Shown piece by piece: positions 1 through 64,000 of a stretch of 64,000 bases of DNA. Origin of the DNA: Escherichia coli (GTDB lineage: Bacteria; Pseudomonadota; Gammaproteobacteria; Enterobacterales; Enterobacteriaceae); the NCBI RefSeq assembly GCF_048403405.1, contig NZ_CP183129.1; one strand, 5' to 3'. Under the pieces are notes generated by a model. It was not told where the DNA came from and ran no database searches. It worked only from the letters and a program-made list of their open reading frames with translations. The position numbers and the translations under genes were made by a program. Each line of letters starts with the position of its first letter. Positions within the stretch are counted from its first letter, which is position 1.

Positions 1-570
1 CCTGGCAGTACAGGCTTCCCCTCTGACGGGATAGCCTGAAAAAATAACACAGAAAATTATTTGTTATAATTAATATAACTTACTCAAAAAAAAGCGACGA
101 GAAAATCAGCATCAACGAACAATAAGCGCCAATACGTGATAACAAATGGCAGCCATATTTATCTGCAGTATAAGCAATGGACAGGATAACCACTCCAGAA
201 ACCGTCAGCATAAAATCCATTTGAACTTCCCCGGACAAAATCGACTCATCTAAAGATTTACAGCTCTTTTTATTATCAATATGTTAAAAGTAAAATAAAC
301 AGATGTTCAATAACACGAATACAAAAACGTGCTGAAATTCAATGAATCCATTTCTGTGTCATCAATTAATAGTGATAAACATCCGGCTTCTTCCACCATC
401 GCACCGGACAGGCGACTATGAGGGGACAACGCCGCGCTCCGTTAACGCGGTAAACCCCGGTGTGTGTCGTTTTTGATTATCCCCGCACACTCGCGCAGAG
501 GAGTCTCCCTGTCGGGCTGCGGTCTCTGTTAATGCGGGGATACGGCGACAATACCGCGCATCAGCAAAAC

Positions 571-1044
571 CTATTTCAGGCACTGAGTGCGGATATAGTC
601 CTGCGCCCCTTCCAGCTGCTTCTGCATCAGCATCAACCGTTCTCTGAGAGTGAAATAATCCCGTTCAGCGGTGTCTGCCAGTTGGGGGCCGGTTGTATTA
701 TCCACGCGGGCGGTGCCGGTGGCTTCACGCACGGGACCTGGACAGGTGGCGTTGATACGCAGGCGCTTACGACCAGCGGCAACGTCAGCGCGAAGAGTTT
801 CATTTTCAGCTCTCGCATCGGCTAATTCCCTCGAGTATTTTGCATCGAGCGCAGCAACATCGCGCTGGCGCACCTGCATATCAGTAATGGTTGCGTTCGC
901 CAGCTTCAGTTCACTGGCTTTGTTATCGCGCTGCGCTTTGTAGGTAATCGCGTTATCACGGTAATGGTCTGTTGCCATCCACAGCGCTCCACAGGCCACC
1001 AGCAGAATAACGATAAACGCGGAAAGCATTCGGTTTATGTTCAC
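571..1044 (-). CDS. Rz-like i-spanin, last gene of the lysis cassette
   Basis: 157-aa ORF with N-terminal hydrophobic segment and charged/coiled-coil-like periplasmic part; fully contains an out-of-frame lipoprotein ORF (Rz1), the embedded spanin arrangement of lambdoid phages. Confidence 0.8.
633..818 (-). CDS. Rz1-like o-spanin lipoprotein, embedded in Rz in another frame
   Basis: Signal peptide ending in lipobox VSAC followed by proline-rich mature region ([14 protein letters not shown]); lies entirely inside 571..1044. Confidence 0.7.
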
Positions 1045-1172
1045 CCCAGCAGCCCCGACGAAGACAACATCATCCAGGCCATGGAAAGAAAAAGAGCAAC
1101 CAGCATTAGTGAAAATGAAATGCCGACAATTACACAGAGGATCTTCGCCAGCGTTATGAGTTTGTCTGACAT
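1041..1172 (-). CDS. small hydrophobic membrane peptide (43 aa), function unknown
   Basis: Internal ATG of the 73-aa ORF ([10 protein letters not shown]...); single TM helix; start of Rz overlaps its stop; no recognisable family. Confidence 0.35.
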
Positions 1173-1186
1173 GCTTAATCCTCCCT

Positions 1187-1369
1187 TCACGATTTCAACG
1201 CAATGACCAGTTTTGCCAGCCCATACAGCATCGGGGACACAGCAACACCGACCGCCACCCACTTAATGGCAAAAGCCAGTGCTCTGCTGATGTCATCAGT
1301 TACAGGCGCTTTCAGTTCAAGGCCGTTTTTCATAGTCAACCTCAACAGAATTCGTTTATACTTTTCCAT
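1187..1369 (-). CDS. small membrane-anchored protein (60 aa), possible lysis accessory
   Basis: ATG at 1369 preceded by AGGGAG Shine-Dalgarno; C-terminal hydrophobic helix; sits between endolysin and Rz. Confidence 0.4.
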
Positions 1370-1403
1370 GTTCTCCCTTGCCTTATCCAAGGTCAGAAAC
1401 ACA

Positions 1404-1436
1404 AAACCCCGCTTGCAGCCAACAAACGGGGTTTTT
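1404..1436. terminator. hairpin with flanking T/A runs between endolysin and downstream small gene
   Basis: aaccccg...cggggtt stem with ttttt on plus strand and T-rich tract on minus strand; large loop, so weak. Confidence 0.3.
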
Positions 1437-1525
1437 ACTTTTATTCACTTAGGTTTTGCCAGTTCTCAGGATTTCGTGTTATCCGTCCGCATTAGCCAAC
1501 GTCATTTTTCAACAAAATATTCTGC

Positions 1526-2059
1526 TTATTTGTCAATTCCCCAGCACGCCAGCGCGCTCTCCTGGTCACGCCGTGAGACCTGTCCATAGCAGTTATTTGA
1601 ACGAATACGGCAGTCTCTGCCACCGTCCTTAATCCACCAGCGAATCGCCTCACATGCTCCCCTGCGATCGCCAGCATTAATTCGTCTGTAAAACGTCGAC
1701 GGGAAACACTTACCGGGACCAATGTTGTACGGACAGAATGACGCGATCCCCGCTTTCTGGGGTTCGGTCAATGGCACTTTGATGTTTTTCTCCACCCATG
1801 CCAGCGCCTTATCACGCTCAATGGCGTTAACCCGGTCGCATTTTTCCTTCGACAACTTCATGCCCGGAACGACAGGTTTGCCATCCACCAGGATGGCACC
1901 GCGGCAGATGGTCCAGATACCCGCGCCATCACGGTATGCCGTGGTGTGGTTACCTTCCTTTTCATCCAGAAACTGGTCGAGAATGTCAGGCGCAGGCGCA
2001 CCAGCGGCAATCAGCGCCAGAACGGCAGCCGACAGGCCGTATCTGATTTTTGCGTTCAT
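1526..2059 (-). CDS. SAR-type phage endolysin (T4-lysozyme-like, GH24)
   Basis: N-terminal weakly hydrophobic Ala/Gly-rich signal-anchor-release segment (LSAAVLALIAAGAPAP) then E-x8-D-x5-T catalytic motif (EGNHTTAYRDGAGIWT); paired with a pinholin upstream. Confidence 0.85.
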   Translation of the reverse strand: MNAKIRYGLSAAVLALIAAGAPAPDILDQFLDEKEGNHTTAYRDGAGIWTICRGAILVDGKPVVPGMKLSKEKCDRVNAIERDKALAWVEKNIKVPLTEPQKAGIASFCPYNIGPGKCFPSTFYRRINAGDRRGACEAIRWWIKDGGRDCRIRSNNCYGQVSRRDQESALACWGIDK

Positions 2060-2164
2060 GGATATTTATCAGGATTTATCGGTTTCTGAGCCCTGGATAT
2101 GTTTATCAGTTCCAGCCTGTTGCCTCAGGCTGCTAACAGGTCAATACAATCATGAGGATTATTT

Positions 2165-2437
2165 ATGGACAATAACACCATTTCTCTACAGGAGTTGCTC
2201 GACAGCATTTCCAGGCTTCGGGAAGACGTGAATACCCTTACCGTCGCCTTCTCATATCTGGCATTCTCAATTCCAAGGGAACAGATGCAATCAACGCTGG
2301 CATCAATCCAGTTTGAATCATGCAATCCCAAATGGTCTCAGGAACAACAAGACTCTTTCAGGCGGCTTGCTGTATTACTGGATGAAAAATATGCTGGTAA
2401 AATTACCATTTCGGCGGACTCTTCAGAGAACCCGTAA
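2165..2437 (+). CDS. hypothetical 90-aa protein encoded antisense to the late operon
   Basis: ATG at 2165 with GAGGA Shine-Dalgarno 6 nt upstream; no TM or signal peptide; 3' end overlaps the convergent 114-aa gene by 35 bp. Confidence 0.45.
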   Translation: MDNNTISLQELLDSISRLREDVNTLTVAFSYLAFSIPREQMQSTLASIQFESCNPKWSQEQQDSFRRLAVLLDEKYAGKITISADSSENP

Positions 2438-2747
2438 TTATTCCCGGTAGTTTTCCTCTGTAGGTTATCAACACATCCTGCGCCTCTAAAATTACGGGGC
2501 GCTTTTCCGGCGACTGCTCATCCCCTTCACATAACCCGGCAGCAACATCCAGGAAGACCTGTCTGATGCTCCTTCTGGCTGCTGCCTCATAAAACTCCAG
2601 CGCGGCACCTTCAACACGGTCCAGCGAGATGTCCAGGTCAAAAATTTCACCGTCAAAGCGTTTTTTGTCCCGTAACGCTAAAGTTACCGTAACTTTATTC
2701 TCAAAATTGCGGATCCCTTTCACAATCAGTTTATAGTTTTGAGTCAT
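2403..2747 (-). CDS. hypothetical 114-aa protein between holin and endolysin
   Basis: ATG 4 nt after the holin stop with GGAGAG Shine-Dalgarno; no recognisable domain. Confidence 0.55.
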   Translation of the reverse strand: MTQNYKLIVKGIRNFENKVTVTLALRDKKRFDGEIFDLDISLDRVEGAALEFYEAAARRSIRQVFLDVAAGLCEGDEQSPEKRPVILEAQDVLITYRGKLPGIITGSLKSPPKW

Positions 2748-2751
2748 TGAA

Positions 2752-2967
2752 TTACTCTCCCCGTGCAGCCTTACGACGGTCCTCTCTGATTTTGAAATAC
2801 AGGTTAGTCAGATATGTCAGCAGCCCAAACAGCAGACTCCCCAGCACGCCTATTGCCGCCCACTGAGACGGGGAAACCCTGTCCAGCAACTGCAGGAACC
2901 AGTAGCCCGTTCCCACCGCTGACGTGGTGTATGACACACCTGTTGTGATTTTTTCCATCTGGTACAT
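2752..2967 (-). CDS. class II pinholin (phage 21 S21-like), dual-start motif
   Basis: [10 protein letters not shown]... two closely spaced Met starts; two TM segments; C-terminus ...[22 protein letters not shown] matches S21 as recalled. Confidence 0.8.
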
Positions 2968-3117
2968 ACCCCGTCTCCCGTTATCCGGAAGCTGACAACA
3001 ATAAAAAAAGCCACCAGTTAAGTACTGATGGCTCTGATAACTCATGCAGGCATCTCAGACGACCCACTGACACTACCGGTGAGTTTAACGATACCTTCCA
3101 TTTGGCTGGCTCACTTT

Positions 3118-4971
3118 TTATGATGATGCCGGTGCATTTATCTCCAGCACCAGACTTTCTATCTCAACGCCATACGCTGCATTTTTGGTAATATCCGTCA
3201 GCGTCAGCGCATTCAGCCCCAGTGTCAGACTGTCTTTTATGACCTGGAATGCCGGGCCAGCCACTCCATTCAGTTTCGGAGTAACCGTGGCACTGCCGGC
3301 GGTGAACACCAGCTCCAGCGTCTGCCAGTCGTTACTGTAATTCCCGAACTCGCCCAACTTTGTGTTTCCTGCTTTCTTGTGATGCATCAGATTCAGTTTG
3401 CCGTCTGTGGTCTGGGTGAAGAACGACATCAGGAACGGGTTACCAGTCCCGGTCATCGCCACGACGTCAGGTAACGCTACATCGGTATACAGATAAATTC
3501 CCAGACCGAACTGATTGTTGGTCAGTGCGCCTGACAGTCGAAACTTACAGCTCAGTCTGCCACCCCGTGTCAGCAGGGAGACTGCGTCATCCACCGGGCG
3601 CGTCAGGGACCAGGCTTTATTGCTCTGCTTGGTGATCTTAAATACACCATCTGACAACTGAATTCCGCCATTCTTAATGCTCCAGCCCTGCGCAGCAGCG
3701 TCTCCGGCTGTCGGCAACAGGGAGATTGTGCGTATGGATGCATCTTCAGACGGCCCCGATGGCGTGTCGCCGCCGGGCGAGAGTTTGATTTCCGGTGCCT
3801 TACCACTAATGAAGGCTAAGGTGCGACCGGCTACGTTCAGAATAGCAGTTGCCATACGATCGGGAATAATGCCACGACGCGCCCATGAGCTGAAATGCGT
3901 CGGGCGATTTGATGATACCCAGTTTTTGTTCGTTCGGGATGCCGAACCGTAATAACCAGACCCGACAATATCAGGATCTTCTGACGGGTTGTTTGTCGGT
4001 GTATTAACTCCGCTACCATCGGTCATAAAGGGAACAAAATAAATCTGCTGGGATTCTTTACCTTTATATGCACCATATACCACTTCATATTGCGTACCGT
4101 GTTCTTGTTTCCACGCGTATGTCGTGTCGCCACAAATCCAGGGGACTGATGCCGGACTTCCACCGTGACACTGCGCTGCCAGCCCGGCAAGGTCAGCACG
4201 GAACTGCTGTACCATTGCAAGAAATGCTGCTGGCTGCTGGGCGTAACTGGCATTCGTCATATCGAATTCCCCCTGCATCCAGCATATCGCCAGCAAAACG
4301 TTTTTCGGGTTTTTCTGCAATGCTGCCTTCGTGCGGAAAAGCAGATCCTGATATAACGGCTTACCCACTCCCCAGCGAGCCGAATCCTGACTGGCTCCCG
4401 TGGACTCGCTGAATGTCCCCTCCGTGCCCTGGGTGAATGCCGAACCACCACGACAGCATGGTACCAGCAGGATCCCCGCATTATTAGGGATATACGGAAG
4501 CAGTTTTTTGGCAATATGTAAGCCCTGTCCGACACAGCCGTACTGCCCTTTGCTCAGGTCAGCCCGGGGATGGTTAATCGTACTCATATCCTGAACATCA
4601 TGCAGACAATGGTCAGCAGGAATGATGTCGTTAAATACGCATACTTCACCACCGGGAGTCACTGTGTTACGACGGGCCAGTTGCTTAATGCGCGGATGGG
4701 GCGCATCGTATGAATCCGGAAGCGGAAGCCCTTCACCGTAAGCCATGGCATTGGATTGCCCGGCCAGTACGATGACGTAGTACCACTCCGGCTCAGTTGC
4801 ACCACTGACGACCACATCACCTTCTGCTGCAATCGCCTGCATCAGGGTATAAGGGGTTATGGCCACCGGACTACCAAACGGCTGCCAGCCCTCCTTCAGT
4901 TTTTGTGTCAGTCGTTTCGCAAGGTCTGACGGCGATGCCGCCCTGACCACGTCATAGTGTTTAAATGCCAT
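3118..4971 (-). CDS. nanS: prophage sialate O-acetylesterase (NanS-p-like, SGNH hydrolase)
   Basis: 617-aa protein with GQSN motif (VLAGQSNAMAYG) near N-terminus and long C-terminal beta-rich region; sits between the tRNA cluster and holin as in Stx phages. Confidence 0.75.
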   Translation of the reverse strand: MAFKHYDVVRAASPSDLAKRLTQKLKEGWQPFGSPVAITPYTLMQAIAAEGDVVVSGATEPEWYYVIVLAGQSNAMAYGEGLPLPDSYDAPHPRIKQLARRNTVTPGGEVCVFNDIIPADHCLHDVQDMSTINHPRADLSKGQYGCVGQGLHIAKKLLPYIPNNAGILLVPCCRGGSAFTQGTEGTFSESTGASQDSARWGVGKPLYQDLLFRTKAALQKNPKNVLLAICWMQGEFDMTNASYAQQPAAFLAMVQQFRADLAGLAAQCHGGSPASVPWICGDTTYAWKQEHGTQYEVVYGAYKGKESQQIYFVPFMTDGSGVNTPTNNPSEDPDIVGSGYYGSASRTNKNWVSSNRPTHFSSWARRGIIPDRMATAILNVAGRTLAFISGKAPEIKLSPGGDTPSGPSEDASIRTISLLPTAGDAAAQGWSIKNGGIQLSDGVFKITKQSNKAWSLTRPVDDAVSLLTRGGRLSCKFRLSGALTNNQFGLGIYLYTDVALPDVVAMTGTGNPFLMSFFTQTTDGKLNLMHHKKAGNTKLGEFGNYSNDWQTLELVFTAGSATVTPKLNGVAGPAFQVIKDSLTLGLNALTLTDITKNAAYGVEIESLVLEINAPASS

Positions 4972-5164
4972 GAATCCTCCCGGGCGGGATAATGTTGTGA
5001 GTCAGATAAGGAGCAGGCTGAAGTCCGGAAGTTACAGGACAATGGCAGAAGGGAGACTACAGCCCGCAATTCGAAAAAGACCGCGCAGTTGCGCAGAGTG
5101 ATTACTATGGGGTATTATTCGCCAGCTGAAATATTACTTCACGTTTTATTGTTTATTCCTTGCC

Positions 5165-5193
5165 GCCCGCGTCTCCCAGCGCGGGCTTTTTTT
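5165..5193 (+). terminator. intrinsic terminator oriented for the plus strand
   Basis: gcccgcg / cgcgggc 7-bp stem, 8-nt loop, then ttttttt. Confidence 0.6.
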
Positions 5194-5202
5194 GTCCATA
5201 AG

Positions 5203-5436
5203 AAAGCCCCTCCGGAGAGGGGCTAAAGCCGCGTATCTGTATCATCATGCACATGGTGCCGGGTGCCTCCCGGTGAGTTCAGCCCGGTGCCACTAAACCC
5301 GCGTCATTCTCGTTTTGATAATCAGAGATTATACCGTCACCAGTCGCCCCTCCGCTCAGGGGGATTCACCATGCGAAATTTTTTTAACAAATGCCCAGTC
5401 TGACAGGCAACTGTCAACTTACTGAATTGTGAGCAA
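5203..5436 (-). repeat. copy 1 of a tandem ~220-bp structured element (candidate sRNA unit)
   Basis: Direct repeat of 5690..5904 (roughly three-quarters identity by eye); shares the hairpins agcccctc-cgga-gaggggct and ggtgccgggtgcctcccggtga; on the minus strand the unit ends in hairpin plus T-tract. Confidence 0.6.
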
Positions 5437-5689
5437 CATAGCATTTAACGGGGAACCTGTTTTCTGCAGTAAAAAGGCCCACCGGAGCGGATGGGCCTGG
5501 AAGGATAGCGGTCATGTGATGCCGGTTTCCCGGTAACTCAGCACCGGTATCTGAGTCAACGTTTTCTCTACTGGGTCATTTCCGATACGCCCTGCCTGCT
5601 GACAGGCTTTCATCACATCTGAAAATATAGCACCCTGACTGATACTGTAGTACCTAAGGTTCCAGAAACTGTGATGTATCCGGCACAGA

Positions 5690-5904
5690 AAAGCCCCTCC
5701 GGAGAGGGGCTGGAGAGTGGCGCTATGTGCCATTGCATGGTGCCGGGTGCCTCCCGGTGAATTCAGTACCAGCACCTGAATCCGCGATTATCCCATATAC
5801 CTACTCGCTGATTGCCCCTCCGCACAGGGGGATTCACCATGCCAGTTTCTTTTAACAAACTCCCCGCAAACCAGACAACAGTCAACCGCCTGAATTGTGA
5901 GACA
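5690..5904 (-). repeat. copy 2 of the tandem structured element
   Basis: Same hairpin set and shared segments (gggggattcaccatgc, tgaattgtgag) as copy 1. Confidence 0.6.
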
Positions 5905-5945
5905 TTTAAAAAAAAGCCCGCAAAAGCGAGCCAGGGAAAATAAGT

Positions 5946-6022
5946 GTGGCGCGTTGTACTGGATTCGAACCAGTGACCGATTGCTTAGAAGGCAATTGCT
6001 CTGTCCGGCTGAGCTAACAACG
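5946..6022 (-). tRNA. argO: tRNA-Arg (anticodon UCU), phage argO-like
   Basis: Reverse complement folds as canonical cloverleaf: acceptor GCGTTGT/ACAACGC, anticodon loop CTTCTAA, T-loop TTCGAAT, 3' CCA. Confidence 0.85.
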
Positions 6023-6035
6023 CAGGATACAGATA

Positions 6036-6113
6036 ATGGACCGCCTTCGGGGACCCGAACTCCGCGCAACCAGCTTCGAAGGCTGGCGCTCTTTCCTGAT
6101 GAGCTAATGGCGG
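6036..6113 (-). tRNA. argN: tRNA-Arg-like (anticodon UCG inferred), phage argN-like, possibly degenerate
   Basis: Cloverleaf with anticodon stem CCAGC/GCTGG and loop CTTCGAA, but one acceptor mismatch, one T-stem mismatch and atypical T-loop TTCGGGT. Confidence 0.6.
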
Positions 6114-6120
6114 TATGTGA

Positions 6121-6196
6121 TGGTGGCCCTTGCTGGATTTGAACCAGCGACCTGGCGATTATGAGTCGCTCGCTCTCACCACTGAGCTAAAGGGCC
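6121..6196 (-). tRNA. ileZ: tRNA-Ile2-like (anticodon CAU), phage ileZ-like
   Basis: Reverse complement GGCCCTTTAGCTCAGTGGTGAGAGCG...CTCATAA...TTCAAATCCAGCAAGGGCCACCA closely resembles E. coli ileX as recalled. Confidence 0.85.
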
Positions 6197-6245
6197 GGAA
6201 GCAGAATAATAATGGTGCGTAATTAATTCTGCAATCTCATCCGTT

Positions 6246-6572
6246 TCAAACGATTAAATCCTGAACTTCCCTGACTGTCTGCTCAAAACGTCCGGTCTCC
6301 AGTTCAACGCCAATCGCACGACGCCCGAGCGCCAGTGCCGCTTTTACCGTTGAACCTGAGCCCATAAAAAAATCTGCAACCAGGTCTCCCGGACGACTGC
6401 TTGCGCTGATTATCTGCTGCAGCATTTCTGCCGGTTTTTCGCACGGATGTTTCCCGGGATAGAACTGCACCGGTTTATGCGTCCAGACATCGGTATACGG
6501 CACCTGCGCTGTCACGCCAAAATACCGCCGCAGTCGGCATTCACAACCACAAGCGTGTTTAACGTACTGCAC
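6246..6572 (-). pseudogene. 5'-truncated DNA methyltransferase remnant (C-terminal half only)
   Basis: Carries HPCEKP and FMGSGST motifs but no upstream DPPY-type catalytic motif; in-frame stop 2 codons upstream of the GTG; only ~110 bp to the next gene. Confidence 0.6.
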
Positions 6573-6585
6573 AGCTTTTCAGACA

Positions 6586-6612
6586 TAAAAAGGCCGCCTG
6601 ATAGCAGCCTTT
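6586..6612 (-). terminator. intrinsic terminator downstream of the PP2C gene
   Basis: On minus strand aggctgc-tatcag-gcggcct stem (one G-U pair) followed by ttttt. Confidence 0.5.
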
Positions 6613-6682
6613 TCACATTAAAATTAAGTTTTTCTTTACTCTGTAGTATGGGAAATTAGCATTCCCTACTGGGTTTATACAA

Positions 6683-7426
6683 CTAATCTGACGTCACACG
6701 CACCATTATACTTACTAAAGAAAAGTCATCATCAGGTCCGGCTCTCTCTATACGACGCAAAATACCATTAGAAAACTTCTGACTATTACTCATAGTATTT
6801 GATGTAAATCTGGGGCGTTTTTCCCAAACGTTATGAACTCCATCAGACATGATACACAGATGATACAACCCGTTAATACCAGGCAAATCTTTCCACGGGA
6901 TAAAATCACAGTCGTATTCCATATCAACATTTGAGGCTATGGCAGTCGTTAAGATATTTTTTCCCGGTTTATTCTTCAAATCTCTGGGTTTAAAAATATT
7001 CTGATCAATTAACATCTGATGTCTGGTATCGTCCTTCGTCAATTGATATGCTTTCTTTTCTCCAATGCAATACAAGCGACAATCACCAATATGACCAATA
7101 ATAATTCCGCTATCACAAACATAACAAAAGGTAAGTGTAGTAGCAGCTTTATCGAACTCATCATTAACTTCAGCTAACGACATAACTTTTCGCTTAACTT
7201 CAGCAAATACATTCGGAACTGCATCAAAAGATAAACTTGTCAATGCTGAAAGTTCAGCGATTGCCATGGATGAAGCATAACTGGCACCAGAGTATGAACC
7301 TACACCATCAGCTACGGCAAATAAGATGCCGTCTCCTACAATTTTTGGAGGAAGCAATGAATCTTCGTTGACCCTACCTGGTTCTTTTGGATACGAGAAT
7401 GATGAAGTCGCTATCAGCTGAATCAT
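6683..7426 (-). CDS. PP2C-family (PPM) Ser/Thr protein phosphatase
   Basis: Motifs NEDS, FAVADGVGS, GHIGDCR, MSDGV in PP2C order; ATG with AAGGAG Shine-Dalgarno; 103 bp downstream of the kinase gene. Confidence 0.8.
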   Translation of the reverse strand: MIQLIATSSFSYPKEPGRVNEDSLLPPKIVGDGILFAVADGVGSYSGASYASSMAIAELSALTSLSFDAVPNVFAEVKRKVMSLAEVNDEFDKAATTLTFCYVCDSGIIIGHIGDCRLYCIGEKKAYQLTKDDTRHQMLIDQNIFKPRDLKNKPGKNILTTAIASNVDMEYDCDFIPWKDLPGINGLYHLCIMSDGVHNVWEKRPRFTSNTMSNSQKFSNGILRRIERAGPDDDFSLVSIMVRVTSD

Positions 7427-7529
7427 GACTCACTCCTTAAAAAAGAATGCGCAAAATCAAACGCCACATCATCTATTGTCTGATATCTATCATCTTTATC
7501 CATCCTTGTGCACTTAGCTATGATAGGCT

Positions 7530-8186
7530 TTATTTTTTATCATCTAAATTTAAGTCTTCAATTAACCGTCCCACAGCATAAACATCAGTCTTAACTGAAT
7601 ACTCTGCATTATATAAAATCTCGGGAGCCATATATCTTGTACTTCCCATACGGGTACCGATCTCGGTCAATTTAGTGGTATCCCCTTCGGGATTCGTATC
7701 TTTTACCAGACCAAAATCAGACACCTTGTATGTTCCGTCGCTAAATCGCAAAACATTAAAGGGTTTTATATCTCTGTGTAAATAGCCTTTGGCATGGATG
7801 TAAGCTACACCATCTAATACCATTTTCACTATTGAAATTTTTTGATCTGTTGTAAGAAGGTTGTTCGTTATTTCGTGCTCAAGATCACATTCTGCTTTAT
7901 CCATAATGAACCATGGATTCTCAACAAACAAATCGCACAAATAAATAGGAACAATATTGCTATGTACGCAATGTGATTGATACACAACCTCCCTTTTAAA
8001 ACGCCTTCTAAACTGCTCTATTTGCGCCAAAAGCTCTGGTTTTTCGGGTGCTAAAACCTTTCTAGCATAATCCCCGCATTCACCTTTATTGAGGTTGTAA
8101 ACCTTAACGTGTTCAACAAAGCCAAATGCCCCTCTTCCAATCAACTGAATTCGTTTTATAAAGTAATTACCGTGCTGTTCTTCCAT
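7530..8186 (-). CDS. Hanks-type (eukaryotic-like) Ser/Thr protein kinase
   Basis: Gly-rich loop GRGAFGFV, catalytic loop HRDIKPFN, DFG (VSDFGLV) and APE (YMAPEIL) motifs; start taken at internal ATG 8186 because the ORF's TTG start lies inside the upstream terminator hairpin. Confidence 0.8.
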   Translation of the reverse strand: MEEQHGNYFIKRIQLIGRGAFGFVEHVKVYNLNKGECGDYARKVLAPEKPELLAQIEQFRRRFKREVVYQSHCVHSNIVPIYLCDLFVENPWFIMDKAECDLEHEITNNLLTTDQKISIVKMVLDGVAYIHAKGYLHRDIKPFNVLRFSDGTYKVSDFGLVKDTNPEGDTTKLTEIGTRMGSTRYMAPEILYNAEYSVKTDVYAVGRLIEDLNLDDKK

Positions 8187-8258
8187 TAAGCTCACCGACC
8201 TAAATTGTAACAATATCCATATATTACAACTACAGATAAAAAGGTCCACAGAGTTAAG

Positions 8259-8287
8259 CAAAAAACCCGCACATTTGAGCGGGTTTA
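8259..8287 (-). terminator. intrinsic terminator immediately after the Q-like gene (tR'-like)
   Basis: Minus strand aaacccgc-tcaaatgt-gcgggtttttt. Confidence 0.6.
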
Positions 8288-8332
8288 TACACTTTACAGC
8301 AATATATCACATTTACATAAAATATATGCTAT

Positions 8333-9028
8333 CTAATTGACTTTTGCAATATCTCGCTGCAAAAATGCCGCTTTTTGTTGAGATCTCCTTTTCACAGTGC
8401 AAATCAGAGATTCGGTATCGAGGTTCATAAAAATGTCGAGTATTTCACGCCAGTAGCTCACATAATTGTGGCTCCAGTTGTCAGGCTTAATCCCACACAG
8501 ACGGGCAAGCTCCTGTTGCTGGTAGATATCATGTCCTATAACCCATCTCCTGACATCCTGTGCAGCCAGCCAGATTAATTTTTTCAGGCGTTCCTGTGTC
8601 TTCCCTGCAATTTTCCTGGTACCAGAGTGAGTCTTAAATTCTGTCCATGCCCACTGCGTTATCGCGATCTGATACTCCCAGCAAGTATTTCCGCTGTAAC
8701 ACCACAACAACCAGGCTTTATGATGTTCTTCAAGAGACAAAACAGCCCGCCGCCATGATGATGTAGAAAAAGCAACCTGACTGACCAGAGGAATTGACGT
8801 CCCCTTCGCCAGCGATTGTTTTCCCGGGATTGGTGGATTATCCCGCGTTATCATTTTTCCGGTCACTTCATCGCGGTACCGGATTTTTTTACGCCTGTAA
8901 CGCCCTGTATCGAACATGGCATTCTCCTGCCAGGCTTCAAGCTGACCTTTTGTTGCCCCACTCAAATCAGCGGTGGCGATAATGAGCTGCTCACGCACAA
9001 ACTGTAAATACTGGTTATTCATGCGCAC
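8333..9028 (-). CDS. putative late-gene antiterminator (Q-like)
   Basis: 231-aa protein directly downstream of rusA and upstream of terminator, tRNAs and lysis genes; assignment by position, not by a recognised motif. Confidence 0.45.
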   Translation of the reverse strand: MRMNNQYLQFVREQLIIATADLSGATKGQLEAWQENAMFDTGRYRRKKIRYRDEVTGKMITRDNPPIPGKQSLAKGTSIPLVSQVAFSTSSWRRAVLSLEEHHKAWLLWCYSGNTCWEYQIAITQWAWTEFKTHSGTRKIAGKTQERLKKLIWLAAQDVRRWVIGHDIYQQQELARLCGIKPDNWSHNYVSYWREILDIFMNLDTESLICTVKRRSQQKAAFLQRDIAKVN

Positions 9029-9378
9029 TCCAGTTCTGTGATTTTTATCCCCAGCCGCCCACCAGGAACGAGCTGACCGCGCACAATATTGATTTCATCA
9101 AACTGCTCGTCGTCTATAAGTAGTCCGGCATGCGTCAGCGCATCCAGTGGTGCCTTCAGGATATTGTCCAGGTCGCGGCGGCGCTTATCCGGTGGCTCTG
9201 CAATCACCTTTATCGCCAGCCTTCCGGACAGGCTTAATTTCAGCCGCTGCTGGCGAACAATAAGCGCCACAGCCCGGCGATAACGCTTTCCCTCCTCCGA
9301 GATAAAATATGTGCTGCCACGGCGTCGCCAGTAAGTGTTCACCGTCGGCGGGTAAGGTAAAACCAAATCTATGAGCAT
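9019..9378 (-). CDS. rusA: RusA Holliday-junction resolvase
   Basis: 119 aa; conserved PDKRRRDLDN and GGRLGIKITE segments match RusA as recalled. Confidence 0.85.
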   Translation of the reverse strand: MLIDLVLPYPPTVNTYWRRRGSTYFISEEGKRYRRAVALIVRQQRLKLSLSGRLAIKVIAEPPDKRRRDLDNILKAPLDALTHAGLLIDDEQFDEINIVRGQLVPGGRLGIKITELECA

Positions 9379-9390
9379 CAGTCACCTCTT

Positions 9391-10437
9391 TTACCCAAGC
9401 ACGCCAGTTGCAAAGGCGTGATCAAGAAAACGAAAAATTAAATCAACCTGAGAACCATGCTTTTCTTCGAACGCCAGAGGATCCGCATGAAGCTCGTTGT
9501 GATGCTCCCGACACAGCGGTAGCGTGAAAATATCGTGAGATTTTGTCCCCATTCCGCCCTGACCATGACCAATCAGGTGATGGGGATCGTCGGCTGGCTT
9601 ACCACAACACGCACACGGCTGTGTCTTCACCCAGCGTGTGTATTTCTCGTTAACCCAGCGGCGACGTTTAGGTCGTTTCATGAAAGATTCCGGAGACTCA
9701 GGATCAACGGCAATGCTGACCACCGTCTCTTCCTGTGGCGGGTTTTGCTGGTGGGCGTGAGGCAGCGGCGCAAGATTTTTTGTGCGCTGCTTCAGTATGC
9801 TGGTGGCGGTCTGCTCTCCCGGTACGATGTCGCTTTCACGGTACATTGAGCGGATTTTTTCCGCACGCAACCCCAGCGAACGACGTAATACCGCTTCCGG
9901 TAGCGCGTCCGCCACCTGATTGCGGACCGCCCACCAGGATAATTCAGCCAGCGATAATTCCCGTTCCTGCGAGCCATTCATTGCATGGCGTATGACGTCA
10001 ATCATCCATGCAGACAGGTTTTGGTGAGCAAGTTGCCCGAGTGATTCGGAGGTCTGGTCGCGCAGCTGGTTGTCGCAGTGCCAGCACAACACCATTGCGC
10101 CGGTACCATAACGGTGAATGACGGTTTCACTGTGGTGATAATCGCCGTGTGGCCACTGGCAGGATTTAACATGGCGCAGTAACCAATCAGACAATGCGCC
10201 AGCGCCACCAGCAGCACGAATCACTCGTTCGTCGCTGAAAAATGGCAGTAATGATTTATCCTCCGCCAGCGGCTGGCGAACGGCAGGAACGACCCCGGAC
10301 GGCAGATTACGCATGCTTTTCGGTTCCGGCTCCACCAGTACCCGGGTATTGTGGAATACCGGCATGGATTCACGGCCCGGCTTAACGATCACCAGCCCGA
10401 GTTCCGGTACCAGAACAGGTCGAAGTAATACCCGCAC
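9391..10437 (-). CDS. YdfU-like prophage protein (DUF968 type) with C-terminal Cys/His-rich motif
   Basis: 348 aa; CACCG...HHLIGHGQGGMGTKSHD...CREHHNELH cluster; position equivalent to ydfU in Qin. Confidence 0.6.
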   Translation of the reverse strand: MRVLLRPVLVPELGLVIVKPGRESMPVFHNTRVLVEPEPKSMRNLPSGVVPAVRQPLAEDKSLLPFFSDERVIRAAGGAGALSDWLLRHVKSCQWPHGDYHHSETVIHRYGTGAMVLCWHCDNQLRDQTSESLGQLAHQNLSAWMIDVIRHAMNGSQERELSLAELSWWAVRNQVADALPEAVLRRSLGLRAEKIRSMYRESDIVPGEQTATSILKQRTKNLAPLPHAHQQNPPQEETVVSIAVDPESPESFMKRPKRRRWVNEKYTRWVKTQPCACCGKPADDPHHLIGHGQGGMGTKSHDIFTLPLCREHHNELHADPLAFEEKHGSQVDLIFRFLDHAFATGVLG

Positions 10438-10438
10438 G

Positions 10439-10723
10439 TTACCTCCAGATGCGTTGCTGGAATGTGCGGGACGGACGCGGTGGGCGTTCGGAATAAGGGA
10501 GTCTGACGTAGATTATCCAGTGACGATAATCGAGGGTGAGGGCTTTCCTAAACTCATATCCACGTCTGCGGTAGTTATGAATCAGCCATTCGGCCTGTTC
10601 TTCAGTACAGGGATCGTGCTGATACCAGTCATATTTGAATGCGTGAGAACGCCACCCGTGCCTGCTGGCAAAGGCAGAATCAGAATTGCGAAATTTGAAA
10701 TTATGCGCCATTGTCATCTCCAA
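10439..10723 (-). CDS. hypothetical nin-region protein (94 aa)
   Basis: ORF abutting the ydfU-like gene (2-nt gap); Trp/Tyr/His-rich; no recognised family. Confidence 0.4.
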   Translation of the reverse strand: MEMTMAHNFKFRNSDSAFASRHGWRSHAFKYDWYQHDPCTEEQAEWLIHNYRRRGYEFRKALTLDYRHWIIYVRLPYSERPPRPSRTFQQRIWR

Positions 10724-10770
10724 TGGCGCTGCAGGTTGCCAGTTGTTCAGGCTGGCTCACGTATTATAAC

Positions 10771-10992
10771 TTATTCCCGAACTACCTTGAAACCGAGTCT
10801 TTCCAAGTATTCAATGAATGCCTCAACAGATAACACTACATGATCATCAGGAATTAACGCTGTGTAGGTAATACCCCCATTCTCAACGCGCACAGCATAG
10901 AGGCCATCTTCACTAAAAATTTCACGTAATTCTTCGATTTTCATCAACAGAATCCTTCCAGATAAATAGCACTCCCCCTGTTCGGGGTCCAT
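10771..10992 (-). CDS. hypothetical small protein (57-73 aa, start ambiguous)
   Basis: Two candidate ATGs (10992, 10944), each with a purine-rich Shine-Dalgarno. Confidence 0.4.
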   Translation of the reverse strand: MDPEQGECYLSGRILLMKIEELREIFSEDGLYAVRVENGGITYTALIPDDHVVLSVEAFIEYLERLGFKVVRE

Positions 10993-11077
10993 CCCTCTTC
11001 TCCCTGCGCGCTACTTAAGTATTTTTGATTCTATTCTGGCACCGTCCAAAACTTCAAACACGTTGAAAATAAAAACA

Positions 11078-11100
11078 AAAAACCCGCCGAAGCGGGTATA
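11078..11100 (-). terminator. strong intrinsic terminator ending the two-gene cassette
   Basis: Minus strand acccgc-ttcg-gcgggt then ttttttgtttttatttt; same hairpin core as 12921..12938. Confidence 0.7.
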
Positions 11101-11101
11101 C

Positions 11102-12208
11102 TCAAACAATCTGGAAAATATTTCTTGGATTTGTAATAGGTCTGTTGATGGAGAACAACTCACGAATTAAATCTTGGCTCAAGCCAGTTTTCATAAGAAT
11201 TCTTAGCCAGGTTGCATCATCCAGCATTTCAATCGCCTCGGCCAGCATGCCGGGTTCTTCAGGGCGCAAAAGTTCATCACCAGGTTCAACTCTCGTATAC
11301 CCTCTGGAATTAAGATGCATATAGCCAGTTCTTGCCTGTTCCTGGGTCAATAAGCCTAATGCGCTGGCTCGATAAATACACATTTTAAGGCTGATTTTCC
11401 ATCTAAGTTTAAATTCAACCAGAGCATTCCAGTCGAATTGCTTACCTCGTATTCGTGGAAATTCTTTAATGAAAGATAACCTGGGAACTAATAAGGCGCT
11501 CGAAAAGTGATCGGCTTGTGATTCCGTAAGTTTATCACCTGTCGTTATGCCCTCATGCATTACTAAATGCCCTAATTCATGACCTAAATCAGAGCGAAAT
11601 CTACATATGCTTTTTTTAACATTGTTCCTGATGATAACAGGCCTGTTATTGTGAACAGTAAAAGCATCAACACGATCATCGACTCCCGTAACATGCGCAA
11701 CGATTACCCCTAAACTCTCCGCCAATTTAACCATTGATGATATAGGGCCAAGACCTAAATTCCAGGCACGGCGACAATCTTCTGCCACTCGCTCAATATC
11801 ATTCGGAGTAAGTAATTCAGCCCCTGGGTGCTCCGGTATGTTAACGTCAGGAAATTCGATTTCACCTTCAACAGCAGAAATTATAATATTAAGAATCTCA
11901 GCCCTGGCCAATACACTATTAGTCAGCGTTTGAGTCCTGGACTTCTTACTCCGAAAATGGCAGACATCACTTTCCAGAGCGTATTTTCGTTCAGTAAAAA
12001 GAAAACTGGACTTAATCATAAGCGCTGAAGATATTAACTCAAGACATTGCTCCGATGGCCTGCACCCCTTCTCCAGTTTGCTAACGAATTGCTTTGTCTT
12101 GCCAATTTTTTCGGCTAACTCTTCACAAGAAAGCCCAACAGCCATTCTCGCTAGTTTGAGCTTATCACCCCGATACTCAGTGAAGTTATTCACCTGATGT
12201 TCCATCAC
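11102..12208 (-). CDS. HTH (XRE-family) + ImmA/IrrE-type M78 zinc metallopeptidase fusion protein
   Basis: N-terminal helix-turn-helix (LKLARMAVGLSCEELAEKIGKTKQFVSKLEKG); C-terminal HExxH (HELGHLVMHE); start overlaps the upstream gene by 23 bp. Confidence 0.8.
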   Translation of the reverse strand: MMEHQVNNFTEYRGDKLKLARMAVGLSCEELAEKIGKTKQFVSKLEKGCRPSEQCLELISSALMIKSSFLFTERKYALESDVCHFRSKKSRTQTLTNSVLARAEILNIIISAVEGEIEFPDVNIPEHPGAELLTPNDIERVAEDCRRAWNLGLGPISSMVKLAESLGVIVAHVTGVDDRVDAFTVHNNRPVIIRNNVKKSICRFRSDLGHELGHLVMHEGITTGDKLTESQADHFSSALLVPRLSFIKEFPRIRGKQFDWNALVEFKLRWKISLKMCIYRASALGLLTQEQARTGYMHLNSRGYTRVEPGDELLRPEEPGMLAEAIEMLDDATWLRILMKTGLSQDLIRELFSINRPITNPRNIFQIV

Positions 12209-12836
12209 TGCTCACATCCAAATCTTTATCCTTCGTACGCCGACGAAGAGGCACCTTATTAATCTCCGCTTCGTCAGGGAGTGTGTTATAATCAAGAGGC
12301 ATAAGCGGCATCGATGCTGTAGATTGATGAGAAACTATACTAATCTGAGCACCATAAGTATTAAATCCAACAAGAGCTACCTCCCAACGAGGCAGTGTGG
12401 ACTCTAATTCACCATCGCCCTCTTCGGATAAAAAAGGCTCAGCTATGACTCGCCATGTAATATCTTGCTCAGCCTCAACATCACCAAACAATGAGAGCTG
12501 CTCATACTCTACTTTATTTCGACGCAGACGATGTTTCTTTTTGGGGTTATTAATGCAATCTTTGGTAAATTGTAGCGGAACTTTATTTAAAGCAACTACA
12601 TAGTCCAACCCCTTGGAAATCATCTCAAGGCCAGGAATTGCATCTTCATTTTGAATAAGATGATTTCTGACCCAATCATAAGCCCTTACACCTTCAGACC
12701 AGTTGCTGTCTAATGCGTGCTTATGATAGTACAGCTGCTCAAGTACGTTAGCGATCTCCGCCAACAAGTGGCGAACATAGTTTTCAGCAAGATAAGGTTG
12801 AAATTCCCAACAAGGAGCTAACTGATTTTCATTCAT
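12186..12836 (-). CDS. hypothetical 216-aa protein with no recognisable domain, first gene of the cassette
   Basis: ATG at 12836; basic patch NPKKKHRLRRNK, acidic C-terminus; translationally coupled to the HTH-peptidase gene. Confidence 0.6.
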   Translation of the reverse strand: MNENQLAPCWEFQPYLAENYVRHLLAEIANVLEQLYYHKHALDSNWSEGVRAYDWVRNHLIQNEDAIPGLEMISKGLDYVVALNKVPLQFTKDCINNPKKKHRLRRNKVEYEQLSLFGDVEAEQDITWRVIAEPFLSEEGDGELESTLPRWEVALVGFNTYGAQISIVSHQSTASMPLMPLDYNTLPDEAEINKVPLRRRTKDKDLDVSSDGTSGE

Positions 12837-12861
12837 TTCAAGTTTCGCTTTTTTTAGAATT

Positions 12862-12890
12862 CGTAAACCACATATTTTCGCATTTTTCTA
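12862..12890 (-). promoter_or_regulatory. candidate sigma70 promoter for the two-gene cassette
   Basis: Minus strand TTGACA, 17-bp spacer, AAATAT, about 25 bp upstream of the ATG. Confidence 0.4.
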
Positions 12891-12914
12891 TTTTTGTCAA
12901 CCAGACTAATGCAA

Positions 12915-12942
12915 AAACCCGCCGAAGCGGGTTAAGTGCGGG
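12915..12942 (-). terminator. intrinsic terminator downstream of hokD
   Basis: Minus strand aacccgc-ttcg-gcgggtt then tttgc; same hairpin core as 11081..11096. Confidence 0.55.
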
Positions 12943-13001
12943 TGCGTTGAGGATGCCTGGCACATCAGAGGTGGCGGGAGATTACTCCCCCGCCGGGTCT
13001 C

Positions 13002-13157
13002 TTACTCCTCAGGTTCGTAAGCTGTGAAGACAGCGACCTCCGTCTGGCCGGTTCGGATTCGTACCTCGCAGAGGTCTTTCCTCGTTACCAGTGCCGTCAC
13101 AATGACGGTTAAACAGATGACGATCAGGGCGATTAACATCGCCTTTTGCTGCTTCAT
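13002..13157 (-). CDS. hokD: Hok/Gef-family type I toxin (HokD/RelF-like), with overlapping mok-like leader ORF to 13214
   Basis: MKQQKAMLIALIVICLTVIVTALVTRKDLCEVRIRTGQTEVAVFTAYEPEE matches HokD as recalled. Confidence 0.85.
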   Translation of the reverse strand: MKQQKAMLIALIVICLTVIVTALVTRKDLCEVRIRTGQTEVAVFTAYEPEE

Positions 13158-13394
13158 AGCCTGCTTCCCCTTGCCTTTCGGCACGTAAGAGGCTAACCTA
13201 CATTTGTGAGACATAGATTGGGCCTCAGATTAATGTTAAGCGTCTTGCAGGACGCGAAATGTTAACTGGGGCTTTTCTCTATCTGCCTTTCAGTGTTCAT
13301 GCCTGAGACAGATAGCCTCAAGCACCCGCAGCCATTCTACTTAACTCACGTCACCTCGCCAATATGAAATCAATCAGAAAGGTGATCCATAAAA

Positions 13395-14081
13395 TCACTC
13401 CTTCTCTTCTTTTCCGTAGTGGAGTTGGCCAATTTTGATAAGAGGGCGTCCCTGAGATTTGCGGTGTAGATTGGTATCGCGCAGAGAATACACACAGCCA
13501 CAATATTCCTGCTGATAGAATTTTTCGCGCTTGCTGATTTCAATCATACGGGACGAGCCGCCCTGCTTGCGCCAGTTATAATCCCAGTACACCATACCCG
13601 GATAATGCGCAACAGCTCGCCGCCCACACTCGTTAACCTGCTGCATATTTTTCCAGCGTGAAATGCCCAGTGAACTGCTGATCACACTGAAACCATTTTC
13701 AGCAGCGTACAACGCTGTCCGCTCAAAACGCATGTCAAAACACATGGTACAACGGATCCCCCTCTCAGGCTCCCATTCCATTCCTTTGGCACGTTCAAAC
13801 CAGTTGTCGGTGTCGTAATCAGCATCGATAAACGGCACGCCGTGTTGTTCAGCAAAGCGAATATTTTCATCCTTACGAATTAAATACTCTTTCTGAGGAT
13901 GAATGTTCGGGTTGTAGAAAAAGATGGTGTAGTCGATTCCCGAGGCCTGAAGCGCCTCCATCACTTCACCGGAACATGGAGCACAGCAAGAGTGCAGTAG
14001 TAGTTTGTTTGCCCCGTTTGGGAGCTCCAATTTAGGCCGTTTGAAATCAGCAATAGTCATAAATATTTTTATTGGGGTCAT
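13395..14081 (-). CDS. QueH-like (DUF208) epoxyqueuosine reductase homologue
   Basis: HSCCAPCS motif plus additional conserved Cys; 228 aa from ATG 14081; the ORF-track start at 14123 is a TTG inside the IS150 inverted repeat and is rejected. Confidence 0.7.
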
Positions 14082-14135
14082 GAAAATAGCACAGAGTGTA
14101 GCATCAGAGTGTACTGACCCCAAAAAGTTGGACAG

Positions 14136-14987
14136 TTAAACACGAGGCATATAGGTCTGATTCCGATATTCAATTGGAGTCAGACCTTTTAATTTCAGGC
14201 TAATTCTTCTGCTGTTGTAGTATTCAATATATTCCGTAACAGCATCCTTCAGTTCGCTTATATTACTGAACTCATCAAGATAAAAACACTCCGACTTTAA
14301 GGTTCCAAAGAAACACTCCACCACAGCATTATCCAGACAATTGCCTTTTCTGGACATGCTTTGTTTAATACCATGTTCTTTAAGGATATTTTGATATCTT
14401 CTCATACGATACTGCCATCCCTGGTCAGAGTGCAGAACAGGATGCTCGTGAGGATTAAGCTTTTTGAATGCCTGATCGAGCATATTCTCAACCATGTTCA
14501 TCACTGGTCTTTCCGAAAGGCTGTAAGAAATAACTTCGTTGTTGAAGAGATCTATTACTGGAGACAAATACAGCTTGCGCCCATTGACTGCAAATTCAGT
14601 AACATCGGTAACCCACTTCTCGTTTGGCCGCGTAGCCTTGAAATCTCTTTGGAGAACATTAGGGGCGGTTTGCCCTACCTCTCCTCTGTAAGAGCGGTAT
14701 CGCTTGACCTTAATCGCTGCTTTAAGTGAGAGGGTTCCCATCAGGCGCTGAACAGCTTTATGGTTAATCTGTTTCCCTTCTCGATGAAGAGACAGCGTTA
14801 CCCTACGGTATCCGTATCGGCCTCTATTCTCGTGATAAATCTCACTAATACGCTTTTTAACGTCCGCATACTTGTCAGGCTTGCTGAGAGCCTTTAGATG
14901 ATAATAAAACGTACTGCGCGGTATCTCCGCAGCCCTGAGAAGCTCATCAAGAGGATAAAACTGCCTTAGCTCGTTGAGTACTTTCAC
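14136..14987 (-). CDS. insK: IS150 transposase OrfB (integrase/DDE domain)
   Basis: 283 aa; matches InsK as recalled; overlaps OrfA in the -1 frame. Confidence 0.9.
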
Positions 14988-15505
14988 TTTTTCGTGGGAT
15001 GAGCTAAGGCTTTCAGCTTTTTTAGATACATAAGCCGCGTTTCAAGAAATCGAACTTGCCTTTCAAGATCCTCAATGCGTCGGTCTTTTGACAGCTCCAA
15101 TGCTGATGCCGCTTTTTCTGGATCAACTGATATTGCAATGTTTCTTTTGGTGCCAATCTTGAGCGCGCGTAAACCAGCTTCTCCGCGCTCTTCATAGACC
15201 TTCAGCCACCTGGCTACAGAACCACTACCAGCAAGCATAAAGTGAGCAGCAGCCTGATTAAGGGACATGTGCTGCTCGATCACAGCTTTCACGACCTTAA
15301 TACGCAACTCTGGATCAGCACTAACGCCTTTAGGTTTGGGAATTAAACCTTTTTCTCCATGTTTTTCATAGAGGGCAACCCATGTCCTGACCTGGGTTCG
15401 GGGGACACCAAAACGTGCCGAGATGATCCTGTAACCATCATCAGTTGTGAAGTAGTGATTCACGACTTCAAGGCGCTTTTCAAAAGGGTATTTTGGCTTT
15501 GACAT
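14984..15505 (-). CDS. insJ: IS150 transposase OrfA (HTH)
   Basis: 173 aa; MSKPKYPFEKRLEVVNHYF... matches InsJ as recalled. Confidence 0.9.
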   Translation of the reverse strand: MSKPKYPFEKRLEVVNHYFTTDDGYRIISARFGVPRTQVRTWVALYEKHGEKGLIPKPKGVSADPELRIKVVKAVIEQHMSLNQAAAHFMLAGSGSVARWLKVYEERGEAGLRALKIGTKRNIAISVDPEKAASALELSKDRRIEDLERQVRFLETRLMYLKKLKALAHPTKK

Positions 15506-15680
15506 ATTAGGGGCTATTCCATTTCATCGTCCAACAAAATGGGTGCAGTACAGAGCAGGGCTATCGGGAATATATGTCTAAATCTGGTAATATCTGGTTT
15601 TGACGCAAAGCGGACAACCACGCTGGCTCTACCCTGCGCCATGAAAATGTCAATTCACATCTGAACTAATGCTCTTTAAT

Positions 15681-16121
15681 CTAGTAACGTCTAAAATACC
15701 TAACATTTCCTTGATAAAATGCCAGTACACGCTGCATAGCTTCGCTCTTCCGGCACTCGCGACAGATTATATTCAGGCGCCTGTCGTAGCGGCGTATTTC
15801 GCCGTCTGGTAACGACCAGATAAGGTCCGGATCAACCACTGCAGGTTTCTTCACCTTTGCCCTTGAGAGTTTTTTGCGAGCATTTTGCCAGTCCTTACGC
15901 GCCTGTTCAGACGGGAATAACCCGTAACCAGAGTTGTATACATCGCCACTGGCAACCAGCTCTCTGGCGAGAACACTCATCAGATATCTTGTCGCACCTG
16001 TCTTGGCTTCCAGTTGCCGCAACGTCTCGCGACCGCTCAGACGTACAAGTTCAACAACCTGCCCTTTAATTTTTTCCCGCTCTTCTTGTGTAAATACTTT
16101 TGCCATAAGCGCCTCCGGCAA
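15681..16121 (-). CDS. hypothetical prophage protein (146 aa)
   Basis: ORF abutting the 262-aa gene; Cys pair ICRECRK; no confident family. Confidence 0.45.
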   Translation of the reverse strand: MPEALMAKVFTQEEREKIKGQVVELVRLSGRETLRQLEAKTGATRYLMSVLARELVASGDVYNSGYGLFPSEQARKDWQNARKKLSRAKVKKPAVVDPDLIWSLPDGEIRRYDRRLNIICRECRKSEAMQRVLAFYQGNVRYFRRY

Positions 16122-16910
16122 TCACTTTTCCGATACAACACGGCGGGAAGAATCAGTAATCTGTCGAACAATATCCCGGTGCTTGTTCAGCTCCCGCAGC
16201 GCGGCGCAGACTCGCTCCCACTTCTGAACATCACTTTTCGCCCTGCGCAGCGCCAGGTTTGCCCTGCGAAGGGACGGAAAAATCAGCTCATCTGCTTGCG
16301 TTTCGGTAAACGATGGCAACGGCTGCACAATGTCCGCCACAGTTTCTGTTTTAATTTCTTCCTGTGTTGCGGCTTCCCGGACTGGTAACGCAGCACCTGC
16401 TGGCTGAGGAAAGGCCTTACCATCACTTTCCGTTACCAGCGCGGCTTTCGGCTCTGCTGGTAAATTATCGCCCGGCATGCAGTAACGAAATTTACCGTTC
16501 TGATTAACGCGTGCCAGCCGCCCCGTTGCGGTTACCACCGCCAGCGTGGAAGCAACCTTGCGAGTACTGACACCGAACTTACCCGCCAGTTCCTCACACG
16601 TTTTAGCCCCATCCTGACCGATAAACTCAATCATCATGTCTGCGGTAACTTTTTGTTCGACCTCCCCGGTCAGCATATCCTGTGCTTCAGATTTTACTGG
16701 CCGCTCTTCGGTTACCCGGGATTCACCTTCGCCAGCCAGAAACCAGGTGTGACCAGTTTTATCAACGACGCCTTTTCTTTTGAGTTCCCACAGCTCGTTG
16801 AGAACCTCTTCACGACTGATATCAAGTCGCGCGGCCAGTTCTACCGATGTGGCTTTTCCCATTGCTTTCAGTGCGTCAAATACGGTTTCCATTAAAATTT
16901 CCTCCGACAA
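16122..16910 (-). CDS. hypothetical replication-region protein (262 aa), possible winged-helix regions
   Basis: ORF downstream of the P-like gene; no P-loop. Confidence 0.45.
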
Positions 16911-16925
16911 AATCGTTTCTCAGAT

Positions 16926-17591
16926 TCAAATAAAACCAGCTGCCTTCCGGCGTTCGTATTCCTGTTTCAGCCGTTCAATTGGCGTTGGCCCTTGCGGGTG
17001 TTTCGCCCCTTCCAGTTGTCGTCGCACTGGCGGAACACTCATCCCGTTACCAACATGCTTTGCCCATTTCGTCAGTTGCCGTTCCGCAAGTCGTTTTAAC
17101 TCACCCTGCGTCATCTGGCGCTCAATCCCTCTGGTACGCATTTCGAGGCAGATGTGGTACAGCACAGGCTGAGGCCACGGATATTTGTCGCTTCCGTCAT
17201 ATCGCCAGGACTCATCACGCCAGCGGCGGTACTCCTCCATCACAGCATCCACCGTCAGGCCAAATGGATTGGCCCCGCTTTCTGAAATCAGCGCCACAAA
17301 CTCAGCCAGGTCCGGAGGCCATGTTTCACCCGCCCGGCAGCGGTCCATGCACTGGCGGCAGACCTGTCGGATTTGCTGCTCAGTCATCGCGCCAATCTGT
17401 GCAATCCAGAGCTTCGAAGGTGCGGCCCCGTTCTTCTGGGTCCAGCGGTTCGAATAAACCTCCCCCATGAGTTCCCACAGCTTCCAGACCGTTTCCGTCG
17501 CTGATAAATCCGTTTTCACGTTCCCACTGCTCACGTGCTGCCCGAATTTCCTGAACTGCCCGTGATGCGGTGCCACCTGGTGCTGCTGCAT
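16926..17591 (-). CDS. replication protein P-like (helicase loader)
   Basis: Segments ETWPPDLAEFVALI and YPWPQPVLYHICLEM parallel lambda P (RPFLPSPGQFVAWC, YPWKSNAHYWLV) as recalled; 5' 212 bp overlaps the O-like ORF in another frame, so start uncertain. Confidence 0.6.
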   Translation of the reverse strand: MQQHQVAPHHGQFRKFGQHVSSGNVKTDLSATETVWKLWELMGEVYSNRWTQKNGAAPSKLWIAQIGAMTEQQIRQVCRQCMDRCRAGETWPPDLAEFVALISESGANPFGLTVDAVMEEYRRWRDESWRYDGSDKYPWPQPVLYHICLEMRTRGIERQMTQGELKRLAERQLTKWAKHVGNGMSVPPVRRQLEGAKHPQGPTPIERLKQEYERRKAAGFI

Positions 17592-18426
17592 GGTTTACCC
17601 CCTTGCTGACTGGCTTAACCTGCGCCCTGACGTGATTTACGTGACGGGCGAATTTCTGCTCCCACTGAACCTGCGTGAAAACTTTCCCCTCCGCTGCCCA
17701 GTAGTCCCGGAAAGCGGCAAGTTCAGCAGGTGTAAATTCCGGCTCCGGCAAAGCCATCCCCCACAACGCAGCCCGTCGTCGAAAATCCGGCGACGGATGC
17801 CAGTCATCGACCATCGGAAATTTCCCGATGGGTTCGCTCAGTCCATCCAGGGATGCAGGTTCTGCTGCCTGCAACGGCGTACCACTCGACTCACTGGTCG
17901 GAGCACTCTCGCGCACGTGCGCGTTATGTGTGGGGTTTAATTCTTTATCTGTATCTTTATCTGTCGTGACTCGTCGTGACATGTCGTGACATATGCGTGA
18001 CTCGTCGTGACACCCCTCATTCTGTTTTCGTAATTTTTCCCTCTCGCGCTGCGCTCTCTTGCGCTCTGCCGGGGATTTCGCGGTTTGTGAAACGTTGCCA
18101 TTGTCCTCTTTCAGTACCTGGCGTTTTTCCCATCCGGTGATTAAATCTCCATCAAGTACCCGCCCCTGCATTGCCTGTAAAATTGAATCAATTACTTCTT
18201 CCGTCACATCAAGCGCACTTGCTAAATCTTCCGTCGTGACATCAATGTGACCACGTAGTGACACGCCGTGACATGTCGTGACATTTCGTGACGCGCTCAC
18301 CAGAAGGTGGATATACACTGCCATCACTGTTGCAATTGGCTGCCCTGACACCCTGGCAATTGTTCGCCACTTAGGGTCATTTGGCATGTCATGCCATAAT
18401 CTGAGCCAGGCGTTAGCCATACTCAC
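17380..18426 (-). CDS. replication initiator O-like protein containing the origin iterons
   Basis: 348-aa ORF upstream of P-like gene; two clusters of tandem ~10-bp GTCGTGAC repeats lie inside it. Confidence 0.6.
   Translation of the reverse strand: MSMANAWLRLWHDMPNDPKWRTIARVSGQPIATVMAVYIHLLVSASRNVTTCHGVSLRGHIDVTTEDLASALDVTEEVIDSILQAMQGRVLDGDLITGWEKRQVLKEDNGNVSQTAKSPAERKRAQREREKLRKQNEGCHDESRICHDMSRRVTTDKDTDKELNPTHNAHVRESAPTSESSGTPLQAAEPASLDGLSEPIGKFPMVDDWHPSPDFRRRAALWGMALPEPEFTPAELAAFRDYWAAEGKVFTQVQWEQKFARHVNHVRAQVKPVSKGVNHAAAPGGTASRAVQEIRAAREQWERENGFISDGNGLEAVGTHGGGLFEPLDPEERGRTFEALDCTDWRDD
17961..18011. repeat. iteron cluster A (5 tandem ~10-bp NNGTCGTGAC repeats), candidate ori
   Basis: Head-to-tail repeats at one helical-turn spacing, preceded by AT-rich tract 17935..17960. 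Confidence 0.65.
18231..18292. repeat. iteron cluster B (6 tandem ~10-11-bp repeats ending GTGAC)
   Basis: ccgtcgtgac, atcaatgtgac, cacgtagtgac, acgccgtgac, atgtcgtgac, atttcgtgac. Confidence 0.6.
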
Positions 18427-18491
18427 CTCTTCTGATACCGAATCTTTTTACTCACAAATTGCCGGAAGTGATCCGGTATGAATATTGCGAG

Positions 18492-18917
18492 TCAATGCAC
18501 AGCCACAATATTTCCTGCAGGGCCACCACGATTCATCTGGTTGAAACCAGCGATCGCCACTGCGACAAAATCATCAGCGTCTCTCACCAGTCGTTCCCGC
18601 GTCTCCACCAGCTCCCGAAAATAAGCTGAACTGTGGCTGCGCATTCGGGCCACCAGCAGAGGCGGCATTGCTTTTTCGATCGCTGGTAACAACGCCTGAA
18701 TTTTTTTAACCGCATCAGGAGTGTCTTTCTCCACCCAGCGGAAAATTTTCTGGGTATTGCGAGCCAGGGCTTCCGGATGGCTGTCGTCATATAATTCCGG
18801 GAACGTCATACCAAGCTCAAAATAAGCCCGGGTTATTTCAGCTGCCGGAACTTTTTCACCGTCCGGATGCGCCCAGGCATTCATCGCCATGCGGATGTGC
18901 TCATGCCTGATTTTCAT
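18492..18917 (-). CDS. YdaT-like protein (CII-position regulator)
   Basis: 141 aa; N-terminus MKIRHEHI and C-terminus ...VAVH resemble Rac YdaT as recalled; follows the YdaS-like gene. Confidence 0.55.
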   Translation of the reverse strand: MKIRHEHIRMAMNAWAHPDGEKVPAAEITRAYFELGMTFPELYDDSHPEALARNTQKIFRWVEKDTPDAVKKIQALLPAIEKAMPPLLVARMRSHSSAYFRELVETRERLVRDADDFVAVAIAGFNQMNRGGPAGNIVAVH

Positions 18918-19182
18918 GAATCAACTCCGATGCATTTGGTGTGTTAGCCTTGAATCCAACAGGTAAGCCGTCGGTTGGATTCGGGTAAATATCAGGCCGG
19001 AGTTCATGAGGTGTAACCTCGAAATTCGTTACTTCAGCAACACGTAATGCTTTTTCAGGGCTGAATCTTTCATAGCCCCCCAGCACTCGACTTACATGCA
19101 CCTGAGATAAACCCGTTAGCTTCCCAAACTGTAGCTGGGTGATATGTTTCTCTTTTAAATAGTCTCTTAAGTTCATAGCCAA
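18901..19182 (-). CDS. YdaS-like Cro-type HTH protein
   Basis: 93 aa; HTH (QLQFGKLTGLSQVHVSRVLGG) and HELRPDIYP segment; divergent from the repressor gene. Confidence 0.6.
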   Translation of the reverse strand: MAMNLRDYLKEKHITQLQFGKLTGLSQVHVSRVLGGYERFSPEKALRVAEVTNFEVTPHELRPDIYPNPTDGLPVGFKANTPNASELIHENQA

Positions 19183-19208
19183 CCTTCTACGTTATGCCTC
19201 GAGCAAAT

Positions 19209-19223
19209 ATTAGCCCCGCTAAT
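19209..19223. promoter_or_regulatory. perfect 15-bp palindrome ATTAGCcccGCTAAT in the divergent immunity promoter region (candidate operator)
   Basis: Lies between divergent YdaS-like and DicA-like genes. Confidence 0.4.
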
Positions 19224-19283
19224 TTTAAAGATCAATAGCCAGACTATCTTTGATAATATTGGTAAAACAAATAAACTCTATGT

Positions 19284-19745
19284 ATGAAAAAAACACGCGA
19301 AGTGATTGCAACTCCAGAAGCGAGCAAGAATTTAAAAGCCGCATGGAATGCAAGAAAAAAAGAGCTGAAGCTGACTCAAGAGCTGGCGGCTGAGTTGTTG
19401 GGATTCGAATCTCAAGGCACCGTTAGCCAGTATCTGAACGGCAAGATACCGGTAAATACCGACGCTGCGCTAAAATTTGCGGCTCTGTTAAAGGTAAAAC
19501 CAGAGGACATTCGAGAAGACCTTAAAGACTTAATGAATTATGTAAGATCATCAGATACTTATGATGATAACTTTTCAGGCAAAGGATGGAGGCTGGTCAA
19601 TGAAGAACAGGCAGAGTTACTTAACCTCTTCGAGATTCTACCTGCGTCAGAAAAAGCCAAACTCCTTAACCAGCTACGTGGACTAAACAAGCTCTACGAG
19701 GAAGCCTTCGAGAACATGCTGGCACTAAAGAAACGTAACCAGTAG
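19284..19745 (+). CDS. DicA-like prophage repressor (XRE HTH)
   Basis: 153 aa; HTH (LTQELAAELLGFESQGTVSQYLNG); C-terminal LLNLFEILPASEKAKLLNQL resembles DicA as recalled. Confidence 0.7.
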   Translation: MKKTREVIATPEASKNLKAAWNARKKELKLTQELAAELLGFESQGTVSQYLNGKIPVNTDAALKFAALLKVKPEDIREDLKDLMNYVRSSDTYDDNFSGKGWRLVNEEQAELLNLFEILPASEKAKLLNQLRGLNKLYEEAFENMLALKKRNQ

Positions 19746-19777
19746 CCACCGCTCACTACCCCATCCACAACAAAAAA

Positions 19778-19801
19778 ACCGACGTCTTAGTCGGTTTTTT
19801 T
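19778..19801 (+). terminator. intrinsic terminator after the repressor gene
   Basis: accgac-gtctta-gtcggt then ttttttt. Confidence 0.7.
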
Positions 19802-19998
19802 GTGCCATAACTTCTGCAAATCAGCTGTATAACTAATATTTTTCCCTTGAAAAAACATTTACATAGTTACCAAATCAAAAATATCATACGCCATACTGTT
19901 GACTTAAAATATCCGCGTTACTAATATTTCTATCAAGAACAGCACGGCGCTGTAGGTTTTAGTTCCGCCACCCGGCGTTAAGGGGAAATGAGGTCAGC

Positions 19999-20154
19999 AT
20001 GGATACTATCGAGCTTGGCAACAACGAATCTCTGGTGTACGGCGTGTTTCCCAACCAGGACGGCACATTCACCGCGATGACGTATACCAAAAGCAAAACG
20101 TTTAAAACCGAAAATGGTGCCCGTCGCTGGCTGGAAAGAAACTCAGGTGAGTGA
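19999..20154 (+). CDS. ydfA: YdfA-like small protein (51 aa)
   Basis: ATG with GAGG Shine-Dalgarno; MDTIELGNNESLVYGVFPNQDG... matches Qin YdfA as recalled. Confidence 0.6.
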   Translation: MDTIELGNNESLVYGVFPNQDGTFTAMTYTKSKTFKTENGARRWLERNSGE

Positions 20155-20155
20155 T

Positions 20156-20284
20156 ATGGATTTCGACACAATCATGGAAAAGGCTTACGAAGAATACTTC
20201 GATGGTCTTGCCGAAGGCGAAGAAGCTCTCAGCTTCAGTGAATTTAAACAGGCGCTTTCCAGTTCGGGAAAATCTAACGGCTGA
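20156..20284 (+). CDS. ydfB: YdfB-like small protein (42 aa)
   Basis: ATG 1 nt after ydfA stop with AGGTGAG Shine-Dalgarno. Confidence 0.55.
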   Translation: MDFDTIMEKAYEEYFDGLAEGEEALSFSEFKQALSSSGKSNG

Positions 20285-20313
20285 TAAGCGAAACAGCACC
20301 GCGAGGAATCAGT

Positions 20314-20532
20314 ATGCAGAAACGAGAACCCGTCATCATCGCGCCAGACTATACCGATGATGAACTTTATGAGTGGATGCGCCAGAAAATTAATGCAGTG
20401 CAGGATCTGAAATGGGCCAATGAAGCCAGGACTAAGCAGGCTGAAAATCTGTCCGCTCTGGAGCAGGATATCACCAGGCTGGAAAAAGCAGCGGCATTAA
20501 GCATTGCCAGAATGGTTACATACCCACGTTAA
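20314..20532 (+). CDS. ydfC: YdfC-like protein (72 aa)
   Basis: ORF in the dicB-operon position of ydfC. Confidence 0.55.
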   Translation: MQKREPVIIAPDYTDDELYEWMRQKINAVQDLKWANEARTKQAENLSALEQDITRLEKAAALSIARMVTYPR

Positions 20533-20554
20533 TAGCTAACCAACGAGGCTAATA

Positions 20555-20956
20555 ATGGAATTTAAAGATTTACCAATGCCATTCCAGGAAATGGCAGCGA
20601 ATGTGGTTCGCTCTCAACTGGCGACTCTTGACCTGAGTACTGTAGAAAAGGAAACCATCGATACTATATCCGGTAACGTGCGTCGTGCCTTTATAGGTCT
20701 GTATGAAGAGAAGCGCCTATTCGGCGGACAGAATTCGCCTGAAAACAAGAATCAAGCAAATGATGAGAAGCTGAAACACATTATCGCCTTACTTTTGGAA
20801 GACGCAAAACGTCTACAGCAACTGGAACCAAATGCAGGCACAGAGGCCCGCATTTGGATTGCCATGAAATCACTCAAATGTGAAAGCAGTGATTATTTCA
20901 AAACAACAATTAAAACTACTCAACTTTCGGGAGAGCTACTGAAGAAATTGCCATAA
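20555..20956 (+). CDS. hypothetical 133-aa protein, insertion between ydfC and dicF
   Basis: ATG with GAGG Shine-Dalgarno; no recognised domain. Confidence 0.5.
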   Translation: MEFKDLPMPFQEMAANVVRSQLATLDLSTVEKETIDTISGNVRRAFIGLYEEKRLFGGQNSPENKNQANDEKLKHIIALLLEDAKRLQQLEPNAGTEARIWIAMKSLKCESSDYFKTTIKTTQLSGELLKKLP

Positions 20957-21194
20957 GAGCATGGTCTTTCTCTTGTTCTGCAAGATGAGCATTAATACCT
21001 GGTATGGTTTTTTCAAATTTATCTATCTGTTGAATAACAACTTCGCGGTATACGTTTGTTTTTGTACCACCAAGCGCAGCCGTTAATGCAGAAAGCATAT
21101 TTAGTATCATATCAGTGCGATATGAAAGAATCCTGATAGCTTCATCTTGTTCTTCAATAATAGATTGCAGGGCCTCAATTTGCTTTTTATCCAT
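20916..21194 (-). CDS. hypothetical 92-aa protein antisense to the dicB operon
   Basis: ATG 21194 preceded by AGGAGG at ideal spacing; predicted helical; 3' end overlaps the 133-aa gene by 41 bp. Confidence 0.5.
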   Translation of the reverse strand: MDKKQIEALQSIIEEQDEAIRILSYRTDMILNMLSALTAALGGTKTNVYREVVIQQIDKFEKTIPGINAHLAEQEKDHALMAISSVALPKVE

Positions 21195-21529
21195 TTCACC
21201 CTCCTGAGGGTTGGTAATTAAGGAGTTCTCCACTGGTCAGGTGGAGTGCGTGCGCCGGACACGGGTGAGCATCCGGCACTGACAGTTTACTGAAAGGATA
21301 TGTCCCTGAAAAGTCAGGGCATAACGCGAAAGCGCACGGCGAAATTGGTCTCTCTGTACGGTGTCGTTAAATTTAGTTCGACCGTGCGCTTCCGGTTGTG
21401 GCACTCCGCGAAATGGCGCGGCGGTAAGTATGGCTGGGGTTTCCTCCATTGCTCCAGAAAATGCACCGGGTTGTCAGGTTGACCATACGCTTAAGTGACA
21501 ACCCCGCTACAACGCCCTCTGTTATCAAT

Positions 21530-21587
21530 TTTCTGGTGACATTTGGCGGTATCAGTTTTACTCCGTGACTGCTCTGCCGCCCTTTTT
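21530..21587 (+). ncRNA. dicF: DicF small RNA
   Basis: tttctggtgacatttggcggtatcagttttactccgtgactgctctgccgcccttttt is near-identical to K-12 DicF as recalled, including terminator hairpin. Confidence 0.85.
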
Positions 21588-21765
21588 AAAGTGAATTTTG
21601 TGATGCGGTGAATGCGGCTATGCGCACGCGGAACAGTTAAAGCAGTAAGGCGGTATTTTACGGGCGTAACGAGCATCAACTAACCCGGCGTTAATTGTTA
21701 ACTGGTTAACGTCACCTGGAGGCACCAGGCACTGCATCACAAAATTCATTGTTGAGGACGCGATA

Positions 21766-21954
21766 ATGGAAACGTTATTACCAAACGTTAATACGTCTGA
21801 AGGTTGTTTTGAAATTGGTGTCACTATCAGTAACCCTGTATTTACTGAAGATGCCATTAACAAGAGAAAACACGAACGGGAGTTATTAAATAAAATATGC
21901 ATTCTTTCAATGCTGGCCCGTTTACGTCCGATACAAAAAGGATGTGCACAATGA
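21766..21954 (+). CDS. dicB: DicB cell-division inhibitor
   Basis: 62 aa; METLLPNVNTSEGCFEIGVTISNPVFTEDAINKRK... matches DicB as recalled. Confidence 0.85.
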   Translation: METLLPNVNTSEGCFEIGVTISNPVFTEDAINKRKHERELLNKICILSMLARLRPIQKGCAQ

Positions 21955-22142
21955 ATACAGCATTTGCACTTGTTCTGACAGTTTTTCTTGTTTCCGGAGA
22001 GCCAGTTGATATTGCAGTCAGTGTTCACAGGACAATGCAGGAGTGTGTGACTGCAGCAACCGAACAGAAAATTCCCGGTAACTGTTACCCGGTCGATAAA
22101 GTTATTCACCAGGATAATAACGAAATCCCGGCAGGTCTTTAA
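21951..22142 (+). CDS. ydfD: YdfD-like small membrane protein
   Basis: 63 aa from ATG 21951 (overlaps dicB stop); N-terminal hydrophobic helix. Confidence 0.75.
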   Translation: MNTAFALVLTVFLVSGEPVDIAVSVHRTMQECVTAATEQKIPGNCYPVDKVIHQDNNEIPAGL

Positions 22143-22234
22143 AACAGTTCCGTAATAAATATCCGGTTTCATTCTTATATGCCAGCAATGGCAGGGATTT
22201 GTTCACCCTTAAATCTGTAATGAGGTAAAACAAA

Positions 22235-24706
22235 ATGAGTAAAGTCTTTATTTGCGCCGCCATTCCGGACGAACAGGCAATAAAGGAAGAAGGTGCAGTC
22301 GCTGTAGCCACTGCCATTGAAGCCGGTGATGAACGTCGCGCCCGCGCAAAATTTCACTGGCAATTCCTGGAACATTATCCGGCTGCTCAGGACTGCGCTT
22401 ATAAATTTCTTGTCTGCGAGGATAAACCCGGTATACCCCGCCCTGCCCTAGATTCCTGGGATGCTGAATATATGCAGGAAAACCGCTGGGATGAGGCGTC
22501 TGCTTCCTTTGTCCCGGTTGAGACTGAATCAGATCCGATGAACGTCACTTTTGACAAGCTGGCCCCTGAAGTACAGAACGCTGTCATGGTTAAGTTCGAC
22601 ACATGTGAAAACATCACCGTTGATATGGTGATTAGCGCGCAGGAACTGTTGCAGGAAGACATGGCAACATTCGACGGACATATCGTTGAAGCGTTGATGA
22701 AAATGCCAGAAGTTAACGCCATGTATCCGGAGCTTAAGCTGCATGCCATCGGGTGGGTTAAGCATAAATGTAAGCCTGGTGCCAAATGGCCCGAAATTCA
22801 GGCAGAGATGCGCATCTGGAAAAAACGTCGCGAAGGTGAACGCAAGGAAGCCGGAAAATACACGTCTGTTGTTGATCTCGCCCGCGCCAGAGCCAATCAA
22901 CAGCACACTGAAAATTCAACAGGAAAAATCAACCCGGTCATTGCTGCCATTCATCGCGAATACAAGCAGACATGGAAAACACTGGATGACGAACTGGCCT
23001 ACGCTCTCTGGCCTGGTGATGTGGATGCCGGAAACATTGACGGCAGCATCCATCGCTGGGCAAAAAATGAAGTTATCGACAACGACCGCGAAGACTGGAA
23101 GCGTATCTCGGCATCAATGCGCAAACAGCCTGATGCCCTTCGCTACGACCGCCAGACTATTTTTGGCCTTGTCCGTGAACGTCCGATCGACATTCACAAA
23201 GACCCTGTGGCACTGAACAAATACATTACTGAATACCTGACTACAAAGGGCGTGTTTGAAGATGAAGGAACAAATCAGAGCGCAACTGATACTCTCTCGT
23301 CGCCAGTACCAGAAACTGATGCAGTGGAAACGGCAATTCCGGACAACGAAAAAACCGAATGCAAAGTGGAAGTCGAACCATCTGTAGAACGTGAGGGGCC
23401 GTTCTACTTCCTCTTCACCGACAAGGATGGCGAAAAATACGGTCGCGCAAACAAACTTTCTGGTCTGGATAAGGCGCTGTCTGCTGGGGCTACTGAAATC
23501 ACGAAAGAAGAATATTTCGCCCGCAAAAACGGTACATACTCAGGTTCACAACAAAATACTGGTGCATCTGACACGACCGCACAACCAGGGTCAGTAAAAG
23601 TTACCGCTGACGAAGTAAACAAAATTATGCAGGCAGCCAATATCAGCCAGCCTGACGCCGATGAACTGCTTGCAGTATCACGTGGTGAATTTGTTGAAGG
23701 GATTAGCGACCCGAATGATCCGAAATGGGTTAAGGGGAACCAGACCCGCGATTCTGTGAACCAGAACCAGCAAGAAACGGAACAGAACGACCAGAAAGCG
23801 GAACAAAACAGCCCAAATGCGTTACAAAACGAGCCAGAAACGAAACAGCCTGAATCAGTGGCGCAACAGGAAGTGGAAAAAGTCTGCACCGCCTGCGGTC
23901 AGACCGGCGGCGGCAACTGCCCTGATTGTGGCGCGGTAATGGGCGACGCAACATACCAGGAAACATTCGATGAAGAGTATCAGCCTGAAGTTCAGGAAGA
24001 TGATCCGGAGGAAATGGAAGGCGCTGAACATCCACACAAGGAGAACACTGGCGGCAATCAGCATCACGATAGCGATAATGAAACTGGCGAGACGGCAGAT
24101 CACTCAATTAAGGTGAACGGTCATCAAGAAATCACATCCACCAGCAGGACGTGTGACCATCTAATGATCGACCTTGAAACCATGGGAAAAAATCCTGATG
24201 CCCCGATCATCTCAATAGGTGCAATATTTTTCGATCCGCAAACCGGAGATATGGGACCGGAATTTAGTAAGACTATCGATCTGGAAACTGCTGGCGGAGT
24301 CATTGATCGGGACACCATTAAATGGTGGCTTAAGCAATCACGCGAAGCGCAATCTGCCATTATGACCGATGAAATCCCGTTAGATGATGCACTGTTACAA
24401 TTGCGGGAATTTATCGACGAAAACTCCGGTGAATTTTTTGTTCAGGTTTGGGGAAATGGAGCCAACTTCGACAACACGATTTTGCGCCGTTCATACGAAC
24501 GGCAGGGGATCCCCTGCCCGTGGCGTTACTACAACGATCGCGATGTACGCACAATCGTTGAGCTGGGGAAAGCCATAGACTTCGATGCCAGAACGGCTAT
24601 TCCATTCGAAGGTGAGCGCCATAATGCACTTGATGACGCCCGTTACCAGGCAAAATACGTTTCAGCTATCTGGCAAAACCTGATCCCAAATCAGGCTGAT
24701 TTTTAA
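22235..24706 (+). CDS. YdfE-like prophage exonuclease, full length (C-terminal DnaQ-like DEDDh 3'-5' exonuclease domain)
   Basis: 823 aa; C-terminal MIDLETMG and HNALDDARYQ motifs; central acidic/Gln-rich linker with C-x2-C-x8-C-x2-C zinc ribbon (CTACGQTGGGNCPDCG). Confidence 0.7.
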   Translation: MSKVFICAAIPDEQAIKEEGAVAVATAIEAGDERRARAKFHWQFLEHYPAAQDCAYKFLVCEDKPGIPRPALDSWDAEYMQENRWDEASASFVPVETESDPMNVTFDKLAPEVQNAVMVKFDTCENITVDMVISAQELLQEDMATFDGHIVEALMKMPEVNAMYPELKLHAIGWVKHKCKPGAKWPEIQAEMRIWKKRREGERKEAGKYTSVVDLARARANQQHTENSTGKINPVIAAIHREYKQTWKTLDDELAYALWPGDVDAGNIDGSIHRWAKNEVIDNDREDWKRISASMRKQPDALRYDRQTIFGLVRERPIDIHKDPVALNKYITEYLTTKGVFEDEGTNQSATDTLSSPVPETDAVETAIPDNEKTECKVEVEPSVEREGPFYFLFTDKDGEKYGRANKLSGLDKALSAGATEITKEEYFARKNGTYSGSQQNTGASDTTAQPGSVKVTADEVNKIMQAANISQPDADELLAVSRGEFVEGISDPNDPKWVKGNQTRDSVNQNQQETEQNDQKAEQNSPNALQNEPETKQPESVAQQEVEKVCTACGQTGGGNCPDCGAVMGDATYQETFDEEYQPEVQEDDPEEMEGAEHPHKENTGGNQHHDSDNETGETADHSIKVNGHQEITSTSRTCDHLMIDLETMGKNPDAPIISIGAIFFDPQTGDMGPEFSKTIDLETAGGVIDRDTIKWWLKQSREAQSAIMTDEIPLDDALLQLREFIDENSGEFFVQVWGNGANFDNTILRRSYERQGIPCPWRYYNDRDVRTIVELGKAIDFDARTAIPFEGERHNALDDARYQAKYVSAIWQNLIPNQADF

Positions 24707-24770
24707 TGTTCAACCCCGGTCGTTGCCCACCAGCTATAGTGGCGGCGACCATGATTAGCGAACGACGCTC

Positions 24771-25019
24771 ATGGCAAGACTTATTCTGCTCACTGAGTGG
24801 GCAAAAGAGGAATTCAGTGAACCGGTCCCTACTCCGAGTACGTTAAGTAAATACGCTAAAGCCGGAATGATATTTCCTCTCCCCAAAAAAGTTGGAAGAC
24901 GCTGGCGAGTGGATCCGCAAGCTCGCTTTGTCGGAATGGTAAACAAGCCGGAGGTGATCGCCACAGATCACCCTGCTTTGAAGAGGATACTGGAAGATGG
25001 CGCGCCCGCGAAAATATAA
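24771..25019 (+). CDS. excisionase (Xis/AlpA-like)
   Basis: 82 aa; MIFPLPKKVGRRWRVDPQARF resembles lambda Xis; 3' end overlaps int start. Confidence 0.7.
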   Translation: MARLILLTEWAKEEFSEPVPTPSTLSKYAKAGMIFPLPKKVGRRWRVDPQARFVGMVNKPEVIATDHPALKRILEDGAPAKI

Positions 25020-26127
25020 AACCGATGTTCCGGGATTATCTCCGTATTTTGACAAAAGAAATAACAAAGTTTACTGGCGTTACAGGCATCCCATAACAGG
25101 CAAAAATCACGGTCTCGGCAGTATTGACCAGAAACTGGCAGAAACTATTGCAGCAGAAGCGAACAGCCGTCTTGCCCGGCAGCAAATGGAACAAATGCTC
25201 AGTCTGCAGGAGAAAATTATTAGTGATACCGGCGGTTCATCAACCGTTACCATTTTTCTGAATAATTACAGAAAAATTCAACAGGAAAGATATGAAAACG
25301 GCGAGATCAAACTCAACACGCTGAAACAGAAAGCGGCCCCTCTCAGGGTATTTGATGAACGTTTTGGCACCAGACCGTTAGATGCCATAACCGTAAAAGA
25401 TGTGGTATCAGTACTGGAAGAGTACAAGGCCAGAGGACATAACAGAATGGGACAAATTTTCAGGAAAGTACTGATCGATGTTTTCCGGGAAGCTCAGCAA
25501 ACGGGCGATGTCCCGCCAGGCTTTAACCCTGCAGAATCGGCAAAAAAACCGCAGGTGCGGATATCAAGACAGCGACTGACTTTTGATGAGTGGATGATGA
25601 TTTATAACGCAGCGGAAAAGAATGGTTACTTTTTACAGCGCGGTATGCTGCTGGCACTGATGACAGGCCAGCGCCTTTCAGATATTTGCAAAATGCAATT
25701 TTCGGATATCCGGGATGGTTATCTTCATGTCGAACAGCAAAAAACAGGAACCCGGATTGCCATCCCTCTGGCTCTGCGTTGCGATAAATTAAATCTCACC
25801 CTGGATGATGTAGTGTCATCCTGCCGCGATTGCGTTCTTAGTCCGTGGCTATTGCACCACCATCACGCGAAAGGGACAGCTAAGCGCGGCGGGATGGTTA
25901 AGCCAGCAACATTAACCGTTGCATTTAAAAAAGCCCGGGATTCTGTGGATTACAACTGGCGTGCTAATGGCACCCCACCCTCTTTCCATGAGCAGAGATC
26001 TTTATCAGAGCGATTGTTCAGAGAGCAGGGGGTTGATACCAAAATTTTGCTAGGCCATTCGAATCAAAAAATGACCGATATTTACAACGATGTACGCGGT
26101 AAGGAGTGGAAAAAACTGGTCATTTGA
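24997..26127 (+). CDS. phage integrase (tyrosine recombinase)
   Basis: 376 aa; C-terminal catalytic region ...LLGHSNQKMTDIYNDVRG; ends 45 bp from the ompW stop. Confidence 0.9.
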   Translation: MARPRKYKTDVPGLSPYFDKRNNKVYWRYRHPITGKNHGLGSIDQKLAETIAAEANSRLARQQMEQMLSLQEKIISDTGGSSTVTIFLNNYRKIQQERYENGEIKLNTLKQKAAPLRVFDERFGTRPLDAITVKDVVSVLEEYKARGHNRMGQIFRKVLIDVFREAQQTGDVPPGFNPAESAKKPQVRISRQRLTFDEWMMIYNAAEKNGYFLQRGMLLALMTGQRLSDICKMQFSDIRDGYLHVEQQKTGTRIAIPLALRCDKLNLTLDDVVSSCRDCVLSPWLLHHHHAKGTAKRGGMVKPATLTVAFKKARDSVDYNWRANGTPPSFHEQRSLSERLFREQGVDTKILLGHSNQKMTDIYNDVRGKEWKKLVI

Positions 26128-26133
26128 TGACCA

Positions 26134-26169
26134 GTTTTGCAGAAGAGTTTTGCAGAGGTTTTGCAGAGA
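26134..26169. repeat. three tandem ~12-bp repeats (GTTTTGCAGAG) at the prophage-chromosome junction
   Basis: gttttgcagaag / agttttgcagag / gttttgcagaga between int stop and ompW stop. Confidence 0.6.
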
Positions 26170-26172
26170 AAA

Positions 26173-26826
26173 TTAAAAACGATATCCTGCCGAGAACATA
26201 AACACCCACGGGTCAAGGCGTACATTGTCGCTATAACTGCCTTTAGCCAGTTTACGACCATCAGATTTATACTTCGCGGTGGTATCGATATCCATGTACC
26301 AGACTGACATGTTAACCAACCAGTCACGGTTAATCAGATAATCAACCCCCACCTGCCCGGCAGCTCCCCAGGAATCTTTCAGACTGAGATCGGAAAGCCC
26401 CGCCTCTTTGCCATGATCGTTAAATCCATTATCAAAGAAGGTGGTGTAGTTAATACCTGCCCCAACGTAAGGACGGAATTTGCTGCTGGCATCACCAAAA
26501 TACCACTGCGCCATCAGTGTTGGCGGCAGATGATGAACGGTTGCAATATCGCCGGTCGCCCGGGTGCCGATTTTATGGCGGAACGGCGTCGCTGCCAGCA
26601 ATTCCACACCAATGTTATCGGTCGCCATATAAGTAAACGTCAGGCCCAGTTGCGTGTTATTGGTCACGCTGAATCCACCCAGACTTCCTAACGTACCACC
26701 AGCACCTTCTGTTGGACGTACGGTTGCAGACCCTGCACGCATAAAAAATTCGCCTGCTTCATGCGCATAGGCACTGCCAGAGAGAAGAGTTGTTACTGCC
26801 AAAGCCGCCACTGTTAACTTTTTCAT
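26173..26826 (-). CDS. ompW: outer membrane protein OmpW (variant C-terminal loop)
   Basis: Signal peptide MKKLTVAALAVTTLLSGSAYA and body match OmpW; residues ~183-200 differ from the K-12 sequence as recalled. Confidence 0.9.
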   Translation of the reverse strand: MKKLTVAALAVTTLLSGSAYAHEAGEFFMRAGSATVRPTEGAGGTLGSLGGFSVTNNTQLGLTFTYMATDNIGVELLAATPFRHKIGTRATGDIATVHHLPPTLMAQWYFGDASSKFRPYVGAGINYTTFFDNGFNDHGKEAGLSDLSLKDSWGAAGQVGVDYLINRDWLVNMSVWYMDIDTTAKYKSDGRKLAKGSYSDNVRLDPWVFMFSAGYRF

Positions 26827-27182
26827 ATCCGCTCCGTCGTTATGGTTATAAAAACGTGACGAATATACCTACATTGGAGTAACAAATGATCCTACATAGG
26901 TCACATTACATATGATAATTCACCATTTATTGATCTGGATTAATTTAGAAGTTGCATTGAGAATCCTGGTTAATGTGATTTAAATCAATTTTTAAATATT
27001 TTCGCTACGCAAATATTAACTCGACCGCCACTTGCCGCGATTTGCCCACGTCTGAAGGCCAGCAATTACCTCCGCTTTACAAAGATATGCTTTTCCATAC
27101 AAGACCTGATGCTGCCACCCGAGGCTTAACCAGGGTACAATTGCCCGCTAATTAACACCTGCATAAAACTCAAGGAGAGTGC

Positions 27183-27926
27183 ATGTCTATCACGGCGCAG
27201 TCCGTATACCGTGACACCGGAAATTTCTTCCGTAATCAATTTATGACCATTCTGTTGGTATCGTTGCTATGTGCGTTTATCACAGTGGTGTTAGGGCATG
27301 TTTTCTCACCCAGTGATGCACAGCTTGCGCAGCTCAATGACGGCGTGCCCGTTAGCGGCAGTAGTGGGTTGTTCGACCTGGTTCAGAATATGTCACCGGA
27401 ACAGCAACAAATTTTGCTGCAGGCTTCAGCGGCGTCCACTTTTTCAGGATTAATCGGTAACGCCATTCTCGCCGGAGGCGTAATATTAATTATCCAGCTG
27501 GTGTCTGCGGGTCAGAGAGTCAGTGCGCTGCGAGCTATTGGTGCCAGTGCGCCGATATTGCCAAAGTTATTTATTCTGATTTTTCTGACTACCCTTTTAG
27601 TACAGATTGGCATCATGCTGGTGGTCGTTCCGGGAATTATCATGGCCATTTTACTGGCCCTGGCACCGGTGATGTTGGTACAGGACAAAATGGGCGTTTT
27701 TGCCTCGATGCGTAGCAGTATGCGGCTGACTTGGGCGAATATGCGTCTGGTGGCACCCGCAGTACTGAGCTGGTTGCTGGCAAAAACACTGTTGCTGCTT
27801 TTTGCCTCTTCTTTTGCCGCATTAACCCCGGAAATTGGTGCCGTACTGGCGAACACCTTGAGCAACCTGATTTCAGCCGTACTGCTCATCTATCTGTTCC
27901 GCCTGTATATGTTGATTCGCCAATAA
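27183..27926 (+). CDS. yciC: inner membrane protein YciC (UPF0259)
   Basis: 247-aa multi-TM protein; K-12 synteny. Confidence 0.9.
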
Positions 27927-27955
27927 CCTTAAGCATTTGATTACGGAATCGTAAA

Positions 27956-28495
27956 ATGAAGCAGTTTCTTGATTTTTTACCGCTGGTTGTCTTTTTCGCG
28001 TTTTACAAGATTTATGACATCTATGCGGCTACTGCGGCGCTGATCGTCGCCACGGCGATTGTGCTTATATATAGCTGGGTTCGCTTTCGTAAGGTTGAGA
28101 AGATGGCCCTGATCACTTTTGTTCTGGTGGTCGTCTTCGGTGGCTTGACCCTGTTCTTCCACAATGATGAGTTTATTAAATGGAAGGTTACTGTCATTTA
28201 TGCCCTGTTTGCGGGTGCCCTGTTAGTCAGCCAATGGGTGATGAAAAAGCCGCTAATTCAGCGGATGCTGGGTAAAGAACTCACGCTGCCGCAACCGGTA
28301 TGGTCGAAGCTGAATCTGGCCTGGGCTGTTTTCTTTATCCTTTGCGGTCTTGCAAACATCTACATCGCATTCTGGCTGCCGCAAAATATTTGGGTCAACT
28401 TTAAAGTCTTTGGCCTGACCGCCCTTACCTTAATCTTCACATTGTTAAGCGGTATCTATATCTACCGCCACATGCCGCAGGAAGATAAATCCTAA
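27956..28495 (+). CDS. yciB: intracellular septation protein YciB
   Basis: 179-aa membrane protein; K-12 synteny. Confidence 0.9.
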
Positions 28496-28599
28496 CCAGA
28501 CTGCCAGTCCTTCGGGGCTGGCGCTGTATCTCCTCTGTTCTCCTCAGGAAAATCATAGTAGCATCGCGCCTGTGATTTTCCTTTTAAGTCGGTTTTACC

Positions 28600-28998
28600 A
28601 TGTCTACAACACATAACGTCCCTCAGGGCGATCTTGTTTTACGTACTTTAGCCATGCCCGCCGATACCAATGCCAATGGTGACATCTTTGGTGGTTGGTT
28701 AATGTCACAAATGGATATTGGCGGCGCTATTCTGGCGAAAGAAATTGCCCACGGTCGCGTAGTGACTGTGCGGGTTGAAGGAATGACTTTCTTACGGCCG
28801 GTTGCGGTCGGCGATGTGGTGTGCTGCTATGCACGCTGTGTCCAGAAAGGGACGACATCGGTCAGCATTAATATTGAAGTGTGGGTGAAAAAAGTAGCGT
28901 CTGAACCCATCGGGCAACGCTATAAAGCGACAGAAGCATTATTTAAGTATGTCGCGGTTGATCCTGAAGGAAAACCTCGCGCCTTACCTGTTGAGTAA
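28600..28998 (+). CDS. yciA: acyl-CoA thioesterase YciA
   Basis: 132 aa hotdog-fold thioesterase; K-12 synteny. Confidence 0.9.
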   Translation: MSTTHNVPQGDLVLRTLAMPADTNANGDIFGGWLMSQMDIGGAILAKEIAHGRVVTVRVEGMTFLRPVAVGDVVCCYARCVQKGTTSVSINIEVWVKKVASEPIGQRYKATEALFKYVAVDPEGKPRALPVE

Positions 28999-29037
28999 TA
29001 ATCAAAAGCCTCCGGTCGGAGGCTTTTGACTTTCTGC

Positions 29038-29757
29038 TTACTGAATTTCGGTGGTGCCGTTAATTTTAAACAGGATATTCACCACAATCCCACTGCCTGG
29101 CTTACCCGGCTCATAACGCCATCTGCGCATCGCATTTTTCACCTCACGCTCAAACATATTCGCAGGCTTGGCTGAGAGGATTTGTACGTTATCCACGCGA
29201 CCATCCGGCGTGACGTCAAATTTAACTTTAACCTGCCCTTCAATGCGCAATGCCTGTGCTCGTGCCGGATACTGCGGCTGATTACGGCTTAATGCGCGTG
29301 GTCCTGAAGCCACACTGGTAACCGGCTTGCTGGTTGCAGCCGTCGCCGTACTTGATGTCGGGCGTGCCGGTGCCGTATTTTCAAACGGTGATGCCGGACG
29401 CGACTCTACGGGTTTGACATCGCGTTTTGGCTGTTCCTGTACCTTTTTCACCGGCTTCGGTTTTGGCTTAGGTTTCGGCTTCGGCTTTTCAATGACCACC
29501 GGTGCTTCTTTTGGCGGTTCGGGGATCGGCTCAGGTTCCGGTTCTGGCTCTACCACCGGCTCCGGTGGCGGCTGAACGGCTTGTGGCGGTTCGAGATCCG
29601 CAGGCGCAACCATCGTGACAGAAATTGGCTGCGCAGGCGCAGGTAGTTCAATAACCTGATGTACCGAGGTATAGAGCAGACCCGCCACAACAGCACCATG
29701 AATGCAGACCGAAAGTAACGTCGGCCAGGGGAAGCGGCGAGGTAAATCAAGGGTCAT
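29038..29757 (-). CDS. tonB: TonB energy transducer
   Basis: Start at MTLDLPRR; Pro-Glu and Pro-Lys repeats ([16 protein letters not shown]). Confidence 0.95.
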
Positions 29758-29980
29758 TGAAGTCATAATCATTTCAGTAGAAAAACCAGGCCTCGATTTT
29801 AAATGCAAATAGCAATCATATTCAATAAGGCAAGACGATCAGGATCAGTGAAAATGTCATTTTTGGCGTAATTGACCTTACTTTATGCATGGTCTTAACA
29901 AAGACATCATCTTTCCGTTGCAGATCTTCGCCCTTTCAAATAACGTACTTTACAACTTTCCCGAACAAGGAGTTGTGCCC

Positions 29981-30277
29981 GTGTTGTATGTTATTTACGC
30001 TCAAGACAAAGCTGATAGCCTCGAAAAACGCCTTTCCGTTCGTCCGGCACATTTAGCACGTTTACAGTTACTGCATGATGAAGGTCGTTTGTTGACAGCT
30101 GGTCCAATGCCAGCGGTAGACAGTAACGATCCAGGGGCTGCGGGATTTACTGGCTCAACCGTTATTGCTGAATTTGAATCGCTGGAAGCAGCTCAGGCCT
30201 GGGCCGATGCTGACCCGTACGTAGCGGCAGGAGTCTATGAACACGTTTCAGTGAAACCATTTAAGAAAGTGTTCTGA
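29981..30277 (+). CDS. yciI: YciI-like protein
   Basis: GTG start at 29981 with AAGGAG Shine-Dalgarno; 98 aa. Confidence 0.85.
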
Positions 30278-30577
30278 ATAGAGATTCAATATTTAAGGGC
30301 ACGGTTTTTGCAACCGTGTTCTTGTTTGGCCTTTCCTTATAGGTCGGTCAGTGCATTCCCCCCCACAAGCAGATAATAACTTTATCTGTATTTCTTTATA
30401 TGATGTGAGCATATTCAGGAAAAATGCCCTTTCCTGACGCAGAGTTGCTCACTCAAAACCTTTGATTACTGCGGATAAAGTCATCTACTATTGTTTAACA
30501 CATTCACGCGCTGCATGTATGTTCAGAAAATGTGCACGCTAAGATAATTAAACAAAATTGTGGTTACAGAGGTATCA

Positions 30578-31831
30578 GTGAGTCACTGGGCTACATTCAA
30601 ACAAACAGCAACTAATTTATGGGTGACCCTACGGCACGACATTCTCGCGCTGGCCGTCTTTTTAAATGGATTGCTTATTTTTAAAACAATCTATGGTATG
30701 TCGGTCAATTTGCTAGATATTTTCCATATCAAAGCATTTTCAGAGTTGGATCTCTCATTGCTGGCAAACGCCCCACTCTTTATGCTCGGCGTCTTTCTTG
30801 TCCTGAACTCCATTGGCTTACTGTTCCGGGCAAAGCTCGCATGGGCAATCAGTATCATTTTGTTGTTGATAGCGCTAATTTACACCCTGCATTTTTATCC
30901 CTGGCTGAAATTTAGTATTGGATTTTGCATTTTTACGCTGGTGTTTTTGCTGATACTGCGCAAAGACTTCTCCCACAGTAGCGCCGCAGCCGGGACAATT
31001 TTCGCATTTATTAGTTTCACGACGTTACTGTTTTACTCCACCTACGGTGCGCTTTATTTAAGCGAAGGTTTTAATCCGCGAATAGAAAGTTTGATGACCG
31101 CGTTCTATTTTTCGATAGAAACCATGTCAACCGTCGGCTATGGCGATATTGTCCCTGTTTCTGAATCAGCACGATTGTTCACTATTTCGGTCATTATTTC
31201 CGGCATTACCGTTTTTGCCACCTCCATGACTTCAATTTTTGGTCCGCTTATCCGCGGGGGATTCAACAAACTTGTAAAAGGAAACAATCATACAATGCAT
31301 CGTAAAGATCATTTTATTGTTTGCGGACATTCGATTCTCGCCATCAATACGATTCTGCAACTGAATCAACGCGGACAAAACGTAACGGTTATCAGCAATT
31401 TGCCTGAAGATGATATCAAGCAACTTGAGCAACGCTTAGGTGATAACGCTGATGTTATCCCCGGTGACAGTAATGACAGTTCAGTATTAAAGAAAGCAGG
31501 AATCGATCGATGCCGGGCCATTCTGGCGCTGAGTGATAACGATGCAGATAACGCGTTTGTTGTACTCTCGGCAAAAGATATGAGCAGTGATGTCAAAACA
31601 GTTCTCGCCGTCAGTGATAGCAAAAACCTGAATAAGATTAAGATGGTACATCCGGATATCATTCTCTCACCGCAACTGTTTGGCAGCGAAATTCTGGCGC
31701 GAGTTTTAAATGGTGAAGAGATTAATAATGATATGCTCGTTTCAATGTTGTTGAACTCCGGTCATGGTATTTTCAGCGATAACGATGAACAAAAAACGAA
31801 AGCTGACAATAAAGAATTGGCGCAAAAATAG
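30578..31831 (+). CDS. kch: voltage-gated potassium channel Kch
   Basis: Selectivity filter TVGYGD; C-terminal RCK/TrkA domain; start at MSHWATFK (GTG). Confidence 0.9.
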   Translation: MSHWATFKQTATNLWVTLRHDILALAVFLNGLLIFKTIYGMSVNLLDIFHIKAFSELDLSLLANAPLFMLGVFLVLNSIGLLFRAKLAWAISIILLLIALIYTLHFYPWLKFSIGFCIFTLVFLLILRKDFSHSSAAAGTIFAFISFTTLLFYSTYGALYLSEGFNPRIESLMTAFYFSIETMSTVGYGDIVPVSESARLFTISVIISGITVFATSMTSIFGPLIRGGFNKLVKGNNHTMHRKDHFIVCGHSILAINTILQLNQRGQNVTVISNLPEDDIKQLEQRLGDNADVIPGDSNDSSVLKKAGIDRCRAILALSDNDADNAFVVLSAKDMSSDVKTVLAVSDSKNLNKIKMVHPDIILSPQLFGSEILARVLNGEEINNDMLVSMLLNSGHGIFSDNDEQKTKADNKELAQK

Positions 31832-31885
31832 ACTTTAAAGACGGAAGAGTAAACTTATTGGGCACCGCAATGGTGCCCAGTACAT

Positions 31886-32059
31886 TTAGATATTGTAGAT
31901 CGCAAACAATAACGAGTTACGCTGTTTGTTTAGAATGCACTTCCTGATGCTGTGGATACGCATATTTCGGCGCGACTGCCCCTCAAGCCAACGCGATTTA
32001 CGTCGGCTAGCCTGACGCTGCATGCGCCAGCGCCCCACTTCCGTTCTACTCCGCTTCAT
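31886..32059 (-). CDS. yciY: small protein YciY
   Basis: 57-aa Arg-rich ORF between kch and clsA. Confidence 0.5.
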   Translation of the reverse strand: MKRSRTEVGRWRMQRQASRRKSRWLEGQSRRNMRIHSIRKCILNKQRNSLLFAIYNI

Positions 32060-32201
32060 GTTAACTACTCTATGCAATAACAGAATGGTCATTATACCCC
32101 CGCCCCCGACGCTGACCAGTGCTTTTCCCGCGTTTTTATTTGCCAGATGAATCCATATGCGTAAACTCATAACAATGCGCTTTCAAAAGGATTTCTAATC
32201 T

Positions 32202-34026
<1,825 letters not shown>

Positions 34027-34077
34027 ATAATCGCTTTCGGCGTAATAAATATCCTCCGGCATAGCCGGAGGTTTTTC

Positions 34078-34762
34078 AAATGCGCCTATAAGGCTCTCTT
34101 ACCAGCCGCGCCCTAACAGGCGCACACGATCTGACATTTGCATCCAACTTCGTTACTTACGGCCCGTAAACGGGCTGCCCGGATAGGGAATCGATAACTG
34201 CTCTCCCATTTTATCCTCTTCAAGCTGGTGCTTTATGTAATCCTGTATCTTCGCCGTGTTCTTACCCACCGTATCGACGTAGTACCCTCTGCACCAGAAC
34301 TCCCTGTTCCTGTATTTGAATTTCAAATCACCAAACTGCTCGTAAAGCATCAGACTGCTTTTCCCTTTCAGATATCCCATAAAGCCGGATACGCTCATTT
34401 TGGGCGGGATCTCCACAAGCATATGGATATGATCTGCACAGCATTCAGCTTCCAGAATCCGTACACTTTTCCACTCACACAGCTTTCTCAAAATACTGCC
34501 TATTGCTCTACGCTTCTCTCTGTAGAACACCTGTCTTCGGTATTTTGGCGCAAAAACTATGTGATATTTACAGTTCCATCGGGTGTGCGCTAAGCTCTTT
34601 TCGTTCCCCATTGGGACCCCCTTTTGATTTCTTGTTTGACACTTGCAGTTGCCAGACCGCAAGGTGTTTTAACAAATCAAAAGGGGTTTTAATAACTGGC
34701 TTAAAGCTGAAAGCTTTCCGGAACCCCCAGCCTAGCTGGGGGTTTTCTGTGCACAAAAAAGG
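34078..34762 (-). mobile_element. IS200-like insertion sequence (IS200/IS605 family), boundaries approximate
   Basis: Single Y1 transposase ORF; hairpin ccccagc-cta-gctgggg near the tnpA-upstream end; occupies a short intergenic in K-12. Confidence 0.65.
34153..34611 (-). CDS. tnpA: IS200-type TnpA (HUH/Y1 transposase)
   Basis: 152 aa from MGNEKSLAHTRW; HxH motif (ADHIHMLVEIPP) and conserved Tyr region. Confidence 0.85.
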   Translation of the reverse strand: MGNEKSLAHTRWNCKYHIVFAPKYRRQVFYREKRRAIGSILRKLCEWKSVRILEAECCADHIHMLVEIPPKMSVSGFMGYLKGKSSLMLYEQFGDLKFKYRNREFWCRGYYVDTVGKNTAKIQDYIKHQLEEDKMGEQLSIPYPGSPFTGRK

Positions 34763-34789
34763 GCTGACAACTGTCAGCCCTTATTTTGT

Positions 34790-35794
34790 TTAAAGCGGAT
34801 CGACTTTCAGGCAAGAAACGGCGTGTCTGAAACTCCCCTCCAGCACAGGACGTGTTTTGGCACACTCCGGACCGGCAATCGGACAACGGGTACGGAAAAC
34901 ACAACCGGAAGGCGGGTTGATCGGCGACGGTAATTCCCCTTCCAGTAACTGGATGGTTTTGTTCTTCTCCAGATCCGGATCAGGTATGGGAACTGCCGAC
35001 ATCAATGCCCGGGTGTAAGGATGTAGTGGATTGTGGTAGACCTCATCATAGGTCCCCAGTTCTACCGCATGGCCGAGATACATCACCAGCACACGATCGG
35101 AAATGTGTTTTACCACGGCCAGGTCGTGAGCGATAAAAATTAATGACAATCCCATCTCGCGTTGCAGCTGCTGGAGCAAGTTGACCACCTGCGCCTGAAT
35201 TGACACGTCCAGCGCCGACACCGGCTCATCACAGATAATCAGCTTCGGTTCAAGAATAAGAGCACGAGCAATCCCGATACGCTGGCACTGCCCACCAGAG
35301 AACTCATGCGGATAGCGGTTAATCAGGTTAGGCAATAACCCGACTTTCAGCATCATCGCCTTCACGCGCTCGCGAACTTCCTGGCGTGACATTTTCGGAT
35401 GATAAGTACGCAGTGGTTCAGCGATGATCTCGCCGATGGTCATACGCGGGTTAAGCGATGCCAACGGATCCTGGAAAATCATCTGAATATCACTGCGAAC
35501 GGCACGCCATTCATCGGGCTTCATGCCCAGCAACTCTTTACCTAACCAGGCAACATGACCGTCGGTCGCCTTGACCAAACCGATGATGGCGCGAGCAAAG
35601 GTGGACTTACCGCATCCCGATTCCCCTACCACACCTAATGTTTCCCCTTCATACAGACGAAGAGTGACACCATCGACGGCTTTGAGCGTTTTCGGCGGTT
35701 GCCAGAACCACTGTTTGCCATCTTTGATTTCAAAGTGCACTTTCAGATCGGCGATTTCAAGGAGGACTTTTCTTCCTTCAGTTACAGCATTCAT
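34790..35794 (-). CDS. oppF: oligopeptide ABC transporter ATPase OppF
   Basis: Walker A GESGCGKST, ABC signature LSGGQ. Confidence 0.95.
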   Translation of the reverse strand: MNAVTEGRKVLLEIADLKVHFEIKDGKQWFWQPPKTLKAVDGVTLRLYEGETLGVVGESGCGKSTFARAIIGLVKATDGHVAWLGKELLGMKPDEWRAVRSDIQMIFQDPLASLNPRMTIGEIIAEPLRTYHPKMSRQEVRERVKAMMLKVGLLPNLINRYPHEFSGGQCQRIGIARALILEPKLIICDEPVSALDVSIQAQVVNLLQQLQREMGLSLIFIAHDLAVVKHISDRVLVMYLGHAVELGTYDEVYHNPLHPYTRALMSAVPIPDPDLEKNKTIQLLEGELPSPINPPSGCVFRTRCPIAGPECAKTRPVLEGSFRHAVSCLKVDPL

Positions 35795-36804
35795 AACAGT
35801 TCCTCCACCGGTTTAAAGCAAGCACGCAGACGGCCAGGCGTAAACTCTTCCAGCGGCGGTGCGCTACTACAAATTTCCATCGCATGTGGACAACGTGGCT
35901 GGAACGGGCAACCTTTCGGTAATCGCAGCAAGTTTGGCGGATTACCCGGGATGGTCAACATTGTTTCACCTTCCGCATCAAGACGCGGCACCGCGTTGAG
36001 CAAACCGATAGAATAAGGATGAACGGGTTGATAAAAGACATCGCGCGCATTGCCATATTCCATCGTGCGCCCGGCGTACATTACCAGCACTTTGTCGCAG
36101 ATCCCTGCCACCACGCCAAGATCGTGGGTGATCATAATGATGGCGGTATTAAATTCCCGCTTCAGTTCATTTAATAGCGTCATGATCTGTGCCTGTACGG
36201 TGACGTCCAGCGCAGTAGTGGGTTCATCCGCAATCAGCAGCTTAGGTCGACATAGCAATGCCATCGCAATCATGACTCGCTGACGCATGCCGCCAGAAAA
36301 TTCGTGCGGGTACATTTTCATGCGTTTACGCGCTTCCGGCATTTTTACCGCATCGAGCATCCGCACCGACTCTTCAAACGCCTCAGCTTTGCTCATGTTC
36401 TTATGCAGCATCAGCACTTCCATCAACTGCTCACCGACACGCATATAGGGATTCAACGAAGTCATTGGGTCCTGAAAAATCATTGAGATTTGTTCAGCGC
36501 GCAGTTTATTGAGTTCACGCTCTGGCAAATTGAGGATTTCACGCCCATTGAAGGTTGCCGATCCGCCAATACGTCCGTTGGCAGCCAACAGGCCCATCAA
36601 CGCAAATGCAGTTTGCGATTTACCCGAACCAGACTCACCTACAATGCCCAGCGTTTCTCCGGCACGTAGGGAAAAATTCAAATCATTGACCGCCGTGACG
36701 TCGCCGTCCGGGGTACTAAAGGTGACACGCAAATCTTTCACGTTCAGCAGTGCGTCAGCCTGTTGTTGTGCGAGCGGCACAGTTGCAGTTTCAATTACGC
36801 TCAT
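35791..36804 (-). CDS. oppD: oligopeptide ABC transporter ATPase OppD
   Basis: Walker A GESGSGKSQ; ABC signature. Confidence 0.95.
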   Translation of the reverse strand: MSVIETATVPLAQQQADALLNVKDLRVTFSTPDGDVTAVNDLNFSLRAGETLGIVGESGSGKSQTAFALMGLLAANGRIGGSATFNGREILNLPERELNKLRAEQISMIFQDPMTSLNPYMRVGEQLMEVLMLHKNMSKAEAFEESVRMLDAVKMPEARKRMKMYPHEFSGGMRQRVMIAMALLCRPKLLIADEPTTALDVTVQAQIMTLLNELKREFNTAIIMITHDLGVVAGICDKVLVMYAGRTMEYGNARDVFYQPVHPYSIGLLNAVPRLDAEGETMLTIPGNPPNLLRLPKGCPFQPRCPHAMEICSSAPPLEEFTPGRLRACFKPVEELL

Positions 36805-36815
36805 GGCTGCACTCC

Positions 36816-37724
36816 TTAACGATCTTTCGGGTCGAGGGCATCACGCAAGCCATCGCCGATAAAGTTGAAACAAAACAGCGTCACCACGAGGAATCCCGCT
36901 GGGAACAACAGTAACCATGGAGAGACTTCCATCGAGTTCGCGCCATCACTCAGCAATGCACCCCAGCTGCTTAACGGCTCTTGCGTACCCAACCCCAGGA
37001 AGCTAAGGAAAGATTCAAAGAGGATCATGCTGGGCACCAGAAGTGATGCGTAGACCACCACCACACCGAGTACATTCGGCACAATGTGGCGAATAACAAT
37101 GCCCGACGTCGATACACCGCCAACTTGTGCCGCCTCAATAAACTCCTTGCGCTTCAGACTCAGGGTTTGCCCACGCACAATACGAGCCATATCCAGCCAG
37201 GAAACCATGCCTATCGCCACGAAAATCAGCAGGATGTTTTGACCGAAAAAGGTCACCAGCAAAATGACGAAGAACATGAATGGGAAGGAGTTGAGGATTT
37301 CCAGCAGACGCATCATTACCGAATCCACTTTACCGCCCAGATAACCGGAAAGCGAACCATAAAGTGTCCCGACGACCACAGCCACCAGTGCCGCAGCAAC
37401 ACCGACCATGAGTGAGATACGCCCGCCAATCGCAACGCGTACAAGCAGGTCGCGACCGGATGAGTCAGTACCAAAGTAGTGACCGGACTCCATATCCGGG
37501 GCGCTGGACATCATCGCCCAGTCAGTATCGTCATAGGCAAACTGCGAAAGCATCGGTGCCAGGATTACAAATAACGCGATCAGCACCAGCACTATCAGAC
37601 TGGCAACCGCCGCACGGTTATGCATAAAACGTCGACGTGCGTCCTGCCACAAGCTGCGCCCTTCGACCTCCAGCTTTTCACTGAAATTTTCCAGCGTCTC
37701 GCTGTTTTTCTTACTTAACATCAT
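36816..37724 (-). CDS. oppC: oligopeptide ABC transporter permease OppC
   Basis: 302-aa multi-TM permease; synteny. Confidence 0.95.
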   Translation of the reverse strand: MMLSKKNSETLENFSEKLEVEGRSLWQDARRRFMHNRAAVASLIVLVLIALFVILAPMLSQFAYDDTDWAMMSSAPDMESGHYFGTDSSGRDLLVRVAIGGRISLMVGVAAALVAVVVGTLYGSLSGYLGGKVDSVMMRLLEILNSFPFMFFVILLVTFFGQNILLIFVAIGMVSWLDMARIVRGQTLSLKRKEFIEAAQVGGVSTSGIVIRHIVPNVLGVVVVYASLLVPSMILFESFLSFLGLGTQEPLSSWGALLSDGANSMEVSPWLLLFPAGFLVVTLFCFNFIGDGLRDALDPKDR

Positions 37725-37738
37725 CGCGAGCTCCAGTA

Positions 37739-38659
37739 TCAGTAACGGATTTTCGGGTCGATAACCGCATATAGCACATCGACAATGGCATTAAACAAAA
37801 TGGTTAACGCACCAACCAGAATGGTCAGACTTAACACTAAGGAATAGTCACGGTTCAATGCGCCATTAACGAACAATTGCCCAATCCCCGGTAAACCATA
37901 AATGGTTTCGATGACCATAGAACCGGTAATAATGCCGACAAATGCAGGGCCCATATAGGAGAGCACGGGTAACAGAGCTGGTTTTAATGCGTGGCGTAAA
38001 ATGATCCGCCGCATAGGTAACCCTTTCGCCCGGGCAGTACGAATAAAGTTGGAGTGTAAAACCTCAATCATAGAGCCACGGGTAATACGCGCAATACTGG
38101 CGATATAGGCGAGTGACAACGCCACCATCGGCAATATCATGAATTTAAGCGCCCCACCATTCCAGCCACCGCCCGGCAGCCAATGCAAAATGATCGCAAA
38201 TATCATGACTAATAATGGCGCAACCACAAAACTGGGGATAACAACCCCGGTCATTGCCAGCCCCATCACGGTATAGTCCCATTTGGTGTTTTGTTTTAAT
38301 GCGGCAATAACGCCAGCACTAACACCCAGTATTACCGCAAGGAAAAATGCTGCGGCTCCCAGTTTGGCAGAAACGGGAAAACTGGATGCAACCAGGTCGT
38401 TGACCGAATAATCTTTATATTTAAACGATGGACCGAAATCGCCATGCGCCAGTTGTTTCAGGTAGCTGAAATACTGTGTCATGATCGGATCATTTAGATG
38501 ATATTTCGCTTCGATATTGGCCATCACTTCTGGCGGTAAAGTACGTTCGCCGGTAAAAGGGCTTCCCGGCGCGAGGCGCATCATGAAGAACGAAATAGTA
38601 ATAAGAATAAATAGCGTCGGAATCGCTTCCAGACAGCGACGTAGAATAAATTTTAACAT
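37739..38659 (-). CDS. oppB: oligopeptide ABC transporter permease OppB
   Basis: 306-aa multi-TM permease; synteny. Confidence 0.95.
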   Translation of the reverse strand: MLKFILRRCLEAIPTLFILITISFFMMRLAPGSPFTGERTLPPEVMANIEAKYHLNDPIMTQYFSYLKQLAHGDFGPSFKYKDYSVNDLVASSFPVSAKLGAAAFFLAVILGVSAGVIAALKQNTKWDYTVMGLAMTGVVIPSFVVAPLLVMIFAIILHWLPGGGWNGGALKFMILPMVALSLAYIASIARITRGSMIEVLHSNFIRTARAKGLPMRRIILRHALKPALLPVLSYMGPAFVGIITGSMVIETIYGLPGIGQLFVNGALNRDYSLVLSLTILVGALTILFNAIVDVLYAVIDPKIRY

Positions 38660-38744
38660 TGCCCTACCTTCTGGCCTGTGCCTTCTGTAATGCGATAAAA
38701 ATCAGACACCGTGGAGCAGGACACGCCTGCCCCACGTATTGCCA

Positions 38745-40376
38745 TTAGTGCTTCACAATGTACATATTCCGGGTGTAGGTATTATCCAGCGGATCTTTGC
38801 CGGTATAGCCACCAACCCACGGTTTCACCAGACGCGCATTCACGTAGTAATAAACAGGAACAATGGCCGAATCCTTATCCAGCTGTTGTTCTGCTTTAGT
38901 GTACAGAGCTGTGCGCTGCGCCTCGTCAGTCGCTTTCAGCGTTTCCGCCATAATGCTGTCAAAGGCCGGGCTCTTATAATGCGCGGTATTCATCGAGCTG
39001 TTCGACAGCATGGTGTTCAGGAAGGAAGTTGGTTCGTTGTAGTCTGCACACCAGCCTGCACGGGCCACATCAAAAGTGCCCTGGTGACGGGTGTCGAGGA
39101 ATGTTTTCCACTCCTGGTTAACCAGTTTGACGTTTACACCAATGTTTTTCTTCCACAATGAAGAGGCAGCAATCGCCAGCTTTTTATGCAGATCGGAGGT
39201 GTTATACAACAGGTTGATGGTTAACGGTTTGTCTGCGGTATAACCCGCTTCAGCCAGCAGTTTTTTCGCTTCTTCGTTACGTTTTTCCTGGCTCCAGCCA
39301 AACCATTCCGGCTGAGTCAATTTTGCGCCATCAGTATACGGTGGAGTGTAACTATAGGCGGGCATGTCGCCCTGCGCTTTCACTTTATTAACAATGATAT
39401 CGCGGTCCATACCCAGTTTCAGTGCGGTACGCACACGTACATCGTTAAATGGCGGTTTCTGGTTGTTAATTTCGTAATAATAAGTGCACAGGTATGGATC
39501 AACGTGAACTTCGTCCGGGATCTCTTTTTTCAGCTTCTGGAACAATTCGATCGGCATGTTGTTATAAGTCATGTCGATTTCACCACTACGGTAGCGATTG
39601 ACATCGGTAACTTCAGAAGCAATAGGCAAATAGGTTACCTGGTTAATAACGGTTTTCGCGTTGTTCCAGTAGGTCGGGCTGCGTTCAAGAACGATTCGTT
39701 CGTTTACGACCCAATCTTTTAAGGTATAGGCACCGTTGGTGACGATATTACCAGGCTGGGTCCATTTTTCGCCGAATTTCTCGATAGCGGCTTTTGGCAC
39801 CGGTGAAGTTGACGGGTGAACAAGTAATTTATAGAAGTACGGAACGGGTTCACTTAAGGTGACTTCTAATGTGTGATCATCAATAGCTTTCACGCCGAGA
39901 TCGGTAATCGGTTTTTTCCCTTCAAGAATTTCATCAATACCGGCGATATGCCCATATTGCAGATAACTGGCATACGGAGAAGCGGTGTTCGGATCAACAG
40001 AACGTTGCCAGCTATACACAAAGTCTTGGGCTGTGACTGGCGTGCCATCAGACCATTTCGCATCTTTACGCAAATGGAAGGTCCAGACTTTCGCGTCTTT
40101 ATTATCCCAGGATTCAGCGACGCCAGGTGCCGGATGGCCGTCAAGATCGCTGACCAGTAAGCCTTCAAACAGGTCTCGGCTGATATTAGACTCCGGAACA
40201 CCTTCAATTTTGTGCGGATCTAATGACTGAACTTCTGAACCATTGTTACGTACCAGCGTTTGTTTTTCCGCCAGTGTGACGCCTGCGGGTACATCAGCTG
40301 CCAGCGCGACATTCCCTGCCATAAGCGCAGCCAGAACGCCAGCTGCTACTAAACTTCTCTTGGTGATGTTGGTCAT
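38745..40376 (-). CDS. oppA: periplasmic oligopeptide-binding protein OppA
   Basis: 543 aa from MTNITKRS with signal peptide. Confidence 0.95.
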   Translation of the reverse strand: MTNITKRSLVAAGVLAALMAGNVALAADVPAGVTLAEKQTLVRNNGSEVQSLDPHKIEGVPESNISRDLFEGLLVSDLDGHPAPGVAESWDNKDAKVWTFHLRKDAKWSDGTPVTAQDFVYSWQRSVDPNTASPYASYLQYGHIAGIDEILEGKKPITDLGVKAIDDHTLEVTLSEPVPYFYKLLVHPSTSPVPKAAIEKFGEKWTQPGNIVTNGAYTLKDWVVNERIVLERSPTYWNNAKTVINQVTYLPIASEVTDVNRYRSGEIDMTYNNMPIELFQKLKKEIPDEVHVDPYLCTYYYEINNQKPPFNDVRVRTALKLGMDRDIIVNKVKAQGDMPAYSYTPPYTDGAKLTQPEWFGWSQEKRNEEAKKLLAEAGYTADKPLTINLLYNTSDLHKKLAIAASSLWKKNIGVNVKLVNQEWKTFLDTRHQGTFDVARAGWCADYNEPTSFLNTMLSNSSMNTAHYKSPAFDSIMAETLKATDEAQRTALYTKAEQQLDKDSAIVPVYYYVNARLVKPWVGGYTGKDPLDNTYTRNMYIVKH

Positions 40377-41113
40377 TGTTTTTTGGACTCCCTCATTATA
40401 ATTACTGGTATTAACCAGCATGTGTAATCCCGGATTGGGACCCTGCACAGGCTCGGAGACTTTCTGCTGTCAGGTTACTTTATCGTTACGTATTACTATC
40501 ACCGACTTTATTTATTCTGGTGATTCAGACGATCACCTTATGTCGATTCGTACTGTGTCTCCCCTGTCGAGACACATTATTCTTTCGCGACGCTCTTTAA
40601 TTGTTAATTATTCTCATTACCAATAAAGAATCGTCTGGCGGTTGCCCGGAAAGTACCAAATGCGCTTCTTACTCGCCAATACATTTTGCAAAATTGTTAA
40701 GCAATTCTCTTTTATTGACCGTATCAGAATCTATAGCTTGCATCCATGTCTTAACAAACATCTTTTAATTCAATCAAATAGAGATTGGTTAAGCATGTCT
40801 CTCTTTTCTGATTACAGTTCCAGTAGTGAAATGCACAATAATTTAACAATTGATTATTATTTAGCACTTTCCTCTACCAAAGGCAGTGGAATTACTAATA
40901 TCATTTCAATTATTCTTCAGCAAGCCCAGGATTATGATGTGGCGAAAATAACATGATGGTGAGGAGAAGCAGTTACGGAAATCCTTATAACTAACTGTAA
41001 TTTGAGAAGAATATTTTTACCTATTCCTTTTGCTTTTGATAACTGCACCGGAACAAAGTAAAAATAATGACGAAGTAAACGGAGCATGGCAGCTCCGTTT
41101 CATTTGAAAGGAA

Positions 41114-41761
41114 TTAATTAAGCAGGCCGGGGAAAATCCCCTTAATACCAGTAACGATAAATTCAATCCCCAATGCCATCAGCAATAGCCCCATAATACG
41201 CGTGATCACGTTGATGCCGGTTTGGCGTAAAACCCGTACCAGCCACGGTGCCATGCGGAACAATCCCCAGCAACATAAAGCGAACAATGCAATAGCCACA
41301 AAGAAACCAAACAGATAGCTAATGCTGTGATAACGCGTACCCCAGACGATGGTAGAACTGATCGCCCCTGGCCCCGCCATCAACGGCAACGCCAGTGGCA
41401 CCACACCAATGCTTTCACGTACCGCGGTTTCTGATTTTTCTTGCTTGTTCTGTTTATCCTCGCCAAGCTTGCCGCTGATCATCGACATCGCTATCGTCAC
41501 CACCAGGATGCCCCCGGCGATACGGAACGAATCAATTGATATACCAAAAAGTTGCAGAATCGTGTCGCCGAGAAAAAGCGAGATCCACAAGATAATGGCC
41601 ACAGACAGGTTGGCTGTAAGGTTAGTTTTGTTTCGCGCTGCCGCTGTCTGATAACTGGTCATGCTGATAAAGACGGGAATAATCCCTACCGGGTTGACCA
41701 GCGCAAATAACCCGATGAAAAATTTGAAGTAAACGGGAAAATCAAAAAGGGTCTGAATCAC
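41114..41761 (-). CDS. ychE: MarC-family inner membrane protein YchE
   Basis: 215-aa multi-TM protein; synteny. Confidence 0.9.
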   Translation of the reverse strand: MIQTLFDFPVYFKFFIGLFALVNPVGIIPVFISMTSYQTAAARNKTNLTANLSVAIILWISLFLGDTILQLFGISIDSFRIAGGILVVTIAMSMISGKLGEDKQNKQEKSETAVRESIGVVPLALPLMAGPGAISSTIVWGTRYHSISYLFGFFVAIALFALCCWGLFRMAPWLVRVLRQTGINVITRIMGLLLMALGIEFIVTGIKGIFPGLLN

Positions 41762-42237
41762 GGTTAGCTCCGAAGCAAAAGCCGGATAATGTTAGCCATA
41801 AATAAGGTTAAAAAGACGCGCTGACAATACGCCTTTTGACAGCATTTTTCACCTCCTAACTACTTAAAATTGCTATCATTCGTTATTGTTATCTGGTTGT
41901 GCAAAACATGATAATGTAGCCAACAAATCATACTACAATTTATTAACTGTTAGCTATAATGGCGAAAAGCGATGCTGAAAGGTGTCAGCTTTGCAAAAAT
42001 TTGATTTGGATCACGTAATCAGTACCCAGAAGTGAGTAATCTTGCTTACGCCACCTGGAAGTGACGCATTAGAGATAATAACTCTAATGTTTAAACTCTT
42101 TTAGTAAATCACAGTGAGTGTGAGCGCGAGTAAGCTTTTGATTTTCATCGGTTAAGCAAATCATCACCGCACTGACTATACTCTCGTATTCGAGCAGATG
42201 ATTTACTAAAAAAGTTTAACATTATCAGGAGAGCATT

Positions 42238-44913
42238 ATGGCTGTTACTAATGTCGCTGAACTTAACGCACTCGTAGAGCGTGTAAAAAAAGCCCAGCGT
42301 GAATATGCCAGTTTCACTCAAGAGCAAGTAGACAAAATCTTCCGCGCCGCCGCTCTGGCTGCTGCAGATGCTCGAATCCCACTCGCGAAAATGGCCGTTG
42401 CCGAATCCGGCATGGGTATCGTCGAAGATAAAGTGATCAAAAACCACTTTGCTTCTGAATATATCTACAACGCCTATAAAGATGAAAAAACCTGTGGTGT
42501 TCTGTCTGAAGACGACACTTTTGGTACCATCACTATCGCTGAACCAATCGGTATTATTTGCGGTATCGTTCCGACCACTAACCCGACTTCAACTGCTATC
42601 TTCAAATCGCTGATCAGCCTGAAGACCCGTAACGCCATTATCTTCTCCCCGCACCCGCGTGCAAAAGATGCAACCAACAAAGCAGCTGATATCGTTCTGC
42701 AGGCTGCTATCGCTGCCGGTGCTCCGAAAGATCTGATCGGCTGGATCGATCAACCTTCTGTTGAACTGTCTAACGCACTGATGCACCACCCAGACATCAA
42801 CCTGATCCTCGCGACTGGTGGTCCGGGCATGGTTAAAGCCGCATACAGCTCCGGTAAACCAGCTATCGGCGTAGGCGCGGGCAACACTCCAGTTGTTATC
42901 GATGAAACTGCTGATATCAAACGTGCAGTTGCATCTGTACTGATGTCCAAAACCTTCGACAACGGCGTAATCTGTGCTTCTGAACAGTCTGTTGTTGTTG
43001 TTGACTCTGTTTATGACGCAGTACGTGAACGTTTCGCAACCCACGGCGGCTATCTGTTGCAGGGTAAAGAGCTGAAAGCTGTTCAGGACGTTATCCTGAA
43101 AAACGGTGAGCTGAACGCGGCTATCGTTGGTCAGCCAGCCTATAAAATTGCTGAACTGGCAGGCTTCTCTGTACCAGAAAACACCAAGATTCTGATCGGT
43201 GAAGTGACCGTTGTTGATGAAAGCGAACCGTTCGCACATGAAAAACTGTCCCCGACTCTGGCAATGTACCGCGCTAAAGATTTCGAAGACGCGGTAGAAA
43301 AAGCAGAGAAACTGGTTGCTATGGGCGGTATCGGTCATACCTCTTGCCTGTACACTGACCAGGATAACCAACCGGCTCGCGTTTCTTACTTCGGTCAGAA
43401 AATGAAAACGGCTCGTATCCTGATTAACACCCCGGCTTCTCAGGGTGGTATCGGTGACCTGTATAACTTCAAACTCGCACCTTCCCTGACTCTGGGTTGT
43501 GGTTCCTGGGGTGGTAACTCCATCTCTGAAAACGTTGGTCCGAAACACCTGATCAACAAGAAAACCGTTGCTAAGCGAGCTGAAAACATGTTGTGGCACA
43601 AACTTCCGAAATCTATCTACTTCCGCCGTGGCTCCCTGCCAATCGCGCTGGATGAAGTGATTACTGATGGCCACAAACGTGCGCTCATCGTGACTGACCG
43701 CTTCCTGTTCAACAATGGTTATGCTGATCAGATCACTTCCGTACTGAAAGCAGCAGGCGTTGAAACTGAAGTCTTCTTCGAAGTAGAAGCTGACCCGACC
43801 CTGAGCATCGTTCGTAAAGGTGCAGAACTGGCAAACTCCTTCAAACCAGACGTGATTATCGCGCTGGGTGGTGGTTCCCCGATGGACGCCGCGAAGATCA
43901 TGTGGGTCATGTACGAACATCCGGAAACTCACTTCGAAGAACTGGCGCTGCGCTTTATGGATATCCGTAAACGTATCTACAAGTTCCCGAAAATGGGCGT
44001 GAAAGCGAAAATGATCGCTGTCACCACCACTTCTGGTACAGGTTCTGAAGTCACTCCGTTTGCGGTTGTAACTGACGACGCTACTGGTCAGAAATATCCG
44101 CTGGCAGACTATGCGCTGACCCCGGATATGGCGATTGTCGATGCCAACCTGGTTATGGACATGCCGAAGTCCCTGTGTGCTTTCGGTGGTCTGGACGCAG
44201 TAACTCACGCCATGGAAGCTTATGTTTCTGTACTGGCATCTGAGTTCTCTGATGGTCAGGCTCTGCAGGCGCTGAAACTGCTGAAAGAATATCTGCCAGC
44301 GTCCTACCACGAAGGATCTAAAAATCCGGTAGCGCGTGAACGTGTTCACAGTGCAGCAACTATCGCGGGTATCGCGTTTGCGAACGCCTTCCTGGGTGTA
44401 TGTCACTCAATGGCGCACAAACTGGGTTCCCAGTTCCATATTCCGCACGGTCTGGCAAACGCCCTGCTGATTTGTAACGTTATTCGCTACAACGCGAACG
44501 ACAACCCGACCAAGCAGACTGCATTCAGCCAGTATGACCGTCCGCAAGCTCGCCGTCGTTATGCTGAAATTGCTGACCACCTGGGTCTGAGCGCACCGGG
44601 CGACCGTACTGCTGCTAAGATCGAGAAACTGCTGGCATGGCTGGAAACGCTGAAAGCTGAACTGGGTATTCCGAAATCTATCCGTGAAGCTGGCGTTCAG
44701 GAAGCAGACTTCCTGGCGAATGTGGATAAACTGTCTGAAGATGCATTCGATGACCAGTGCACCGGCGCTAACCCGCGTTACCCACTGATCTCCGAGCTGA
44801 AACAGATTCTGCTGGATACCTACTACGGTCGTGATTATGTAGAAGGTGAAACTGCAGCGAAAAAAGAAGCCGCTCCGGCTAAAGCTGAGAAAAAAGCGAA
44901 GAAATCCGCTTAA
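42238..44913 (+). CDS. adhE: bifunctional aldehyde/alcohol dehydrogenase AdhE
   Basis: 891 aa; N-terminal aldehyde DH and C-terminal iron-type alcohol DH domains. Confidence 0.97.
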
Positions 44914-45215
44914 TCAGTAGCGCTGTCTGGCAACATAAACGGTCCCTTCTGGGGCCGTTTTTTTGTTTTACCCAAAGCAACTTTCCCATAAACCGACAGC
45001 ATTTGCCTTCATCATATTTACGGCGATGTATAACGCCTACACACAGCGATATTGTACTTTACAGGTCACAAGTCAACGTCACTGTAAAAGCGCTCTGTGA
45101 GGGGTATAGTGGCGTTAAAGAACTGTCGAGAAGGGTATATACACCGGATGAAGTGAGTAAAACGAACTGACAGGATAAAAGCGCCCTGCTCACCCTGTCA
45201 GTAAAGAAATTCTTA

Positions 45216-45833
45216 TTAATCGTGGCGATGCCTTTCCTGAATAGCCGTTAATGAACCGACTTCTAACGCCTCTTTATAGTGTTTACGGCATACAGAAACG
45301 TAGCGTTCATTACCACCAATAACCACCTGCTCACCTTCGTTATAAGGTCTGCCTGCTTGATCAAGACGCAGCACCATGCTTGCTTTGCGGCCACAAAAAC
45401 AGATGGTTTTTAATTCAACCAGTTTGTCGGACCATGCCAGTAAGTATTGGCTGCCAATAAATAACTCACCTCGAAAATCGGTACGTAAACCATAACAAAG
45501 TACGGGTATATCGAGTTGATCGACAACCTCCGATAATTCATATACTTGTTGTCTGGTTAAAAACTGGCATTCATCAACCAGTACGCAATGAATTGCCTGC
45601 TGTTCATGTTCCGCACGAATCTCATCAAATAATGATGAATTTTGGTTAAATAATTTTGCAGGCGATGACAAACCTATACGCGAGCTGACTTTCCCGGCAC
45701 CAAAGCGATCATCAATTTCTGCCGTATATACGACAGTGCGCATGCCGCGTTCCTGGTAATTGTATGAAGATTGCAACAATGCTGTAGACTTACCCGCATT
45801 CATTGCGGAATAGTAGAAATATAGCTGTGCCAT
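45216..45833 (-). CDS. tdk: thymidine kinase
   Basis: 205 aa; P-loop MNAGKST. Confidence 0.95.
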
Positions 45834-46436
45834 CAGCCACAGGCCCTCAATGATATGAATTAAAGTTGGCTGGAGTTTATCATAATTCGTCAGTTTTTCA
45901 GCTCAACAGTATGCACAGAAGTGGTATATGCGTTCTCCCTTACGAAGCCTTGCATAATCCTTCTGAGCTATCATTACAACTGCCTCGCTTGTTATAAGCG
46001 GGTAAATGACTGCTGGTAACTATTCACAATCTTTAACCTGTTGCGCAAGTAATAGCCCTCTGTTGACCTCCAGGAGATAGTGCAATACTAAGTCCCTGCT
46101 CTTATTGCGACTGTTCTACTTTTCATCATTCGCTTAATAGGGAATTCTCGTAAACACGACTAATACAGAAGACTGAAAGGTCGTCAGCCTACGATAATCT
46201 CCCCATAAAATGTGACATGAATCAGGAAGTTTTAACCTCACGTGCTGCGAAATCATCGGCGCAAATAGGGCTATATGCCGCGTCTTTTCTGGCTAATTTT
46301 ATGAAAAGATATTTATTGGCGGCACAAAATAAAGAACAATTTTGAATTCCTTACATTCCTGGCTATTGCACAACTGAATTTAAGGCTCTATTATTACCTC
46401 AACAAACCACCCCAATATAAGTTTGAGATTACTACA

Positions 46437-46850
46437 ATGAGCGAAGCACTTAAAATTCTGAACAACATCCGTACTCTTCGTGCGCAGGCAAGAGAATGTA
46501 CACTTGAAACGCTGGAAGAAATGCTGGAAAAATTAGAAGTTGTTGTTAACGAACGTCGCGAAGAAGAAAGCGCGGCTGCTGCTGAAGTTGAAGAGCGCAC
46601 TCGTAAACTGCAGCAATATCGCGAAATGCTGATCGCTGACGGTATTGACCCGAACGAACTGCTGAATAGCCTTGCTGCCGTTAAATCTGGCACCAAAGCT
46701 AAACGTGCTCAGCGTCCGGCAAAATATAGCTACGTTGACGAAAACGGCGAAACTAAAACCTGGACTGGTCAGGGCCGTACTCCAGCTGTAATCAAAAAAG
46801 CAATGGATGAGCAAGGTAAATCCCTCGACGATTTCCTGATCAAGCAATAA
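46437..46850 (+). CDS. hns: nucleoid protein H-NS
   Basis: 137 aa; [20 protein letters not shown]...TWTGQGRTP. Confidence 0.97.
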
Positions 46851-46994
46851 TCTTTTGTAGATTGCACTTGCTTAAAAATCCCGCCATCGGCGGGATTTTT
46901 TATTGTCCGGTTTAAGACAATTTAATAAGAATAAGCTATAAAAAAACGGCGTCGATTGCTCAACGCCGTTTCGTGGATAACACCGATACGGATG

Positions 46995-47903
46995 TTACTT
47001 CTTAATGCCCATCTCTTCTTCAAGCCAGGCTTTAAATTCCGTGCCAAGGGTGTTATGACGAATACCGTATTCAACGAAGGCCTGCATGTAACCTAATTTA
47101 TTACCGCAGTCATGGCTCTTCCCTTTCATATGATAGGCTTCCACCGTTTCTTTTTCGATCAGCATATCAATTGCGTCGGTGAGCTGAATTTCATCACCAG
47201 CTCCCGGAGGAGTTTTTGCCAGCAACGGCCAAATATCCGCGCTAAGTACGTAACGACCCACAATAGCGAGATTAGACGGCGCAACATCCGCTTTCGGTTT
47301 TTCTACCACACCAACCATCGGTACGCTTTCACCCGGCGCTAATTCAACGCCTTTGCAATCCACAACGCCATATGCGGTAACATCAGCAACCGGTTCAACC
47401 ATGATCTGGCTATGACCCGTTTCATCAAAGCAGCGGATCATCTCTGCCAGGTTATCCTGTGACAAATCGGATTCATATTCATCCAGAATAACGTCAGGCA
47501 AAATAACAGCCACAGGTTCATCACCCACTACCGGGTGAGCACACAATACCGCATGTCCCAGGCCTTTCGCCAGCCCCTGACGAACTTGCATAATAGTCAC
47601 GTGCGGCGGACAAATAGACTGCACTTCATCAAGCAGTTGACGTTTTACACGTTTTTCCAGCATTGCTTCCAGTTCAAAACTGGTATCAAAGTGGTTTTCA
47701 ATCGAGTTTTTAGATGAGTGAGTAACCAGCACAATTTCAGTAATGCCAGCCGCAATACATTCATTCACGACGTATTGAATTAATGGCTTATCGACAAGTG
47801 GCAGCATCTCTTTCGGGATGGCTTTCGTCGCCGGCAACATCCTGGTTCCTAATCCCGCAACGGGGATAACGGCTTTTTTGACTTTCGTATTAATGGCAGC
47901 CAT
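46995..47903 (-). CDS. galU: UTP-glucose-1-phosphate uridylyltransferase GalU
   Basis: 302 aa; nucleotidyltransferase motif [16 protein letters not shown]. Confidence 0.95.
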
Positions 47904-48104
47904 TTAAATTCTCCTGGACTGTTCGTGTTTTGAACGTGTTCATATTTCTGTATCGCATCCCAGTATATCAGCACCCCGAAGGGGCTAAGTTCTGAAAAGG
48001 AGGCGAGTTAGCATAATTAAGACAATTACTTATACGAATGGCGACGATAGTAACACCAGCCGACATTAGCAGGTAATGCAAATTTAGCCCGCGTTATCGT
48101 TTGC

Positions 48105-49118
48105 TCATTCTGCAGACAACATCAAGCGAAGCCGACCACCGGTTCCCCATATTTGGCATTGCCAGGCATCGCATCGCTGGCTCAATTGATTCAAATAAGC
48201 GTTACCTAAAGTGCCTAACGGAACACCATTACTGATTTGCACCTGGTGTTCGCCAGTATTTAATGTCGCATTCAGACCCGCAGAAACCAGAATGAGATTT
48301 TTCAGTTCGCGATGATAATAGCCAACTAATAGCGGAAACTGCCCCGGTAGATTGGCCTGACGGAGTAAATGGTTTACCTGCTTCAATAACGCGCCCAACT
48401 CTGGCAACCGTTGATTTTGATGTGCAAGCTGTTCCTGTAATAATCCGTTAAACAATGCGCGTAATAACAAGGCAGCAAGTACGCCATTATGTCCAGCTCG
48501 GGTGACATCAAGGCAATAAAATGCCAGATCGTTTTCCGAAAGTGCGGCAATATCAAGCACCAGGCCGGGTTTGTCCGCGGCAACCAATTGACGATAATTA
48601 ACCCGGCAATGGGAAATCACCTGCTGAACCGGCGGTTGCAATTCCTGTAATAATTTCGCCGCTGCGGCAGGGTTATCAACCATTGCATCCCAGTCGCGAA
48701 AAAGCCTCTCCTCTTCCTCAACGCGGGAATTAAACATGCTGGGATAGAGACAGGCAAAAACCATCTCGCGCAAGCGATTCAGATCTTTAACTGGTTTCAG
48801 CAAAACATCTTCAACGCCCAGACGTAACGCTTTGGCAATATCTGCCATATTTTCAGTGGCAGATATCACCAGAACAGGTGTCTGGTCGCCTCTGTTACGT
48901 ATATGCTCCAGCAGTTTAAGCCCGTTCATTCGTGGCATCGCGATATCACATATCATCAGGTCTGGAGTGAAACCTCCCAGCAACTCAAGGGCATCCACCC
49001 CATCAGCCGCCAGTACCGTTGTCGCTCCCAATGAGGAAAACCACGAATCCAGAAGCGAGCGAAATACCTGCTCATCTTCAACAATGAGAATCTGTTTTCC
49101 GACCAATGGCTGCGTCAT
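48105..49118 (-). CDS. rssB: RpoS proteolysis adaptor RssB (response regulator)
   Basis: 337 aa; receiver domain N-terminus. Confidence 0.95.
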   Translation of the reverse strand: MTQPLVGKQILIVEDEQVFRSLLDSWFSSLGATTVLAADGVDALELLGGFTPDLMICDIAMPRMNGLKLLEHIRNRGDQTPVLVISATENMADIAKALRLGVEDVLLKPVKDLNRLREMVFACLYPSMFNSRVEEEERLFRDWDAMVDNPAAAAKLLQELQPPVQQVISHCRVNYRQLVAADKPGLVLDIAALSENDLAFYCLDVTRAGHNGVLAALLLRALFNGLLQEQLAHQNQRLPELGALLKQVNHLLRQANLPGQFPLLVGYYHRELKNLILVSAGLNATLNTGEHQVQISNGVPLGTLGNAYLNQLSQRCDAWQCQIWGTGGRLRLMLSAE

Positions 49119-49209
49119 GTTCTCTCCCCTGACTGGCTTTACTCAATAGTGGCATGCTATTGCCACCTGCGCCTGTCAGAATTAACTTAAGTGTAGATAA
49201 AAATTCTGG

Positions 49210-50115
49210 TCAAATGTTGGTGCGTACCAACGGCAAAAGTTCATCCATTTTCTTTTCCACTGCCAGCTGCCCAGCCGCAATGGCAGCGTGCGCGCGATGG
49301 AAATCAAGCGTAGATATTTGCGGGCAAACAGGTTGAATCAGAATATCGGGCGGATCACCTGCCATGCGGTTCCTTTTAAGGCGGTTCTCCAGCACCTGGA
49401 TAGAAGTGGTCATAATCTCTGTTGCCGTTGGCGCTGTCACCGCCCGACGTGTCGTTATGCTGCCCAACCTTTCTTTCAGACGCGCATGCCACGGCAGAGA
49501 ATCACCATTCTCGCTATTTTCTTCACTAACATTAAAGGAGAGCAGATCTTGTTGCATCAAATGAGCATCGTGCTGCAGGTCGACCGCTATCACAATATCA
49601 GCACCCAATGCACGCGTGAGCGAAATAGGAATTGGGTTAACTACAGCGCCATCAACCAGCCAGTAGCCGTTATGCGCAACGGGTGCCATTAGTCCTGGAA
49701 TACTGCATGATGCACGAATAGCAAGATGGAGATCGCCTTCAGTAAACCATAATTCGCGCCCAGTACTTAAATTGGTGGCAACAGCCGCGAAGCGACGGGA
49801 ACAATTTTCGATCTCTGTTTCCGGCATTATTTCGCGATATTGATTGAAGACACGCTCGCCGCGCAGTAACCCACCGCGCTGCCAGGAGAGATCCATCAGG
49901 CGTAAAACATCCCAATAACTGAAAGAGGTCACCCAATCTTCCAGCGCAGATAGTCGATCGCATGCATAGGCAGCGCCCACCAGCGAACCAATTGAACATC
50001 CTGCAACGATATCAATTTCAATACCCACTTTTTTTAGCGCATTAATAACGCCAATATGCGACCAACCTCTCGCCGCGCCAGATCCCAGCGCCAGCCCTAT
50101 TTTTATCTTTCTCAT
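49210..50115 (-). CDS. rssA: patatin-like phospholipase RssA
   Basis: GxSxG (GCSIGS) and oxyanion motif. Confidence 0.9.
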   Translation of the reverse strand: MRKIKIGLALGSGAARGWSHIGVINALKKVGIEIDIVAGCSIGSLVGAAYACDRLSALEDWVTSFSYWDVLRLMDLSWQRGGLLRGERVFNQYREIMPETEIENCSRRFAAVATNLSTGRELWFTEGDLHLAIRASCSIPGLMAPVAHNGYWLVDGAVVNPIPISLTRALGADIVIAVDLQHDAHLMQQDLLSFNVSEENSENGDSLPWHARLKERLGSITTRRAVTAPTATEIMTTSIQVLENRLKRNRMAGDPPDILIQPVCPQISTLDFHRAHAAIAAGQLAVEKKMDELLPLVRTNI

Positions 50116-50227
50116 TATTCCCGCAAGATTCCCCTGGAATGCAATCGTAGCAACATCGCTACTGCTCGGTTAACATAGTGCTACTCAGGCGGTTAATACG
50201 CCGTTATTGTTTCCAGGGAGATTATTT

Positions 50228-50686
50228 GTGTCTCAGCTTTGTCCCTGTGGTAGTGCTGTCGAGTATAGCCTATGTTGCCACCCTTATGTGTCTGGTGAAA
50301 AGGTTGCACCTGATCCAGAACATCTCATGCGTTCGCGTTACTGCGCTTTTGTGATGAAAGACGCAGATTATTTAATAAAGACCTGGCATCCATCTTGTGG
50401 AGCGGCGGCGTTACGTGCCGAATTGATTGCCGGATTTGCGCATACTGAATGGTTAGGATTGACCGTATTTGAACATTGTTGGCAGGACGTCGACAATATC
50501 GGATTTGTCAGTTTTGTTGCGCGATATACCGAAGGTGGCAAAACAGGTGCAATCATTGAACGTTCGCGATTTTTGAAAGAAAACGGTCAATGGTACTATA
50601 TTGACGGTACACGTCCGCAGTTTGGCCGCAACGATCCCTGCCCTTGTGGTTCAGGTAAAAAATTTAAAAAGTGCTGCGGCCAATAA
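50228..50686 (+). CDS. ychJ: YchJ (SEC-C motif protein)
   Basis: GTG start; CPCGS motifs at both termini. Confidence 0.85.
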
Positions 50687-50735
50687 TGGTTGACGGTACG
50701 GTTTAGCAAACACTCTCAACAAGGTTTTTCCAGCA

Positions 50736-51578
50736 ATGCATTCACTCCAACGTAAAGTTCTGCGTACTATTTGTCCGGACCAAAAAGGTCTGATCGCACG
50801 TATTACCAATATTTGCTACAAGCACGAGTTAAATATCGTGCAGAACAATGAATTTGTTGATCACCGTACCGGGCGCTTTTTTATGCGCACGGAACTGGAA
50901 GGAATTTTTAATGATTCCACCCTGCTGGCGGATCTCGATAGCGCATTGCCAGAAGGCTCCGTACGTGAGCTGAATCCTGCCGGTCGTCGCCGGATAGTGA
51001 TTCTGGTCACTAAAGAGGCGCATTGCCTCGGCGATTTGTTGATGAAAGCCAATTATGGCGGCCTGGATGTCGAAATCGCGGCAGTTATTGGTAACCACGA
51101 TACTTTACGTTCTCTGGTTGAGCGTTTTGATATTCCATTTGAGCTGGTAAGCCATGAAGGGTTAAGCCGCAACGAGCACGATCAAAAGATGGCGGATGCC
51201 ATTGATGCTTATCAACCTGACTATGTGGTACTGGCGAAGTATATGCGGGTATTAACGCCGGAATTTGTGGCACGCTTCCCGAATAAGATCATCAATATTC
51301 ACCATTCATTCCTGCCAGCGTTTATCGGCGCACGTCCTTATCACCAGGCCTATGAACGTGGCGTGAAGATTATTGGCGCAACCGCTCACTATGTGAATGA
51401 CAATCTGGACGAAGGTCCAATCATCATGCAGGACGTTATTCATGTCGATCATACCTACACAGCTGAAGATATGATGCGCGCAGGTCGTGACGTCGAGAAA
51501 AACGTCTTAAGTCGCGCACTCTACAAAGTACTGGCGCAGCGCGTCTTTGTTTACGGTAATCGGACGATTATTCTTTAA
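50736..51578 (+). CDS. purU: formyltetrahydrofolate deformylase PurU
   Basis: 280 aa; ACT domain then formyltransferase domain. Confidence 0.95.
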   Translation: MHSLQRKVLRTICPDQKGLIARITNICYKHELNIVQNNEFVDHRTGRFFMRTELEGIFNDSTLLADLDSALPEGSVRELNPAGRRRIVILVTKEAHCLGDLLMKANYGGLDVEIAAVIGNHDTLRSLVERFDIPFELVSHEGLSRNEHDQKMADAIDAYQPDYVVLAKYMRVLTPEFVARFPNKIINIHHSFLPAFIGARPYHQAYERGVKIIGATAHYVNDNLDEGPIIMQDVIHVDHTYTAEDMMRAGRDVEKNVLSRALYKVLAQRVFVYGNRTIIL

Positions 51579-51737
51579 TCGCCAGCAAAAATAACTGGTT
51601 ACCTTTAATCCGTTACGGATGAAAATTACGCAACCAGTTCATTTTTCTCAACGTAACACTTTACAGCGGCGCGTCATTTGATATGATGCGCCCCGCTTCC
51701 CGATAAGGGAGCAGGCCAGTAAAAAGCATTACCCCGT

Positions 51738-51822
<85 letters not shown>

Positions 51823-51856
51823 TCTCAAGCATTACCTCAAAATTTGAATTACCCTT

Positions 51857-51941
<85 letters not shown>

Positions 51942-52007
51942 TCACTTTCAAAAGTCCCTGAACTCTCAAACGAATCCGTAATTAAATATTCTGCCCAAGC
52001 GGGGAAG

Positions 52008-52097
52008 GATGAGAAGCTTCGACCAAGGTTCGACTCGAGCGCCAGCGAGAGAGCGTTGCCGCAGGCAACGACCCGAAGGGCGAAGCGCGCAGCGCTG
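52008..52097 (+). CDS. tpr: protamine-like protein Tpr in the tyrT operon 3' region
   Basis: 29-aa [32 protein letters not shown] followed by partial tRNA 3'-end repeat. Confidence 0.6.
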
Positions 52098-52303
52098 AGT
52101 AATCCTTCCCCCACCACCATCACTTCCTGTAAATACTCAAAACCTGTTACTCCGAGCTAATTCTGCCCAATGGCACCGCGTTTACCGGACCTACAATATC
52201 CTCCCCTGAAGTTCGGATAAGCGAAGCGCATCCGACAACTCACCCCGTACCGTGCCCATAAAAAAACCCCGCCGAAGCGGGGTCTATGCAAACTAAAATT
52301 CGC

Positions 52304-52981
52304 TTAGTGACGAGCGCGCACCAGCTGATACTTACGTGTCAAATACTCCACCGGTACGCTCCAGATGTGCACCAGACGTGAGAACGGGAACAGCAAGAAT
52401 AACGTCATCCCCAGCACCAGGTGCAGACGGAAGATAAACGCCACACCATCAAGGTGTTGAGAAGCGCCACCGTGGAAGGTCACTACCGACTGCGCCCAGC
52501 CAACCAGTTTCATCATCTCGCTACCGTCCATATGCTGGGCTGAGAACGGAATGGTCAGCAAGCCCAGCGCGCACTGGATAACGAGCAGCGACAGGATCAG
52601 GATATCCGCTCCGGTAGTCGTTGCACGCACGCGTGGGCTGAACAGACGACGTTTCAGCAACAGCACGCCGCCAATCAGACACAGCACGCCGCTGGCACCA
52701 CCAGCAAACATCGCCATTTTTTGTTTCACTTCAATCGGCAGCCAGGCTTCATACATCCAGTGCGGCGTCAGCATACCGAAGAAGTGACCGACAAAAATCC
52801 CCAGAATACCGATATGGAACAGGTTCGACGCCAGGTTCATCCCTTTGCGATCCAGCATCTGGCTGGACGCCGCGCGCCAGGTGTACTGCCCGTAGTCATA
52901 ACGCAGCCAGCTACCAATCAGGAAGACCGCCCCGGCTATGTACGGGTAGATATCAAAGAAGAACATATTCAGGAATTGCAT
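52304..52981 (-). CDS. narI: nitrate reductase A gamma subunit NarI
   Basis: 225-aa haem b membrane subunit; synteny. Confidence 0.95.
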
Positions 52982-53691
52982 TAGTGCTGTCCTCCGGTGG
53001 TGATATTCAGATATTGCGGCGCGACGGCACCAGCAAAGCGACGCTGATGAGCAGTGATTGCTGAATCACCGCAGCCTTTGTCAGCAAAAAACTTAACCTG
53101 CTCTTCTTCCCAGACGGCATCCAGCGCCTGCGGCGTATCGTCGCGCGCTTCGTCGGCAATTTTTTCCGCCACTTTGTCGCTGTCGATTGCGGTATTCGCC
53201 AGTTTCAGCAGCAGATCAAACAGCACGGCATAACGGCTTTCACGCTGTTGCAGACGCGCACTCAGCAATGCCAGAATCGGCGCAATATCTTTCAAACCCT
53301 CCACGGCTTCGATTTGCGGCAGCTGCGCCAGGTACTCCAGATACAGCGGCAGATGGTCGGGCAATTCGCGGCTGTTTAACTGCAAGCCGTGCTGCTCGTA
53401 CTGTGCCAGCAGGTCAACCATTGCCTGACCACGGTCGCGGGATTCCCCGTGAACATGTTCAAACAGCAACAGCGACGTGGCACGACCACGGTCGAACAGT
53501 TCGCTGTACTGCGCCTGAGCATCGAGCGGATCCATCGCCGTTAAATCGCGCAGGAAAATGCCCAGCGCATGGGCATCTTCTTTCGACAGATTTTTCGACG
53601 CGGCAATCGCCTCAAACATCTCTTGTTGATGCTGCCATAAGGCAGCATCCGGATATTCAAGGAGACGCGATACAATCACGAGTTCGATCAT
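52981..53691 (-). CDS. narJ: nitrate reductase chaperone NarJ
   Basis: 236 aa; synteny. Confidence 0.95.
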
Positions 53692-55226
53692 GGGTGCGGC
53701 TCCGTTTTGCTCGTTACGTCAATGGCATCGATACGGCGGCTGTTGAACAGATTGAATTTGGTATCTGAACCGTGGCAGCCATCACCAAAGGTAAAGCCGC
53801 AGCCATTTTTCTCCGGGAAGGCTTCCCGCGCCAATTCACGATGACTGCTCGGGACCACAAAGCGATCTTCGTAGTTAGCAATCGCCAGATAACGGTACAT
53901 CTCCTGTGCCTGGGCTTCGGTCAGACCGACCTCTTCCAGCGCACGGGTATCGACTTTACCGTCAACGGTTTCAGCACGTTTGTAATGACGCATCGCCAGC
54001 ATACGTTTCAGCGCGCGCAGTACTGGTTTGGTATCACCGGCGGTCAGCAGATTCGCCAGATACTGTACCGGAATACGCAGACTTTCGACGTCTGGCAGAA
54101 TGCCATTGCTGCCCAGTTCACCCGCATCTGCCGCAGACTGAATCGGCGACAGAGGCGGCACGTACCAGACCATCGGCAGTGTGCGATATTCCGGATGCAG
54201 CGGCAGCGCCAGTTTCCATTCCATCGCCATTTTATAAACCGGCGACTGCTGTGCGGCTTCAATAACGCTCAGCGGAATACCGTCTTTAATTGCCTGCTCG
54301 ATGACTTTCGGATCGTTCGGATCGAGGAACACCTCCAGCTGACGCTGGTAGAGATCTTTCTCGTTCTCGGTGCTGGCTGCACGTTCAATGGCGTCCGCAT
54401 CGTACAGCAGCACGCCGAGATAACGGATACGACCGACACAGGTTTCAGAGCACACCGTCGGCTGACCGGCTTCAATACGCGGATAGCAGAAGATGCACTT
54501 CTCAGACTTACCGCTCTTCCAGTTGAAGTAGATTTTTTTGTACGGGCATCCGGTGATGCACATACGCCAGCCACGGCATTTATCCTGGTCGATCAGGACG
54601 ATGCCATCTTCTTCACGCTTGTAAATCGCACCGCTCGGGCAGGTCGCCACACATGCCGGGTTCAGGCAGTGTTCGCACAGGCGCGGCAAATACATCATGA
54701 AGGTGTTTTCGAACTGGCTATACATCGCCTTCTGGATGTTGTCGAAGTTCTTGTCTTTCGCCAGCTTGTCAAACTCACCGCCCAGGTCATCTTCCCAGTT
54801 CGGCCCTTTTTCGATTTTCGCCATCCGTTCGCCGGTAATCAGCGAACGCGGACGGGCAATCGGCTGCGATTTGCTGCCTTCCGGCGCGGTATGCAGGTTC
54901 TGATAATCAAAATCGAACGGCTCGTAATAATCGTCGATACCCGGCAGATGCGGGTTAGCAAAGATTTTACCCAGCAGCATGGCGCGGTTACCCATGCGCG
55001 GCTGCAGTTTGCCGTTGATTTTACGAATCCAGCCGCCTTTGTATTTTTCCTGGTTTTCCCAGTCAGTCGGGAAGCCCTGGCCCGGCTTGGTTTCCACGTT
55101 GTTGAACCACGCGTATTCCACGCCTTCGCGGCTGGTCCAGACGTTTTTACAGGTAACTGAACAGGTGTGGCAGCCGATGCACTTATCGAGATTCAGCACC
55201 ATGCCGACTTGTGAACGAATTTTCAT
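53688..55226 (-). CDS. narH: nitrate reductase A beta subunit NarH
   Basis: 512 aa; multiple Cys ferredoxin-like clusters. Confidence 0.95.
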   Translation of the reverse strand: MKIRSQVGMVLNLDKCIGCHTCSVTCKNVWTSREGVEYAWFNNVETKPGQGFPTDWENQEKYKGGWIRKINGKLQPRMGNRAMLLGKIFANPHLPGIDDYYEPFDFDYQNLHTAPEGSKSQPIARPRSLITGERMAKIEKGPNWEDDLGGEFDKLAKDKNFDNIQKAMYSQFENTFMMYLPRLCEHCLNPACVATCPSGAIYKREEDGIVLIDQDKCRGWRMCITGCPYKKIYFNWKSGKSEKCIFCYPRIEAGQPTVCSETCVGRIRYLGVLLYDADAIERAASTENEKDLYQRQLEVFLDPNDPKVIEQAIKDGIPLSVIEAAQQSPVYKMAMEWKLALPLHPEYRTLPMVWYVPPLSPIQSAADAGELGSNGILPDVESLRIPVQYLANLLTAGDTKPVLRALKRMLAMRHYKRAETVDGKVDTRALEEVGLTEAQAQEMYRYLAIANYEDRFVVPSSHRELAREAFPEKNGCGFTFGDGCHGSDTKFNLFNSRRIDAIDVTSKTEPHP

Positions 55227-58200
55227 TTTACGCTCTCCTGTACCTGGTCATTGCCTTCGCCATCTAACCAGTCAATGTTCTTCATCTTACGCACTACAAC
55301 AAACTCATCGCGGTTAGAACCTACGGTGCCGTAGTAGTTAAAGCCGTATGCCAGATGGGCATAGCCGCCAATCATATGCGTCGGTTTCGGCGTGATACGG
55401 GTGACCGAGTTATGGATACCACCACGCTGTTGGGTAATTTCCGAACCCGGCAGGTTAACGATACGTTCCTGCGCGTGGTACATCATGGTCATCCCTGCCG
55501 GAACACGCTGGCTGACAACCGCACGGGCAGTCAGAGCACCGTTGCTGTTGAAGACTTCAATCCAGTCGTTATCGGCAATGCCCAGATCTTTGGCATCGGC
55601 TTCACTCAGCCAGACCACCGGACCACCGCGACCTAAAGTCAGCATCAGCAGGTTGTCGCTGTAGGTGGAGTGGATACCCCACTTCTGGTGCGGCGTCAGG
55701 AAGTTGAGCGCTTTTTCCGGGTTGCCGTTGGATTTCTGGCCTATCACTTCTTTCACCGAACGGGTGTCGATCGGCGGACGATAAACCAGCAGGCTTTCAC
55801 CGAAATCACGCATCCACTGGTGATCCTGATACAGCTGCTGACGGCCAGAGAGCGTACGCCACGGGATCAGCTCGTGAACGTTGGTGTAACCGGCGTTGTA
55901 AGAAACGTGTTCATCTTCAAGGCCAGACCAGGTCGGGCTGGAGATGATTTTGCGCGGCTGTGCCTGAATATCGCGGAAGCGAATCTTCTCGTCTTCTTTA
56001 TTCAGCGCCAGATGCGTATGGTCACGACCGGTAAACTCGCTCAGGGCAGCCCAGGCTTTCACGGCTACCTGACCGTTGGTTTCCGGTGCCAGCGTCAGGA
56101 TCATCTCTGCCGCATCAATGGCGGTGTTCAGCATCGGCTGACCTTTCGCCGGACCTTCCGCTTTGGTGTAGTTGAGCTTACGCAGCAGATCCATCTCGCT
56201 CTGGGTGTTCCAGGCAATCCCTTTACCGCCATTACCGATTTTCTCCATCAGCGGGCCGATAGAGGTAAAGCGTTCGTAAGTTGCCGGATAATCGCGCTCT
56301 ACGACCATAATGTGCGGTGCAGTTTTACCTGGGATCAGGTCGCATTCGCCTTTTTTCCAGTCTTTCACATCCAGCGGCTGCGCCAGTTCAGCGGCAGAGT
56401 CGTGCTGGATAGGCAGCGTGACGATGTCAGTTTCTTTACCCAGATGACCAACGCACACTTCGGAGAATTTCTTCGCGATGGCTTTGTAGATTTCCCAGTC
56501 GCTTTTCGCTTCCCAGGCCGGATCGACCGCCGCAGACAGCGGGTGAATAAACGGATGCATATCCGAAGTATTCATGTCGTCTTTTTCGTACCAGGTCGCC
56601 GTCGGCAAAATGATGTCGGAATAGAGACAGGTGCTCGACAGACGGAAGTCCAGCGTCACCACCAGATCCAGCTTGCCTTCCAGACCGTTGTCCTGCCAGT
56701 CCACTTCTTCCGGCTTCACGCCGCCCTGCTGCCCCAGGTCTTTGCCCTGGATACCGTGCTCCGTCCCCAGCAGGTACTTGAGCATAAACTCATGACCTTT
56801 ACCGGAAGAACCGAGCAGGTTAGAACGCCAGATGAACAGGTTACGCGGGTGGTTTTTACCGTTTTCCGGCTGTTCTGCCGCAAAACGGATAGAACCCTCT
56901 TTCAGGGATTTCACGGTGTAATCCACCGGATTCATGCCCGCTTTTTCCGCTTCGCGAGCGATAGTTAGCGGGTTAGTGCCTAACTGCGGCGCAGACGGCA
57001 GCCAGCCCATACGTTCTGCACGGACGTTAAAGTCGATCAGATGTCCGGTATAACGGGATTTATCCGCCATCGGCGACAACAACTCTTCTGCGGTCACGGT
57101 TTCATAACGCCACTGGCTGGAGTGGTTATAGAAGTACGAGGTGCTGTTCATGTGACGCGCCGGACGCTGCCAGTCAAGAGCAAACGCCAGCGGCTGCCAG
57201 CCAGTTTGCGGACGCAGTTTTTCCTGACCTACATAGTGCGCCCAGCCACCACCGCTCTGACCGACACAGCCGCAGAAAATCAGCATGTTGATCAGACCAC
57301 GATAGTTCATATCGAGGTGATACCAGTGGTTCAGCCCCGCACCGACGATAATCATCGAACGACCGTGCGTTTTATCCGCGTTATCGGCAAATTCACGGGC
57401 GATGCGAATAATCTGGCTGCGAGAAACGCCGGTAATCTGCTCGGCCCACGCAGGGGTGTAAGCTTTCACGTCGTCATAACTGGTTGCACAATTAACGTCG
57501 TTCAGGCCACGTTCCAGACCGTAGTTTGCCAGCGTCAGATCATAAACGGTGGTCACCAGGGCGGTGCTGCCATCAGCCAGTTGCAGGCGTTTCACCGGCA
57601 GCTTGTGCAGCAGCACGTTTTCCAGTTCCACTTTGTTGAAGTGTTCCGTGCCGTCGCCACCAAAGTACGGGAAGCCCACCTCAGCGATCTCATCCTGGCT
57701 ACCCAGCAGACTCAGTTGCAGCTCGGTTTCTTCGCCAGTTTTGCCGTCGCGCTGCTCAAGATTCCATTTGCCCTTCTCGCCCCAGCGGAAGCCAATAGAA
57801 CCGTTCGGCGCAACCATTTCGCCATTGGTATTAAAGGCGACAGTTTTCCATTCCGGATTGTTTTCCTGGCCCAGCGCATCCACCAGATCGGCAGCGCGCA
57901 GCATACGACCTGCGGCGTAGTAACCGTCGCGTTCTTCCAGCATCACCAGCATCGGCATGTCGGTGTAGCGACGCACATAGTCGGTGAAATACTGGCTTGG
58001 GTTGTCGAGGTGGAATTCACGCAGCATTACGTGGCCCATCGCCAGCGCCATTGCCGCATCGGTGCCCTGTTTCGGTGCCAGCCACAGATCGCACAGTTTG
58101 GCGATTTCAGCGTAGTCTGGTGTGACGGCAACAGTTTTGGTGCCTTTGTAACGCACTTCAGTAAAGAAGTGAGCATCCGGGGTACGCGTCTGCGGCACGT

Positions 58201-58966
58201 TTGAACCCCAGGCGATGATGTAGCTGGAGTTGTACCAGTCAGCAGATTCCGGTACGTCAGTTTGCTCGCCCCAGGTTTGCGGAGACGCAGGAGGCAGGTC
58301 GCAGTACCAGTCGTAGAAGCTTAAGCAAGTACCGCCAAGCAGCGAGAGATAGCGCGCCCCCGATGCGTAAGAAACCATCGACATTGCCGGAATTGGCGAG
58401 AAACCAGCGACACGGTCCGGGCCGTAGTTTTTGATGGTGTAAACGTTAGATGCGGCGATCAGTTCGTTCACTTCCTGCCAGGAAGAACGAACAAAACCAC
58501 CGCGTCCACGCGCCTGCTTAAAGCTTTTCGCTTTATCGGCGTCTTCAATGATAGAAGCCCATGCCTCAACCGGATCGCTATGCAGCGCCTTCGCTTCACG
58601 CCACATTTTCATCAGGCGTTTGCGCATCATCGGGTATTTCAGGCGGTTGGCACTGTAAAGATACCAGGAGTAGCTGGCACCGCGCGGGCAGCCGCGAGGT
58701 TCATGGTTTGGCAGATCCGGACGGGTACGCGGATAGTCAGTCTGCTGGGTTTCCCAGGTGACCAGACCGTTTTTGACGTAGATTTTCCAGCTGCAGGAGC
58801 CGGTGCAGTTTACCCCGTGGGTAGAGCGGACGATTTTGTCATGCTGCCAACGCTGGCGATATCCATCCTCCCAGTCGCGGTTGGTATTGAGAAGCTGGCC
58901 ATGCCCATCGGCAAAGGTTTCACCCTTCTGTTTGAAGTAGCGAAACCGGTCCAGGAATTTACTCAT
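55223..58966 (-). CDS. narG: nitrate reductase A alpha subunit NarG
   Basis: 1247-aa molybdopterin enzyme. Confidence 0.97.
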   Translation of the reverse strand: MSKFLDRFRYFKQKGETFADGHGQLLNTNRDWEDGYRQRWQHDKIVRSTHGVNCTGSCSWKIYVKNGLVTWETQQTDYPRTRPDLPNHEPRGCPRGASYSWYLYSANRLKYPMMRKRLMKMWREAKALHSDPVEAWASIIEDADKAKSFKQARGRGGFVRSSWQEVNELIAASNVYTIKNYGPDRVAGFSPIPAMSMVSYASGARYLSLLGGTCLSFYDWYCDLPPASPQTWGEQTDVPESADWYNSSYIIAWGSNVPQTRTPDAHFFTEVRYKGTKTVAVTPDYAEIAKLCDLWLAPKQGTDAAMALAMGHVMLREFHLDNPSQYFTDYVRRYTDMPMLVMLEERDGYYAAGRMLRAADLVDALGQENNPEWKTVAFNTNGEMVAPNGSIGFRWGEKGKWNLEQRDGKTGEETELQLSLLGSQDEIAEVGFPYFGGDGTEHFNKVELENVLLHKLPVKRLQLADGSTALVTTVYDLTLANYGLERGLNDVNCATSYDDVKAYTPAWAEQITGVSRSQIIRIAREFADNADKTHGRSMIIVGAGLNHWYHLDMNYRGLINMLIFCGCVGQSGGGWAHYVGQEKLRPQTGWQPLAFALDWQRPARHMNSTSYFYNHSSQWRYETVTAEELLSPMADKSRYTGHLIDFNVRAERMGWLPSAPQLGTNPLTIAREAEKAGMNPVDYTVKSLKEGSIRFAAEQPENGKNHPRNLFIWRSNLLGSSGKGHEFMLKYLLGTEHGIQGKDLGQQGGVKPEEVDWQDNGLEGKLDLVVTLDFRLSSTCLYSDIILPTATWYEKDDMNTSDMHPFIHPLSAAVDPAWEAKSDWEIYKAIAKKFSEVCVGHLGKETDIVTLPIQHDSAAELAQPLDVKDWKKGECDLIPGKTAPHIMVVERDYPATYERFTSIGPLMEKIGNGGKGIAWNTQSEMDLLRKLNYTKAEGPAKGQPMLNTAIDAAEMILTLAPETNGQVAVKAWAALSEFTGRDHTHLALNKEDEKIRFRDIQAQPRKIISSPTWSGLEDEHVSYNAGYTNVHELIPWRTLSGRQQLYQDHQWMRDFGESLLVYRPPIDTRSVKEVIGQKSNGNPEKALNFLTPHQKWGIHSTYSDNLLMLTLGRGGPVVWLSEADAKDLGIADNDWIEVFNSNGALTARAVVSQRVPAGMTMMYHAQERIVNLPGSEITQQRGGIHNSVTRITPKPTHMIGGYAHLAYGFNYYGTVGSNRDEFVVVRKMKNIDWLDGEGNDQVQESVK

Positions 58967-59057
58967 CGGTTTTCTCCTGTGGGAGCCTGTCGGCCCTCTG
59001 ATAAATCGACATTGCTAATGTTTAAGGGCAAGGTAACGCTCTGAAACAGCGTGGGAA

Positions 59058-59071
59058 TTGATAACGATCAA
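59058..59071 (-). promoter_or_regulatory. FNR-box-like palindrome TTGATaacgATCAA upstream of narG
   Basis: Perfect TTGAT-N4-ATCAA about 95 bp upstream of the narG start; narG is FNR-activated. Confidence 0.55.
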
Positions 59072-59359
59072 GAGTGATGGGGATGAAAAATAAAGTAAAT
59101 TCCTAAGATACCCCTTTAGGATAATTAACAGCCACCACATAACAGACTGTAAATTAAGACGTTTTATACCTGTAGTTATTTAAACTATTAAGATTTTTAT
59201 GCAGATGGGTATTAAGGAGTATTCCCCATGGGTAACATATTAATGGCTCTTAATGAAATCCGGCGAAATAAGCCACTCACACATAAGTATGTTGTAACTA
59301 AAAGACAGATAAAAAAAGCGCGACATCATGCCGCGCAAAGGATAATCAAATATTAAGAT

Positions 59360-60751
59360 TTATTTTTTAGAATGCCGACCATATACCGCCCAGGTAATCA
59401 CTACGCAGGCGATATAGAAAATCAAAAATACTTTCATTGCGCCGACTGGAGAACCCGTTAATGCCAGCGAGCTACCGAACGCTTTCGGGATAAAGAAGCC
59501 ACCAATCGCGCCAATCGCAGAGATGAAACCCAGCGCCGCCGCCGTGTCGGTTGCCGCTTCACGCATCGCACGTTCGTCAGAACCCCCTTCTGCTTTCACG
59601 CGATCCATTGTCAGTTTACGGAAGATCACGGAAATCATCTGGAAAGTGGAACCACTACCCAGCCCAGCTGTCAGGAACAGCGCCAGGAAGACTGCGAAGA
59701 ACGCCATGAAGCTTCCGCCCTGCCCGTCAGTCGGTAAGGTCAGGAACAGCAGGCCGCTGAAAATCGCCATCAGGATAAAGTTCACCAGTGTAACACGAGT
59801 TCCGCCCAGACGGTCAGATAATGCACCACCTGCAGAACGCGCCAGCGCACCAATAAACGGCCCGAAGAAAGCGTATTGCAGAATCTGAACATCCGGGAAC
59901 TGCGTTTTTGACAGCATCGCAAAGCCCGCGGAGAAGCCGATGAAGGAGCCGAAGGTTGCCAGATACAGCAGGCTCATAATCCACAGATGACCCCGTTTGA
60001 GTACCGGCAACTGCTCCTTGATGGAGGCTTTCGAGGTAGCAAGATCGTTCATGCCAAACCACGCCGCAATGGTGAAGATGGCAAGGAACGGCACCCATAC
60101 CCAGGACGCATTCGCCAGATACAGCTCACTCCCATCCGGCTGTTTGACACCCTGGCTACCAAATACTGCGAAAATCGACAGTGATACCACCAGCGGAGCA
60201 ACCAACTGCATGACGCTGACGCCCATGTTGCCCAGACCACCATTCAGGCCCAGCGCGCCACCCTGCTTCTGTTTCGGAAAGAAGAAGCTGATGTTTGCCA
60301 TACTGGATGCGAAGTTCGCGCCAGCAAAGCCGCACAGCAGAGAGATGATGATGAAGACGCTATAAGGCGTGGAGGTATCCTGCACGGCAAAACCCAGCCA
60401 GACGCAAGGAATAATCAGAATACCGGTGCTGAACGCCGTCCAGCGACGACCACCGAAGATAGGAACCATAAAGGAGTATGGAACACGTAATAACGCGCCA
60501 GAAACCGAAGGCAGCGCAGTCAACATAAATAGCTGATCTGTCGTAAAATTAAAACCAACTTTTGGTAAGTTCACCGCAACAGCGCTGAACAACATCCATA
60601 CGCAAAACGCCAGCAGCAGACAGGGAACGGAAATCCACAGGTTGCGGCTGGCAATACGTTGACCGCGTTGTTGCCAGAACGCAGGATCTTCCGGTCGCCA
60701 ATCTGTAATGACAGCTCCAGTAGCCCTTTCGGGGGCGGATGAGTGACTCAT
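59360..60751 (-). CDS. narK: nitrate/nitrite transporter NarK (MFS)
   Basis: 463 aa from MSHSSAPERATG; 12-TM MFS. Confidence 0.95.
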   Translation of the reverse strand: MSHSSAPERATGAVITDWRPEDPAFWQQRGQRIASRNLWISVPCLLLAFCVWMLFSAVAVNLPKVGFNFTTDQLFMLTALPSVSGALLRVPYSFMVPIFGGRRWTAFSTGILIIPCVWLGFAVQDTSTPYSVFIIISLLCGFAGANFASSMANISFFFPKQKQGGALGLNGGLGNMGVSVMQLVAPLVVSLSIFAVFGSQGVKQPDGSELYLANASWVWVPFLAIFTIAAWFGMNDLATSKASIKEQLPVLKRGHLWIMSLLYLATFGSFIGFSAGFAMLSKTQFPDVQILQYAFFGPFIGALARSAGGALSDRLGGTRVTLVNFILMAIFSGLLFLTLPTDGQGGSFMAFFAVFLALFLTAGLGSGSTFQMISVIFRKLTMDRVKAEGGSDERAMREAATDTAAALGFISAIGAIGGFFIPKAFGSSLALTGSPVGAMKVFLIFYIACVVITWAVYGRHSKK

Positions 60752-61089
60752 AGACACCTCTGATACTCGTTTCGATGTCTGCCACCTTAGTGTCTGTAGC
60801 TAAAGGCAATTTGATGTAAATCAAACGATAAGATAACTTTATCTATCATTGATATTTATCATTACCCATAGTGAGTACAGTGATTTCATAAAAATTATGA
60901 GATTTTTCACGGTGCTGTAGAATCCCTACCCTTACCGATGTAAAGCGACTAACCACACGGCAAATAAGGAGTAACTCTTTCCGGGTATGGGTATACTTCA
61001 GCCAATAGCCGAGAATACTGCCATTCCAGAATGTATCGTCACATTCATTAAGGTTATTGCTCATTTAAAGCCTGAAGGAAGAGGTTTAC

Positions 61090-62886
61090 ATGCTTAAACG
61101 TTGTCTCTCTCCGCTCACCCTGGTTAATCAGGTTGCGCTTATTGTGTTGCTTTCTACTGCTATTGGACTGGCAGGGATGGCAGTTTCTGGCTGGCTGGTG
61201 CAAGGCGTTCAGGGCAGCGCCCATGCGATCAACAAAGCGGGATCGCTGCGCATGCAAAGTTACCGTCTGTTGGCAGCAGTGCCATTAAGCGAGAAAGACA
61301 AGCCCTTAATTAAAGAAATGGAACAAACGGCATTTAGCGCCGAGTTAACCCGAGCAGCAGAACGAGACGGACAACTGGCGCAATTACAGGGTTTACAAGA
61401 TTACTGGCGTAATGAACTGATCCCTACGCTGATGCGTGCACAAAACCGCGAAACGGTGTCAGCGGATGTCAGCCAGTTTGTTGCCGGGCTTGATCAGCTG
61501 GTGTCTGGTTTTGACCGCACCACGGAAATGCGTATTGAGACAGTGGTGCTGGTCCATCGGGTAATGGCGGTATTTATGGCACTTTTACTGGTGTTCACTA
61601 TTATCTGGTTGCGGGCGCGATTGCTACAACCGTGGCGGCAACTGCTGGCAATGGCGAGTGCCGTCAGCCATCGCGATTTTACCCAACGCGCGAACATCAG
61701 CGGGCGCAACGAAATGGCGATGCTTGGAACTGCGTTGAACAATATGTCTGCAGAACTGGCCGAAAGTTATGCCATACTTGAGCAGCGGGTTCAGGAGAAA
61801 ACCGCCGGGCTGGAGCATAAAAATCAGATCCTCTCTTTTTTATGGCAGGCCAACCGCCGATTGCATTCCCGCGCCCCGCTGTGTGAACGCCTGTCACCTG
61901 TACTCAACGGCTTACAGAATTTGACCCTGCTACGTGATATTGAACTGCGGGTGTATGACACTGATGATGAAGAGAATCATCAGGAGTTTACCTGCCAGCC
62001 AGATATGACTTGTGATGATAAAGGCTGCCAGCTCTGCCCGCGCGGCGTATTACCCGTTGGCGATCGCGGCACAACCCTGAAGTGGCGGCTGGCTGACTCT
62101 CATACGCAGTACGGTATTTTGCTGGCGACCCTGCCGCAGGGGCGTCATCTTAGCCATGATCAACAACAACTGGTGGATACCCTGGTTGAACAACTCACCG
62201 CCACGCTGGCGTTGGATCGCCATCAGGAACGTCAGCAACAGTTGATCGTGATGGAAGAGCGTGCCACCATTGCGCGCGAACTGCATGATTCTATTGCCCA
62301 ATCTCTCTCTTGCATGAAGATGCAGGTGAGTTGTTTACAGATGCAGGGCGATGCGCTGCCAGAAAGCAGTCGCGAACTGTTAAGTCAGATCCGTAACGAA
62401 CTGAATGCATCCTGGGCGCAGTTGCGTGAATTGCTCACCACATTCCGTTTGCAGCTCACCGAGCCTGGATTACGTCCGGCGCTGGAGGCGAGTTGCGAAG
62501 AGTACAGCGCCAAATTTGGCTTCCCGGTGAAGCTGAATTATCAATTGCCGCCTCGTCTGGTGCCTTCGCATCAGGCAATCCACTTGTTGCAAATTGCCCG
62601 TGAGGCATTAAGTAACGCCCTCAAACATTCGCAAGCGAGTGAAGTCGTGGTGACGGTGGCGCAAAACGATAATCAGGTCAAACTGACCGTCCAGGATAAC
62701 GGCTGCGGCGTGCCTGAAAATGCCATCCGCAGCAATCACTACGGCATGATAATAATGCGCGACCGTGCGCAAAGTTTACGAGGCGATTGCCGCGTCCGCC
62801 GTCGTGAATCAGGTGGCACCGAAGTGGTGGTCACCTTTATTCCCGAAAAAACTTTCACAGACGTCCAAGGAGATACCCATGAGTAA
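61090..62886 (+). CDS. narX: nitrate sensor histidine kinase NarX
   Basis: 598 aa; two TM segments, HAMP, H-box ([10 protein letters not shown]) and ATPase domain. Confidence 0.95.
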
Positions 62887-63529
62887 TCAGGAACCGGCTA
62901 CTATCCTGCTGATCGACGATCACCCGATGCTGCGAACTGGCGTAAAACAGCTTATCAGTATGGCACCAGATATCACCGTGGTTGGCGAAGCGAGTAATGG
63001 CGAACAGGGTATTGAACTGGCGGAATCTCTTGATCCCGATTTGATCCTGTTAGATCTCAATATGCCCGGCATGAACGGTCTGGAAACGCTGGATAAACTG
63101 CGCGAAAAGTCCCTCTCCGGGCGCATTGTGGTATTCAGCGTTTCTAACCATGAAGAAGATGTGGTCACCGCACTGAAACGCGGCGCGGATGGCTATCTGT
63201 TAAAAGATATGGAACCGGAAGATCTGCTGAAAGCGTTACATCAGGCAGCTGCTGGCGAAATGGTATTAAGCGAAGCATTAACGCCTGTTCTGGCCGCCAG
63301 CTTGCGTGCTAACCGTGCCACTACTGAGCGCGATGTTAACCAGTTAACCCCACGCGAGCGCGATATTCTCAAGCTGATTGCCCAGGGTTTGCCGAACAAG
63401 ATGATTGCCCGCCGCCTGGACATCACCGAAAGCACAGTAAAAGTGCACGTCAAGCACATGCTGAAGAAAATGAAGCTCAAGTCTCGCGTGGAAGCAGCGG
63501 TATGGGTGCATCAGGAGCGCATTTTCTGA
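62879..63529 (+). CDS. narL: nitrate response regulator NarL
   Basis: 216 aa from [19 protein letters not shown]; receiver plus LuxR-type HTH. Confidence 0.95.
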
Positions 63530-64000
63530 TTACGGTTCCCAGCGCAGTTCGTCGTTTGACAATGCATCGAACGGTTCGACAAGCGTTAGCGTGATCTCAT
63601 TGGAGGAGACACGCTGCCCCTGGTTATCTTCCACCACCACCGACAATCGCCAGTGATTGCTCGCCCCTTCCCCGTTCTGCCAGTCAGGCATGATCAGCGT
63701 CCAGCCCTCCACGCTGTTGGCTTGTGCGCCCGGCGTCAAACTTAATATCTGCGTATCGCCCTGCCAAATCAGTTGCCGAATACCGTAACGACTGCGGATT
63801 TGTAATTTCAGCGGCACTGTTTCGCCAGGTTTTAGATCCCACGGAGGTGTCGCCAGAAACACCGTTAACGTTTTTCGCTGTCGGTACTCAAGAGTCGGTA
63901 GATTATTTCGCTGCGGATTGTCATAGCGACTACCACGTAACGACTGACTTTCGGCAACCTCGCCCGCAGAAAGTTGTTTTTTGAGCGGTACACCAAAGCG
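63530..64000 (-). CDS. ychO: ychO-like invasin-family protein, 3' portion only (gene continues beyond window)
   Basis: Open frame running off the window end, convergent with narL; K-12 synteny. Confidence 0.5.
   Translation of the reverse strand, partial: RFGVPLKKQLSAGEVAESQSLRGSRYDNPQRNNLPTLEYRQRKTLTVFLATPPWDLKPGETVPLKLQIRSRYGIRQLIWQGDTQILSLTPGAQANSVEGWTLIMPDWQNGEGASNHWRLSVVVEDNQGQRVSSNEITLTLVEPFDALSNDELRWEP

Follow-up and report, generated by a model that had tools for sequence, protein, structure and literature searches.

In IS608 and ISDra2, the transposase TnpA binds subterminal hairpins on one strand, and a short guide lying 5' of each hairpin foot sets cleavage both 3' of the tetra- or pentanucleotide that flanks the left end (LE) and at the terminus of the right end (RE). 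A single-stranded circle is excised in this way and pasted 3' of the same target, preferentially in the lagging-strand template (PMC5027513, PMC6006769). Salmonella IS200, which is notoriously inactive in the laboratory, carries at nt 12-34 a bidirectional terminator hairpin that shields tnpA from outside transcription, at nt 69-138 a stem-loop that sequesters the Shine-Dalgarno (SD) sequence and represses translation, and on the opposite strand a 90-nt antisense RNA, art200 or STnc490 (PMC4513863). As to where such elements insert, our literature search for an explicit IS200 target rule returned only a 2025-26 preprint, in which terminator-like sequences were over-represented upstream of insertion sequences (ISs), most strongly for IS200/IS605.

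Here we describe an IS200-group element in the spacer between yciU and oppF within a stretch of 64,000 nucleotides of Escherichia coli DNA (the window). The features of the locus are given below in the coordinates of the window; the top strand of the element, on which tnpA is sense, is the minus strand of the window.

33697-34026, plus strand: yciU (DUF440; Pfam PF04269, 2.9e-46, and RefSeq), with its stop codon 17 bp before the right end of the IS
34044-34754, minus strand: the IS200C insertion, 711 bp, with LE at 34754 and RE at 34044, placed by the empty-site match and by the shared ends of other copies
34044-34076, minus strand: RE, reading on the top strand GAAAAA, hairpin CCTCCGGCTATGCCGGAGG (34053-34071) and tail ATATTTATT (34044-34052)
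34153-34611, minus strand: tnpA, 152 aa
about 34603-34692, plus strand: putative antisense sRNA art200 (STnc490), placed approximately and by homology to Salmonella IS200 only
34618-34686, minus strand: stem-loop of the tnpA 5'UTR, with the RF01405 structure, in which the SD G-run is paired with the 3' arm (fold -22.8 kcal/mol, z=-5.3)
34722-34744, minus strand: perfect subterminal LE hairpin AACCCCCAGCTAGGCTGGGGGTT, element nt 11-33 and RF01405 model positions 1-23
34755-34760, minus strand: target T-run TTTTTT on the tnpA/oppF-sense strand, host DNA adjoining LE and present in the empty site
34761-34780, both strands: native bidirectional yciU/oppF terminator hairpin GGGCTGACAACTGTCAGCCC, intact (fold -11.5 kcal/mol)
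34790-35794, minus strand: oppF (Pfam ABC_tran and oligo_HPY, RefSeq), in the same orientation as tnpA

A preliminary description of this DNA had proposed an IS200-type element with a Y1 transposase, located in the yciU-oppF spacer and missing from K-12, and this proposal is borne out. The tnpA product matches Pfam Y1_Tnp over its whole length (PF01797, E=3.9e-38). The gene is the single long minus-strand ORF in the spacer, its start was taken as the PGAP-equivalent one, and the RefSeq counterpart of the CDS is WP_000526135.1. The solved relatives closest to the protein are PDB 2ec2 (4e-23) and IS608 TnpA (2a6m/2vjv, 4e-19). The HUH motif is H61-I62-H63, and Y125 and Q129 occupy positions aligned with the solved TnpA structures; tnpA is intact and has all catalytic residues. 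The palindromic hairpin that had been noticed at the tnpA-upstream end is likewise present, at 34722-34744, inside a match to Rfam RF01405 (STnc490, the IS200 5' region) that covers 34621-34744 on the minus strand and the full model (positions 1-124) with a score of 146 bits, where the gathering threshold is 56.

Megablast against 5,426 complete E. coli genomes found in strain 4621 a 1,051-bp stretch that is 100% identical, and PGAP labels the copy within it 'IS200/IS605-like element IS200C family transposase'; our use of the name IS200C rests on this annotation of an identical copy. PGAP calls nothing else between yciU and oppF there, so that the gene content is tnpA only, with no tnpB, and the remaining ORFs listed within the insert overlap tnpA or the structured 5'UTR. 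Terminal inverted repeats are absent and subterminal hairpins are found at both ends, as is characteristic of the IS200 group. Positions 34044-34754 almost certainly hold the known element IS200C (IS200/IS605 family, IS200 group), complete and apparently functional. As far as sequence can tell, it is a true IS200-group member and not a look-alike, with every testable defining feature in place. A prophage or REP remnant was rejected, since the ends are sharp, tnpA is intact and identical copies exist at other places, and a search of the rest of the window found no further copies of the element. Several weak Rfam matches were set aside as mere terminator-like hairpins with scores far below gathering (Ysr202, 24 bits vs 315; mir-2755; STnc320). 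The insertion itself is already known, an identical copy being annotated in RefSeq at the same locus; as one more copy of a catalogued IS, in a neutral site between convergent genes, it matters little.

The ends of the element were fixed with a synthetic empty site, made by joining 33844-34043 to 34755-34960 and compared by BLAST with the 5,426 complete E. coli genomes. Strains TUM14771 and GN02461 match this sequence at 100% identity over all 406 bp, and the uninterrupted site is present in 5,410 of the 5,426 genomes. Because deletion of 34044-34754 restores the exact empty site, the insert is 711 bp long and lacks a target duplication. With slashes at the junctions, the ends read CGT/AATAAAT...GTGCAC/AAAAAAGGG, and A residues on the flanks leave the placement ambiguous by 0-2 nt. 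Other copies of IS200C (at pbp4b/yfeX, at mgtT/dgcZ and elsewhere) match the window from 34044/45 to 34754, together with the adjoining A-run, and diverge outside; all 8 of the E. coli copies examined are 711 bp long and follow the same end rule. The sharp boundaries that had been expected are thus confirmed against the empty-site genomes, but the ends originally given, 34078-34762, are not: the insert measures 711 bp and not ~685 bp, 34078 sits 34 bp inside the element on the RE side, and 34762 takes in 8 bp of host DNA on the LE side.

Comparison with K-12 bears out the short intergenic region that had been expected there, the yciU-oppF spacer being 52 bp long (ATAATCGCTTTTAGCGTGAAAAAGGGCTGACAACTGTCAGCCCTTATTGTTTT), with a single hairpin between an A-run and a T-run. 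The spacer of strain SCU-316 has the same architecture and again one hairpin only. The spacer holds one bidirectional terminator, not two convergent ones, and the earlier picture of two convergent terminators left intact on either side of the element must be abandoned: the single bidirectional hairpin of the empty site now lies wholly on the oppF side, and the supposed yciU terminator at 34053-34076 is the right-end hairpin of the IS, which is found in every IS200C/IS1541 copy examined and not in empty sites. The element was correctly assigned to the yciU-oppF spacer but misplaced within it, since it sits not between two terminators but between the yciU stop codon and the shared terminator. 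The useful outcome lies in these corrections, namely the exact ends and the recognition that the supposed yciU terminator is IS-borne.

On the oppF-sense strand, the left end of the IS follows directly 3' of the terminator T-run. A consensus scan found both the native hairpin at 34761-34780 and the RE hairpin with its T5 to be terminator-like on both strands. The yciU transcript reaches the RE hairpin and T5 27 nt past the stop codon, before the native terminator, and the RE hairpin now plausibly ends this transcript, a substitution that is a consensus-scan prediction only. The effect of the insertion on the host is probably neutral, and the oppF terminator is untouched.

Along the top strand the order is host hairpin, TTTTTT, LE, LE hairpin, 5'UTR stem-loop, tnpA, GAAAAA, RE hairpin, tail and host DNA. 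The left end starts GTGCACAGAAAA; on the plus strand, the right end reads CCTCCGGCATAGCCGGAGG followed by TTTTT (34053-34076). Folded as DNA, the LE hairpin reaches -11.7 kcal/mol and the RE hairpin -10 kcal/mol, and in each case 0 of 200 shuffles folded as well. The two are related in sequence (CCCCCAGC-TAG-GCTGGGGG in LE vs CCTCCGGC-TAT-GCCGGAGG in RE), and GAAAA(A) precedes both. The LE hairpin is presumably bound by TnpA. The right end is identical in 62 of the 66 copies in which it was located, among the matches listed, and the DNA past the tail is variable; in one copy (L096) the RE stem is changed on both arms, CCCCCGGC...GCCGGGGG, with base pairing kept. If its role is the one described for Salmonella IS200, the 5'UTR stem-loop would repress translation of tnpA, and the LE terminator hairpin and a weak promoter, together with this SD-sequestering structure and art200, would hold expression at a very low level (PMC4513863). 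The placement of art200 is approximate, as the RF01405 model matches the tnpA-sense strand, yet art200 is antisense in Salmonella (PMC4513863); a plus-strand match to STnc490 at 20 bits was rejected as far below the gathering score.

Set beside its described relatives, the copy differs in nothing substantive from IS200C/IS200, and only its location is unusual. Salmonella enterica IS200 is alike in its tnpA-only content, its LE terminator hairpin and its SD-sequestering stem-loop; it is 707 bp long, compared with 711 bp here, and its LE hairpin is numbered nt 12-34 instead of nt 11-33 (PMC4513863). IS1541 of Yersinia pestis and Y. pseudotuberculosis has a 28-nt LE core, an RE hairpin and a ATATTTATT tail identical to those of IS200C and obeys the same flank rule, but it is 710 bp long, starts GTGCC instead of GTGCA, reaches ~70 copies per genome and occurs as tandem copies. 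With IS608 (Helicobacter pylori) and ISDra2, IS200C has in common a homologous TnpA (2a6m, E=4e-19), subterminal hairpins without inverted repeats, the absence of a target duplication, a left end 3' of a short conserved target and a lagging-strand-template orientation. IS608 carries tnpB, which IS200C lacks, and its target is TTAC, whereas that of IS200C is a T-rich pentamer after a strong hairpin, with an RE terminus that matches the target consensus. We know of no target hairpin needed by IS608. Bacterial group IIC introns also home to the DNA immediately 3' of terminator hairpins, where insertion is neutral and sites are plentiful, but they are RNA-based retroelements and IS200C uses an HUH single-strand DNA transposase, so the likeness is an analogy only.

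The position of the window copy, right after a hairpin and T6 on the oppF-sense side, conforms to a pattern seen throughout the group. A scan for the 28-nt LE core in one genome per species found at least 120 loci; among the matches listed, about 70 are Y. pestis IS1541 and the remainder come from Serratia, Citrobacter, Brenneria, Pectobacterium, Vibrio, Kluyvera and others. After deduplication, the matches listed provided 115 copies with usable flanks and, from about 20 species, 113 non-tandem sites for folding. In these copies, the base before LE is T at position -1 in 115/115, at -2 in 114/115, at -4 in 104/115 and at -5 in 114/115, and position -3 is T, A or G in 109/115; the pentamer TT[T/A/G/C]TT stands immediately 5' of LE in 103 of the 115 listed copies, giving the consensus TT(N)TT. 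The last bases of the RE tail, TTATT, fit this same consensus, and the variable DNA past the tail is T-enriched, as expected for landing inside T-tracts.

For the hairpin, a simpler detector was positive at 35% of control T5 sites, and folding energies over the 33 nt before the T-tract were compared instead, with 3,000 TT[TAG]TT sites from the same loci as controls. The median fold was -16.7 kcal/mol at the 113 IS sites among the matches listed and -3.6 kcal/mol at the controls, and folds of -10 kcal/mol or stronger preceded 96.5% of these IS sites vs 7.5% of controls (Mann-Whitney p=3e-67). The share of strong hairpins among the matches listed was 96.9% in Y. pestis (65 sites) and 95.8% in the other species (48 sites), and hairpin and T-rich tract were both found at 8/8 independent E. 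coli IS200C copies. The register is narrow as well: the distance from the stem to LE is 2-7 nt for 98 of 108 listed copies, and the orientation never varies. Several copies in Y. pestis stand in tandem, LE directly following the RE of another copy; this is to be expected, since RE too offers a hairpin and then TTATT.

From these patterns we tentatively propose, at somewhat less than even confidence, that transposases of the IS200 group select intrinsic terminators by their structure, recognising a GC-rich hairpin with TT(N)TT behind it in the single-stranded lagging-strand template as a mimic of their own right end (hairpin and ATATTTATT). If this is true, TnpA would recognise a target hairpin, unlike anything known for IS608-type elements, and the 96.5% terminator association, the recurrent insertions at one nucleotide and the tandem copies would all be accounted for. 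We know of no demonstration of a hairpin-dependent targeting mechanism. The terminator preference as such is only partly new: Odaert et al. reportedly saw terminator-like stem-loops at 8 of 14 IS1541 sites in 1998 (J Bacteriol 180:178) and called them hot spots. What is added here is how strict the association is (~96%), the consensus TT(N)TT, and the likeness of the target to RE. The pattern could help to annotate IS ends and to predict where insertions fall, and it may help to explain how an HUH transposase chooses its targets.

How the yciU/oppF terminator acquired its insertions bears on this proposal. The site is occupied in 7 of 5,426 complete E. coli genomes, namely strains 4621, MS 69-1, TUM1226 and OX030728, which are 100% identical to the window here, and three ST2747 records. 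The insertion is thus a rare lineage marker, and it is recent, since so few genomes have it. The IS of ST2747 occupies the same nucleotide as the window copy and faces the same way, but it shows 27 differences (3.8%), all inside the element between 34088 and 34702, of which 22 fall in tnpA and cause 4 amino-acid changes. We favour, with moderate confidence, a history in which different IS200 variants inserted independently at this terminator. A single ancestral insertion, altered later by gene conversion from another IS200 copy, is rather less likely, although much about the locus would suit it: the flanks are identical over 54 + 87 bp (141 bp aligned), the right flank shows 1 mismatch in the next 2.6 kb, and the many IS200 copies in these genomes are possible donors. 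ST2747 and the window also share a rare haplotype of the spacer, CGTAAAAAAGGG, with T6 on the target strand, which was found at >=99% identity in only 9 records, namely 4621, MS 69-1, TUM1226, OX030728, the three ST2747 records, TUM14771 and GN02461; K-12 and most strains have CGTGAAAAAGGG and thus T5. Conversion would, however, have had to replace nearly the exact full IS, with differences throughout 34088-34702 and both junctions unchanged. Beyond the first 2.6 kb, moreover, the right flank of ST2747 has a deletion and then 35 mismatches in 10.7 kb, while the empty-site genomes TUM14771 and GN02461 show 2 mismatches to the window in 15 kb; that empty-site genomes are closer to the window than ST2747 fits either two gains or one gain and a precise loss. 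It is most improbable that the copy is a dead relic, domesticated as an sRNA or terminator module. IS200 is regarded as largely dormant, its 5' region gives rise to regulatory sRNAs in Salmonella (PMC4513863, PMC5435999), and the RE hairpin now provides a terminator-like signal for yciU. Against a relic stand the intact tnpA with all catalytic residues, the completeness of both ends, the identical 711-bp copies at different loci in different strains and the recency that the rarity of the insertion indicates. A 100% identical copy occurs at another locus, pbp4b/yfeX, an identical 717-bp copy lies at another locus in an unrelated strain, and carriers of the insertion have 8-19 matching places per genome vs a median of 1-2; the identical copy elsewhere and the number of matching places suggest that IS200C has lately been active in E. 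coli.

The association with hairpins could also arise after insertion, if IS200 enters behind any T-rich pentamer and only the copies that land behind terminators survive selection. Convergent-gene spacers are neutral landing sites, 7.5% of control T-rich sites also follow strong hairpins, and the 2025-26 preprint interprets the enrichment as an aid to persistence, by way of low transposase expression. Survival of this kind would nevertheless leave the fixed register and single orientation of LE behind the stem (98/108 listed copies) to be explained, and intergenic T-runs without hairpins, such as those of promoters, are essentially unused (96.5% vs 7.5%). Y. pestis, a species in which many genes are disrupted by ISs of other families, shows the pattern just as strictly. 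At the yciU/oppF terminator, insertions of two different IS200 variants coincide to the nucleotide, and tandem copies take RE itself, a hairpin and TTATT, as their target. We consider selective survival unlikely as the full explanation, though it could account for part of the association, and we favour targeting because of the fixed register and orientation, the use of RE as a target and the recurrent insertion at one nucleotide; our confidence that the hairpin association reflects targeting and not the survival of harmless insertions lies, on these sequence patterns, between slightly under even and reasonably good.

By analogy with IS608 and ISDra2, TnpA dimers would bind to the two subterminal hairpins of the top strand, at LE and RE, and cut 3' of the T-rich pentamer that flanks LE and after ...TTATT at RE. 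The GAAAA(A) before each hairpin is a candidate guide sequence; cleavage sites and guides of IS200 are here read from sequence patterns. A single-stranded circle would then be released and pasted 3' of another T-rich pentamer in single-stranded DNA of the lagging-strand template, the preferred target being a strong hairpin with a T-tract, that is, an intrinsic terminator resembling the element's own right end. The orientation of the window copy is consistent with such a route. The GC skew of the plus strand of the window is -0.051, which makes the tnpA strand the G-rich strand. In K-12, oppF lies on the plus strand at 1.306 Mb, which, from the positions of oriC and dif, is within the clockwise replichore. 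With tnpA on the G-rich strand and oppF in the clockwise replichore, the top strand would therefore be the lagging-strand template, an orientation that fits the family rule and that, in a single copy, is consistent with it and is not proof.

A strong hairpin followed by a TT(N)TT motif abuts the left end (LE) in independent copies of IS200 and of its Yersinia relative IS1541 (n = 113 among the matches listed, in about 20 species). The LE flanks showing this arrangement are in L007-L126 (the matches of the LE-core scan), the fetched loci L003, L004 and L132-L136, and window 34755-34790. Among the 113 copies, 96.5% of LE sites folded at -10 kcal/mol or below, versus 7.5% of control T-rich sites. 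A 1998 paper on IS1541 reportedly gave 8 of 14 sites; the rule of a hairpin plus T-rich sequence is far stricter here.

At the window insertion, the IS carriers and the two closest genomes with an empty yciU-oppF site, TUM14771 and GN02461 (L128/L129), have in common a rare spacer polymorphism, reading CGTAAAAAAGGG rather than CGTGAAAAAGGG (window 34044, junction A), which makes the T-run at the target one residue longer (T6 instead of T5). At an identity of at least 99%, the CGTAAAAAAGGG haplotype occurs in only nine records, seven of which contain an IS.

Against the same two empty-site genomes, 15 kb of right flank of the window IS align without gaps and with 2 mismatches. In the 7.9 kb of left flank (window 26171-34043) there are 12-15 mismatches, together with 9 gap openings. 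Import of a tract by recombination, repeats prone to indels, or errors in the assembly could each account for the left-flank differences. Further left, beyond ompW (window 1-26170), collinearity with these genomes is lost, and the region beside ompW is probably an integrated prophage. The features concerned are as follows.

22235-24706, a protein of 823 aa that includes an Rv2179c-like exonuclease domain
24997-26127, a lambda-type integrase (Arm-DNA-bind_1 and Phage_integrase domains), adjoining ompW
26173-26826, ompW

E. coli ST2747 carries a divergent IS200 at exactly the nucleotide position and in the orientation of the window IS200C, between identical flanks. The two elements diverge by 3.8%, and all 27 substitutions, which entail 4 amino-acid changes, lie within the IS. 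The ST2747 copy would be explained either by gene conversion or by an IS200 having inserted independently, for a second time, at this terminator. As a separate observation, oppB and oppC are absent from this strain, in which oppD is directly followed by an enlarged 'oppA' CDS; BLAST shows a deletion, some 2.6 kb away from the element.

L005 1301-2011, also in L127 (NZ_CP007394.1), the ST2747 IS200 variant, corresponding to window 34044-34754
L127 about 17861-19828, loss of oppB and oppC, corresponding to window about 37400-39000

The Rfam model RF01405 (STnc490) matches window 34621-34744 with 146 bits on the tnpA-sense strand and only 20 bits on the opposite strand. Since STnc490/art200 is described in the literature as antisense to tnpA, yet the sense strand scores higher, the model appears to have been built in the sense (5'tnpA) orientation.

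On O157 and O103 virulence plasmids (H28/H29; pO157-type plasmids NZ_CP038404.1 and NZ_CP193496.1), an unannotated stretch of 142 bp has 92% identity to the right-end (RE) region of IS200 (window 34043-34184) and is probably an IS200 remnant. In E. coli SCU-387, the IS200C copy downstream of hisIE (L006 1212-1910) has a truncated LE hairpin, with an annotated IS4-family transposase gene adjoining the truncation, and its RE abuts REP-like palindromes 3' of hisIE. Finally, IS1541 copies stand in tandem in Yersinia pestis NCTC5923 (L012, L013 at 2661-3398, L015, L029 and L059), the LE of one copy lying directly 3' of the RE of another; the junction reads ...GGAGGATATTTATT|GTGCC, with an extra T at two of the tandem junctions.
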